Under the pieces are notes generated by a model that saw only the letters and a program-made list of their open reading frames with translations, ran no database searches and was not told where the DNA came from. The position numbers and the translations under genes are program-made. A stretch of DNA of 62,862 nt, counting the filler, from Choristocarpus tenellus KU-1152 (taxonomy: Eukaryota > Protista > Phaeophyceae): NCBI GenBank assembly GCA_964200185.2. It is 14 parts of 14 records of this genome, joined end to end, with 100 filler letters (N's around TTAATTAATTAA, not from the genome) between each part and the next. Parts side by side here need not be neighbours in the genome. Positions count along the whole stretch, not along the records: positions 12,795 to 23,668 come from CAXNAD020002657.1; positions 23,769 to 26,566 come from CAXNAD020024662.1; positions 26,667 to 29,166 come from CAXNAD020027301.1; positions 29,267 to 35,498 come from CAXNAD020008617.1; positions 35,599 to 38,299 come from CAXNAD020025517.1; positions 38,400 to 42,514 come from CAXNAD020016135.1; 8 more parts are not named here. One strand, written 5' to 3'. Below, piece by piece: positions 1-62,862 of the stretch. Positions within the stretch are counted from its first letter, which is position 1, and each line of letters begins with the position of its first letter.

Positions 1-1089
1 ACATGATGTGACTGCTGTTAAGGGTAGTGGCAATGGGTTTGGAAAGCGTAAGGGGGGGGGGACTGTTGAAACAGTCTGAGGGTTGGAGACCCGTTTTTTT
101 CAATTCAGCTTGTTCTCATGGGATGGGACCAGTTGTGGTCTGGTGTACACTATTAGAGGGAGTGTGTGGCATAGGACTGTACAGTCTGGTAGGTGATATA
201 TATATATATATGTATGTGTGTGTGTTTGTGGTATTTGTTTGGGTGTGTCTTGAAAGGGCATGTCTTGGGATGGCCCAGGCATAGGAATTCTATTTGCTTT
301 TCCTGTCCAACCTGGTGTGCAATTCCAGGGGTGATTTTTGAGTGTGATCATGAACTTGGAGGTGCAGTAAGTGGTGGTGTATGTCAAACCAAGTTGATGT
401 TCTTCTCTTCAGGAAAGCTTTTTTGGGTTGTAAGGGGTTGTCTCAGCCAGAAGTGGATGAAGGCGACACCTTGAAGTTTGCTTTACAGACTGTTTTTAGT
501 ACAGAATTTGTGTTTGACATTGTAAAATCATAGTAGAGGGTGAAGACCACACAGTGACTTGTGATGCACACAAAGCCAATACCAATTCTAGTGGATGAAG
601 AGTGTCCTTTTGGAGTATTCAAGTGTCTGTGAAGAGACCCATATTTATCTAAAGGGGGTGCCAGGCGTCCATTGGAGGACCTGTGTAACCCTGTAGTGAT
701 TATTATGTCGTTTGAGTAAACCTGTCTTATCTTATGTAACGGCAACTTCTTTTTGTGAATGCCTTTTTTTTTACAATCCCTTGCTGATCCAAATTGAAAA
801 CAAAATCACCCTCAAAACAGGCATCAAACTGGGGTAACTTACATCACCTCATCTAGCTCCAAATGGACTACCTGAGCTAAACATCCCCCCCCCCTCTAGG
901 ATACACTATGTGACCCAAAGTGGGGCTTAGGCTGGGTGGGTAGGCTTGGTTACGGATTTTTGTGTCTCCCACATATTGCGTTCATTTAAAAATAAATGTT
1001 TTGATGCATTTCAACCCTAACCCTACACCTATACTTCAAGTCTTCTTAACTGTGTATTGTTGTATAACTTTGTTTCATACTTTTGGCAG

Positions 1090-3976
1090 AGTGTATGGGT
1101 ATGGAAACAGTGGGGGGGAGATCCCTGAGGGGTACATTGACGTGATCCTTCCCGGAGATAGAAAGCAGAAGATCCTTCATCCTGCTTACCCTGGATCAGT
1201 CTACCACACAACCAAGTGAGTAAGGGGGGTGATTCACCTTGTGTGTGTGTTTCTACAATGAATGTGTGCTCTATAAATGCAAATTAATGTTTACTGTGTA
1301 TTCTTTCTTGCTTTTGTGTTCTCCAAAGGATGTTTAATTGAGATAATTTTAAGGTGCTCCCCTTCTGGGGCGGGGAAGGGGAGGGGAATGTTTTTTGTCA
1401 GGATAATGCATGATTTTGTCTTCTGGTGACCAAGACTCTAATTATTGGTGCTGTGGTTAATAAATTGTACCGCTTTGATGGTGCTTTGGTGCTCATTTCT
1501 TGATGCCACCATCACCTCCATATCTCTACAAGCAGTGTTTGTTTTGTGCAGAATGCGTAGTAGTCAATATATTTAACCCATAACCCACAACCCAACTACT
1601 ATTTGCATCTTAGAGCTCACGGTGCCCCCCCCCCTCCCCTCCCCCTGTCAACTGCCCTTGTTTGTGTATTTTTCCAAATGTTGTGTGTTTGGGTATGTTT
1701 TTGTGATCGTGCTGTGAAAAGGTGCTTGGATGCCTTACTCTTTCAGTTCTATGCAAAGAACGATGGCCTGCGCGTGACGGATCTTCACCAAGGTATTGTG
1801 TGGGGGACAAACACGCCACAGACTGTGAGGGATGAGAGACTGGTGAACCGCTTTGACTACGATGGGGACTACGGTACTGTCCTCAACAGGTTTGCTGGGT
1901 TCTGTGGTGGTTTTGAGATGCGGTTCTTGCCGGTTCTTGTGCAATATGTGCTGGCAATAGTGAGGTCCTCCTCTCCCCTTTCCCCACATTGACAAAGTAC
2001 AATAAAGATGCGTTGCACGGTACTGGTACAAAGTATGGACTATGATCAGGACTGCAGTACTGTCCTCGACGGGTCCTCTGGTTCATTATGTATTCGTCCA
2101 TTATTGGTTTGTGTGCATCTGCATGGAGGGATCAGTTGTATCAAGTGAAGCGCTGATCAGCCTATTCTGGGAGGATGGTTGAGCTCCTCCAAAGGGTTTA
2201 CTGGTAGTTCTCTAACTGTTGACGTTATGGGACTATGACAAGGAATGATTCTTCTCCTTTTCCGTATGCTGTGCAGTTAATGGAACATCAAAAGTTAAGG
2301 TGTTCCTCCTTCCGTCACCTTTTTTCAAAGCTTTTGACTTTAAAAAGCCCAAAAAATGGTTACCCTCATTACACACTGCTGAGTCCCAGAATAACATTGG
2401 GTGTGGTCCACGAGGGGGCTATAAATTGAGGTGTGCGTTACTCCTAGTCTCTCTGTGGCAAGTCTCTTCATTACATATGGAAGTATTTCCATGCACATGT
2501 AATATCCCACCCTTATCATAGCGTAAAACTGTACTGGCGCGCCTCTTCACTGTGTGCCCTTTGTGCAGGTTCCTGATGCAAGCTGCCCTTAAGATTCCGA
2601 TGACTGTCTATGGGACAGGCGGTCAAACCAGGGGTTTTATTCATGTGACTGATACTGCCAAGTGCCTAGAGGCGGCTGTGCTCAACCCCCCCAAACCAAG
2701 CTCTCCAGTGGAGATCTTTAACCAGGTGTAGTGAAGACAAACCATGTGTTATTAAACATGATTGTTCTTGGGGAGTGGTACGTTTTGCTACATGTTTTCA
2801 ATCTGCTCTGTATCATTGGTTCAATTATGTTCTTTCAAAGGGGGGTATTCATAGCATTCCACTCGGGACAAGCATGTATTGAAATTGGCACGATAGTACT
2901 CAAACAGACACCCTCCCTCCACACAATGCCTGACCAGGTTGCGGAGACCCACCGTGTGCGTGATCTAGCTCAGATGATTTCAGATAAGACTGGTGTGGGG
3001 ATCAACTACATGTCTAACCCACGTAATGAGGCAGCCGAGAATGAACTAGATGTCAAGAATGACAAGTTTGGAAACCTGGGTGTGAACTTCAAGAGCCTTG
3101 ATGGGACTTTGCTGGAGGAGGTGAGGACTAGTTGAAAATGTGCAGTAGTAACCTTGTAGAAATGTATGCATCATGTATTCTGTTATTTGTCTAGCTGTTT
3201 ACTAGTTTGTCGTTTCAAGAAATGGTAACAGTGAGGAGTAATTGTGATAGTAGGGATGGGTTATTTTTAGTGAGGGAAGAGTATGAAATGTGGTATGCCT
3301 ACCATGGTGAGATTGGCTTATTTCAGGCGTTTGTTTACTATCTTTAAATGTGTTTGGAGTATGAGGACTGGCATGCACATCGGATGAATTTTTGGATCGT
3401 TTTTGTGTATTGGAGTGGCTTAGTGCCTATGAACTTATTGTCACAATCTATTCTTGAAATGAAGAGTGAAGCATGGTGAAACATTACTGAAGAGGTCAGC
3501 AGCACATTTGTTGTGATGTGTTTCATTGTAGGTTGGCCCTAGTAATAGGAGTACTCTTGAAGTTCAGTTTCAACTCAGGATTTGAGCATTATTTTGATTG
3601 TGAACTCCACTGTCCTCTAAAGGACTGTGTAGGAACCCCTGGGGAGAAGGCAGTGACTCCAGGAAACGCCTTGCGGGGATCTTCCCTGAATGGAGACACA
3701 ACCACATATGCAACTCTCCTGTCAAGCACTCACAAGCACTACTCCTCCTACTAATCTCTCACCCATCCCCCCTTTCCCCCCTCATGACCAATCCTTCTTG
3801 CATGGTCACAGGTGAGAGACATTGCTGAAAAGTACCAGGACCGTGCTGACCTAGAGCTTGTATACCCCAAGTCCTACTGGAATAAGAACAGGGTGGCGGC
3901 TGCTGAAGGAACTGAATCTGAAGGGTCTGAGGAACAGCAGCGCCTCTTTGTAGATGTAAAGGCAGGAATACAGTGA
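1090..3976 (+). CDS. SQD1: UDP-sulfoquinovose synthase (SqdB/SQD1), 5'-partial; exons 1090-1215, 1722-1889, 2569-2725, 2938-3120, 3812-3976
   Basis: GT-AG exons with matching phases give GVYGYG..IPEGY..ILHPAYPGSVYHTTKCLDALLFQFYAKND..DLHQGIVWGTNT..NRFDYDGDYGTVLNRFLMQAA..YGTGGQTRGFIH..IFNQVAETHRVRDLA..NPRNEAAENEL, ending in TGA at 3974-3976. This includes the SDR YxxxK motif and SqdB-diagnostic segments. Confidence 0.95.
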
Positions 3977-4839
3977 GACGAAAAGAGGGTGCACTAGTGA
4001 GGAGCATAACTTGATTCAAGGAGATTTTGAAGACGGAACAGAGGAGATCGGATATAAGAAATACATAGGGGGATGGGAGAATGCTGTTTGTGGGTGGGGG
4101 TGACATCACGCAATTGTTTTCAATCAATGCAGGATATGTTGGAGTGTTAGGGATGACAGTGGATAATCACCGCTCTATTCCTAGAAGCAGGATAGGATAG
4201 GTGGGTTGTAATAATATATTAACTATGTGTGGCAGGAGAATGTTGCCAGTGAGTAACATAATTTTTATCGGTGAGGTGAGAGAGATTGATCTGGAGGGCT
4301 AGGACTCTGGTCCACATGTGGGTCTAGGTTAACCACCACCGATTTCACTCTTACTTCAATTTCATAGTATATGTAGAGTTATTGTAAGCCCAAACCCCTT
4401 CACCCCTCACCTTTTCATGTCTTGCATGACAATTGTGCTCGCTTTCTATGACGTACTCGAGGGTATTTTCAACATGGTAGGCCCTAAAAAACCCAGCGTC
4501 ATGCATAGCACGGATGGTATGGTGCCACCGGTGGGCAAAGCAGGAAGTGAAGACTCTTTTAATTCTCCTTTCCAAATCCATCAAGAACATTCACCAACCA
4601 TCACCGTGCAAGCAATCGATCTGGATTATGAAATTATATCTCTCCCATGGTTTGTTTTTGAAGAACTTGCAGTGAACAGCCTCTCAGCGAAATTGAGGAT
4701 GGAGCATATACTATGGAGGATGGGTTTGGCCCAAAATTGTCCCGGTAAAAGTGTCGATATATATATTTTTGTAAATGTTGCGGCACTTTTTAAGGGTCCC
4801 TTTTTGAATGGGATATATAAAAGATAAAAAAATATTTTG

Positions 4840-4939
4840 NNNNNNNNNNNNNNNNNNNNNNNNNNNNNNNNNNNNNNNNNNNNTTAATTAATTAANNNNN
4901 NNNNNNNNNNNNNNNNNNNNNNNNNNNNNNNNNNNNNNN
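4840..4939. other. Artificial contig linker N44-TTAATTAATTAA-N44; identical linkers at 8693-8792, 12695-12794, 23669-23768, 26567-26666, 29167-29266, 35499-35598, 38300-38399, 42515-42614, 47410-47509, 50787-50886, 56538-56637, 59590-59689
   Basis: 13 identical 100-nt spacers whose 12-mer core places stop codons in all six frames, a standard contig-concatenation device. Confidence 0.99.
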
Positions 4940-5574
4940 CCACCACTACAATTCAATCCACCTACACGCACTTCCAAGCTCAAGTATCAAAACATGAATG
5001 TAGAGGGACCAAGCCCCTCCCCCCCCTCCCCCCCCCAAAAAACTTCCAATAGAGTTGCACCTGTGGCCACATGGACACTGTAAACCCTAACCCTAACCCT
5101 GCAAACAAAGAGTGTACTTCCTAGTCAGTACCTGTTCAAAGTCTGTTTTCATCGAATGAACCAACAGCTCAAGCAAGTACTTCATCAACAAGCACACAAG
5201 CAGTCGTCTGACCTCCAGCAGAAAAAAAAACACCAAAAAAAAGAAAAAGAAAAAACGCCAACTAACTCCCACCGTGTACCAGCTACCAACTAACTAACTC
5301 CAATCAGGAAACACCCCCCCGAATACTCTTCCTTCAACTTCAACTGTGAATCCCAGAAGGCATCTCCACATACACATACATCAGAAAGGTGAGGAACATC
5401 TCACCACCATCAGAAGGCGATTACACCGATCGTAACTTTCACCCCATCACTTCTTCCTCTTCCACTACGCAACCCAACTTACCTTTGAATTCACCCCTTT
5501 GTGCCTCTCTGATAAGAAGGCTAACCCTAACCCTAAGCACCAACTTCAACACCGGAACTGACCGCCTCAACCAA

Positions 5575-5725
5575 CCAGTGCACTAGAAGCAGCAGGATGG
5601 CCAAAGCAATAAATAACCCTAACCCTAACCCTAAACCTCAGTACTCTCACCCAGTGCACTAGAAGCAGCAGGATGGCCAAAGCAATAAATAACCCTAACC
5701 CTAACCCTAACCCTCAGTACTCTCA
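5575..5725 (+). repeat. 76-bp tandem duplication, each unit containing (AACCCT)3
   Basis: CCAGTGCACTAGAAGCAGCAGGATGGCCAAAGCAATAAAT(AACCCT)3...CAGTACTCTCA starts at 5575 and again at 5651. Confidence 0.9.
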
Positions 5726-6197
5726 ACCACAACCACAACCACAATCACACAACACTCTATTAAAAGAAAAAAAGCCTCCACATGTCAACACTCTTAATAT
5801 ACAAAACAAAATGTAACACCTTGATTTAGGTTGAGATTGACTCCGCCTCTACATGCACCCCAGAGGGCGTTACTCCACCTTGTTTCAAACTCCAAAACTC
5901 TCATCCAAACCCACCACATCATCATATCTATACAGTAACCCAGGACCCAATCAAGTCCATCCCAACACTGCCTCCCCACCCCCCACCCCCCCCCTTGTCT
6001 CACCCCAGCCAACCCCAGCCGTACACGCAACCCTTACACGCAATAATCGAGCCTTACCTTCCTCTCCCCAAGGCACAACAAAACCACAAAACCCCCATGA
6101 GCAACATTGGGTCTTTGGTACTTGGTACAGTAGATGGTAATCCCGTGCCTACAACCCAACCACAACTACATGGAACCTACACAACCAACGTACTCAC

Positions 6198-7733
6198 CCC
6201 AAGGAACCACTTGCCATCACCCTGCTCATGCCAACCCAACCAATCGCTGTACCGCCACTCAGCCATCGGACGCCAGGGCTGAACAGGCTTGCCTGTGTAG
6301 CTCTCCACTAGTTGCCGGAAACGGTCTACGCCCAGTGTATGTACCAAGTACTTCATACGAGCGTTGGCCCTCACCTCACGGTTGCCATGGTCCCTTTGGG
6401 CAGCTAGGATAGCCTGAAATTGTTTGTCAATTGCAAAGTTATAACGACATGAGCTGAAATGAGACTGAACACAACACACCAAGGACACCAAGGACAGGCA
6501 AAACAAAACAAATATTCCGCCGATTTAACCCTATACTTAGTGCCGGGAAGGAAAGTTGAAGCCGGACCTGCCATTACTGCGCTGAACAAACAGTAAGGCC
6601 CCCAAAAAATACACACACACACACAGACGGTTCATCCATTTTCCAAGTTATGTTGGGTTGAATATATGTCCTTGGAAAATCGTGGAATAGAGGCTATTGC
6701 TTGAATACACATTCACACCTACCTGTACACACATCTCCCTTCAGTTCAACCAAAATATCATACACACACACAAAAATTGCTAGAAACATTGCATCCATCT
6801 ACACCGGCATCATCAAAGCGTGATGATCACCATGTAGAATATAATGGCAAAGGGACTAGAAAAAAAACAAACAATGCAACAAGTACTCCTATAATTTCAA
6901 ACTATGAGATGCTGCAGCTGTCTAGTCCAATCGCCCTCTACCATACCCACGGCAGGATACCGTTTGTCCCGACCCTCTCCACTCACAAAACACACTCCAC
7001 ATCCACCGTTGCCCATCATCCCGCCTCCACCCACCGAAAACCTCCCTCCAATCACCAACAGGTACATATCCACAACGCCTTACCAAATACTCAAAACACA
7101 CAGAACAGCACCTGCGCCCTTCCTTCACCCTCCGTCGACTCCTTGCGAGGTAATCCACGCCCACGCCGCCCAAGTCACAAACAACTCCCAAGTCCAATCA
7201 AAATATCAAGCGACGGAATTCACAACACTCTGTCAAGCATCCCCCCCCACCAGCGGGTTGAGACAATCCACAAGCAAGGACCACCAGGCCCTTACCTTCA
7301 CATGCTCCAGGATATCTTCCTTGGGTACAAACCCCATGTTGTCCGCGGCCCTGGCAAAGGTGGTATCCTTCCCGTGAGTACGACCCATACCTCTGTCAGG
7401 ATGCCACAGAAAAGTACAACAAACAGCAGAGGGTGCAAAAGAGGGTCAACTCAACAGAAAACAAAAAGTATGATGACAGAAAACAAAAGCCATGGTTCTG
7501 AGGCTGGTTGGTGCTCCTGTTCCCCCTCAAACCCCCCTCCACATTCCACTCCCATGTTCCCCCCATCCTCGGGGACGGATGACCCACACTCCTCAGCACA
7601 CACCCGCCAACAGCCACGTTGAAACCCTCTAGCTCTCCGGTGGAAGGGTCAGTGATGACAACGAGACCGATGTCGTTAGTGTACATGTCCAGTGAGTTGT
7701 CACCTGGTACAGTCACCCCAATCTTGAACTTAC
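6198..7733 (-). CDS. SIR: Ferredoxin-dependent sulfite reductase (plastid SiR type), internal exons 7733-7604, 7392-7296, 6413-6198
   Basis: Spliced peptide [113 protein letters not shown] matches plant and cyanobacterial SiR motifs. GT-AG boundaries and phases are consistent. Confidence 0.93.
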
Positions 7734-8617
7734 CTGTGGATCAAAAGGGCAGATGAAACGAGAGCATCGAAAGGGTCAACAAAGAGCCGGTGTGGAGAAG
7801 TTGCTCGCCTAGTACTGGGGGTGGGGGGGGGGCACAAGAAGAATATGTGAACCGGAAGAGGGGGTACCTGGTAAAGGTACAGGCCATAACTCTTGACAAG
7901 GTGGAATGCAAGACAACGAACTTCTACCGAAGAATGGACCAATAACATCTCTAGAAAAATAAAAAAAATAATGTAGCATCAATACAGTCATACAGTCTCC
8001 TGTGAAGGCGTTACACTCTCAGGGGGTACAATTGCTTGTCGGGTTCATCTCTAGACCTGTATTTGGCACGTGTGAGTCTGCCAAAGAAGAAGAGTTAACA
8101 TCCCCCGTCCCTCAAAAACCCCATGCAAACATTCACTAGAAGTTGGTTCGAAGATCAAGAAGACCAAGTCTCGGGGGAGTACCCCTGCGTCGTGCGTGCA
8201 GTACACACTCAGGAATATTCCTCGCAAATTCAATCACGACAAACACTTCTCAAAAAGAAAGAAGAGGAGGAAAAAAATATGCAGGTCATGAGGCCATCGT
8301 AGATCATATTGCTATCGGTGTTCGCACTGTAAAAACTGTAAAAAAACGGAACCGCTGGCCTGAACGACCTCCTCATCCTCCTCACTTCATCAGAATAAAA
8401 AACAAAAACATAAAACAGGTGATGATAACTCCCTGGAGCAAAACTGCACAATACGGAACCAACCCACCTCACAGAGAGTGCACCCGTCAAAAAAAAAGAA
8501 AGAGAGCACAAACTCAACACTTGAAAGCACCCGAAAGTATATACCCGAGAATTCAGAGCATTGTACAAATCTCTCTTCAAACACACAAGATTGAAACAAA
8601 ATAAAAAAAATCACATA

Positions 8618-8648
<31 letters not shown>

Positions 8649-8792
8649 CCACACCAAAAAAAAAGCACCCAGCGCGGATGATAAGAAAGAGCNNNNNNNN
8701 NNNNNNNNNNNNNNNNNNNNNNNNNNNNNNNNNNNNTTAATTAATTAANNNNNNNNNNNNNNNNNNNNNNNNNNNNNNNNNNNNNNNNNNNN

Positions 8793-11700
8793 CCATGCTC
8801 CCCCAGCCCCATACAAGCATTGGACCGATCTCCCCCCCAGTCATTGACCCCACGCTCCCAGTCCATTTCAATATTCCCCCTATTGCCAGTCCCAGACCCC
8901 GAAGTGTTCTCAGAAGGGAATGCAGAATGTACATGACTCTGGTAGGGGTTCCCATCTTCAAACCCTGTAAAACCTCCAAAACCCTCCACCTTCCGTAACT
9001 CAGAACAACTCCTCGTGTGACTGCTGCCAGTTCCATCCCCAGCCTGCGCTACTAACTGGCACGGGAGGTTGCTCTCCCATGACCCAGGTCTTGACATGGA
9101 ACAAGCCCGGGAGCATGGAGTCAACACAGACGACGTTGTTGACCCTGCCCCAGAGGTTTTTAATCCAAAGCCGACCACTGCTTCATGATCCTCCCTGCGA
9201 TCACGTGTCCGTCCCCTCACCCCACTAGAACCCTCCAAAGAGCCAGCACTTCCGGCAACGCCTCCGACTCCTCTATCAGACCCTTTCCTAACACAGCCAA
9301 CAGAGTCAACACCTAACACCAAGTTCCGAGAAGAGTGGTGTTGACCGACATTCTCATGGAAGGCGTTTGCCCTAGTATTGCAGTGATGAGAATGGCTCCG
9401 TTCTAAGCTGCAACATAACGGCTCGTCATCACTGCTCACATCACCACCTCTATCTGTATCCCACAAACCTTCCCCTTCTTTCTCCAACAAGAGGGGCCTC
9501 TCCTCCTCAGCTTGTCCTTCATTTGCAATTGTCCTCTCCCAAGAGCCCATCACTGACGACCTGTCTCTCATCTCAACAACCCCCTTTACTTTCTCTCCAC
9601 ACTGTGCATCCGATTCACAAGATATCTTGGCAGTAGACTCCTGACATACATACATACACATATACATCCACATACACATATATACAGTGCAACAGGACGT
9701 GATGATAATAATAATAATAATAATAATAAGAAGAATGTAAACTAACATTATCAAAACACATACACCTGGATGTTTCAAGGAAAACATGTCCTCCTTATCA
9801 CCATATCATGTACACAGGACTGGAGGGGACTACTTGAGGAGTATTTGGCCAGGGACAGGGGTGGGGTGGGGGTGGGGGGGTGCACTTTCCAACCCTAACC
9901 CTAGCCCTCACTGAGCCAACTCAAACTATGAAGACGATTACAACATACTATGTAACAAAAATATAAAATAATACTCCTAAGATAGGGGGATACGGATATC
10001 AAATCATTAGCACCACCATGATCAACAATACAGTGTACTCAAAATGACAGTACCATCTACTTCCACACGCCAGTCCCGCATCCCTAACCCTATAACCCTA
10101 ACCCTAACTGCCTATCACCTATGAAACTCATACCCATTCTTGACCGTTTATGCCCCAACCCAAACCTTAACCCTAACCCTAACCCACAAATAACCTTAAC
10201 CCTAACCCCACCGATCCAACAGCACACCAATCAGTTCAATACGTAATTCAACAACTACTCACTTCCAATCACAACCCTAACCCTACAACCGGAGACAAAC
10301 TCTTTAGGTACTCTGTAACACATTACCTTGTTAGCACAGTCAGGACAATCCCCGACCAACGCCTTCCTTCTCCACTTCGTACCACTGGTCCCCCACCACA
10401 AGAAGCACACTGCCAATATCACTGACAAAACACCGATGACCAAACACCAAGCAGCAGTGGAACCAAAGGTTGAAACATGGGATTCAGCTCCCATAGAAGA
10501 AGAAACAGAAGGGACGGTCATGGGAGTTTCTGTTTCTCCTCCAGGCCAAAGAATTGGCCCCAAGGTCTAGTAACACCGTAGGGACAAAAGGGGGGAGGGT
10601 GTTGACAATGGGGGAGGGGGGAGGGCGTGGAGTACTTTCGCAAGTTACAAAAATGAAAAAAAAAATAGTGTATCTGGATTGGGGTTAAGGTTATGTGCTC
10701 TTAATTGCAATAGTAGTACAATTTGCTCTTTTACTGTGTACAGCGAATTGTAGCAAGAGATTAATTCTTTTTCTTAAAAGAAGAAAAAGAAAGAAAAGAA
10801 AAGAAAAGAAAAGAAAGAGGTTGACAACTGGTCAATGCCATGTCTCTGGTCATATCCAGGGAACGTAATACAGCCCAAATAGTCCCAGGGCTGCCTGTAT
10901 CAAGAACAAACCAGAGATTGACACTGGTCAAATATTGGGGTCTCTCAAGTTCAGTAGTTCGATTCAAGTTATAACTCTGAGAATATAAGCCAGATACATC
11001 ATGCAGCGAGCAGATAAATTCATGATTGTACCCTATGACATCTCCACCACATCTCTACTTACATCAACAATCAATATGAATAGTTATTCCCCATGCCTAT
11101 ATTAGTCTTCTTGGCATGACCAACCACCAAATTGAAATAGTTTAACCCTGAAAGCTGAACCCATGGTTCATCTAAAAACAGGTATAATATACAAGCACTG
11201 GCAAACCCATATTCCTCTCAGACTCTAATCTAGAACGGAAAACCCTCTTAACTATTCATAATGAATAAAAGATTCCATCTTCAGAGGTGGTACGATGTTT
11301 GGTTGTGAGATTTAATCAAAGAAAAACTGTTCCCAATTGTAGGGGTACAGACAAAGGTTAAACAAAAAAGATAGCTCAGAAATTACGAACTGAATTTGAA
11401 CCTTCAATACAACCTTCAAAAAGTGTAAATATCCATAAAACATTATCTCTCTCCTTCTACTACACAAAAGTGCTAAATAAAAATAAATATGCAGACGGAA
11501 TTACACTTTCAGAAAAGAAAAAAATGTCACCAAAAATAAACGCCACCAAAACGTACCAACTCCATAATGCAAACTACACAAAAAAATATATATCAAAATT
11601 TCGATATATATACCCCTAAATGCTTTCTCAACAGCAAAGAGTCAAATAAAAAAATAAAAAAGGGAGAAACGTAATGAGATAGCGGTACAATAATATATCT

Positions 11701-12083
11701 ACCTGTCTGTGACTATCTAGACTTCCATCGGATGAAAAGATGCACGCACACACACCAAGCCTTATATAAGATTTTTTTTTTTTAGAAAAAGAAAAAAAAG
11801 CACAACTGTCGAGACTTTTTTTTTTTTCACGAGCATGAGACAAAAAAATATGGCAATTCACTACCTACTTCAAAGTGAAGTGCATTTTTCAGAAAGAAAG
11901 AAAGAAAAAAAAAAGATTAAGAAAAAGACTCACCAAGAGCTCGTGCGTATCATGCACGAAGCGGGCGACCTCGTCTCCCTCCAGGTACGACAGGAACCTT
12001 TGTCCTACCCTAACCTTAGAAGGCCTCAGCGACAAGAAGGACACATCGCCTCCGATGTTGTCTCCATTGCCATCAATGTCCAC
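8793..12083 (-). CDS. Unknown, probably single-pass membrane protein with a long low-complexity tail; exons about 12083-11934, 10566-10327, 9640-8793 (runs off contig)
   Basis: Phase-0 GT-AG joins HDTHELL|TLGPILW and DCANK|ESTAK. Hydrophobic segment AAWCLVIGVLSVILAVCFLWW is followed by basic KWRRK. The last exon stays open for about 850 nt. Confidence 0.6.
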
Positions 12084-13664
12084 CTTGTCGGGCGCGCAAG
12101 TGATGCCAGATTATTTTATTTTATTCAATTTTATTTATTTATTTTTCGGTGTTGGGATTGATTAATTGATGATTGATTTGATTTGATTTGATGATTGATT
12201 GGCTGATCTGATTGATTGATGAGTGCTTGGGGGTGGATGGATACACGAGCAGTAGGGGGGTTGTATGTCACTGTTGTATGTCACTCACTCCCCTTCCCTC
12301 TTTGTTATACTATGTCCATGGCATGGAATACATACTCACGACAGAGTTGAAGAACAAAAAAGTGGACAAGGTTTTCGTAGTCATCAGGAAAAAAAAATTA
12401 ATTAAATTAAATTCATACAATAAATCCTCGAGTACATCAGTACATCCCATTTAAACAAGTACGTGAACAAAAACAATAAAATGTAATTTCACAAAAAATA
12501 TATATATATATATATTGAAGATTAGTAGTATGTTCGTTTAAATAGTAATATGAAAAATACAAATATCCACCAGCTCTTTGCTGCATCAAAATGAACTCAT
12601 ACTATGTCTTCAGCAAATGGTTAGGGTTAGGGTTAGGGTGTCGAGGGTACAGAACAGGGGTGACCTAGGCCCCCCAGGATCAGGTCAGAGGGCANNNNNN
12701 NNNNNNNNNNNNNNNNNNNNNNNNNNNNNNNNNNNNNNTTAATTAATTAANNNNNNNNNNNNNNNNNNNNNNNNNNNNNNNNNNNNNNNNNNNNAAGTGC
12801 ACTTTTCCTGGTTTTGGTCCAAATGGACACTCTGATGTAGACCCCCCCCCCCCCCAGATACTTTGGGTCATCATAACAATGGATTTATGACCCTGAACGG
12901 ACACGACCCTACCCTCTGAAATTCTTTGGATCAACTGGCAAAACAGCACCCTTCTAAGAATCTCCCGAAATGAGACTCCTAACTATTCATTTGTAGTTTT
13001 TCGTCTCTTAAACTCAACAGTGCTCAAATCTGGGAGTACATATCAGGAAAACTACTACAACTATATGGCTTTGGCAATCACACAGGACTCACCAAAGTTC
13101 ACTCTCTGCCATGCTGGCATAATCCATTTCCTGCTCTCCTGAATGACTGACCTGTAGTCAACATCATATTCTTCCCACATGTTGAAACCATCTCTCCGCC
13201 TCTGCATGCAGTGTTGCCAATCCTTGTCCAAACCCACAAACTACTAGGCCCAGCACTTCTCTCATGTCTCATCTTTCCGAGGAGAAGCACCCTCACAAAA
13301 ATAACGATGCCTCTGCCAAACTCTCACGAAGAAAAACACTTTCCCCCCCTCCATTACAGAAGAAGGCAAATGACACAAGGAGAAACCAGTTCCTAGCCTC
13401 CTTATCATCCCTTCAAGCCAAAGCGTACAGCACATTTCAGTCTTCTCTGAAACCTGCACTTGCTTAAAGTTTGTAACCCCTCCACACACAACCTGAACGA
13501 ACTGCATAGGACGTCAAGATTGCCGCCTTGTACTTACTGTGTGCATTTCCTAAACTAATCTTCCCCTAGCCCACATTCCAATCCCTGAGGAAGAAGTGTC
13601 TACTCCCACCTTGAACAATCTTTCCTCCCTCCTGCTTCCCCACTACGAAATCCATGTCAAACAG

Positions 13665-15756
13665 CTAGAGAACCAGCGGTATGACCTGGCAAGGGAGCTG
13701 GCAGAGGCAAAGGCGCAGGTAAACGAGGTAGAAAAGGAGGTCCAAGCCCATTCCCGACAGAGCGCAATAGGACCGGATGGAAGGATCAATCCCGCACGTG
13801 CTCGCAAGAAGAGACGCCTTAATGAGGATCTGGAAACCCTCCTTGAGGTCATGGAGGTGTGTGACACAAGAATCACAAGAGGGTCAGAAGGGGGGGGGGA
13901 TATTATCATCTTGTAACAGGGAATCAATGGCGAGGAAAAACATATACAGTGGTTGGAATTGAAATGGTTTCTAAACTTTGTGTCCTGTAGAACTTTATTT
14001 TGCTGACAGTGGCTACCTCTATCTTCCTTCTCTGTATTCAGAAGCAACAAGGGACTTGTGGGAAGCAAGGAAGATTAATGCTCATAGGATACTGCGGTTG
14101 ATGTAATCCTTTTTTTCATTAGATGACATTGGCGTCTCAGAAGGTATCTACATTAGAGTCCTGCACTTATTGTTAAGAGGTCTCAGTACCTAACTTGAAG
14201 GAGTAAAGCTAAAGAATCCTTCATATTCCATGCTTTCACATTAAGTCTCACCCTGTGCCCCTGGCTCGACATCTGTTAAAGGTAAAACGAACTGCTCTGT
14301 CTGGAGTGGATGATCGCCTGGTAAGCCTTGCTGGGGTAAGAGCACAAAAAGATGAGGAGATGAAGGGCCTCGAGCGCTCCCTTGTGGAGGTATTGGTGGA
14401 GCAGCAGAAGAAGCTCCTGAGATTGCTCAGTGAGGTGAGTCAGCAACAGCATAATGGGTGTGAGCATGCAGTCCGAATTGCTGATGGCCTGTTCTTTTAT
14501 AAATCTTGCACAGGAGTATTGTATAGAGCTCCTTCCATGTCCTTCAAACTCCGACCTCCGTGTTGCTTCAGACTGCAGTGCTCAGAGATTCACACAATAT
14601 TACCCAACAACTAGTTAGTAGTTGAAGTACTGGATACTTGACATTTTCAAGTGTACCTGCAATGGCTACGTGCATGTGTAAGGACCTTGATGTTTGCGAC
14701 CACTTCCAATTTTGCAATAGTGTTCAATTCCCTCTTCTTCTGCCCGTTGGTGATACCTTTTTCTTTCCAAAGCCCAATGCCCTGTGTGCTCCACACTAAG
14801 CATCCTTTGTAGCATACCACTATGTTGTATGTACAAACTCAGGAGTAATAACATACATTTCTATCATCTATGCATCATGGAGCATATCTCTCTCTCTCTC
14901 TCTCTCTCAGTGTAGGATATGTATGTGTGTTGTCTTCATCAAACCTTCGCCACGGGAAGGCCTGCCTCAACCGCTTTGCTCGCTTACCATTCAAGTTGTT
15001 GCATGCCAAATTGTAGGATCTAATTTTTTCTCTACTATTTTTTCTGGTTGAATCTTCTCCCCACCACACCTCACCTCACACATTATTGGGTGACCTAGTA
15101 TGATGACTCTTGCTCAGATTGTTGTCGACAGAACCAAGCCCTCAAAAGTTCTTTGGGTCAAATTCTTTACGCATGATTATGGGGGGGGGGTCTACACCAG
15201 GGTGTCCATTTGGGCCCTGACTGGGAAAAGGACACATTACCCATCCGAAACATGCAGTCAAGTCACCCAAAAATTGCGACATAGAAAATGGGTCCCAAAT
15301 GGACAGCCGCCACCTCTCCCTAGATGCTTTGAGTCTTTGGAAGTAATGATTGCAACCCCTTCCACTCACTCACCTCGGTGAAATATGTGAGATATATATA
15401 TATATACACACATATATATATATATATTGCCCTTGTCCCTGCAGTGTGTATCCACAACAAAAAACGAGACAAAACGTACGTAGTCACTCCCCAATCACCC
15501 CCTACCCCAACAATCTCCAGCATTTCATCTTTACTTGTCCATGATGTGCAAGTACCTTGAGCATCACAGTAATATTCACACACCTGCCCTACCAACTCTT
15601 GAAAGCATCTCCCGATCACCCTAACCATATTACCCACCTTTACATACATATACATGCTTATTGATGCTCTCTGATCCTTGAAAGGCGGATGAGGACGACC
15701 AAAGGTTGGATGCAATCAAGAGCAAAGATCGAAATGGCACAACAAGAGAAAAATGA
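13665..15756 (+). CDS. Coiled-coil protein C-terminus; exons 13665-13856, 14282-14434, 15685-15756
   Basis: Heptad-rich LENQRYDLARELAEAKAQVNEVEKEVQ..RARKKRRLNEDLETLLEVME|VKRTALSGVDDRL..MKGLERSLVEVLVEQQKKLLRLLSE|ADEDDQRLDAIK..EK*, with phase-0 GT-AG joins. Confidence 0.7.
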
Positions 15757-16149
15757 AAAGGGCTTGCCTCGTTGCATCATTGGACTGGATCGGAGGCATC
15801 GGTAGCTACAACTAATTGACGGTCCAGGAAATTGTCATCTCGACTTGTCCCATTAGTTCAGAATCGAGTATCTATACTTTCTCATCGTTGTGGTCCCCTT
15901 TATTGTAGCTGGTTAGGGATCATTTTGAGGAAAGGAAGGGGATTATTGTTTTGGTTTGTTTAGCCCCAGCACACTAACTAGCAGATCGTTGAACAGGCAA
16001 CAATATTATTTTTTGCATATACAAAGAATAAAATGTCAGGACCTTCCTTATCCTTCTCTCTGATTCCCTTCACTATTATTGCTGGACATTGAGCTGAGGG
16101 AACAAAAAATGCACCAGTTTTAGTATTGATGCACCTCATCGAAAAACGA

Positions 16150-16970
16150 GAAAGTTAGCATTTTCAGTTCGAATTGTACGAAGGGGAATATGCACTGTGC
16201 TTTAAATTTAGTCCATAATTGGCAAACACCTCATCTACTAGACTGGCGATATGTTCATTTTGACTACTCAGTTCACTCTCTACACCTTTAGGAAAACCCT
16301 GCTGTGCTTTCCACTGCAAAAACAATGACCCTAGACCAGTTGCACACACTTTCAGCGAGGGAGACTGATTAGACCTCATTTTAACTCTCCAGGGTTGTGG
16401 ATGGATCTCTCAACACTCCTCAAATATCCAAAGAGCCGTAGACCTCTAAGAAAATTAGTCACGTACTATGGTACTCATCAAGTCACTAAACATAGCTTTT
16501 ATAGGTCACCATCATTTTGCGCATCATCACACACCTAACTACCTCCGAATTACTCAGAACTAGTTCACCTACACATTGTTGATAAAAGGCTTTTGTCTTG
16601 AATCCACTTTCAACAATTGACACTCAAGGTTAATGCACCCACTATTCATTGTAGGAAGTGTAGCTAGCTCCAGTATGTCTTCGAGACATGACTCACTACC
16701 TCTGATTCACTTCAACGTGCCTACCTGTACACATAAGCAATATGCAAATTGACAACTTCGGCAGTCGTGCAGTAGATGAGACCATGTGAACTACTGGAGG
16801 AGTTTGAGTATCTTTCCTTAGTGCACTGTGTTAAAAGATTGGTGATCATTCAAGTTCACAGATTGGATATATGTTTCTCTACTATTCACTCCATCAAACA
16901 CTTCAAGCAAAACAAACTGACCAAAAAACCAAGATTGCAGACATCCCTCAAGGCAGTACCCAAGACACCG
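16150..16970 (-). pseudogene. Possible highly degenerate non-LTR retrotransposon RT remnant
   Basis: Stop-interrupted fragments SFNTVH*GKILKLL and VDEVFANYGLNLK loosely resemble the LINE RT motifs AFDTV..H..L..L and F...GL.IN. Weak. Confidence 0.2.
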
Positions 16971-17825
16971 TAGGTAAAGAAAGAAGGAAACAAAGCTCTG
17001 GGTGCTTCAAAATCTAGAATGATTTCGGTCCCCACCCTTCTTCACTCCTCAAAAGGCAATGTTCTGGTTGGAACATTGCCTCTTCTATTAACCCTAAAAA
17101 GGAAATAACTTGGAAATTGCAACTGCTCAATACAAGCTCATCAAACGGTCCTATTGTGGACCAGCAGGAACCATTTTACACCTCGCAGAAATTTCTGATA
17201 AAAAAAACGAAGACAACATACACACTTCGAAAATATTTGTCAGTTTGTATACATACACACACCGCATATGCAACAATCTTAGATGTCAAATCCCTGCACC
17301 ACACTAAAGTCCTTACCATACCAGATGTCTAAAAAAAAGTGCAAAGACAAAGGCCCAAAGCTACAAGTATCCCTACAAAACCTCAAAGTACGAGTGCAGC
17401 ACTACTGTACATGAAAATAATCAAGATTATCCACTCAAAGACCGCAGACCCTACACCTATATTCCACACAAGAAAACGTAGCCTTTACACTGATTGCACG
17501 GACAAAAAAAAAACTCATGGAACAACAGTGGTGTCTGCCTTCATCTCATGTAAACCCTCAGAACCCCATCCCCTAAATCTTCTCAATGCACTATAACGAC
17601 CAACTCTGCCTCTCTCCTCCTGCTCAATACAGCTACATCACACTTCAAGACCTGACCTAAATTACCTTGACGTGTCAGCAAGACCATTTATCAATCACAC
17701 TCAAAATACATCACATCCACATAGATCTCCAAGACCGTGCTAGTCCTTCACGGACCACACTTCCACCACAAACCGGCCTGATGCACTCAAGAAACCTTCC
17801 TGTTATCCATTGCCACAACAGCACT

Positions 17826-20800
17826 TCAGACCATTCTTCGTTCTACCCCACTGCCGTTACTGCCACCCTTCTCAGCCCTATTGTTTTTGGCACGGGCACG
17901 ATCTGCAAGGGCTAAGGCAGCATGCGCCCCTGAGGCCTTCGTGGGCTTAAGAAAAGATGATTTGTACAGTGGCACTGCTGGCCCTACCTTCCTGCGCTTT
18001 TGCTGTAGGGAAGATGAAGAGGATTGACCTCCAGATACTGTGTTACCATTGGAACTGATTGCAAGCGCTGGCTTTCGTCCTCCTCCACTCTCCCCCAAAT
18101 GTGATCTCTTACTACTAGAGCTAATACTACCGTTGATCGCAGGCAGGCCTGCAAGGGCTTTGCTGGTGCCATTCCGGTCTGAGAAGCTTCGATCTGACCC
18201 TATGCCTGACCCTACCCCTGCAGCAGGGGCAACCACACCGCTCTTTGATGCACCCGTCTCAACTTTGGAGACTGAATGCTGATGACCTTGTTTTGTCCCA
18301 CTACTGTGGTCACTACTCCCATCACTACTAAGCCCAGATTGATCTGATCCCACCCATCCGTGAGGTGCCGATGACTCAGCAAGCTTTTTTTCCTTAGCCC
18401 TCTCTCTGTCCCTTGACGAGGCAGTGACTTTCTCCAAGCGAGAGGCATTGACCTCTGGATCTAACTTTGCCTTCTTTCCAACCACCCCATCTAGAGACCC
18501 TGGTGTTGCCTGGGAGTTTTCAGCGATCAATCTAAGTGGTTTCCTCTTTGTACCATTGACAGAGTTGCTTCGGGTCACTGTGCTGGAATCATCACCCCTC
18601 ACTCCCCCAGCCCTCTCCCCCAACGAACGATCTCTCCCATTGCTGAACTTCTTATCCTGTGAGGACGCTTCCTTTGTCACCATGGGTATGTCGCTAGACT
18701 CTTCATTAACACCCACTTGCTGATCAACCTTGAGGTCAGATGTAGATCCCGCCGATGGGGAAATCTTTTGCTTGGACAAGACATTCCTGCCCTTAACCCT
18801 CATCTTTGTAGTCTCCTTCACTACAATTGTGGACTCTTCTGGTGCAGTATCAGCTTTCTTTCCCACCCCACTTGCTGCCAAACCTTCTTCTTCCTTGAAG
18901 GGTTGTGACACATTATGTCCACTGTGGAACTCAACTGAGTCATCCAGAGAAAGGGCTATGAGGACTGGAGAAGCTAGGCTGCTTTCTCGAAGGCGCTGTA
19001 CGAGAACTGCCTTGACCCCAGAGGTCTTGAGACCATTTTCACGGAGGAAGTGCTTGAGTTGGGGTACCTTAATGAGAAAAGATGACGGACGATAAGAGTG
19101 GGCGGCAACAGAGATCAAGATCACACCAGTGTGTACTGGGTTTGGCAGATTGGGTAATTGCCATAACCTGAATTGTGGGAACTGTGTAGAGCAAGACTAT
19201 CAAAGTGGGGTCTTGTACCACCAAGGTAAGAGAACTTCCTGGTCAACAGCATGAAGAGGGCGGGTGAGTGGAGTAGGAGTGACAGAGCAGTTGTTGGAAT
19301 AGCAGCAAACAAGGAATAAAGAGAGGACACACACGGTGTCAGAAATACTTTTTCATCTCTTAAGACCACATGAAACAAAAGCAGCCACTTGTCATTTGAT
19401 GGTGATCTAATGGCTAAGGCAGGGGAGTCAAAGTAAACAAAAGAGTTACCCAGGTTTTGACCGCACCCTCCAATTGCAACCCTGGGTACCCCTCATCTAC
19501 CTTGGCTCAGGGGTAAAAAGAGTCAATCAAACACACTCTTTAAAGTACAAAGATTAGTCAGAGGGTATGGAAACAAAGAACGACTCCTAGCTTCCTGCCA
19601 GGCATCAAGCAGTACTGCCTGTTGCCTTCCACTTTCATCCCTTTCTCACAGTATGGCTCTCCAGGTTGGACAAATTCATTGTTTCTCCTGTCGCCTTGCC
19701 ACCATCCCCACTGTTCCTTCCTCTGCTGCTGGTGCTGCCATTACTCTCTCGCTTGCCAACGCCTCCAGTGAGGTCAACAAACGACCCTGGTTGGACAGTA
19801 GGTTCTATTGGAGACACCTCATCATGGTCAGAGACCCTTGGGGATGCACCACCCTCACCCTCTATCTCTGCAATGTCCCCACGGGCAGATCGCCTCTTAT
19901 GGGCAGGTTTCTCATCTGCCAGCAGTGAGACATAGTATCTCGGATTTAGACATACGCTCAAAAGGTGGTCATAGCGGTGGAGGGTGGGGGTGCTAGAGAA
20001 TGCAGGGCATTTCAACTGTTTGGGTATTAACATTATCCCATAGTTATGACACACTAAAACCATGTGAAACAAGGAACTCTGAGGGGTCAACAGACACTAC
20101 TGAACACCTTCATGTGATGCCCATTATAAACTATAGAGCAGCTACTTGAATCACACTACGGAACATCCTGACAATTGGAGACACGCCATCATCCCTAATA
20201 CACTTTCCAACAGTCTGCTCCAGAAGAGGATGCCACAGAGAACCTCGATTGAGGAGGATTTAACCTTGGTACCCATATCAGACCCCCAAAAAAACGCAGT
20301 ATAAAAAGACTGTCAAGTTTGTTCAGGAGCAGGAATGGCACTCAAGCTCCCCCTCCTCTCAGGAAGCTTAGAGCATCAGTAGTAGGTAAAGAGCATTTGC
20401 AATTCATGTCTATTGAAACCAACTCACCAGGAAGCCACTCCTCATCCATCTCGTCATCTCCTTCCTCATCGCTGTCCATCATGAATGTCATCTCCCCTTC
20501 CTCAACCACTTCCTCCTCATAGTTATCCACATCTTCATCCCCACTCTCCCCCCCTTCATCCTCCCCGTGCTCACGCTCCCCACAGCCCCGTCCTTCAGGG
20601 CTTGCTTCAACAGCTTCAACAATGGCTGTAGAGGTCTCCGCAACTATCGATGATCCGGTAGCAGCAGTTCTTTGCCTGTCCACACCCATATCAGCCTTGA
20701 CCATGAGTCGTTTATTTTCCATAGACAGGCTTCGAAGCTCCAGATCCTTTACCGCTACAGCATTTGCCCCCTCCCGCCTTGAGGTGATAAGTCACAAAGG

Positions 20801-23668
20801 AGAACAGAGGACTTGCCAGGTAAGGTCAAGGAAAACAACTATAGCCCTTGTAAGGGAAACAAACACATCTACCTTGAAAAAAGTACAACAAATAGCAATC
20901 ATAACTACCACCCAACATTGTGTATTCAACAACCCAAATTGAAGTGGTAACTGCTCTCTTTTTTTGGGGCACTAATAGTACAAATTGAAAAAAACGTTAC
21001 AGGTGGTGGTGGATAAAGAGGCGTGAAGATACCTCCTTTCATGCAGAACACCAACGGGTGGTGCAGGCGCAGTTATGGCCACAACACCTACACTCCTCTC
21101 CTTAACAGTCAAACCACCCTGTTCATAACACTCACTGCACCTCTAATAACGAAGAAGGAGCAAACATCTCAGGTATAGCATGGAGGCATACCATGTTACA
21201 CTCTACAACCTAAAGCTGCTAAAAGCTGGTTTGCAGTATGTTGGGCATTCATTTTGATGCTGCTCTCCAGGACTAGTTGTTCAAAGTGCAATCAACCATC
21301 ACGCACAAGATCATAACAGAGGAGAAAGACCATGCCCCAGGACCCAGTTGCTCTGAGTCCTCAGAATCACATCCTACTTAGACTCTTACCTAAAAGTCGC
21401 TGCTTGCCTCTTATCATCTCCAAATACTACCCTAACATTCCGACACAGACTTACGCCCACCGAAACTAAACCAGTACACTAGACTGAGAGCAGTACCTAG
21501 CTCTACCTAATATGAAACCTTGACCCTCTCACTTCGTCAAAAACTAACTTACAACCAAAATCTTAGAAACAATCTGGCGCAGTAAACACTTTACAACCCG
21601 CAGAGAAGCCCCCTACGATCGTATCCCATCTCAGAACAAAAAATAGCCAACAAATTCTTCGTCAAGAATGGTCCAGATGCCCACAAAAGTCAGCCAGCTC
21701 TACACGCAGCACGCATGCAACACACCAATCCAACCACACAAAACAAAGGCAAGAACTGCATATTGAGGAACCCAGAATAACTCTCCTCCATGTACACTGT
21801 TGTGCAACAATGCGGGACACCAATCTGCAGTGGTCAGTCAGCCTAGGCAAAGTAAGAGCTAACAAACATTTCCTCGGAAATACTAGGCCAGGGTTTACTC
21901 CAAGTCAGCTTCGCTTAAGTATTTCCTATTTCTCACTCTTCCTCAAACCCTGTCCCTACCATGGAACTCACCCTAAGACATAGGCTTCCACAGCCCGCTC
22001 AAGAAGAAGCGACATAGTCACACGGTTGTCCCAAGGTGAGCGAAGGCGTGACCACTTCGTGGTTGTCCCCGCCCCATTGACATTCGCACCCTTGCTACTA
22101 CTCAGGATAAATGCCTGCAGCTCCTTAATGATCTATTTATAAAAATAAACAAAAACAGAAGAGGGTGCACGTACCGCATGGGATACAATACAAATAAAAA
22201 TAAATATTTGGGATACAGAGCAAAGAGGTAATCATGCTGTTGACCAAGGTGCAAGCTTCGTTTTGCAAGTGGAGTGGGACAAGGAAAAGACAGACATTCC
22301 ACTCAAGATTCACCACAGCTAAATACTCAGAAGATAATTCATAAAATCCAGCAAGACAATCCCATCCTACAACCAATCAAGCGCCATCTATCATTCTCCT
22401 ACCTCACACACAACACGCGCATTGATTGTACACCTTGTACACCTCTTGGCACTCGCGAAAAGAACCGACAACACTGCGCCAAAGCGCCTAACAATATAAC
22501 AAAGCACCTTACAACAATTTGAACTAGATCGCTCCAAAAGAACCTAACACACTCTCCAACCTCGCCATATATTCCTTGCAGGATATAATACACAAAACTA
22601 CCAAGACCTATTTCAAAATGGAAAAAAGAATCTGCACAGCATTGCCTGAAATACCCTCCACACCTGCCATCCCTGAAAACAATCATCAATCACCTTCGAT
22701 CCAGCCTCAATCCTCTCGTCCAGCAATCCCAGCTCATCCAGAGAGCCCCCCCCCCCGCTACTTCTTCCCTCTCCCTCCTCCTCCTCCCTGCCAGAAGTAG
22801 TACGACTAATGCTCTCCTCAAGGCGATGCCGGCGAGCAGCAGCCTCCGCCCTGACCTTGATCTGTTCCTTCAATGCTCTCCTAGCCACCTTGAGCGCCAC
22901 CGCCTCCTGCAATCAAAAAAAAAAAAAATGTAAAAAAAGAAAGGCAATTTAGGATCAGACCGCTTTCATTATGCATAAATAAGGTGTACCCTCCTTCAAC
23001 AGTAGACCCCCATCGCCGTACATATCATCTCTGAGTATTGAAAGGACACAATGACAACAAGCTCTCGAGTCAAAGTATCTTAGGGTTAGGGTAGAGCCGC
23101 GTCCATTTCGGGGTCAAAATCCAACGTTGCGATTTTGTTGTAATTTGGCTATCGTATTTGTTAGGAAGTGTCAATATCTATGTTTCGGACACACCTTTCA
23201 TAGTGTGTATACATTTTACCTACTCCTAAACATTTTGGAGTAGGAAAATGTCATTAAAAAAAAACCCATGGGAAGCCAAGCCCCAAATGGACAAACAGGC
23301 CAAAACTTGTACCCTCTCTTAATAAGATACTTTCACTCTCGAGGAATTTTCGATCCCATTGTCTCACATCCTCTCCCACCCTCAACAGAGCACCGTTACC
23401 TCCTTGCCACTTTTTTGCGCCCCCCCCAAGAGGCAAAATCACTCACAACAAAAAAAACACATCACTGCAGGTACGACCAACAACACTCCCCAAATACAAC
23501 ACCCAAAGGCCCAGCACAACATTCACCCGTGCCCGATCTCACCTCTATCTCCTTGTCGATCCATGCAGCAAGCTCCACCCTCTTAGCCTCCTTAACCCCA
23601 CCCTCTCCTCCCCCTCCCACCCCAGCACCACCGTCAGATGACAGGGCCAGACGGGAAGATGTGCCCCC
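17826..23668 (-). CDS. Kinesin-4 (KIF4/FRA1-like chromokinesin) stalk and tail with a SAP domain, 5'-partial; exons 23668-23543, 22906-22694, 22132-21972, 21140-21033, 20777-20428, 19915-19650, 19067-17826
   Basis: All seven exon phases are compatible. ELAAWIDKEIEEAVALKVARRALKEQIKVRAEAA, IEAGSKIIKELQAFIL and TKWSRLRSPWDNRVTMSLLL resemble the conserved kinesin-4 stalk blocks (W-L-x-x-E-I/L-E; I-x-D-L-Q; R-W-x-x-L/I-R-S). The SAP consensus is split across an intron: LSNLESHT|VPQLKHFLRENGLKTSGVKAVLVQRL. The motor domain is not in the contig. Confidence 0.7.
23067..23338 (+). mobile_element. MITE family A (about 250-270 bp; TIR GAGT[C/G]AAAGTATCTTAGAGGGTA); copy with TTAGGG insertion in the left TIR
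   Basis: Terminal inverted repeats, internal CCTACTCC..GGAGTAGG hairpin, and about 12 copies in the window. Confidence 0.9.
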
Positions 23669-24552
23669 NNNNNNNNNNNNNNNNNNNNNNNNNNNNNNNN
23701 NNNNNNNNNNNNTTAATTAATTAANNNNNNNNNNNNNNNNNNNNNNNNNNNNNNNNNNNNNNNNNNNNATTATTTTGAATTGCTGTGAAGTACGAGCACT
23801 TAAAAAAAAAATCCTAGCACGCTGTGTAGCTTATCACAATCCTGGTGGTGTTTATGATTGATAGGGTGTTGTCACAGCATTCCGTCTCACAGGTCTTCCT
23901 GCTTCCTCTCCCTCACACCTCCATCTCCCTGAGGCCCTGTAATTCACCCTTGGCACCTCCTGCATTTTGGATTTTGAACTCCCCAACCCCTGACCCCCCA
24001 CCTCCTACGGTCACTCCCTTCATACTCCAAGTATTATGTTGATTTAGCAGCTCCCTCTAGATTTGCTCTTGTTTTTCTTAGGTCCCACCATGCAAGTTTG
24101 ATTGTTGCATCGCCCCTCATTGTTATTGCTAAGTATGCTTTTTGTGCACCCCTATGAGAGATGAAAATTCAAATGGCATCAGGTCTCAAATTTTTCTGTT
24201 GAAGTATGAGGGATTCAACCGATGGATTGGACAGTGTGATGTCTAGTTCTGATGGTATGTGTGGTGTGCCTGTTGCCCTGTCAACCATTTCTTTCGTAGT
24301 CATACTTGATACCAAGGACTTGAATGGAAAACCGATTTACCTCCCTGAACCCAGCTGAAGAACTATCTCCTCTCAACAACAACAACAACAAAATGTTCTG
24401 TGTTTTTGTTTGGGGGGTTGGGGCGGGGGGGGGGGGGGGGGGGGTGGGGTTTTTTGGGGGGGGGGGGGGGTGGGGCACCTTGTGGGGGTGTTTTTTTTGA
24501 TNNNNNNNNNNGGCGCTGGTCTCGAGAGCGTAAAGTGTTTGTTGTTGGTTTG

Positions 24553-24593
<41 letters not shown>

Positions 24594-24598
24594 CTCAG

Positions 24599-25756
24599 AT
24601 GTTCTGACAGGGGTGGTGGATGCTGCACCTTCTGGTGGTAGTCTTTTGAATGACCTTTTGGCCGGTCAGACCAGTGCAGGAGAGGATAGTATAGAGGGGT
24701 TGAAGGCTGCACAGTTCACAACCACTTCTCAGGCAAGCGAACAAAGAAGAATATAGATGTAGCTCTGTGTATTTCTGGGATGGAATACAATTCATTGATG
24801 TGTGAGATGGAAGGCATTCTATTACGGAAGGAGGTGATTGGATTGGGTTCCGGTTTCGGAAGCAGTCCTATATTTTTTTTAATATTTTGTGGAGAATTGA
24901 TTGGCACACAGTTAGGGGGTTCTTTGTTGTTGGCTTTTTTTTCCTGGTCAGTGTGCATGGTATGGAGCAAGAGGGTTGGTGTCATTATTATATTTATTGT
25001 TTTCATGCCGTAACGGCAGTCCGAGAGATGCCTGTCCAGTGATTGAAAAGGCAGCTCAAAGAAGATAATACACAATGCTTGAGAAAAAGCAGCAAGGACC
25101 CTAGTAATAAAAGTAAAGTGGTGGAATAATAAAGGAAAAAAACCCCAAGAAAGAATAAGAAAACCTTGGTGTGGAGTGTACCCGGTTGGATTTCTTAGCA
25201 GAATACCTCTGTACTCCCTGTTAAGTTCTTGGTTTCTTTTGGAGGGGTGGTGATGGAGAGCTGGAGTATTATCATTTGTGTGTGTGGTGTGTGTGCTTGT
25301 GCATTCCATTTTGCGGTGGGGTATCCGTGATGGAAGGCGTGAAGAGTAGAATGGCTTCAGTCATAGAATTTTATCTGCGATTTGATTATCGTATGATACC
25401 CCCAATCATCGTCGTTGTATTTGAAGTCAATCTTGTGTGTTTTTTTTATTTCTATTTTTTTTTCTGCGAGGCTCGTGATGCTCAGATCACTTTTTAAGAA
25501 ATAATATACTGCTACTATGTTAAGAATTTTAAGGGTTAGGGTTGTGTGTGTGGAACACAAGGGGGGACAAGAAGAAAAAAAAATGCTATTTTCAATGCTT
25601 TTTTTTTTCAGTTTCATAGGCATCCATTCCTGTGTCCCATATGTGCACAATTATGATGATAATAATGAGATTCATGTTCTATGTATGCACCACAGCACAG
25701 TGCTTACTTCTTCTACCTTCTAATAACCTTTTATAGTTTGAATACAACAGTAATTG

Positions 25757-25806
<50 letters not shown>

Positions 25807-26248
25807 CTTCCTTCTCTCCCTCCTCCCTTCNNNNNNNNNNTTTCCCACCCACGCCCCGGTCTTTCTTCTTCCACCCTCCAATAACCTTTTATATTTTGAA
25901 AACAAAAGTAATTGCCCCCCCCCCCCCCCCCTCCCTCTCCTTTCTGTCTCCTTCACTCCTTATATTTGTTACTCGAGACAGATGTTGGTGGGTACAGGAT
26001 CAGCATCGCATTTCAAAGACAAAAACGGTGCTGGAGCAATCCCCATGAACAACTTGCTGGGGCTTCCTCTGGGAGGAGAGACTGGTAATGGCCTTCAACT
26101 AGGGATTGGCGGAACTCAGAAGTTGGACATGGGTCTCGGTATGGGAACAGGGATTGCTAATAGCGGCGGAGGCGTGCGAGAAAAGGCAACTGGAAATAGT
26201 GCCCAGCTTCAGGAACTACAGCAACAGAATATCCTCTTACAACAGCAG
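24599..26248 (+). CDS. Unknown Gly/Gln-rich protein fragment; exons about 24599-24732 (GC donor) and 25982-26248
   Basis: DVLTGVVDAAPSGGSLLNDLLAGQ..FTTTSQ|gcaagc joins in phase 0 to cag|MLVGTG..AQLQELQQQNILLQQQ|gtgaga. Confidence 0.5.
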
Positions 26249-26472
26249 GTGAGATTTGGGAAGATTAGGGTTAGGGCGTGTAGTGGTCATGTGATAATTT
26301 CTGATTCCTGGTGTAGTTTGTTTCTGTGCATATTTTGTATACATTTCTGTGAACACTAACCCTTTACTCAATCATTTGTACGGGTGGATGTTGTAGTGGT
26401 ATTATAATGATTCTGGGTTGGTGAAGTGTGTAAGAAAAGAGGAAGGTGATTGGGGTTCCTGGCACACACTCC

Positions 26473-26503
<31 letters not shown>

Positions 26504-26691
26504 AAGAGAGGGGGGGAAGAAAAACCGACTCCTTATTACAAAAAAAAAAACAAAAAAATTATTTAANNNNNNNNNNNNNNNNNNNNNNNNNNNNNNNNNN
26601 NNNNNNNNNNTTAATTAATTAANNNNNNNNNNNNNNNNNNNNNNNNNNNNNNNNNNNNNNNNNNNNCCCCCCCAGGTACTTTGGGTCACAA

Positions 26692-26947
26692 GAGTGAAAG
26701 TATCTTAGAGGGTACGATTTTTTCCCTATTTGTCCATTTGGGGCTTGGCTTCTCATGGGTTTTTTTATGACATTTTCCTACTCCAAATGTTTCGGAGTAG
26801 GTAAAATGTGTATGTTATGAAAAGGTGTGTCCAGAACATGGATATTGACACTCCTAACAACTGCGATGGCCAAAATTCATCAAAATCACAACATTGGATT
26901 TTGGTCCTCAAATAGACGCGGCTCTACCTTCTAAGATACTTTGTCTC
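26692..26947 (-). mobile_element. MITE family A copy with 4-bp TSD ACAA
   Basis: ACAA|GAGTGAAAGTATCTTAGAGGG ... GATACTTTGTCTC|ACAA. Confidence 0.92.
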
Positions 26948-27732
26948 ACAAGTGCTACATAATAGTGAAGCATTTAGTATATACTATTGAAGTATTGAGT
27001 GCACCTGGCTTGTATGCCCTTCCTCATATACGCATTCAAGCTTGTGCATATGCTGCGAAAATCATTTTAAGATAATCGTAGGATCAGGCCTGAGAACCGA
27101 TCCTCTTCAGGCTTAGGTTATCGACAGGTTAGGATTTGGCATTGCTCTCACTGCTCTCACTTATCACTAGTGAATGGCCTCTGTAATTTCAGCCAGACTC
27201 AAATTTGTTGAAGTTAGAACCAGGATGTGCACTGCCATGTGGACATCATATTATTAATATATAGTGGTAGAAGGTTTTGCTTCGAAGATGTCAATGATTG
27301 CCCAGATTAACTTTGAATATTGAGGAGGAGGGTGCATGGAAACACATGAATGCCTACTGTAAGAAAGGCTGGCATGTATGTCTAATTTAACCGGCAAGAG
27401 GCATTTGCTCATCAACCTGGATGTCATGGATATTAGCCTTAGCATTATTCTCCACCTGCTTAAATTTCTTGCCTTTCCTATAGCGACTATCTTCTTCCCT
27501 TTATTTTGTCCGTTCACTGGCAAGCCAAAGTGATCCTCCTCTCTCTCCCAAATAGCTTCATCATGTCAAGACCACGGGTATTGCTGTATCCAGTACTTGC
27601 CTGTTTCCTGTGATATCTCTGGCACATAGGAAGCCTTCCTCCAGCCACAGGGCAACTCGACTCAGCTGAGAGGGCAGGACAAGTGTCACATATGACTGGG
27701 GTTTTGGCGGTGGAAAGCCATCCGACACCTGT

Positions 27733-27991
27733 GAGTGAAAGTATCTTAGAGGGTACAAATTTTGCCCTGTTTGTCCATTTGGGGCTTAGCTTCCGTTGGG
27801 GTTCGTATGAAATGTTCCTACTCGAAAAAAAATTCAGAGCAGGTAAAATGTGTATGTTATGATAAGGTGTGTCCAGAACAAGGATATTGGCACTTCCTAA
27901 CAATCACGATAGACAAAATTACATCGAAATCGCAACATTGAATTTTGACCCCCAAATGGACGCGGCTCTACCCTCTAAGATACTTTGGCTC
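27733..27991 (-). mobile_element. MITE family A copy
   Basis: Full TIRs; flanks CTGT/CCGT (4-bp TSD with one mismatch). Confidence 0.9.
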
Positions 27992-28195
27992 CCGTCGTTG
28001 GCGTTAATGGAGGTGCGAAAACGGGGGATGGGGTGAAACACAATGCACAGAGTGTTTCACCTTCTTCTGTGTGTCTTGTTCCCCTCTCTTTTTTTTCCGT
28101 CGTCTACTTCCCCTTTTTTTTCCTTTTTTTTCCTTTTTTTCATATGTAAAATGGCCAGACAATATAGCCTGCCTCTCCCTCAACCAGAGCCTTTT

Positions 28196-28534
28196 GAGTC
28201 AAAAGTATCTTGGAGGGTAGAACCACATCCATTTGGGTGCCAAAATCCAATGTTGCGATATTAGTGTAATTTTGGCAATCATATTTGTTAGGAAGTGTCA
28301 ACATCCTTGTTCCGGACATACACATGATACCTACTCCAATAAGGTACACATTTCACCTCCGAAAAATTTCAGAATAGGAAAATGCACGATACCTACTCCA
28401 AAAAGGTGTACAGTTTATCTCCTCCAAAAATATTTCAGAATAGGAAATTGTGATAAAAGACCCGTGGGAAGTCAAGTCCCAAGCGGACGAACAGGACAAA
28501 ACTCGTACCCTCTCTTAATAAGATACTTTCACTC
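28196..28534 (+). mobile_element. MITE family A copy with an internal ~62-bp tandem duplication; TSD TTTT
   Basis: GATACCTACTCCAA..CAGAATAGGAAA occurs twice (about 28326 and 28388); TIRs intact. Confidence 0.88.
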
Positions 28535-29266
28535 TTTTCTGCTGAGATATTTATTAATGAGAGAGAGGGGTGGACGACTTTGCAGTGAAAAAGCAACTTG
28601 CAACCCAGCAGGACAGTCTGTTCAATATTTCTACACAGTGAGATGTACTTTGTGCAACACTCTTGCAGCTATGCACACAAAAATATATATATATGACTGG
28701 CCATCAGGATGGGACTAGGCGTGCACTCATCTTGTTCCACATGTTTGGACACTCTCACAAATTGACTCACGTGAGTGAACCTTGCAAACTTGGGCACTCT
28801 CTGCTTCAGCTCAAAAACGTAAAGATTGTTCGGGTATCCACGTGCCCCAACGAGTACCTTTGCACAGATTGACAAGGCGGAGTAAAGAACAAGGGGGAGA
28901 AGTAGACGGCACTGACAAAGTTAGACACTGTGTAGTGACAAGCCGTTCAGTAAATTACGCTGTAATAATCCAAAGTAGTCACCGCCAGCCCATGTCCAGA
29001 GTAGGGGAGATACATCAATGTGAGAAATAATTTGAATATGCGTCGAACTTGGAGGCACTTGCCGGAGTTAGTTATGTTAACTGTGAAACTTGTCAGACTT
29101 CATATTCTCGTGTATGGGGCATATTCAAGAGATGTGTGGGATAGCTGAAGACCCAAAGCATCTGGGNNNNNNNNNNNNNNNNNNNNNNNNNNNNNNNNNN
29201 NNNNNNNNNNTTAATTAATTAANNNNNNNNNNNNNNNNNNNNNNNNNNNNNNNNNNNNNNNNNNNN

Positions 29267-29336
29267 CATCAAAATCGCAACATTGGATTTTGACCCCCAA
29301 ATGGACGCAACTCTACCCTCTAAGGTACTTTGGCTC
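29267..29336 (-). mobile_element. MITE family A, truncated by contig start
   Basis: AAAATCGCAACATTGGATTTTGACCCCCAAATGGACG..CTCTAAGGTACTTTGGCTC. Confidence 0.85.
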
Positions 29337-29636
29337 AACAGGTTCGGTAGTTCCTTCAGTTGTTCACCGTCTTTGTCTTGGTTGAAGTCAGATGTACCCC
29401 TATTGCGTAGGAAATTGTCTTGAAAGCAAGATCTTGTGTTTTGAACAACAGACATATTTGTAGAGCTCCCTTCGTTAGATTTGCAGAATATTGTTGCCTG
29501 TGCTTCAGAGTAGGCACTCGCCTGACCCTCTTGTTTCTGACTGAGGCTATTAGAAATGTGGAACAAGCTACTTCCACAGTCCTAGCAGAAAAGGTCATAG
29601 CAAAAAATACACCCCCTTTTCCCCCAACGCCTGCAG

Positions 29637-32600
29637 GAAGCTCTGGAAGGGATGACCACAGACGAGTCTCAGGTTGTGTCTGCTATCAGTATGCTGAAAG
29701 CTCTGGGCGTGGAAGCAACGAAAGACATAGAGGTTGGTCAGACAAAAGCACAGTCAAACTTAATTTCAGTCTGCTGATATAGCCGTTGTGCTGTTCCTTC
29801 CCCTTGTGCTGTTGATCTTTTCCTTGCTCTTCAACTCCTCTCAAGACCTCCAATGCATCACAAGTCACGCCAAGACTGAGGGATACAGCAAGAAGATATG
29901 GGAGCTTATCCAATTCTTTCACTTGTGCATCGCTGCATGTGCAACAATAGTGAAGGCGGTTCACATTCACCTCAGCCAACAGCCATTGTCCCCCCCTTCC
30001 CCTCTCCCAGCTACCCTACCAACAACACGTTCCCCCCACCTACGTCACAACAAGCCAGGAGCTAATGGCGTACTTCTTCAGTGGCGACGATATGGAGGCA
30101 GACACGGAAAAGGTCCCAACTTTGGCTGCATTCCGCAATTTAGGTCTCGATCCAGACAGAGAACCTGATGCCCTGAAGGTACATTGATGAACTTGAATTG
30201 GGTGGAAGGGGCATGATGAAGGAGTTGAAAGTGCATGATGCGGGGTCATAGATGGTGTGAAAATGGCCAACAGCCAGAGGTGGGGAATGAGTGACGATGT
30301 TCGGGGATTTATACTTGTGCTGATTTACAATCTTAGCAATGCATGTCAGCGCGTTTTTGAAGCAACAGAAATGAAAAATTCAAGTGTTTAAGCACTGCAT
30401 CCGTCTGTGAAAGTAGACATGATCAAACTCTATGTCTTAAGACTTGCAGCAAATGCTAATAGTAGTGCAGGTGGGTACTAGGATGCCCCTATGCCCAGGT
30501 TGCCACCAGTAGGGATTCAAAGGTACAAGAGCGTCCACGAGAACAAGGTGCTTCACGGGGATTTCATCCATGAAAAGTTCAAAACCTACTCAGGAGTTAC
30601 CATTATTTTTAATGTAGGTGTGTGCCGCATTCTTCCTTCCCTCCTCTAAAATACACCAGACTAAATGTGGCTACGTCTGCAACTCTGCAGGGAAATACTA
30701 TCTAAATCCCATACTGCCTCATTTGCTTTGCTATATACTTCGAATTTGTATGCTTGTTTCAGGTTCTGCTCACAATTATCCAGCCAGATGACGTCATTAG
30801 TGCTATTCATAGCTTTGTCATGGACAGGAAGGAGGCAAGATTACTTGACCAGGTCAGAACCTTGGCCCTCTCCTTTCCTTTCCCTACTTCAGTCAGATTT
30901 GTTTCGTTTCTGTCTTCAATAGAAAAAAGGTTGTCTTTGTTGGGACACTGCACGAGTATTAGTGTTTCTGGAGAGTTTCTAAACTGATTCAGGATCTTGA
31001 GCTATGGGGACTGGAATATACCCGCATGGCCACTACTAAATTTTAAGAGATAATCGCTTTAGGTCTGTGACCGGGCTATTTTTTTCTTTTTTAGCTGTAG
31101 TATTATGGAATTACTTCGTCAGAGAGCCTCATTGTAGGGCATTAATATTCATTTTGAGCCTTTTTTTCAATGTTATCAGGCACGAACAAAGATCCTGAGC
31201 CTTGATGAGGGCGGGGCCGGGGGGGGCTCAGGAGAGGGAGCAAGTAAGTCGAGAAGACAGAGAGAAAAGGTCATCCGTGAGAGGGAGAAGCTGTACTGGG
31301 ATACCCTTGGAAGTGTGGTTAGCGATAACATGTGGCAGGCAAGTTGAGAGGCTCAAGTGACAACTACAACAGCAAGCCAGTTGGAAGTAGAAAGAAAATA
31401 ACGTAGAGGGATGTCGATGAAGCATTTGAACATAAATCTCTGCCAAGATTCAAATGTGTGCTTCAATGGGTACTTCAATGTGTACTTCAGCGTGTAGCAG
31501 AACACACACACAGAGAGAGAGAGAGAGAGAGCCTACATCGTTGCAGGGGAATGAACTCTGCACTACCCTCTTGTGTACCCTTGCCCACACTTTAGGTGCC
31601 CAATAGCTAATGGGTGATAGCAGTGTTCGATCCGCCCCCTCATAGCTCCCACTCATCAAGCCTACGATGTGTTGTCTCTCCAGGTGTGGCGGCAACTGAG
31701 CAAGAGTTTGGAGGGGTACACTGGCTTGTTGGTAGAACGAGATCGTCGCATTAAATCGGTGTCCTCACTGCAGGCAAGGAACACAAAAATCTCCTTAAAA
31801 CCTCATTCATCGAAATGGGACTCATTCTCTCTCTGCTGAAGTCTGACCTGTGTTGGACTTGAAAGCTTTCTCCAATATTCCAGCTGCAGTTTCCTTGCCA
31901 AGTACTCAGTACAGAGTCAAAGTATCTCAGATGGTAGAGGCACGTCCATTTTGGGGCCAAAATCCAATGTTGCGATTTTGATATAATTTTGGCTATCATG
32001 TTTGTTAGGAAGTGTCAATATCCTTGTTCCGGACATATACATGATAGCTACTCCGAAACATTTCGGAATAGGAAAATGTCATAAAAACGATCCGTGGGAA
32101 GTCAAGCCCCAAAAGGACAAACAGGGCAAAACTCGTACCCTCTAAGAAACTTTCACTCTGCAGGTTTGTACCGAACTTTAGTATATGTTCTTTTTCAAGA
32201 GGATAGTTGATTATCTAGCTGGTGATCCCACATGTTTCCTCCTGCTCTGCCCCATGCGCTGGCGTTTGCTTTGCCTCTTGGTAGATATGACTGACCCAAA
32301 GTATCTGGGGGGGGGGGGAGTCTACACCAGGGTGTCCATTTGGACCAAAACCAGGAAAAGCGCACTTTCATTATCCATCCAATGTATGGAACCAAATCAC
32401 CCAAAAATAGCGATATGAAAAGATTGGCCCCAAATAGACAGCCGCCACCCCCCCCAGATACTTTGAGTCTCTGGATCATGACCCTGACCATCTGTTTGAC
32501 TTGATCACAGTATCCTCAGATCCAAAGTATATGGGGGCGGGGGGAGTCTACACCAGGGTGTCCATTTGGGTCATAACCAAGAGAAGTGCATTTACAATAT

Positions 32601-32966
32601 CCATCTGACATATGCAACTAAATCACACAAAAATCGTAACATGAAAAAAATGGCCCCTAATGGACAGCCGCCCCCCCCCCCCAAACCGTTCCAACCACCA
32701 CACCAAATAGGCGAGCCCTCCTGCAACCCCCGATCTCNNNNNNNNNNGATCTCCAAATACTTTGAACCTCACATCTATATATGCGCTCTCTAATGCAGAC
32801 CCTGATATCTTCCTCTCTGACACGATGGGTCTACGGCATTTTTTTTTCAAAGCAGAAGCAGAATGTGCGACTCAAGGAGCTCCTCAGGACATACCTGGTA
32901 TCAGCAGTAAATGAAGACCTCATAATTCCCCCGACAAAAACTATCCAGGTCGGATTATCTGGCTAG
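29637..32966 (+). CDS. DRC1: Dynein regulatory complex subunit 1 (DRC1/CCDC164), C-terminal part; exons 29637-29732, 30059-30178, 30763-30852, 31180-31338, 31684-31773, 32856-32966
   Basis: All joins are phase 0. MLKALGVE..DIEELMAYF, IIQPDDVISAIHSFV and YWDTLGSVVSDNMWQVWRQLSKSLEGYTGLLVERDRRIKSVSSLQKQNVRLKELLRTYLVSAVNEDLIIPPT match the DRC1 C-terminal (NYD-SP28-associated) domain. Two introns need GC donors. Confidence 0.9.
31914..32158 (+). mobile_element. MITE family A copy inside a DRC1 intron
   Basis: Full TIRs; flanks TACA/TGCA. Confidence 0.9.
32293..32469 (+). mobile_element. MITE family B (about 180 bp; TIR GACCCAAAGTATCT-G(n)); other copies or fragments at 12795-12870, about 15175-15335, 26667-26687, 29149-29166, 32520-32700, 35069-35250, 35435-35498, 38400-38473, 50768-50786, 56399-56537
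   Basis: GACCCAAAGTATCTGGGGG..TCTACACCAGGGTGTCCATTTGG..CCCAAAT[A/G]GACAGCCGCCACCCCCCCAGATACTTTGAGTC recurs on many contigs. Confidence 0.88.
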
Positions 32967-34165
32967 CTCCTTGGCTCCAATCGAGGGCAGGCACATGATA
33001 AGTAGGACATGCTGCAAAGTAGGTGCATGCTGCTAGGGATGTATGTGTTGCATGTCTTCTTGATATTCCTACCTAACTCAAGGCACTGTACCTACTTTGA
33101 GTGAAACCATCAAGGAGGGGAGTCGATTTTGGTCCCTTTGAACCTTGTTCAGCGTATACAATTCCCCTACCTGAAATGCGGTTAAACCCTCTTGTGAGTG
33201 TGTGGCTGTAGAGGAGAGGATTAGTTGTGAACACAATGTTAGCTGAAAGCACCCTAGGAATCTTAATATTAAACCACAGTCCCCCCATAGATGGTATCGC
33301 TCTTCCTAAAGCATGGATGTTAGATTAGTCTCTGCACCGACACACAGTGCATAAGTCAGGTACAAGACCTAGCGTTGAGAGTGGAGCGACCAATTGCATT
33401 GTGTACAGGCAAGTACCAGCGGAAGAGACATATTTAATTGACCAATGAGCAGTCGATGACGACCTTAATATCAATTCACTCACATGCAAGTTGTGCTTCC
33501 TGATATGTGCTTTGGATAGGAAATGTTAGACTCTAAATTTGTTGCAATGCTTATTGAAGTGTTCTGCACCAGACCACTTACAGACTTCGTTCTTGTCGCA
33601 TACTACAAGTGCTACTTCGAAAATCACATGCATTGCATAAGCATATACTTCAATGTCATAGGCATACGCCTTTCTATCTCTCCCAACACCTGGTAGCCCT
33701 CTATGTCACCTTAGCGGATTTGGTTTGGAGTAGTCACACTACCTACTCCAAGATATTGCCATATGGTCCCTGGGATGAAACAGGGTATTGCTATAAAGAG
33801 ATTAGTTTGCATGATTGTCTTGTTGTATCACTTGTAAGGGTCAAAAACGGACGCCGGCACCCACGTCCAGATACTTTGACCCAATAATAATATTACGGCT
33901 ATTAACACTGCCACCGACTATTCCTGAATGCTGTGTCTCCTCCCCCGAATCTTGTCCTGGTCCCACGTCAAGCCCACCTCAATCTTGGTTTAGTGTTTTT
34001 CTGGTATATGGCAACACACAGGATGGTATATGTGTACCATCCGTTACGCTTACCATGTGGAATTGGATCGCTGACCATCGAATAAACCAGATTCCTGTTG
34101 AAACATAGTATGTTGGAAAACACCCAACCTTAAAATCTCAGTCAAAAGGAAAATAAAAAGCTTCA

Positions 34166-34238
34166 GACCCGAGGCGAGACTTGAACTCGCGATCTCCTCT
34201 ACCCTAAAGAGGAATCTTACCAACTAGACCACCCGGGC
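34166..34238 (-). tRNA. tRNA-Pro(AGG)
   Basis: 73-nt cloverleaf: acceptor GCCCGGG/CTCGGGT, D-arm GTCT/AGAT, anticodon stem CCTCT/AGAGG with loop TT-AGG-GT, T-arm GCGAG-TTCAAGT-CTCGC, discriminator C, and a downstream oligo-T Pol III terminator. Confidence 0.92.
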
Positions 34239-34334
34239 TTACATGCGCTTTTGCCAAAACTCGTATAAAACACATCAACAGCAAAACATGTGAAGTGACA
34301 GTTACTTTGATCCTTCACTGCCCTCTATTATAGA

Positions 34335-34607
34335 TATTATTATGCCCTCTGACATTTTGTATATGTGCCAGGGGAAAAATTAATTAAAGCGGTTCACCTA
34401 CCCTCTATGGAGCTTGCCTTCTCTAACGTTCATGACTGCTATATCACTAAATCGGAAATGTTTTTATCGGTATGTTCATTGCTGAGAGATGAATGTCCTC
34501 CACATTTTACGACAACTGACTTTTTAAGGGATTTTCCTGATATTAGAATAGTTTTCATAGTTTTTTCCCCTGACACATGTACAAAATGTCAGAGGGCAGA
34601 ATAATAA
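34335..34607. mobile_element. Repeat family D: element bounded by ~45-bp self-complementary inverted repeats; same terminus at 34956-34998, 43313-43362, 56222-56268
   Basis: TATTATTATGCCCTCTGACATTTTG[C/T]A[G/T]ATGTG[T/C]CAGGGGAAAA at 34335-34379, with its reverse complement at 34563-34607. Confidence 0.75.
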
Positions 34608-37600
34608 AAATAGTTTACATCGGGACACCCTGAAGACACCAAGAAGTTTGGACTGGCCTACTTCTCCCGTCATTCTTATCCTATTTATTTGCAGACCACT
34701 TTCCCAATGCTATATAGCTATATCTTGGTCTGTTCAGAGTTTCAGCAGGGTATCAGTACAATTTGTATCTTCGTTTTTTGTACAAGAAATCTAAAGTTCA
34801 ACACTTAAAAAAAGTATGTACTAATACAAGATCAAACCACGTTGTATGCTATAATTATGTAAGTATATTATCAGGGGATGGTCTGTGCTGTGTTGTAAGC
34901 AATGCAGAAACTCTATTATTACGAGTTTATGTTCTTTTGTACTAAATGTGATATATATTATTTTGCCCTTTGATATTTTGCAGATGTGTCAGGGGAAAGG
35001 ACAATTCAATATCGTAAGATATTATATTTTTTCCGCCGTACAACTGACAACAAAAGCTAAGTTGTGAAGACCCAAAGTATCTGGTGGTGGGGGGGTTGTC
35101 TACACCAGGGTGCCCATTTGGGTCATAACCAGGAAAAGTGCACTTACATTATCCGTCTGACTTATGCAACCAAATCACACAAAATTCGCGACATGAAAAG
35201 ATTGACGCCAAATGGACAGCCACCCCACCCCCCCCAAATACTTTGAGGCTCAATGGGCATTATTTCACATGAAAAAATAAAAAAATAAGCAAAAAAATGA
35301 AAACGAGTGTGCTCTTTGGGCAATCTTTGCAACAAAATGTGTCATGTACATAGTGTGTATAATATATTGACCCATTGAAGACGAGAGGTACCCAGGTTTT
35401 ATCTTTTTTGCATTTTTAGTCTGTTTTTCAATCTGACCCAAAGTATCTGGGGGGGGGGGGGGGTTGTCGACCGGTGGTCCGTTTGGGTCGCCACACTGNN
35501 NNNNNNNNNNNNNNNNNNNNNNNNNNNNNNNNNNNNNNNNNNTTAATTAATTAANNNNNNNNNNNNNNNNNNNNNNNNNNNNNNNNNNNNNNNNNNNNAA
35601 AGGTTTTTTGGGCACTGTCGTGGGTGACCTTTTGTGTGGTGTGATTAATTTTTGTTGATGTTTTTGGGGGGGGGGGGGAATGTTTTGAGATGTTTTTTTC
35701 CATCTTGAAGATTTCAGTTAAGTCAAGAGTATTTATGTCAGAAATGGAAGGGTTGGGTTCAATTGTTTGTTTTCTCATGCATATGTGTTCTTATTGGTTT
35801 TCTTGCATGTCTATGCTGCTTGCACTTGTGTGCACACACATATATATATATTGGGGGGGGGGCTATTCACTTTGTGGTTTTCAAATCTGTTAAAAAAATA
35901 TTGCCCTTAAGAGTTTTTTCTTTAAAAAAGATCAGAACGGTCTTCTTGGTATCACATTTTTTATATTGTACATCAACACTGACTCCCCATTGTACTATAC
36001 TCAAAAAAGAAAAATATTGGGGTGTATGTGTATATACCAAATAAACAAGAAAGTATTGGCATTCATGGGATGGTATGACTACCTACTGTGAAAAAAACAA
36101 TGGTGGTATGAAGCATTGAGTATGTATAAATTAGTGTGTTGGTTCATGTCTGGTTCATTTGAATCTCTGATTCGGCCTCGAAATTGTCAGGTCATTTTTT
36201 TTCTTTTCATATTTTTTTGTGACTGCAGAAGTAATATATAAGATATAAAAAAGTATCTTGGTTGCATAGTATTCACTAAATGATAATAAAAAAGAATGGT
36301 GTGATGATATGATTTTAGAAATGAGTTCTTTGGAGTGAGCTGTTTTTTATTTTTATTTGCTAAGGGAGGAGAGATGGTAGTGTTTTTTTTTAATTTTTAA
36401 GGTTATCTCTCACAACCAGGACCTGGTATATAAGGCTGTATATGTACCATCCCTCGTGGCTTACTCATTTTTGAGTCCAATGCCTGAGAACATCACAAGA
36501 ATAATAATGATAATAATTCAATCAATATGCATGTATTTGTATATTTTTATTTGTAACCAATTCCTTGTGATGTGAGTCATTTACTAGTTCACAGAGATAA
36601 AACTGTCCTTGTGCCAATCAAGGGTTCATTCATAGTGGCCTTGATTCCCTTTTTAGTACTATGTTGGATCATTATGTGGATACATATCATTCTTACCAAT
36701 AAGCAAAGCATGCATGCATACACACACACATGCACACATATATAATATATAGATGCATGTGATTGGTTATAGTCTGATGCTTGTGCCATGTGTGTGTGAG
36801 GTGGTCTCTGTGGATTAGGTGAGACAATTAAGAATATATTTTTTGAACATGTTTTAAAGAAAAATATAAATGAATCGAAAGGACAATGTGAAATCGAATA
36901 CATCAAAAAGAAAATCTATGGAGTTTGTAGAATAACCACTGGCTTTTTTATTTTGCAATGCACATGATGCCTTGAATGACCACACAAAGGTATATACCAG
37001 TGAAGTAAATAGAGAAGTGAGAATATTCTTACAATATTCTTATGATATTCTTAGAAGCGGTGGAATGATATGTCAAACTATCCATCGTGAAAGATTCCAA
37101 TTCTGGTATACCTTATAGTGTCATCAGTTTATATTTATTTATGTATATTGGTGTACCTTATTGCATCATACTCCCCAATACCTGTTTGCAGGAAGATCTG
37201 ATTTTTCATTGAGATTTTTTTTTAGGAAGTGCAGGTTTGCCTGCTGATCGGCTGCACACACAGAGGTGGAAGGCGTTGCCATATCAGTATAGTTGCAATT
37301 TTTTTTTTAAATTACCTGAGTGTGATAATTAAATGTATGTATAAATAGGGTACTTTCTTTGTTGGTGGTTACCTTGAGAGGTAGTTTGTATAGATGGTGA
37401 GAAACGTACTGTACTGGGAAGGCGTTTTGCAGGTTGGCAGGTGGCAGCGGTGTAGAAAAGATACACTTGACCAAGTCGGATTTTGGTGACATTTTAGGGT
37501 ATAACCACGGAATGGGTTCTTGCAAGACCCTCACAGAAAAGAATTTAAAGCTAGTACACCATCTTGTGCATGTGTAGCCCAGTACACCCAGTGAATTGTT

Positions 37601-38108
37601 TGAGTTGATGATGAACAGAGGGAGCACTATGCACTCATTTATGTGTTGTTGTGAACCTCTTGACAGCTTCTGACATGTTCTTGTTATGAACTGTTGAGAT
37701 CTTCTGATATGTTTTTCAACCACTCCATCCCATTAACCACTTGACTTGAAAAAAAATCTATATCATGACGGTGCCTTGGTTCTTTTATGAAAGTATTTTG
37801 TATGCAATGGTACGATTGATTTCAAATTACTTGTTTGTCATTTTGTTGATTTTGATTCTTAGGGCTAGGGAGAGGATGAAAAAATAGCGCTTGTTTTCAA
37901 GAAAATATGAACTACAGAAGGAAGGTATTCTAAAATCTTCACCTTTTGTTTTGATATATTTTATTTCCTGTATTAAGAAAAGGGGTTCTTGTACCTCAAC
38001 TCTAAATGCATGTACATACTTTCAAGCTTTTTTTTCATTTTTTTTTTCATATTGTGGCAGTTTGGTGCATTGAGTAGTACTTAAAAAGCAAAAATATATA
38101 TTTGTGGT

Positions 38109-38299
38109 GAGCCAAAGTATCTTAGAGGGTAGAGCCGTGTCCATTTGGGGTTCAAAATCCAATGTTCCGATTTTGATGTTATTTTGACTTATCGTGTTTG
38201 TTAGGGTTAGGGTTAAGTGTCAATATCCTTGTTCCGAACACACCTTTTCATAACATGTACATTTTACCTACTCCGAAACGTATTGGAGGAGAAAAATGT
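38109..38299 (+). mobile_element. MITE family A copy truncated by contig end, with internal TTAGGG insertion at about 38206
   Basis: Left TIR plus internal sequence; GTTAGGGTTAGGGTTAAGTGT replaces the consensus GTTAGGAAGTGT. Confidence 0.88.
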
Positions 38300-38670
38300 N
38301 NNNNNNNNNNNNNNNNNNNNNNNNNNNNNNNNNNNNNNNNNNNTTAATTAATTAANNNNNNNNNNNNNNNNNNNNNNNNNNNNNNNNNNNNNNNNNNNNG
38401 TGAGGGCACTTTCCAGGCCAGGGCCCAAATGTAAACCCTGGTGTAGACCCCCCCCCACCAGATACTTTGAGTCTGGACCGAGTTGCTCTAACTCTGCTGG
38501 AACACCTTCACACTGCCTGCTTTGCATTGTAGTATATACAGTTGATCATGGGTGCAGAGGCACCTGCCCGTGGCTGAGGCCTTTTGTAGCTCATCATATG
38601 ATGCATATGATGATGGTGACAGTAAGAAAATCGGACTGCATGGTGATGGCTGCTACAGTGTAGGTACCGA

Positions 38671-38815
38671 TACAATGATAGTCCTGGTACCAATGCAGTA
38701 CTTGTACTACTAGTACAATGATAGTCCTGGTACCAATGTGGTACTTACACTACTAGTATGACGATAGTCCTGGTATCAATGTGGTACTTGTACTACTAGT
38801 ACGATGATGGTACCA
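38671..38815 (+). repeat. 43-bp minisatellite, about 3.3 units
   Basis: Unit TACAATGATAGTCCTGGTACCAATGYRGTACTTRYACTACTAG starts at 38671, 38714 and 38757, with a partial unit at 38800. Confidence 0.9.
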
Positions 38816-39238
38816 GTAAAATGTGACAAACTCGCCTTGCATTTGAGAGGACAAGCACTACACCTATATATACGCCATCGATATTTATTTACTACAGTAC
38901 TCTTTTCTAAAAGAGGGCCTCGTCTTTCAACCACCACAAGCACAAACCTACACATACTACCACGAGCAAAAGGATGGAGTACTCTACTAACGCTTGACGT
39001 TAGATACACGCACTTGGGTATACTAGCAAAAACAGAATTAGGTTGTGCACACAACCACAACCAACAAAGAACAAAAGAGCTGGTCCAATCCTTGAGCGAC
39101 ACACTAGTGCAGTTGAAAAAACTACGTTTGCATCAAGAAATAAGAACCTTTTGAATTGAGTGCCACTAGTACCATGAAGCTGACATGGCGTCAAGCCAAC
39201 CTCCTCTTAACACTTCAACACCACCACGACCAACTCAC

Positions 39239-40890
39239 CAACGCAGCATCCCTTCCCAATTGACGGTAAGCAACCCCATCCTCCTCATTATGTTGGTGAT
39301 TAATTCCTCCTTCATACCCGTCAGCAAGGTTTTCCTCACACTTCGAATGCTGAACACCACCATTACTCTTCCTCACAGCCTCTGTACTCGATGCACTCAA
39401 ATCATCAGCAGGTTGTCTTCTAGAGCCCCCTTCAGACTCTCCTACTACTCCACCAGGCCCTTTCTTAGACCTGTCCGTTTTTGATTGGCCTGTTGAAGGG
39501 GCACGTGACCTGTCTTTCAGCGTGCCTGTAAAAGAGAACGATTATTGTCAAAATTGTACTTCAACAACAAAGATTATTATTATTGTTTTGAATTGCAAAA
39601 AAACATAATAACTCAAATGCAATCGAGACCAGAAGTAAAGGGGGTTACTGGTACTACTAGATTGGACCGATAATTTTCTCACGCGTAGGCATAGCTGCGC
39701 TTTCCTGGAATTTTCTTGTGATACCCCATGAACTCTCAGCATAACTACGCATCTAACTTGGCATTTCGCAAGCGTGTGTCAATTCTAAAAAAACACAACC
39801 GTAATTGCACTGAAAAATTATTGGTCGATCCAAATAACTTTAATGGAATCTTAGATTCACATGGCCAACACTCGTGTAGAGCAGTACTCTTTTTTCCTTC
39901 TTTTTTTTCTCCAATATCTCCGAGTATATCTGGAATGGGAGTTTGCTTTGAATTCAGGGCAAACAGTATATATACATATACATATATATAGGCACTGATA
40001 CGCCTGAAAAAGGAGATATTTAAAATATTAAAAAAAAACTGGCATAATATTTGAAACAGGGTAGATAATTATGTTTGTTTTCATGTATTGGGGTACATAT
40101 GCATGACAGACTACACCAGCAAAACCCTTCCCCTGCATAGTCAACAAAAGTACATCTAACCCTAACCCTAACCCCAGGTTTCTTGTGTTACTTCAAAAGC
40201 TCTCTGCTTTCCAACAAAAAGAAAATCTGTATGAAACATACTACTTCAATATTTCAATATCACTACTATATGATCAATTCACTCAAAATCCTTCAATGCA
40301 ATGCAACTGAATCAATCACACAAAAAATATATATTACAGAACCCTAACCCTACATCAGCGAAACTCTCCTCCCCCAGATACAATAACGAATATCCCAACC
40401 CAACCCAACCTTAACCCCCTATAACCCTAACTGGTACTGACCCCATTCAAACCACTGCACCAGTGTTGCTAGACTTCCCTCCACTACAATCAACAATCAA
40501 GTGTACATGTCACATTCTATCATCATTTTATTCTTTTCTTCTCACCTCCAGTCCCACCTTCATACTCTTCCTTCTCAACCTTCTTGGGAGAACCGGTTGC
40601 TTTAGGGTTAGGGTACGAGGTCCCACTACGCTTGGGTTTTATAGACCTTGAAGGCGAAGGCGGTGTTGCTGCCGAGTGGGTTCGGGCAGCAGCAGCAGCA
40701 TCTCTCTTTGAATTCCCATTGCCTGATGACGGTGACCCCTTGGAATTACTTGTCTTTTTCTTCTTGATGGTTCTAGTACCAGTAGAACCATCAGTACCCC
40801 TGGAGGCTTTTTTAGTTGTGGATTTGGGTGCCTTATTGCCCAGTTGAGGTGAACGCCTTTCCATGTCAGAAGGACTCTCGGTTTTGGAGG
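39239..40890 (-). CDS. Unknown Lys/Ser-rich low-complexity protein; exons about 40890-40546 and 39525-39239
   Basis: Open frame MERRSPQLGNKAPKSTTKK..KKVEKEEYEG joins in phase 1 to cag|GTLKDRSRAP..GRDAAL|gtgagt. The 5' boundary is uncertain. Confidence 0.5.
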
Positions 40891-41764
40891 GGCTTTGGAA
40901 GGCATTTGCAAGGGAAGGGTTGGGGAGAGGAAGAGGATTGGATTAGCCCATGTATCGAGACAAGAAAGAGGCACAGGGGAAAAGGTATACCTTTGTTGGG
41001 TGGCTTAATAAAAAACCCCATAATACCCCCGGAACATTATGTTAGGAGACACATATACTGTAGTTACAAAGTCAACAGCTGACATATCAAAAATACACAT
41101 CGAAATAAAAACAATAAAAGTAATCAGGCAAGCTGACATTAGGACTGACCACTGTCGTGCAGGGAAACCCTAAGTAACACCAAGGGTATACCCCGCAATG
41201 TCAACACCGTCAACACCATACGACTCCCCATTTCACTTCACCTAGTGACAAGAAAATAAATAAATAAATAAATAATAATAATAAGACGGTCACAGTATAC
41301 CAAACTCATTTGGAGCATAAAAACTACAAGAATTTTGCCACAGAGCGCTCTGTGACGCGTACCTGGAAGCACCTGCTAACGGTAACCTCTGTATCTGTTT
41401 GCATGTATGCAGACCATCACAGCGTGAGAACTAGTCTACAACAGGTACAACCCATAGTACCACTTCAAGGCACTATTCTCAGACAAAGGGACCGCAGACA
41501 CGGTCCCTGCCGTTACCTCTGGTTCACATACACTAACACAACAACGCTCTGTCATGATTGGGGGGGGGGGGGGGGAGGGGGTGGGTGGGTATAGCAGCGC
41601 TCAAAGCGTTCATCTCCCCTACTCCTCCACGAGGCAAGTAATACCCCTGAACAATACATCGGACCGTTGGTTTCCAACCCTAACCCTGCAACACGTGCGT
41701 TTGCACGCAGAGAGATTTCAGTCTGTCCTTCCTGACACCCAAGACATGAACAGCCAACCGAGTC

Positions 41765-42038
41765 GAGCCAAAGCATCTTAGGGTTAGGGTTAGGGTAGAG
41801 CCGCGTCCGTTTGGGGGGCCAAAATCCAATGTTGCGATTTTGATGTAGTTTTGGCTATCGTGTTTGCTAGGAGATGCCAATATCCTTGTTCCGGACACAC
41901 CTTTCCATAACGCATATATTTTACCAACTCTGAAACGTTTCGGAGTTGGTAAATGTCATTAAAAAAACCCCATGGGAAGCCAAGCCCCAAATGGACAAAC
42001 AGGAAAAAAAACTCGTACCCTCTAAAATACTTTCACTC
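41765..42038 (+). mobile_element. MITE family A copy with (TTAGGG)3 in the left TIR; TSD AACC
   Basis: AACC|GAGTC-GAGCCAAAGCATCTTAGGGTTAGGGTTAGGGTAGAG ... TACTTTCACTC|AACC. Confidence 0.9.
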
Positions 42039-42415
42039 AACCAGGAGGCGCCAATTGGTGCAGAGACAGAGTGTCCTCCGAATCCCTCCCGAGGCTTGAG
42101 ATGAGAGAACAGCTCCAAAAAGGACCAAGATATTTCCGGGGTGTAAGAGGTACTTTCAGGACCGGACTGGGTTCACAAGGGCAGTTGACCTACTGCGCTG
42201 CATGAGGTGGAACTAAGGACGGAAGGCCCCCTCTCCCCTACCTAACCTCTGGCCTCTGAAAGAACCAGGGGAACTTTCTGTCCGTCGGCGAGATCGACAT
42301 GAGCACCAAGAGAGTCATCCTATCTTCTAGGAGATAAATTCCGGTCCTATTGAGGATTCAAACGCTCCATAAGCCTTCTGCCTGACACCCCATTGTCATC
42401 TGTGAAACGCATCTG

Positions 42416-42461
<46 letters not shown>

Positions 42462-44077
42462 CCGACACCCCCACCAGACCCCCCCCCCCCCCCCGACCAC
42501 ACCTCACGAAGACANNNNNNNNNNNNNNNNNNNNNNNNNNNNNNNNNNNNNNNNNNNNTTAATTAATTAANNNNNNNNNNNNNNNNNNNNNNNNNNNNNN
42601 NNNNNNNNNNNNNNCCACATTCTTGTCCTGTGCCCCCAGCCAACCAGAATTCTACCGCCCACAAAACTCAGTTTACTTCATAAACTCTCACTTTAAGTGA
42701 GTATGAGATGTAGGGACATTGATAATAATTCTCGAAAACTTGTGTTTTTAGAGTATTTGTTACGGTGAGATGGATGTGTACTCTTTATATTAACTAAATT
42801 ATTGAGGATTGAAGTTGTATATGGATGAAATAGTTTTCAATATATGTGGTAGCAAGTTGTGTTCGCTAATCGGATTGTATCAACCATATTGTAGGGAGGT
42901 CTCTCCGATAGGGTCTACTATTCTGATCACCCTTCACTCTAATTCGTCGTATACAAGGATAACACTTTACTGAGGAGTGTGCCGTTTTGTTGTTGGTGTA
43001 TTTTCAAGGGAGTGCACCTTCATTGTCATTGTTGTGAATGGTGTTCAGAACCGAAAATAGATTTCCTATGATAAACAGGGCATAGTCGGGGTTTATTCGT
43101 CTCATGATCTAACTATTATATATAATTGGTGTCAGCTATACCCCTGTTAGAATCCAGCCTTTAGTTATTCACATTTGTAGGAGAAAACAAATATATGCCA
43201 TGATTGATCGGAAAGATCTTTTTTGTACAACCCAACGCAGAACAACATACGAATCAACCGAAATATATTTAACATGTATGTCTCTTAGCAAACCACTTGC
43301 CTAAATATATCATATTTTTATTATGCCCTCTGACATTTTGCAGATGTGTCAAGGGGAAAACCAATCTAAACTATATCAGATGTATACATGTCGTTATTAG
43401 CCCGAAAGAAATAAAATATCCTAAACATCAGAACACTATAAAACATTGTAAGTGTGGAAACCACTAATCAGTTACTTCACTACTATCAAATATTATACTA
43501 CTGTCTTCCTTATCTTCCCATCTACCTACTTCTGTGCCCTGGGGGGGGGAGCTAAGGAAGCATCCCAAATATATTTACATAAGGAAACACCCAAAGGTAT
43601 TTTACCGTGTAAGATACACACGACTAACAGAGACGCCCTATACTTGGCAGGAAAGGACCGAGAGAGATGCCTTAGAATCGGTCCCTCTAGTAAATTCCAA
43701 GGTGTCTCCCTCAGTCACGTCCCTTCCTTTTTGGAGGGTATACTACTGGTGAAAAAAATGCAGTTGGGTTATGAAAAATTATTATACAGAAGTTGTCAAA
43801 AATATTTCTACCCAGCAAAGATTTGGAGTATGTATTAGATGGGTTGTGCCTTTGGTTTCACAGCAACGTAGTATAATAGGAGGCGAGAACGTCAAATGTC
43901 GATAATCGCTAGGACTTTCGCCTGGATCACCAAATTATAATCGTCTCCTAGCTGTGCCTGTCCCACAATTATTTGACATTCCCAGTCCGTGTCCACTCGT
44001 TAATTAACCAGTCCATGTCCGTCTGCCAGACCGGGTATAACAAACTCTATCGTGTCCCGACCACGTCCACTGGTATT

Positions 44078-44325
44078 GAGTGAAAGTATCTTAGAGGGTG
44101 CGAGTTTTGCCCTGTTTGTCCGTTTGGGGCTTGACTTCCCACGGGTTTCTTAATTACATTTTCCTACTCGGAATAGGTAAAATGTATACTTTATGAAACG
44201 GTGTATCCGGAGCAAGGATATTGACACTTCCTAACAAACACAATAGCCAAAACTACATCAAAATCGCAACATTGGATTTCGACCCTCATTTCGACGCGGT
44301 CGTACCCTCTAAGATACTTTGACTC
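44078..44325 (-). mobile_element. MITE family A copy; flanking direct repeat ATT
   Basis: ATT|GAGTGAAAGTATC ... GATACTTTGACTC|ATT. Confidence 0.9.
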
Positions 44326-46182
44326 ATTGTGCAGGTCAATGTCTGCTGGTCGGTCCGGGTCTAACATTCTCTAACATGCCCTGACCATGTCCACTAGGTA
44401 TCGTACAGGTACATGTCCACCACCGGAACAGGGTCCAATCTTCTCCGATATGTCTGGAACATGTCCGTGTGCCAGTGTATATTCTTTCTGGCATGTCCAG
44501 AACATGTCCTCTATGTGTTGGTTACTACTCTGGTGGTACCTCCTCAACAGGTTCACCTCGATTATGGACACAGTCCTTGTTGACTAACGGAACAAGCAAC
44601 TTAGTTGTGGAGCATGTATTTCTGCGCCACATGAGGGTGGTGGGGGGTTTACCACTAAGAATGCGAAAGAGGAATACGTGGTGAATCGTATGGATGTGTG
44701 CTTTGCCCAAGGTTGACGAAGGTCTCTCTTCCAGGCCAGTTCATATTTTACTGCTCGTCACAAGTTACCACTTCCAGTGTAGGAGGGTTTGCTTCATACC
44801 ACCTACAATTGATGAAAAATTATGAATTCTGCTGAAGGGAAAAGCGCTTATGTCTCTACAATGAACTGGAGATCTCACACATCAGCTTTTCATATATACA
44901 TATATGTGTACGCCCCCATGTAAGAAGAAAGATAGAGTATCCTAGTCGCACTAAGTTCTCTCGTCAACAGTCTTTTTCAGACACTATTGTAAACTGTCAA
45001 AGAGAGTGTTACCTCGATCGTTCCTCTTTATAGTTTATCTGACTACCCCTATTGTTCAGGATCCTGTGGAAAGTCGAGTAGGGGTCGGACTGGTAAATCA
45101 ACCACCCCTTATTCCTGGCCACTACATGCACCCCTCTGTTGCAGAGTATTTGAAATAGAAGGGTGCGGATCATCACACGGTCATGAAAACCTTGACCAGC
45201 AGCTGCAACTTAGTGATGACAGTGAGCATTGGCAAATGTGGCTTGCCAAGATGTCCATGTTCTACGCCATCATCTTGACCTCACGTGTAACTGCCACAGA
45301 TGCAGGGGCTACACATGTCATTTGTCTCTCTGTAGTACGAATTGATGATTGTCACCATAAATAGTGCAGCATACTCTGTCATGTGCAGGAATTCTTGTCC
45401 TCTACCACGTTGTTCTCCGTTCCTCCATACGTGTTGCTCACACTTGTCTTCCATATAATTCGCAGGTCCACGATGGTGACGATGCAGAAGAGTCAGCACT
45501 GTAATACCCTTGTTGTGGACAACGAGATGGGACAGAACACTAAGACACCTTTGTGGAGCACCTTCCATATGTTCGACAGTTCACAGCATGCAACAAAATT
45601 AAAAAAGAGAAAAACATTGCCAACCCCAGGATGTTACAGGCTCTGGACAACAGGGAGTTGAACTCCATGCTCCTATTAGGAAGGAGACCTGTGGAAGCAG
45701 AGCAGTGTTGTATATGGTAATAGACAAGTGAAACTGACGACTTTGGTCTCGGTGTGGACATTGCCACAAAACCCTAGGGAGACAACTCGCGTGAGGGGAG
45801 ATGCTCAGATTGAGAGGAGGATGAAATGGCTCCAACACTTGCAGGATAGTGTGTGGCCTATCCATTCTATTTTTGTGCAGGGGTATTGAAGGGCGTCCAA
45901 GGGAGGAAAATTACTTTCGGGACTCATAGAGTTGTCAGCTGTAGGGCCCACTGTGACAATGTCCCAGACAAAGAGGTTGATACTTACGATCCGAGCATGG
46001 ACTTGTCAGGTAGAGGGTAGGAGGAGGTGCCTGGACCTACAATTGGAGTCACAGCGATGGGAATGGACGAGGGGACGGTGATCCCACGGGTATAGGTGTT
46101 GATGTTGTTCCTTAATAGTGAATCTCCAGTCAGAATATAAGAAATTGTTGCAAGTGAAATGTTGTGGTAATGACTACTTTTT

Positions 46183-46358
46183 GGGTCAAAGTATCTGGGA
46201 GGGGGGGGGTGGTTTGTGAGGGGGCGTCCGTTTCGGTCAAACTTTTTTTGCTGATATTTCAAATCCGACACGTGCGACCAAATCACACCAAAAAAAGTGA
46301 AAATCGAAAAAAGGGTGAAAAACGGACGCCGACACCCCCTCCCCAGATACTTTGATCT
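46183..46358 (+). mobile_element. MITE family C (TIR GGGTCAAAGTATCTGGG); TSD TTTT; 45-bp deletion derivative at 33838-33882
   Basis: TTTT|GGGTCAAAGTATCTGGGAGGG..GCGTCCGTTT..AAACGGACGCC..CCCCAGATACTTTGATCT|TTTT. Confidence 0.8.
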
Positions 46359-47509
46359 TTTTTGTGATATACTCTGATCTTTGCTTGCCGGGTAGACACG
46401 AATAATTGTGTGATGTGTGATATGCATGCTTGCTTTGTTGTGTTTTTGTAGTGTGACGAACAAATCCGGAGTTAGGGTTAGGGTTTGGTCAGGGTTACGA
46501 TTCATGCGGTCTAGTTGATATTAATATTTTTCCTGCTCCAACATGTACCTTGGAGGGAGGCTTCGTGAGTGGGATACTACTTAGGCAGGGATATCGACCA
46601 TATCATAGAGTTTCCATTCTTGCACATGTGGGTAGAGCACTATGAGTAAAATACTACAAACGTGCTCGGAGAATTTTGTTTTCAAAAACATGCTAATTCA
46701 AAGTATCAATATCAGGGTCTTTGATACCAGCACTGCTTCTCGTACTCCTTAACTCTCCAAATTTCTAAACATATTTTCTTTCATTCAGGGTCTTATCTTT
46801 TTCTCACCCTGGTCATTTTCAGCAACAATGTCTGACTACCACGTTTGTTATCCTCACAACTACTCGAATTAATTTTTCTCACCACTCACTTGTAGGGAGT
46901 GGTAGTGATAGTAGTTGTCATTGACAGTGAGTGGTGCTGGCGGTACTTCATCTCACTATGCCACAACTAACTACTAATCAGACAGTAGTAGTGCTAGCAG
47001 TAGTGCTAGTAGCGATGGCCCCAATCCACAGTGAGCAGTAGTGCTGACAGTGTTTGCTCGTACAGTCGTATAGTCTTTGTAGCAGTTCCTATCGGTGTAC
47101 CGGTGCCAGTAGTAGGCCCACCGGTACACGAGCTCTCCTGTTGCCAGCAAGGGCTTGATGAACTCCAAGTCGTAGTAATTTTGATTTCCCTCCTAACCCT
47201 AACCCTTCCTCTTGCTGCTGGGTTTGTATCCTTAGAAAATTCTTGCGAAGTGATGCATGCTGGATGCTACATGGATCTATAGGGCTTGCACATAAGCGTA
47301 TACTAAGGAGATAGACGATTAGCGTGCAAAAGATGTGTACGGGGTTGGAGGATCATTGGGGGTAGTGCTGGATAGGTTCAACATGCACCAGCCCTGCCGA
47401 CGGAGTGAANNNNNNNNNNNNNNNNNNNNNNNNNNNNNNNNNNNNNNNNNNNNTTAATTAATTAANNNNNNNNNNNNNNNNNNNNNNNNNNNNNNNNNNN
47501 NNNNNNNNN

Positions 47510-47807
47510 GTTATGAAATGGTGTGACTGGAACAAGGATATTGATACTTCCTAACAAATACGATAGCCAAAATTACATCTAAATCGCAACGTCGGAATTT
47601 CGCCCTCAAATGGACGCGGCTCTACCCTCTAAGATACTTTGGCTCGCCAATATCCACGTTCCGGACACACCTTTTCATATAACGTGTACATTTTTACCTA
47701 CTCCGAAACATTTTGGAGTAGGAAAATGTCATTAAAAAAAACGTGGGAAGTCAAGGTTTAAATGGATAAACAGGGAAAAACTCGTACCCTCTAAGATACT
47801 TTCTCTC
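47510..47807. mobile_element. Two nested MITE family A copies in opposite orientation
   Basis: A minus-strand copy ends at 47645 (GATACTTTGGCTC). It is immediately followed by the right half of a plus-strand copy (47646-47807) that starts mid-element at CAATATCC. Confidence 0.82.
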
Positions 47808-50800
47808 TCCCACCATTTCGAAGACTTTGTGCAATGTGGATGAGAAATTGTTTTTATTTGCAACGACAACAGGTCTCCTGCTAGTAAGGTGCGGCACAAG
47901 GGCCAAACAACCAAGGTGGTGTTCCTTGTTAATGTTTCTCACTTGAGGTATGATACCGCTGCAAATTTCAGCAATTTTGACAGGAAGCTTGGCATCTTTC
48001 CTTTTGTTGGGAGAGTTGCACATTCTTCCCACTTGACTTACAAAGGACTCAAAATTACTAGTGCTATCTATATTCTATCTCTAGACAAGACACCCCTATT
48101 AATAAGACCACTGAAGAGAGGATCGGGATATAAGAGAGGGATTTTTTGCTTGCTCCTACCCTCTCTTATATAGGTACTCTAAGTGTATGAATGAATGGTG
48201 GTATAAAATTACTGCTGTATATAATATACAGTAGTATATCTCTTTTACTGTTCATAATACACATCCCAACTTACTCCAAACCACAAAAATATTTAGCGTC
48301 CAGGGCTCTTGACCAGACTCTTCAAAAGCCTTACACCAGTGAGGAGGGTAGTACAGCAGCTGTGTGCGGCCATCACGTTTCTTTTTCTATATTAAGATTC
48401 TTCGAAGTAGACTATAATATGTATTCCGTACCACACATTTACTCGAAAGAGCTGGCTGGCTGACTGTGGAGCTCCGTATAAGAAACACTCGAGACCTCTC
48501 CACCGCCAACTTACTACTACTGAGGAGGGAGGACAACGTGGCGGCAGGACTGTGCGGTTTGAGTATGAACATTACTGTATAGTAGTAGTAAACATATGAT
48601 GAATGGTGTATTTTACCACACACCGGCTGTACCCTTGCCTCAGGAAGACAGCGGGTTTCTGCACAGCGGATTCTCTGGAAAGATTGGGAAAGTGTCTTTG
48701 GGGAGAGGAGTAAAGAAGTCGTGGAGGAGATATGCAATTTTTTTCAAATATAGATGTGTAGGACTCTTGGCGAGGGTGGGGGAGGAGGGCGATGCCTCTG
48801 ATAACGAGTGAGTAACCTGGTGCCGCTGGAGTGGCGGTGTCACCTCGATTTGTGGTTGTGTTACGCAAGTGATAGACATACACACAATAATTACAAGGAG
48901 TAATACACACTGCATTGAGTAATAATATATAATTTGCTTTAGATATTGACAATCGTGCGGTTGTAGCACAGCTAGCTGACGAAAAACAGGTCCAGTGTAG
49001 CAAAGATTCTGAACAATACCTTTCAGCGAGAAACACCTTACACAGTGAAATTCAACCGAGTATTCTTGCCCACGACCTACTGGGACGATGATTGTCTCCA
49101 AAGTCCAGTACCCAACGCCCTTTGAATTGTGTAGACATGGGTGTCTGTCAAACCTAGAGCATATATGAGTGAAGGGTGCCCACGGGATGACTGATAGATC
49201 TGATCTGCCAATCCACTTCAATGAACTGCAAAATGCCACTAGGGACTACAATAACTGAAGGGAGCGGACATACCCCTCCACATCGTGTTTTCAGAGTGAG
49301 GAAGTAGGGAACGCAAAAGCCCGCTCTAGGCCAACTGAAAATGTGGAAGCTGAAGGAATTCTTCGGTTGTGAGGAGTGGCCCAACAACACTACCCCTCAC
49401 ATATGAGCACAAAGAGCCTGTGCTGTATAGTAGCTCATCCGCTGGACTTAACTTGCCTGATGTGGCTGGCACCAAGATTGCACCACGACTGAGCTTCGAT
49501 TGTGATCACTTCCTAAATCCGTGCAGATCAATCTTGGTTACTACTATTATACACTACTCTACAACATACTGCTATTACTTTTCTCACTACTGCAGAATCA
49601 CATTGAGTGCTACGTGTTACTTCAGAGTACACCTGTGGTGTTCCTTCCAATAGAAGGTTATACAGCCAGTGTTAACGCTACAGTACTAGTTCACACCTTA
49701 GATTATACGACGCTCAAACATATGTTATGTCCGCAACAGTTTAGATGAAAGTAATATGTTCCACTCTCGATTATTAACAAATATATTCCTGGTAACATGT
49801 CAGTGCAAAGCAAAAATAATATACGCTATATCCGTAAAAACTAGCAATATCTTAGCAAAGGGTGTTGAAATGCGTTTCGAAGTGTGATGTTATGTCAAGG
49901 TGTGAAATATTCATGAGTAAAATCCGTAACATTTTGGGGCAGTTCTTGTAATGGTTGGATTATGCACTAATGCAAATGTGGAGCTCAATAAGAATGGGTT
50001 AGACAGGTGGTATTCTGAAGGGTAGTATTAGTATCGGAGGAGTGGAAGTTTTGGCCCTCCTGAAGTGGCAAGCTCCCCCGTATGATATGAAATTCACAAG
50101 AACGGGAAGGGACACAAACCCATTAAAAATGTGGGAACCTCTTTGGAAGTCTACAATATGCACACACACATATGATATATTATTATCATGATAACTTAAG
50201 CAGCTTAGAGGGTATACATACACACACTAGATTGCCATCAGGATGGGCAGGTTAGAATGCTTCGAAGTCAGGTATTCTTTGAAAGGGATGGCTTATATCG
50301 AAGAGAGCTGGGAAGTTGCCATATTATGGAGGAAAGGAGTAGCCAGGTTGGAGTGGAGGGATAGGCACAAGGCAGAGAGGGTAGAGGTGACACTATATGG
50401 TCCAAGTAATTACTTTGCCTGTGTGCCAAGGTCCCTCAAGTTCTCTACTGCAAATATGTTGACGTTGACCTCCGTAATAATCCCGAGTGAAATAATCTGT
50501 GCACAACAACTCAAAAAGACGCTTCATTCCTCACCATAGTGCCCGAAAACAACAATACCGATCAGCCGTGCGGAATGTCTATGGTATCCAGTGTCGCTGT
50601 CGCTTACTCGCCTTGCCGCACAGTTTTTTTTTAATATATATTGAACGGAATGGGGAGACGCCTATCCCTAACCCTAACCCCAGCCCAAAACCCCTAATCC
50701 TGAAAAGCATATCCCTAGTCCGTCTGTTAAAAAAAAAAATGCAGCGAGGGTTATAAGCTACACCGAGACCCAAAGCATCTGGGGGGNNNNNNNNNNNNNN

Positions 50801-50886
50801 NNNNNNNNNNNNNNNNNNNNNNNNNNNNNNTTAATTAATTAANNNNNNNNNNNNNNNNNNNNNNNNNNNNNNNNNNNNNNNNNNNN

Positions 50887-53800
50887 CTTCAGCCTCCACC
50901 TTCCCTTGCTTCAGGATGGGCTTTACCATCCTACGCTTGTCCCCCCCCCCTCCACCTCCTTCCTTTCCTCTGCCCACCACCCACATGCCTTCGAAGAGTG
51001 CTTCAAACAGGCGTTGTGGTCGACGCCTTACAATACCTTGACTACCGACACCTCCGCCACCAACCACCTGAGCCGGAGTGTTAGACGCATGTGACTCAGA
51101 CAGACACCCACGAATTGTGGAGAGAGGTCTGCGGGGAGAAGAAACTACAGTCCCTGGTAATGCAGTTGTTGTTCCACTAGCCTCCTCCCATAGTGAGGAT
51201 CTTCCTGTGGGTTGTGCATCTCCATCGAGCATCAGAGAGCTAGAGTGCTGGAGAGCAATGCTGGGTTGCTTATTCTCTAGGTCAGGTTGTGTTGAATTCT
51301 GGGGTTGCAGCCCAGTCCAATCACCCAAGAAGGGGTGGGAATCAGCCTGCACGACATCCTTCCCCTCCATCTCATTGCCTGCTTGGGACTGAGTTTCACC
51401 GCTTGTGTACATAGTAGAGGAACCAGTATTACCAACAGGGGATGTTTTCCCGGGAGAAACCTCAGGATTGATCTGTTGTGATGGACTAGAACATCCAGGG
51501 ACGGACTCATGGGCCATTGAAAGGCACCGTGGAGGAGATAGGGAGAGTGAGGTCCGGAGCAAGCTGTTCTTTTCTGCATAGTCAAAGTTGAAGTCTCCAA
51601 GGCCTAAGCTTCCATCACCTCCAGCCTCTACCTGACTGTTGAAGAGGGACTCGCCGATATTGTCAAGGCTCTGGTACAGCTCCCTCAGGGCTGGGTCCTC
51701 TTCAATGCCCCCCCAGCCCTCCACCAGCTTGTCATCGACGATGTCATCTACATCAGGTATCCCAGCCCCAAGGGGGCTTAATGGGCTTGGTGGGGCAGGG
51801 GAGACTTCACCAGAAGGAGATGGTGGAGCAAGTAGAATCTTTCCGGCCTTTGCACTACCTGGACCACAGCTCTGTAGTCCGAGCCCACCCCTGAACTCTG
51901 CTCCTGGAGATGTATCATCCACCTTATCTCCCTCGATGTCAGCAAGAGCGTCCGTTAGAGCCAGAGGGTCGAACAGGTCAAATTCCTCTGATTCCAGTGC
52001 TTGGACTGGCATCCCCATTCCCCCCTCCCCCTGGCCCCAGGTCCCGCCAGCACGCCCATTTCTCCTGTCTTTTCCACCAACACTTGACGCACCAAAATTG
52101 CCACTCATGTTTCCAATTACTTCGCTCCCTGAAGAAGGAGAGATTTCAAGCTGCAAGGTTGCTTCAAGACCAGAAGAGATGCCTCCATCCAAACCAGCCC
52201 TAAATGCCTTATCAATTAGGTCACGCTCCCGCTCTGTGTACTCCTCGCCACAACCGCCTTCCTTACCCCGCCCTTCCTCACACAATCCGGAAGAGGGTTT
52301 TCTGTAAGATCGTTCAAACTCCTCCTCCTGATTCATTAGGTCATCTACCCAACTTGTTCCCTTCCCACCCAGTCCTGTCAGATCGGAGACTGATGACCTC
52401 CTGGAGTGTCCACGGGCCCTACCATTGACTGGTCTTCCCAAAGGTGTTCTCCTATGTTCAGGATGCGGTGTGGGTCCACTCAATACCACCTCAGACATGG
52501 TTCTTCCTCTCACAGGACCATGATAATTTCGGGGAGGACGGATGGCCTTTTTGGGCTTCCGAGTGGACCCAGAAGGGCCATGATACATCAGCTGATTCCA
52601 TCGGTTTTTTACTGCATTTTCAGATCGCCCTGGAAGGAGCTTGGCAATTCGAGACCACTTGTTGCCATGACGGTTATGACCCTCAATGAGCTTGGTCTCT
52701 TCCTCTGGGGTCCAGTCCCCCTTTATAAGGGCAGGGTCAAGGTGATTGTTCCAACGCTCCCGACATTGCTTCCCCACCCTACCAGGGATACGAGAAGCAA
52801 TCTCCGTCCAGCTTGTCATTCCAAGGGCTACACAGTCTCGAATTGTCTGGTCCTCCTCAGGGCCCCAAAAGCCCTTTACGAGAGCAGGGTCCAGCACCAT
52901 TTTCCAACGGTTTGCGCATTGTAAACCCGAGCGGGCTTCACCAAGGAAATCCCGTGCAATGGCAGGCCATTCCTGTGTTGTTGCCAGCAATACACAAGTT
53001 TAGGACAAGACAGATGAAAAAGGGGAAGGTACTCTGTTGTCCTAGGGCAAGTATCTCTTGAACACACAGTTGACCACATCAACCAAAACCTTGAAAATAT
53101 TCACACCTGTACAGCAACTTCTGGACACACTCATACATTCGTTCCGATGCGCAGAATATATTACAAAGAGGGACACTTGATTGAGGCAAAATCGCGATTG
53201 TCCTCTCACGGTTGCACCCAGAGGATACGGCCATAGTGATGCATGGGGTATGGGGACGTCATGTTCAATGCAATAATTTTGAGAAATAAGTATAGGAGAT
53301 CGAAGCTTCCGAGGTTGAGACTCACGTGCATGCCTAACGCCGAGACCCCTGCTCGAAGCTGATCATCCTCCTCCTTAGACCAGCTCCCACTGTTCGGCTT
53401 TCCCAGTGCCTGAACCCCAATCCAGTTGCCCACAGGTTCCGAGTTCCTGCGTGCATGGCGGGCTGGCAAGCGCAAGAAGTCCTTCTCAAGCGCACGCGGT
53501 GTGTTCCCAGCATTCTCCCGAGCCCAGCTTACGTCGGCTGGAGTTCGTGGCATTTCGTCCCCTCCATCAGCCCACATTCGACGTGTCGGCGTCCCTTTCT
53601 ACCAGAATATAGCGATAGAGAGGAAAGTGATGGTCAGTGCAGCTGATTAGCATTGGGGTTTCGGAACTTTGGTGGCGAAGAATGGCCGTTCGTGCTTCAA
53701 AAGCAACCAACCAGGATCTAGGCGCTAAGGTGTGACGGAGATGGAAGAACGAAGATCCCAAGCGGACATGAATCCCACGCTCGATTCACCTTTGTAGGAG

Positions 53801-54077
53801 ATGCCAATATATCCAATGCACTCCCGGCACCCTGCAAACGTGGAAGATGTGCCAGGGGTCACGGCTCCGAATATCAGGTTTGTTTGACAGGTGGAGCATA
53901 CCCTGCAACACAGCGCAAAATATGCATTTTGGTTCCCATTCCCATCAACAATGCAAAGACTATGTATTATCTCACCGCAAGCCGCCGCTTCTGAACAAAA
54001 CCAGGGGATGGTGCCCCCCTTGGCGAAGAAGGTGGCAGGCCACCTCGCTTTGTTGGAGGAGGCATTCCTCCAAACAT
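50887..54077 (-). CDS. R1R2R3-MYB (MYB3R) transcription factor, 3'-partial; exons 54077-53976, 53831-53790, 53598-53326, 52972-50887
   Basis: Three tandem MYB repeats: GSWSKEEDDQL..EWPAIA..QCANRW, KGFWGPEEDQ..SWTEIASRIPGRVGKQCRERWNNHL, KGDWTPEEE..GNKWSRIAKLLPGRSENAVKNRWN. Upstream phase-0 GT-AG exons carry S/T-P sites. Confidence 0.93.
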
Positions 54078-56728
54078 GACCTTGTCTACGTCTTGAAAAC
54101 TTCGTTTTGAGCGAGTACTTCGTTGTGACAGACAGTTCCGAGAGCTCACGAGTACTTCCTTACCATTGTTGGTCTAAAGTTGATCTTTTCAGGTCACAAA
54201 ACTCAAGGTTATCCATCTGTGACCCTGATGAACGACCCTGGGTGATGGGGATGTCTGACTTGAAAAACCCAACGGGCGATGATGAAACTGGAGGCGTTTT
54301 GTTAAAAAGCGCGCGTCAGGCACTCGACTCAATTTTCGAATCAAATCCTCATCGTAAATAAATAACATACACGAATCATACGATATTTGTGTTTGATCAT
54401 AATATGTGATGTAGAGAATGGTCGTTTTCTTCTTCTACAACCTATACAAAACTGATAGATAGAACCTCTGGTCGTTCTTGTAAGTAAACACATTCTCTGC
54501 CTTTGCTGTACAAGTACCAAGAATAGTACTACTCGAACTAACTCATAGATGGAACTCTGGTCATCTTCGTAACTTAACACATTCTCTCTACCTATCCTAT
54601 TCAAGAATAAATTATAGTACCAAATACAACAGAGAATAAGTTATAAACACTATATAACATTGTTGTTTTCTCTCATGTTTTTGTGATGTGCATTCTCTGC
54701 CTCATAAAAATACATTTCTTGTTTTTCTCTCTATCCATCCATCCATCCGCCATATTATATACTATCTTCTCTCATTATTTTTGTGGAATTCTGTCCCTCA
54801 TAAAAATACATTTCTTCTTCTTCAGTCCATTCATCCATCCATCCATCCAACCAACCACAATAACATATACCATCCTCTGATTAAAAACCGAATACTGATT
54901 ATATCTCAACTTCAACCTTCAACTGCTCCAACCAACTTTTCTCTTGATTGATGATTTCTTGTGTTACTCTCTTGATTTTATTCATTTTTACACAAACGTA
55001 TATCCAATTCCATCTGTAATGGAGAAATGTTAATGTAATCTGGGTTTTGCGGACGGGAGAATTCGGGAAAGAATGATGTATGGGAACATAGTGCTGGTTA
55101 GTGTAAAAAGAAAATATGAGGCGGACGAAGAGCTAAGTACTGGGTGGGTAGGAGGCAGAAGGGGTAGGAGAGAAGTTAAAAGAAATGAGTGGTAGGTGGA
55201 AGCATGAGGTAGGAAGGGATGAATCACAACATAATAAGGAAAACTTGAGGTTGGTGGGACAGGACAATCAGGGCTAGAACAAGGCAACCTCCAAGCAATC
55301 TTTCCCACCCACTCACCCTTTCAATTGCTCATGACCGACCTAGATGCCGGGAACAGGGGGTGGGAGGTCAAGTTCGGGCAGGGGTAGATGTCCTCTAGTT
55401 CAAAGGCACGGTATTGAAGTGGATGATGAAGGAGTTTTCTCGGATGATTGTGTAGTGGTGTTGAGAGGTGTTGAATGGTGGGGTGAGGTGGAAAGTGGTG
55501 TATGGAGTGGGAAGCGGCGTGGGGTTGAGTGGGGTTGAGTGGGGTTGAATGGTGGGGTGGAGTGGAAAGTGGTAGTGACTGGAAGCCAGTGGCGAAGGGG
55601 GTTCACCCTGGTTGGTGACAGGATAGGCTGGTGGCTGGAAATCAGTGACGGAGGGGTCGCAATGGTTGGTCAAAAATGGTGTTGCAATGAGGGGGTAGAT
55701 TATTAGGTGGAATCCAGAATTTGTGAGCAAAGCTAAATGGGCTTACCATTTCTAGTTTTTTCTTCCAAATATCTACCTACCATCATATATCTTCCAGTAT
55801 CTGGAATCTGAAAAATGTCATCACCAAGGTAGGTACAATGACAACAATAACAATAATAACAGCAGTAAGAAGGTAGTAAGTACTCAAGTAGTTTTATACG
55901 TAATAATATTTTCCAAAAATATATACTATGGTGGAAATTCTACACAATTAATTCCAAAATTATGTATCTTTTAGTTAAAAATTCTGATGGTTGTGTTACT
56001 GTTGTTTGAGACTTCAGTAGACCTCATCGGGTACATAGTGGTAAAAAGTAATTAAAGTCCCTAGTCTAATCAATTTTTCATTATTAGTCGTACTTATTCC
56101 ACACCCACAGGATGTTGAGATCGATCAACAATCAATCAACAATCAATCAACAATCAATCAACACCACCACATAGATACCACCGATCAGACTCGTACAAAA
56201 CAAATGGATTGATTTGTATATTTATTATTATGGGCTCTGACATTTTACAGATGTATCAGGGGCAAAACCAAGGAAAAACTATTCACATGTCAGAAAAATC
56301 CCGAAAGTACAAAGTTGTCACAAATGGGAAAAACATTAATCTATTTGCTATTTCACTACTATGTTGTATCACTGCCTTCCTGTCTCTCCATTCTACCTGA
56401 CCCAAAGTATCTGGGAGGGGGTGGCGGGTGTCCATTTGGGGCCAATTTTTTCATGTAGCGATTTTTGTGTGGTTAGGTTGCATACGTCGCATGGATAATG
56501 TAAGTGCACGTTTCCTAGTTATTGTCCAAATGGACACNNNNNNNNNNNNNNNNNNNNNNNNNNNNNNNNNNNNNNNNNNNNTTAATTAATTAANNNNNNN
56601 NNNNNNNNNNNNNNNNNNNNNNNNNNNNNNNNNNNNNGACAAACCCACCTAGCCACACATTGTGCACAGATAACATCAGTACGGAGGGGGAGGGTTGTCA
56701 ATAAAAGCCATGTTACTTAGAAACCCAC

Positions 56729-59060
56729 CAGTGCTGTTTCCTTAGGGTTAACACCCATTAGCTCCGCCGCACGGGCCACTGGGAACGGGTGAGGCTTGGG
56801 TGGGCCATCCTCCATACACACACACACCTTGAACAGACTTGTCAGTCTGGAAGGAAAAGAGGTATCGGAAGGGCTAACAGGTTCACTCTTCATGTGGACA
56901 ACTAGGGAGGGCTGGCGAGCACAATAGATGCAAGAAAACAAGCATGTGAAGGGAGAGGAGGGGTGCAGCAGCAACACACTTGAAATGAAATGCATGAGAA
57001 CATGCCTACCCAACAAACTTTCCAAAAACCTTGGCCAATGGATAATGCGGAAGAGCCAACAGGTTCACTCTTCATGTGGACAACTAGGGAGGGCTGGCGA
57101 GCACAATAGATGCAAGGCAGGCAATCATGCGAAGGGAGATGAGGGGTGCAGCAGCAAGACACTTAAAATGAAATGCATGAGAATGTGCCTACCTAAAAAA
57201 CTCTCCAAAAACCTTGGCCAATGGAGCTCTACCTGTGCAGAATGTCACTACGATAGTGCCAAGCACTACAAAAGCAAGACAAACATACACCATAGCATAA
57301 TGCTATTCCAGACAGGACTGACCCATGCTTGTGCAGGAAGTAGTTGCAGTCTACTCTAGGCCTCCCCGTCACTATCGCCATTCCCTTGGGCAGGCGTCGC
57401 TGCAGTTCCTCCAGCAGGGCTTTTTACACATGAGTCGGGCGTGAGAAATAGCAAAGGGTTAGCAATCGATACCCATGCAATTTGCCTGGATGAGCACAGT
57501 GGCTGCTGTTTATCAAACACACCCATCGAAGATGTCAACAGAATGTTTGGGCGGGGAAAATATAAAGAGCTGCTTGTGATAGTGCGCATTGATTGCTTGC
57601 CCAGGGCAATGAGAGGAAGGCCAGTAAACTTGCGGGGCTACACAAGTACTCCTGCTTCAAAGGGTAAAAGTTTGACCTTTCTAGGTTTGTGTAACACATT
57701 TTGCCGAGAATACAACATTTTAAACGCAGCAAAGGATGCAGACTTGCAGGTAAAATAAACAGTCTAGAATACATGGTACCTAACTAGAGACATCATGTAT
57801 AGACCGTTTATCCTACTTTATCATACCACCTCCCCCCAAAACATTACAATGTGCTATTCAAACAACTAAGTGAGAGCTCACACTGATAAAATTCCTGGGG
57901 CCTTAACTTGTTTGCATTAGTGATCCTAAAATACATCACATGTTCATGGATTTGTATAATTAAGCCTACAATAGTAGTTATACATCGGTTGCCACCACAG
58001 TTCTCTGGATTTGTATACACAAGCAAATCCACAGGGTATCAATGAGGACAAGACGCCGAGTCTTGATACGTACGTACCTCCCGAGGACAGTAACACAGGA
58101 TTGCCAGTTCCTATGTGTAGAGGTATCATACCACCTCCCCCCAAAACACGAGACCATAGCAGAAAATTGTATAGTATTTCTTAACACAAGCAATCAATCC
58201 ATCCAGGCCAATTAGAAATCTGAGAGGTGGGAGGGGAGGGAGGAAGGGGGGAGAATGAATCTGCCTTGTGTTGTTCTCACCCTTGGCGGGGATAAGGTAC
58301 TCAAGGTCTTTGAGGCCAGCGACGCCGTCCCTTCCCTGGTACAGCTCCTCAAAACGGTCTGTTACCTGCTGCAGAGTCGGCACGTCCTTACCCTTCATGG
58401 TCTTGATCAAGCTGTGGGTTAGTTTCTGTCGAGTAGAGGACACAGATAGTTGAGACGGTCCATGGAGTTGGATACAGTTGTAGTAAGTATCTAGCGTGGT
58501 ACAGCATTTGCAAAGGTAGACCAGGCATATGATCTACAGTTAACAGCTTAAGACCTTCATTTGGCTTAACCACAATCAATGCTGTCGACACTCGCAAATC
58601 GCCATCCAGAACGTCCAAGCGTTGGTCGCAGATCCCAGAACAAAGTAAGGAAAAAACGAAAAAGTACTGCTCCTCCCACGTCCTACCCAGTCATTATTCG
58701 CATTCCCCTTGATCTTGGCGTCCCTTATCTGCATTGGTGTCACAGTCACCCCCCAACTGGCAGCTGTCTGCAAAATAGCAAAAGGATTTTCGCGGCGGAA
58801 AGAGGAACGGGGTGCTAAGTCAGCATTGACTCGAACGTGTTGGCCAACAATGAAAAGTCGCAGTGCTGCAAAGTAACCACGTGCGTTTGCATGGCGTGTG
58901 TTTGGTCGCGATGTTTAGTGCCCAAACGAGACACCAGAATTTGCTGTATCGAACTCACATCAACGATGGCTTGGCGATAGGAACGAGACACTTCCGCCAG
59001 TACACCGTCCATATCGAACAAGAGGCATGTCAATAATCGACTGCTGGAGGTGGATAGCAT
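56729..59060 (-). CDS. HAD-superfamily phosphatase (TIGR01548-like, candidate histidinol-phosphatase domain), 3'-partial; exons 59060-58959, 58767-58687, 58425-58281, 57419-57323, 56846-56729
   Basis: Motif I LLFDMDGVLAEVSRSYRQAI, GNANNDW, FEELYQG, motif II MAIVTGRP, motif III MEDGPPKPHPFP. All splice phases are consistent. Confidence 0.88.
56876..57224. repeat. 182-bp tandem duplication within a HAD gene intron
   Basis: AACAGGTTCACTCTTCATGTGGACAACTAGGGAGGGCTGGCGAGC...AAACCTTGGCCAATGGA starts at 56876 and 57058. Confidence 0.92.
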
Positions 59061-59906
59061 TTGCAGGGTGCATATCAGGGGATTTGGATAAGTACGTTGT
59101 GGTACACTCGCGTTGCATTGGTGGGGAAGTTTATCATGGGAGATTATGGTATCACCACTCAACAACCCTACGATTTCAGGAGAGGCAGAATAGGCAACTG
59201 GTACTCCACCTCGAGTTCCAGTCCATGGTGTCCATCTTGTCGACGGTAACAGAAAACGTGGAAGATGGACAGCTCAACGTCTGGAACATTTGGAACCATG
59301 GACCACTAAACCACAAGGTCTCGGCAAGACGGGGGGATAACCTCCTAAAACATCATAGACCCAAAAAAAATCTACTAGAATCGAGTTACATCTAGACCAA
59401 CAAGAGGTAGACAACTTAAACATGTACCAATTATGAGTCGAGATGTTGGGATCAACATCAAATTGAAAATTCTCTAATTCGTCACTCCTTTTTTGTACAT
59501 ACCACGCCTAATCTGGATACTTGTTGGAGAATAATATAGTGGTTTCCACGCATTGTCTTATAGTATTCTTATGTTGAGGACATTTTATANNNNNNNNNNN
59601 NNNNNNNNNNNNNNNNNNNNNNNNNNNNNNNNNTTAATTAATTAANNNNNNNNNNNNNNNNNNNNNNNNNNNNNNNNNNNNNNNNNNNNGGGGTAAATGC
59701 TCACTTGTTGTTGACAATTCGTTTGTTGTGTGTTTTACATCAGGGGGATTCTTGCTGATTCAAATACATAAAGAGTTGGAGTATATGTGAAGTCTCTCAT
59801 TGTGTTGAGTGAATCACCACTGCTACTCCATGTTATTGTTATTATTGTTATTATTATTATTATTGTTATCGTTCTTGTTATTATTATTATTATTGCTGTT
59901 ACTATT

Positions 59907-60164
59907 GAGTAAAATTATCTTAGAGGGTACGAGTTTTACCCTGTTTGTCCATTTGGGGCTTGGCTTCCCATGGATTTTTTTTTTTTTTTTTCCTACTCCA
60001 AAATGTTTAGGAGTAGGTAAAATATATACGTTATGAAAAGGTGTGTCCAAAACATAGATATTGATACTTCCTAACAAATACGATAGCCAAAATGATATCA
60101 AATCGCAACATTGGATTTTGGCCCCCAAATGGACGTGGACCTACCCTCTAAGATACTTTCACTC
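59907..60164 (-). mobile_element. MITE family A copy; flanking ATT, next to a (TTA/TTG)n microsatellite at about 59831-59906
   Basis: ATT|GAGTAAAATTATCTTAGAGGG ... GATACTTTCACTC|ATT. Confidence 0.9.
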
Positions 60165-60440
60165 ATTTTTATTATTATGTGCAGTCTGATGTGACTCACC
60201 GGAAAATACATAATAACATGACAGAATTGCCAACCAGATGGGGTTTGTACTACTAGTGGTATGGTTGAGGAAGTACCCTAGTACATAGTATGATTCTAAG
60301 TGTGTTTTTAAAAACCCCATGGATTTGCATGAAGTGATTGTGAAAATGCCTGCCTGTTGTTTCCTGACTGTGGACATCATCGAAGACTCACTACTCTAGC
60401 ATTAATGATAATAATAGCGCTTTTCACTTAGAATTATAAT

Positions 60441-60614
60441 TAGGGTTAGGGTTAGCAATGCCGATGGGGTTAGGGTTTTGGGGGTTCATCTGTCTCTCGT
60501 ATCATATACTGGGATATTCATACATACATGGTAGTTGCTTCACACACTAGCCCTAACCCTAACCCTATCCTTAATGCTAGCCCTAATCCTTGCCCTAACC
60601 CTAACCCTAACCCT
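60441..60614. repeat. Cluster of interstitial telomeric repeats in both orientations (one of about 25 such sites)
   Basis: TAGGGTTAGGGTTAG at 60441, GGGTTAGGGTT at about 60468, (CCCTAA)n at about 60551 and 60593. Confidence 0.9.
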
Positions 60615-60739
60615 ATTGACCTTTCCTGTTTTGGTTGGACTACCACTGTCAATAATGTGCTGCTTGTTCATTCCATGCATTTTATGGTGTGGGTGCACCT
60701 TTCTGGGCATGGCATGGCATGGCCTACAATGGTGGACAG

Positions 60740-61745
60740 GGTCATTGACTTACGATTCTGCTACTACAAGGGATGCTCAGGCGTTGGCTTGGCTGATGAC
60801 TCAAGGCAAGTCCAGACTCCTATTATATGGGCTCAATATTGTTAATGGGGCCTTGGGGCTAACTTGTTCTGTTGTTCTGTCTGTGAGTGTTGTTGGTTTG
60901 TTATCGCTGGGAACTTTGCTCCATAGTGCTCTGTAGCGCTCTATAGTGCTTAGGCCTACTAAGGTGTGCATTATCAAACCCATTTGTCCTGTATAGTATG
61001 TGTGCATTTCTGTGTGAGATGTATTGTTTCCTCCACTCCCCCCTTCCCCCTGTAATTAGAGGCAGACACTTATTACTATATCTGTGGCATTAGGGTTAGG
61101 GTTAGTATATGAAATAAATTACTGAGGTGGTAGGTGCAGCATGTATACAGCACGTAGATAATGCAAATAAATTAAAATATGGTAATGCTGTTGTACGCGT
61201 CATATGATAGGCAAATATTATCACAACAAATATTAACACAACAAATATAATGATATATATGGTAATGTAAAAAATATAAAATTATTCGATATGTTACAGT
61301 TGTTGTGTTTGAGCGTAATAAAACAAATGGGTATTTTGTAAGACTTGAAGGACAAGATATTTTTGAGGTTGTGTAGTGAAGGAGGTTGGAAAACGAAAGG
61401 ATTGTATCCTGTATGTATCCTGTGTATATATCCTGTATGTATCCTGTTGGGTAAATGTGACAAAATGATCATATCTGGTTGTGTTTGTCCAATTGCTGCT
61501 TTTCCAAAAAGGGACTGCTTCTATTGGTCGCTTTGGTGTAGTACCTTGTCTACACTCAACGTTGTTACAACTTGAAATTATTATTTTAGATCATTATTAA
61601 AATTTTATTTATTGACATTAAAATTAATATTGATGTTAGTATTATTATTGATATTATTATTGATATTATTTGTTTGCTTTAAATGAAACGAGGCTGATGT
61701 GAGAACTCTCTCACACGGAGGGGTTCACCACACAGGCTGTTACCC

Positions 61746-61777
<32 letters not shown>

Positions 61778-61996
61778 TTTATTATTTTTGATACTACTAC
61801 AATTACTATTCATATGTATTTTTTTTTTAGGGTGTCAGCAAACGGTGGTGTCAGAGTATACGCACACATCTCTCTCCAAGGGACAACAAGACGCTCTCGT
61901 GGAGGCGTTTGGTTCGCTTGAAAAGATGGACCACAACGGAGCCGTGTTGGGAACAGTTTTGCTACAGAGCAATGAGAGGGTCGCTGGAATGTCCAG
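60740..61996 (+). CDS. Unknown protein fragment; exons 60740-60805 (GC donor) and 61831-61996
   Basis: SLTYDSATTRDAQALAWLMTQ-g|gcaagt joins in phase 1 to ttttag|gg-CQQTVVSEYTHTSLSKGQQDALVEAFGSLEK..MS|gtagga. Confidence 0.5.
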
Positions 61997-62763
61997 GTAG
62001 GATCTTGCTGACCATTTTTGTGATGAGGAGAAGAGAAGTAGAGGGTCGCTTGTTTTTTGGGGGGTGTTACTATTGGTAGTGTGGCGGTTGTATGTGTTGA
62101 GGAGTCTCCTTGTCCTCTTTTGGCGCCTTTTCTTGAGAAGAACATTAGTCTCGTATTGGGTGAATGGTGTTTGCCTCCTCTGGTAAGCCCCTTCCTTGTA
62201 CTCTGGGGAGAGGTATCTACCCCTGTTGTTTATATTGTTGTGAGATTTCATGTCCTTGATCTGGCGTTTTTTTGTGTGTTTGGGATATCTTTGATGTGTA
62301 GTGTTGAGTCCCTGCTCACCATCTAAATGCCAGGGTTCCTCCTCTTGGCCTTAATTTATTTTAAAGCACACAAGTTTTTTTTTTTTGAAGTCCTATATTT
62401 AAATATTCATTATAAATTATATATTTTTATTTTTTCCCGCTAAGAATTGTGTTTTGCCACCCCCATTTTAAATACAACATGTTTCAACTGTTTGAACAAA
62501 TACCCGGTTATTTTTAACTATTTGTTGAAATCTTCACCGTACTATTTTTATTTTTATGTTTATGTTTATGTTATTTTTATTTGTGTTACGTTATTTACAC
62601 AGGTTCTTCGTTTTGATCTATTTCATGTATGTTATTTTTATATATTATTTTTTATCCTTTGCGCTACCAATGATACATATTATTTTACTATTTCTAATGT
62701 GACTGTTTTCCAGTATGTATCTTACTTAACAAGAAAAAGGAGGTTATTCCTAGTAGCATTGTT

Positions 62764-62862
62764 TTGTTTATATACATGTATGGTTGTTTATATACATGTA
62801 TGGTTGTTTATATACATGTATGGTTGTTTATATACATGTATGGTTGTTTATATACATGTATG
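62764..62862 (+). repeat. 20-bp minisatellite (TTGTTTATATACATGTATGG)n, about 5 units, running off the window
   Basis: Perfect tandem copies containing the palindrome ATACATGTAT. Confidence 0.95.

What the first reader, a model, noticed from the sequence alone, without database searches (positions are those of the whole stretch)
23079..41796. Telomeric TTAGGG inserted in register into individual MITE copies: footprint of telomerase-templated repair
Seen: the MITE-A copies act as a natural alignment. The consensus TIR TCTTAG|AGGGTAGAG becomes TCTTAG-GGTT-AGGGTAGAG at 23079 (+4 nt) and TCTTAG-GGTTAGGGTT-AGGGTAGAG at 41778 (+10 nt). The internal GTTAGG|AAGTGT becomes GTTAGG-GTTAGGGTT-AAGTGT at 38200 (+9 nt). 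Each insert continues the TTAGGG register from a TTAG or GTTAGG 3' seed. The lengths are not multiples of 6, and GGTT is absent from the adjacent consensus, so simple slippage does not explain the TIR cases. The 23067 copy belongs to a subfamily with a TCTTAA insertion in the right TIR, shared with the 28196 copy that has no telomeric insert, while the 41765 copy lacks it; this suggests independent events. Established: telomerase extends short telomere-like 3' ends, and short interstitial telomeric sequences in vertebrates are attributed to insertion during double-strand break repair. Inference: here this is a frequent genome-wide mutational process (3 of about 12 copies), possibly favoured at transposase-cut TIRs.
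Basis: partly seen in the sequence, partly recalled or inferred. Interest (0 to 1): 0.8.

Follow-up and report, generated by a model that had tools for sequence, protein, structure and literature searches.

The report
Telomere-repeat micro-inserts pepper seaweed genome
Three copies of a small jumping-gene relic in a brown seaweed carry 4 to 10 extra bases of chromosome-end repeat, and short perfect runs of that repeat occur about every 2 kb in this sample of the genome, likely because telomerase patches broken DNA here far more often than in mammals, although two of the three inserts may trace to one old event.

Summary
All three inserts are there as described (+4 nt at 23084, +9 at 38206, +10 at 41782), on three separate scaffolds of the brown alga Choristocarpus tenellus. 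The larger fact is window-wide: 27 perfect TTAGGG-register tracts of 12-25 nt in 61.5 kb (null 0.03-0.3; same-letter hexamers 0-1), 24 of them outside this MITE. None is an isolated worn copy, so they look young. The process is specific to the telomere repeat, and telomerase fill-in during end-joining is the likeliest cause (about 0.55, inferred, not shown). The +4 form is a common family variant in the run contigs (57 contigs against 88 plain in one run), and +10 is that form plus one unit. An AG loss plus one hexamer duplication makes +4 in two steps. The TCTTAA 'subfamily' conflicts with the copy tree. Nothing supports transposase cutting. The tree leans towards separate origins of the two TIR inserts but does not reject one origin (AU p=0.051). 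The mechanism is known from vertebrates; new are the lineage, the tiny size and a density roughly 700-1100 times human by a similar criterion.

The parts
23067..23338 (+). MITE-A copy with the +4 left-TIR form and the TCTTAA right-TIR insert
23080..23092 (+). 13-nt perfect TTAGGG tract; inserted bases 23084-23087
   Evidence: same form in 10-23 contigs per run bridged, plus 22-34 clipped in X1 and X2
23317..23322 (+). non-telomeric 6-nt insert in the right TIR, forming a small quasi-palindrome at almost the same offset as the left-TIR inserts
38109..38299 (+). MITE-A copy cut by a scaffold end; plain left TIR, internal +9 insert
38200..38215 (+). 16-nt perfect TTAGGG tract; inserted bases 38206-38214
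41765..42038 (+). MITE-A copy with the +10 left-TIR form
41778..41796 (+). 19-nt perfect TTAGGG tract; inserted bases 41782-41791; equals the +4 form plus one hexamer
28196..28534 (+). MITE-A copy without telomeric insert; carries the TCTTAA insert at 28513-28518
26692..26947 (-). MITE-A copy, empty at all three sites; exact 4-bp flanking repeat
27733..27991 (-). MITE-A copy, empty; weak tree neighbour of 41765
29267..29336 (-). partial MITE-A copy, plain left TIR
31914..32158 (+). MITE-A copy, empty; tree neighbour of 28196
44078..44325 (-). MITE-A copy, empty
47510..47807 (.). two partial MITE-A copies back to back, no telomeric insert
59907..60164 (-). MITE-A copy, empty; shares 5 derived substitutions with 23067
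5083..5714 (-). cluster of 4 perfect telomeric tracts outside MITE-A (two lie in a 76-bp tandem duplication)
9891..10285 (-). cluster of 5 perfect telomeric tracts outside MITE-A
40156..41687 (.). 4 perfect telomeric tracts outside MITE-A (40156, 40340, 40602, 41676), both strands
60440..61105 (.). 4 perfect telomeric tracts outside MITE-A, both strands

Best explanation
This sample of a brown-algal genome carries a short perfect telomere-repeat tract about every 2.3 kb, three of them as inserts in old MITE copies, and they likely arise when telomerase extends a broken DNA end that finishes in a telomere-like seed before the ends are rejoined. Steps: (1) shown: each MITE insert follows a 4-6 nt seed and continues its register; (2) inferred: a break or nick exposes the seed as a 3' end; (3) inferred: telomerase adds about one or two repeats; (4) inferred: the new end anneals to the far end by microhomology (AGGGT at the TIR site, a single A at the internal site) and is ligated. 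At the TIR site a seed on the left and a 5-nt match on the right make +4 the smallest product, which would explain why this exact form is common and why +10 is the next step. Whether the many +4 copies are repeated events or one event spread by transposition and gene conversion is open (about 55:45). The MITE is a recorder of the process, not its cause.
For: Sequence specificity: 27 tracts against 0-1 for nine same-letter hexamers and 0.03-0.32 in Markov nulls. Jump in the length spectrum: runs of 6-8 nt are at null level (83, 19, 6 against 84-99, 19-22, 4-6), runs of 12 nt or more are 27 against 0-0.12. Lengths off the hexamer ladder: 12 of 27 tracts have length mod 6 of 2-5, against 13 of 115 short seeds, p=2e-4; 17 of 27 are 15 nt or longer, against 7 of 43 other hexamer tracts. 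The -2 intermediate of the slippage route is not among the six best-supported loose-end places in X1 or X2 and has no gap row, while +4 has both. Youth: 0 isolated imperfect tracts beside 23 perfect loci, P=0.002 at MITE-level divergence and 0.05 at 4%. The tree puts 23067 with insert-free 59907 (UFBoot 78; 5 shared changes; 1 shared with 41765). In-register seeds are the vertebrate signature (PMC2246262 passages; PMC7215372 section 2.5). Ectocarpus telomeres are TTAGGG (10.1101/2024.05.11.593484 passages).
Against: No direct telomerase footprint: no bias in start or end phase against short seeds (p=0.24 and 0.33) and no shared flank that could be read-through of telomerase RNA. One clade for 23067+41765 is not rejected (AU p=0.051, KH 0.074). 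+4 to +10 is one ordinary duplication and plain to +4 two slippage steps. The non-telomeric TCTTAA insert is also homoplastic, so copies probably exchange sequence, which could spread +4 without new events. In X3, 4 contigs of mixed consensus clip where the -2 form would. Longer seeds slip more readily, which weakens the mod-6 test. The telomere motif, TERT and telomerase RNA of this species were not tested.
Confidence: 0.55

Rival explanations
1. Biased slippage: chance TTAGGG seeds are duplicated by replication slippage much more often than other hexamers, for example because a telomere-binding protein stalls forks there. The TIR forms come from one AG loss followed by hexamer duplications.
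For: Plain to +4 in two slippage-type steps, +4 to +10 in one. No tract phase bias. 15 of 27 tract lengths are 0 or 1 mod 6. Slippage would also keep tracts perfect.
Against: +9 needs three steps. 12 of 27 lengths are off the ladder. The -2 intermediate is scarce against +4. A single 6-7 nt unit is a poor slippage substrate (established knowledge, recalled). Same-letter hexamers do not expand.
Confidence: 0.2
2. Templated capture without telomerase: end-joining or synthesis-dependent repair copies a few bases from telomeric DNA, telomeric RNA or one of the many existing tracts, primed by the same short seed.
For: It gives the same in-register, off-ladder inserts. Donor tracts are abundant, and tracts cluster (18 of 27 have a neighbour within 500 bp, null 9.2, p=0.005), which would fit local copying. 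The quasi-palindromic TCTTAA insert suggests template switching happens in this family.
Against: Other abundant simple repeats are not seen as inserts in the MITE alignment. Captured tracts should sometimes bring donor flank; apart from one tandem duplication no tract flanks match each other outside MITE-A.
Confidence: 0.15
3. Selection: two-unit TTAGGG motifs are kept as protein-binding sites (like plant telo-boxes, recalled), so they are common and unworn without a high insertion rate.
For: No worn tracts; sharp rise at 12 nt, two units; clustering.
Against: Does not say how 4-10 nt appear at once inside old MITE copies. No consistent strand bias at cluster level (10 of 17, p=0.63).
Confidence: 0.07
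4. Assembly artefact.
For: Fragmented draft; the +9 and +10 inserts were not confirmed outside the window.
Against: 96% of sampled words of 13800-23660 are in run X1; the +4 form is in dozens of independently assembled contigs with different flanks in three runs.
Confidence: 0.03

Closest known systems
Short interstitial telomeric sequences (s-ITS) of primates, rodents and horse, inserted at double-strand breaks (PMC2246262 passages; PMC7215372 passages and section 2.5)
   Same: Telomeric repeat appears at an empty site, in register with bases at the break. Reading the insertion off a repeat-family consensus was already done for primate ITS (PMC2246262, Table 1 footnote).
   Different: Stramenopile host. 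Inserts of 4-10 nt, below the 4-unit cut-off used there. 3-5 loci of about 4 units in 61.5 kb against 229 in the human genome. One identical product recurs at one site of a repeat family. No target duplication or random filler in these three.
TERC-ITS (PMC8537989 abstract; PMC2246262 passages)
   Same: Same proposed enzyme and pathway.
   Different: No telomerase-RNA-derived flank found or testable; no brown-algal telomerase RNA was named in the passages searched in PMC8287931.
Ordinary hexanucleotide microsatellites; AACCCT is among the common hexamers in several fish genomes (PMC8186053 passages)
   Same: Short perfect tandem hexamers dispersed through the genome; +4 to +10 is a normal one-unit gain.
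   Different: One motif makes 27 of 70 tracts, tracts are longer than other hexamer tracts and often off the unit ladder.
Non-autonomous Sola-like DNA transposons (GAG termini, 4-bp target duplication; recalled, the source paper was not held)
   Same: MITE-A begins and ends with GAG and has a 4-bp flanking repeat in some copies.
   Different: No transposase was identified in the window; only 2 of 8 full copies have an exact 4-bp repeat.

Membership tests
Short ITS inserted at breaks (vertebrate type) | Tract is the organism's own telomere repeat | not testable with these tools
   No genome held; TTAGGG is reported for Ectocarpus only
Short ITS inserted at breaks (vertebrate type) | An empty homologous site exists | tested here: met
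   9 of 11 left TIRs and 9 of 10 internal sites are empty; no empty paralogue found for the 24 tracts outside MITE-A
Short ITS inserted at breaks (vertebrate type) | Bases at the 3' side of the break in register with the insert | tested here: met
   3 of 3 inserts, seeds of 4, 4 and 6 nt, at two distinct sites
Short ITS inserted at breaks (vertebrate type) | Inserted in one step, not by slippage | tested here: inconclusive
   +9 needs three steps otherwise; +4 needs two and +10 one more
Short ITS inserted at breaks (vertebrate type) | At least four repeat units (working cut-off of PMC7215372) | tested here: not met
   The three tracts are 13, 16 and 19 nt; 5 other loci reach 24 nt with at most 3 mismatches, 2 of them marginally. 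The paper calls the cut-off arbitrary
TERC-ITS | Flanking fragment copied from telomerase RNA | not testable with these tools
   RNA sequence unknown; no 3-nt flank-plus-junction shared by more than 2 of 27 tracts
Slippage microsatellite | Growth by whole units from pre-existing units, not restricted to one motif | tested here: not met
   Motif-specific; 12 of 27 lengths off the ladder, p=2e-4; +9 not a unit multiple. Met for the single step +4 to +10
Sola-like non-autonomous transposon (recalled) | GAG termini | tested here: met
   Both ends of 8 of 8 full copies
Sola-like non-autonomous transposon (recalled) | 4-bp target-site duplication | tested here: inconclusive
   Exact in 2 of 8, 3 of 4 bases in 2 of 8, absent in 4 of 8
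Sola-like non-autonomous transposon (recalled) | Matching autonomous element with Sola transposase | not tested
   No genome held; window ORFs were not scanned against protein families

The most novel reading that the evidence does not exclude
Telomerase is an ongoing, genome-wide mutagen in this alga: it patches breaks hundreds of times per megabase, and at a repeat site with a seed on one side and a matching microhomology on the other it has made the same 4-nt insert independently in hundreds of copies, at a per-site rate near that of point substitution. The MITE family would then be a natural reporter with thousands of replicates for reading telomerase register, processivity and end-joining rules in a stramenopile.
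Probability: 0.3. Interest if true: 0.75.

Novelty: new variant of a known kind. Interest (0 to 1): 0.5.

Why it matters
In vertebrates telomeric insertion at breaks is rare (229 human loci of four units or more). Here the telomere motif is the dominant hexamer repeat, the tracts look young, and a family with thousands of copies records empty and filled states side by side. If telomerase is the source, this lineage restrains it poorly at breaks, and the question of how often telomerase takes part in ordinary end-joining becomes countable in one genome. I found no report of this for brown algae in the searches; supplements of the brown-algal genome preprint were not seen and could mention it.

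Tried and rejected
Their summed depths are not copy numbers, their tables are cut (35 indel rows hidden, 104 loose-end rows), and they gave no row for the internal site. No RNA holder was listed. The TIR pattern found nothing in metagenome or prokaryote collections. A search for other brown-algal DNA as a control returned only distant loci, best 75% identity, and was not used, so whether the density is special to this species is unknown. Tract phase and strand against local skew (19 of 27, p=0.052; 10 of 17 clusters) gave nothing. The MITE-B alignment of 11 rough pieces shows no telomeric insert. The first try at the +9 route used a truncated empty allele and was redone. Papers: no statement on brown-algal TERT or telomerase RNA was found; PMC12699852 passages had nothing on algae. 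Rejected: transposase cleavage as trigger (site 17 nt from the end, no MITE enrichment); TCTTAA as subfamily marker; a telomere-fusion origin (tracts are short, dispersed and have empty paralogues). The lack of substitutions listed within the tract was not used, because that table also omits known differences near alignment ends.
Full report
Setting. The window is 17 stretches of real sequence (61,532 bases), most of them short scaffolds joined by N spacers. An exon of a UDP-sulfoquinovose synthase gene on the first scaffold is 100% identical to a protein labelled Choristocarpus tenellus on a contig of 4,839 bases, the length of that scaffold. The host is therefore a brown alga. The three copies of the finding lie on three different scaffolds. 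No whole genome was held.

The observation. Twelve MITE-A copies, 8 full (245-339 nt) and 4 partial, align at 74-93% identity, each 6-14% from the column majority. The three inserts are exactly as written: +4 at 23084-23087, +9 at 38206-38214, +10 at 41782-41791. They occur in 2 of 11 left TIRs, 1 of 10 internal sites and 0 of 9 right TIRs, and are 3 of the 7 insertions of 4 nt or more. The element has GAG termini and in some copies a 4-bp flanking repeat, which recalls Sola transposons (from memory; one search did not hold the paper).

The wider pattern. The window has 27 perfect TTAGGG-register tracts of 12-25 nt, out of 70 period-6 tracts of that size. The next motif has 6, nine same-letter motif classes have 0-1, and Markov nulls give 0.03-0.32. 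Only 3 of the 27 are in MITE-A, which covers 4.4% of bases (p=0.11). Runs of 6-8 nt are at null level, runs of 9-11 nt are slightly above it (4, 1, 2 against about 1, 0.3, 0.1), and the excess sets in at 12 nt. Beside 23 perfect loci there is no isolated imperfect one; simulation gives P=0.002 if tracts were as diverged as the MITE copies and 0.05 at 4%. So the tracts are young or are kept perfect. Tracts cluster (18 of 27 within 500 bp of another, null 9.2).

The family beyond the window. Three runs of one study hold the window sequence; all are contigs and may be its source. On the 23067 copy 20,036, 14,910 and 3,337 contigs were laid, against a unique-flank depth of 16.8 and 8.0 in X1 and X2: the family is very large. 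On the 41765 TIR the +4 form appears as a 6-nt gap in 23, 22 and 10 contigs, and as a clip at 41784 preceded by the TIR start in 34 and 22 contigs of X1 and X2. The plain form clips at 41792 in 88, 59 and 28 contigs. Bridged depth of +4 over plain is 0.045, 0.051 and 0.108; contig counts give higher shares because plain copies collapse. Depth is not copy number, but +4 is clearly a common variant, of the order of hundreds of copies. The listed +4-type pieces differ from 41765 at 3-7 letters in about 62, so they are not one near-identical burst. Some pieces have other net lengths, but the place and letters of their gaps are not shown. The -2 form is not among the six best-supported loose-end places in X1 or X2 and has no gap row; 4 contigs of mixed consensus clip there in X3.

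One event or several. The +9 insert takes three steps and is a separate event at another site. On a tree of 9 of the 12 copies (three short partials left out, insert columns dropped), 23067 groups with insert-free 59907 (UFBoot 78, 5 shared changes) and 41765 weakly with insert-free 27733 (45, 4 shared); 23067 and 41765 share 1 change. Forcing them together costs 9.9 log units, AU p=0.051: a lean, not a rejection. The TCTTAA insert does not mark a subfamily: 28196 groups with 31914 (82), which lacks it. A non-telomeric insert that is also homoplastic suggests exchange between copies, which could equally have spread +4. So the window records two or three events, and the genome either a hotspot or an old variant.

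Mechanism. A motif-specific process that starts from seeds of 4-6 nt, continues their register and gives off-ladder lengths (12 of 27 against 13 of 115, p=2e-4) is what telomerase fill-in followed by end-joining predicts, and matches the vertebrate signature (PMC2246262 passages; PMC7215372 section 2.5: 31 of 40 horse loci in register). At the TIR site the far end begins with five bases that match the repeat, so +4 is the smallest and most stable product; that would make recurrence natural. All enzyme steps are inferred. Phase of tract ends shows no bias and no shared flank points to telomerase RNA. TTAGGG telomeres are documented for Ectocarpus (10.1101/2024.05.11.593484 passages), not tested for this species. 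Biased slippage (0.2) and templated capture from other telomeric sequence (0.15) remain. Transposase cutting has no support.

Novelty. The mechanism and even the use of a repeat consensus are in print for mammals. Four searches (listings, plus passages of 10.1101/2024.02.19.579948) found no report for brown algae; that preprint's supplements were not seen. AACCCT is a common hexamer in several fish genomes (PMC8186053 passages), so the motif's dispersal is not unique. Earlier AI notes of this scan describe telomeric inserts in other genomes (unchecked), none in this genome or like this MITE. Verdict: real, a new variant of a known kind, most interesting for its density and testability; interest 0.5.

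Noticed in passing
window 23317-23322 and 28513-28518: The same non-telomeric 6-nt insert in the right TIR makes a small quasi-palindrome at nearly the same offset as the left-TIR inserts, in two copies of different lineages; some run contigs appear to carry it too (piece lengths). Fold-back synthesis or gene conversion.
   Followed up: partly
window 40602-40614: A perfect 13-nt telomeric tract lies inside a 139-codon open frame on the minus strand (40523-40942) that looks like a low-complexity coding exon; it reads Pro-Asn-Pro and may be an in-frame insert.
   Followed up: no
window 60440-60615: G-strand tracts followed about 75 bases later by C-strand tracts with degenerate units between: a head-to-head arrangement.
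   Followed up: no
window 9891-10285 and 5083-5714: Tight same-strand clusters of telomeric tracts; two lie in a 76-bp tandem duplication and differ by one substitution.
   Followed up: partly
window 32293-32465, 35069-35245, 15165-15335, 46183-46358, 56399-56537 and others: A second MITE family (about 170 nt) shares the AAAGTATCT terminal core with MITE-A but follows it with a G run; no telomeric insert seen in 11 rough pieces.
   Followed up: partly
window 47510-47807: One MITE-A copy appears inserted into another, just downstream of the internal seed site.
   Followed up: no
window 41755-41769 and 42039-42042: The 41765 copy has a doubled 5-nt terminus, with a 4-bp repeat outside it that matches the right flank.
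   Followed up: no
window 1743-3123: Intron-rich UDP-sulfoquinovose synthase (SQD1) gene; used to name the organism.
   Followed up: yes
window 50831-53598 (-) and 17826-19196 (-): Long open frames that look like a multi-repeat Myb protein and a SAP-domain protein (motifs recalled, not scanned).
   Followed up: no
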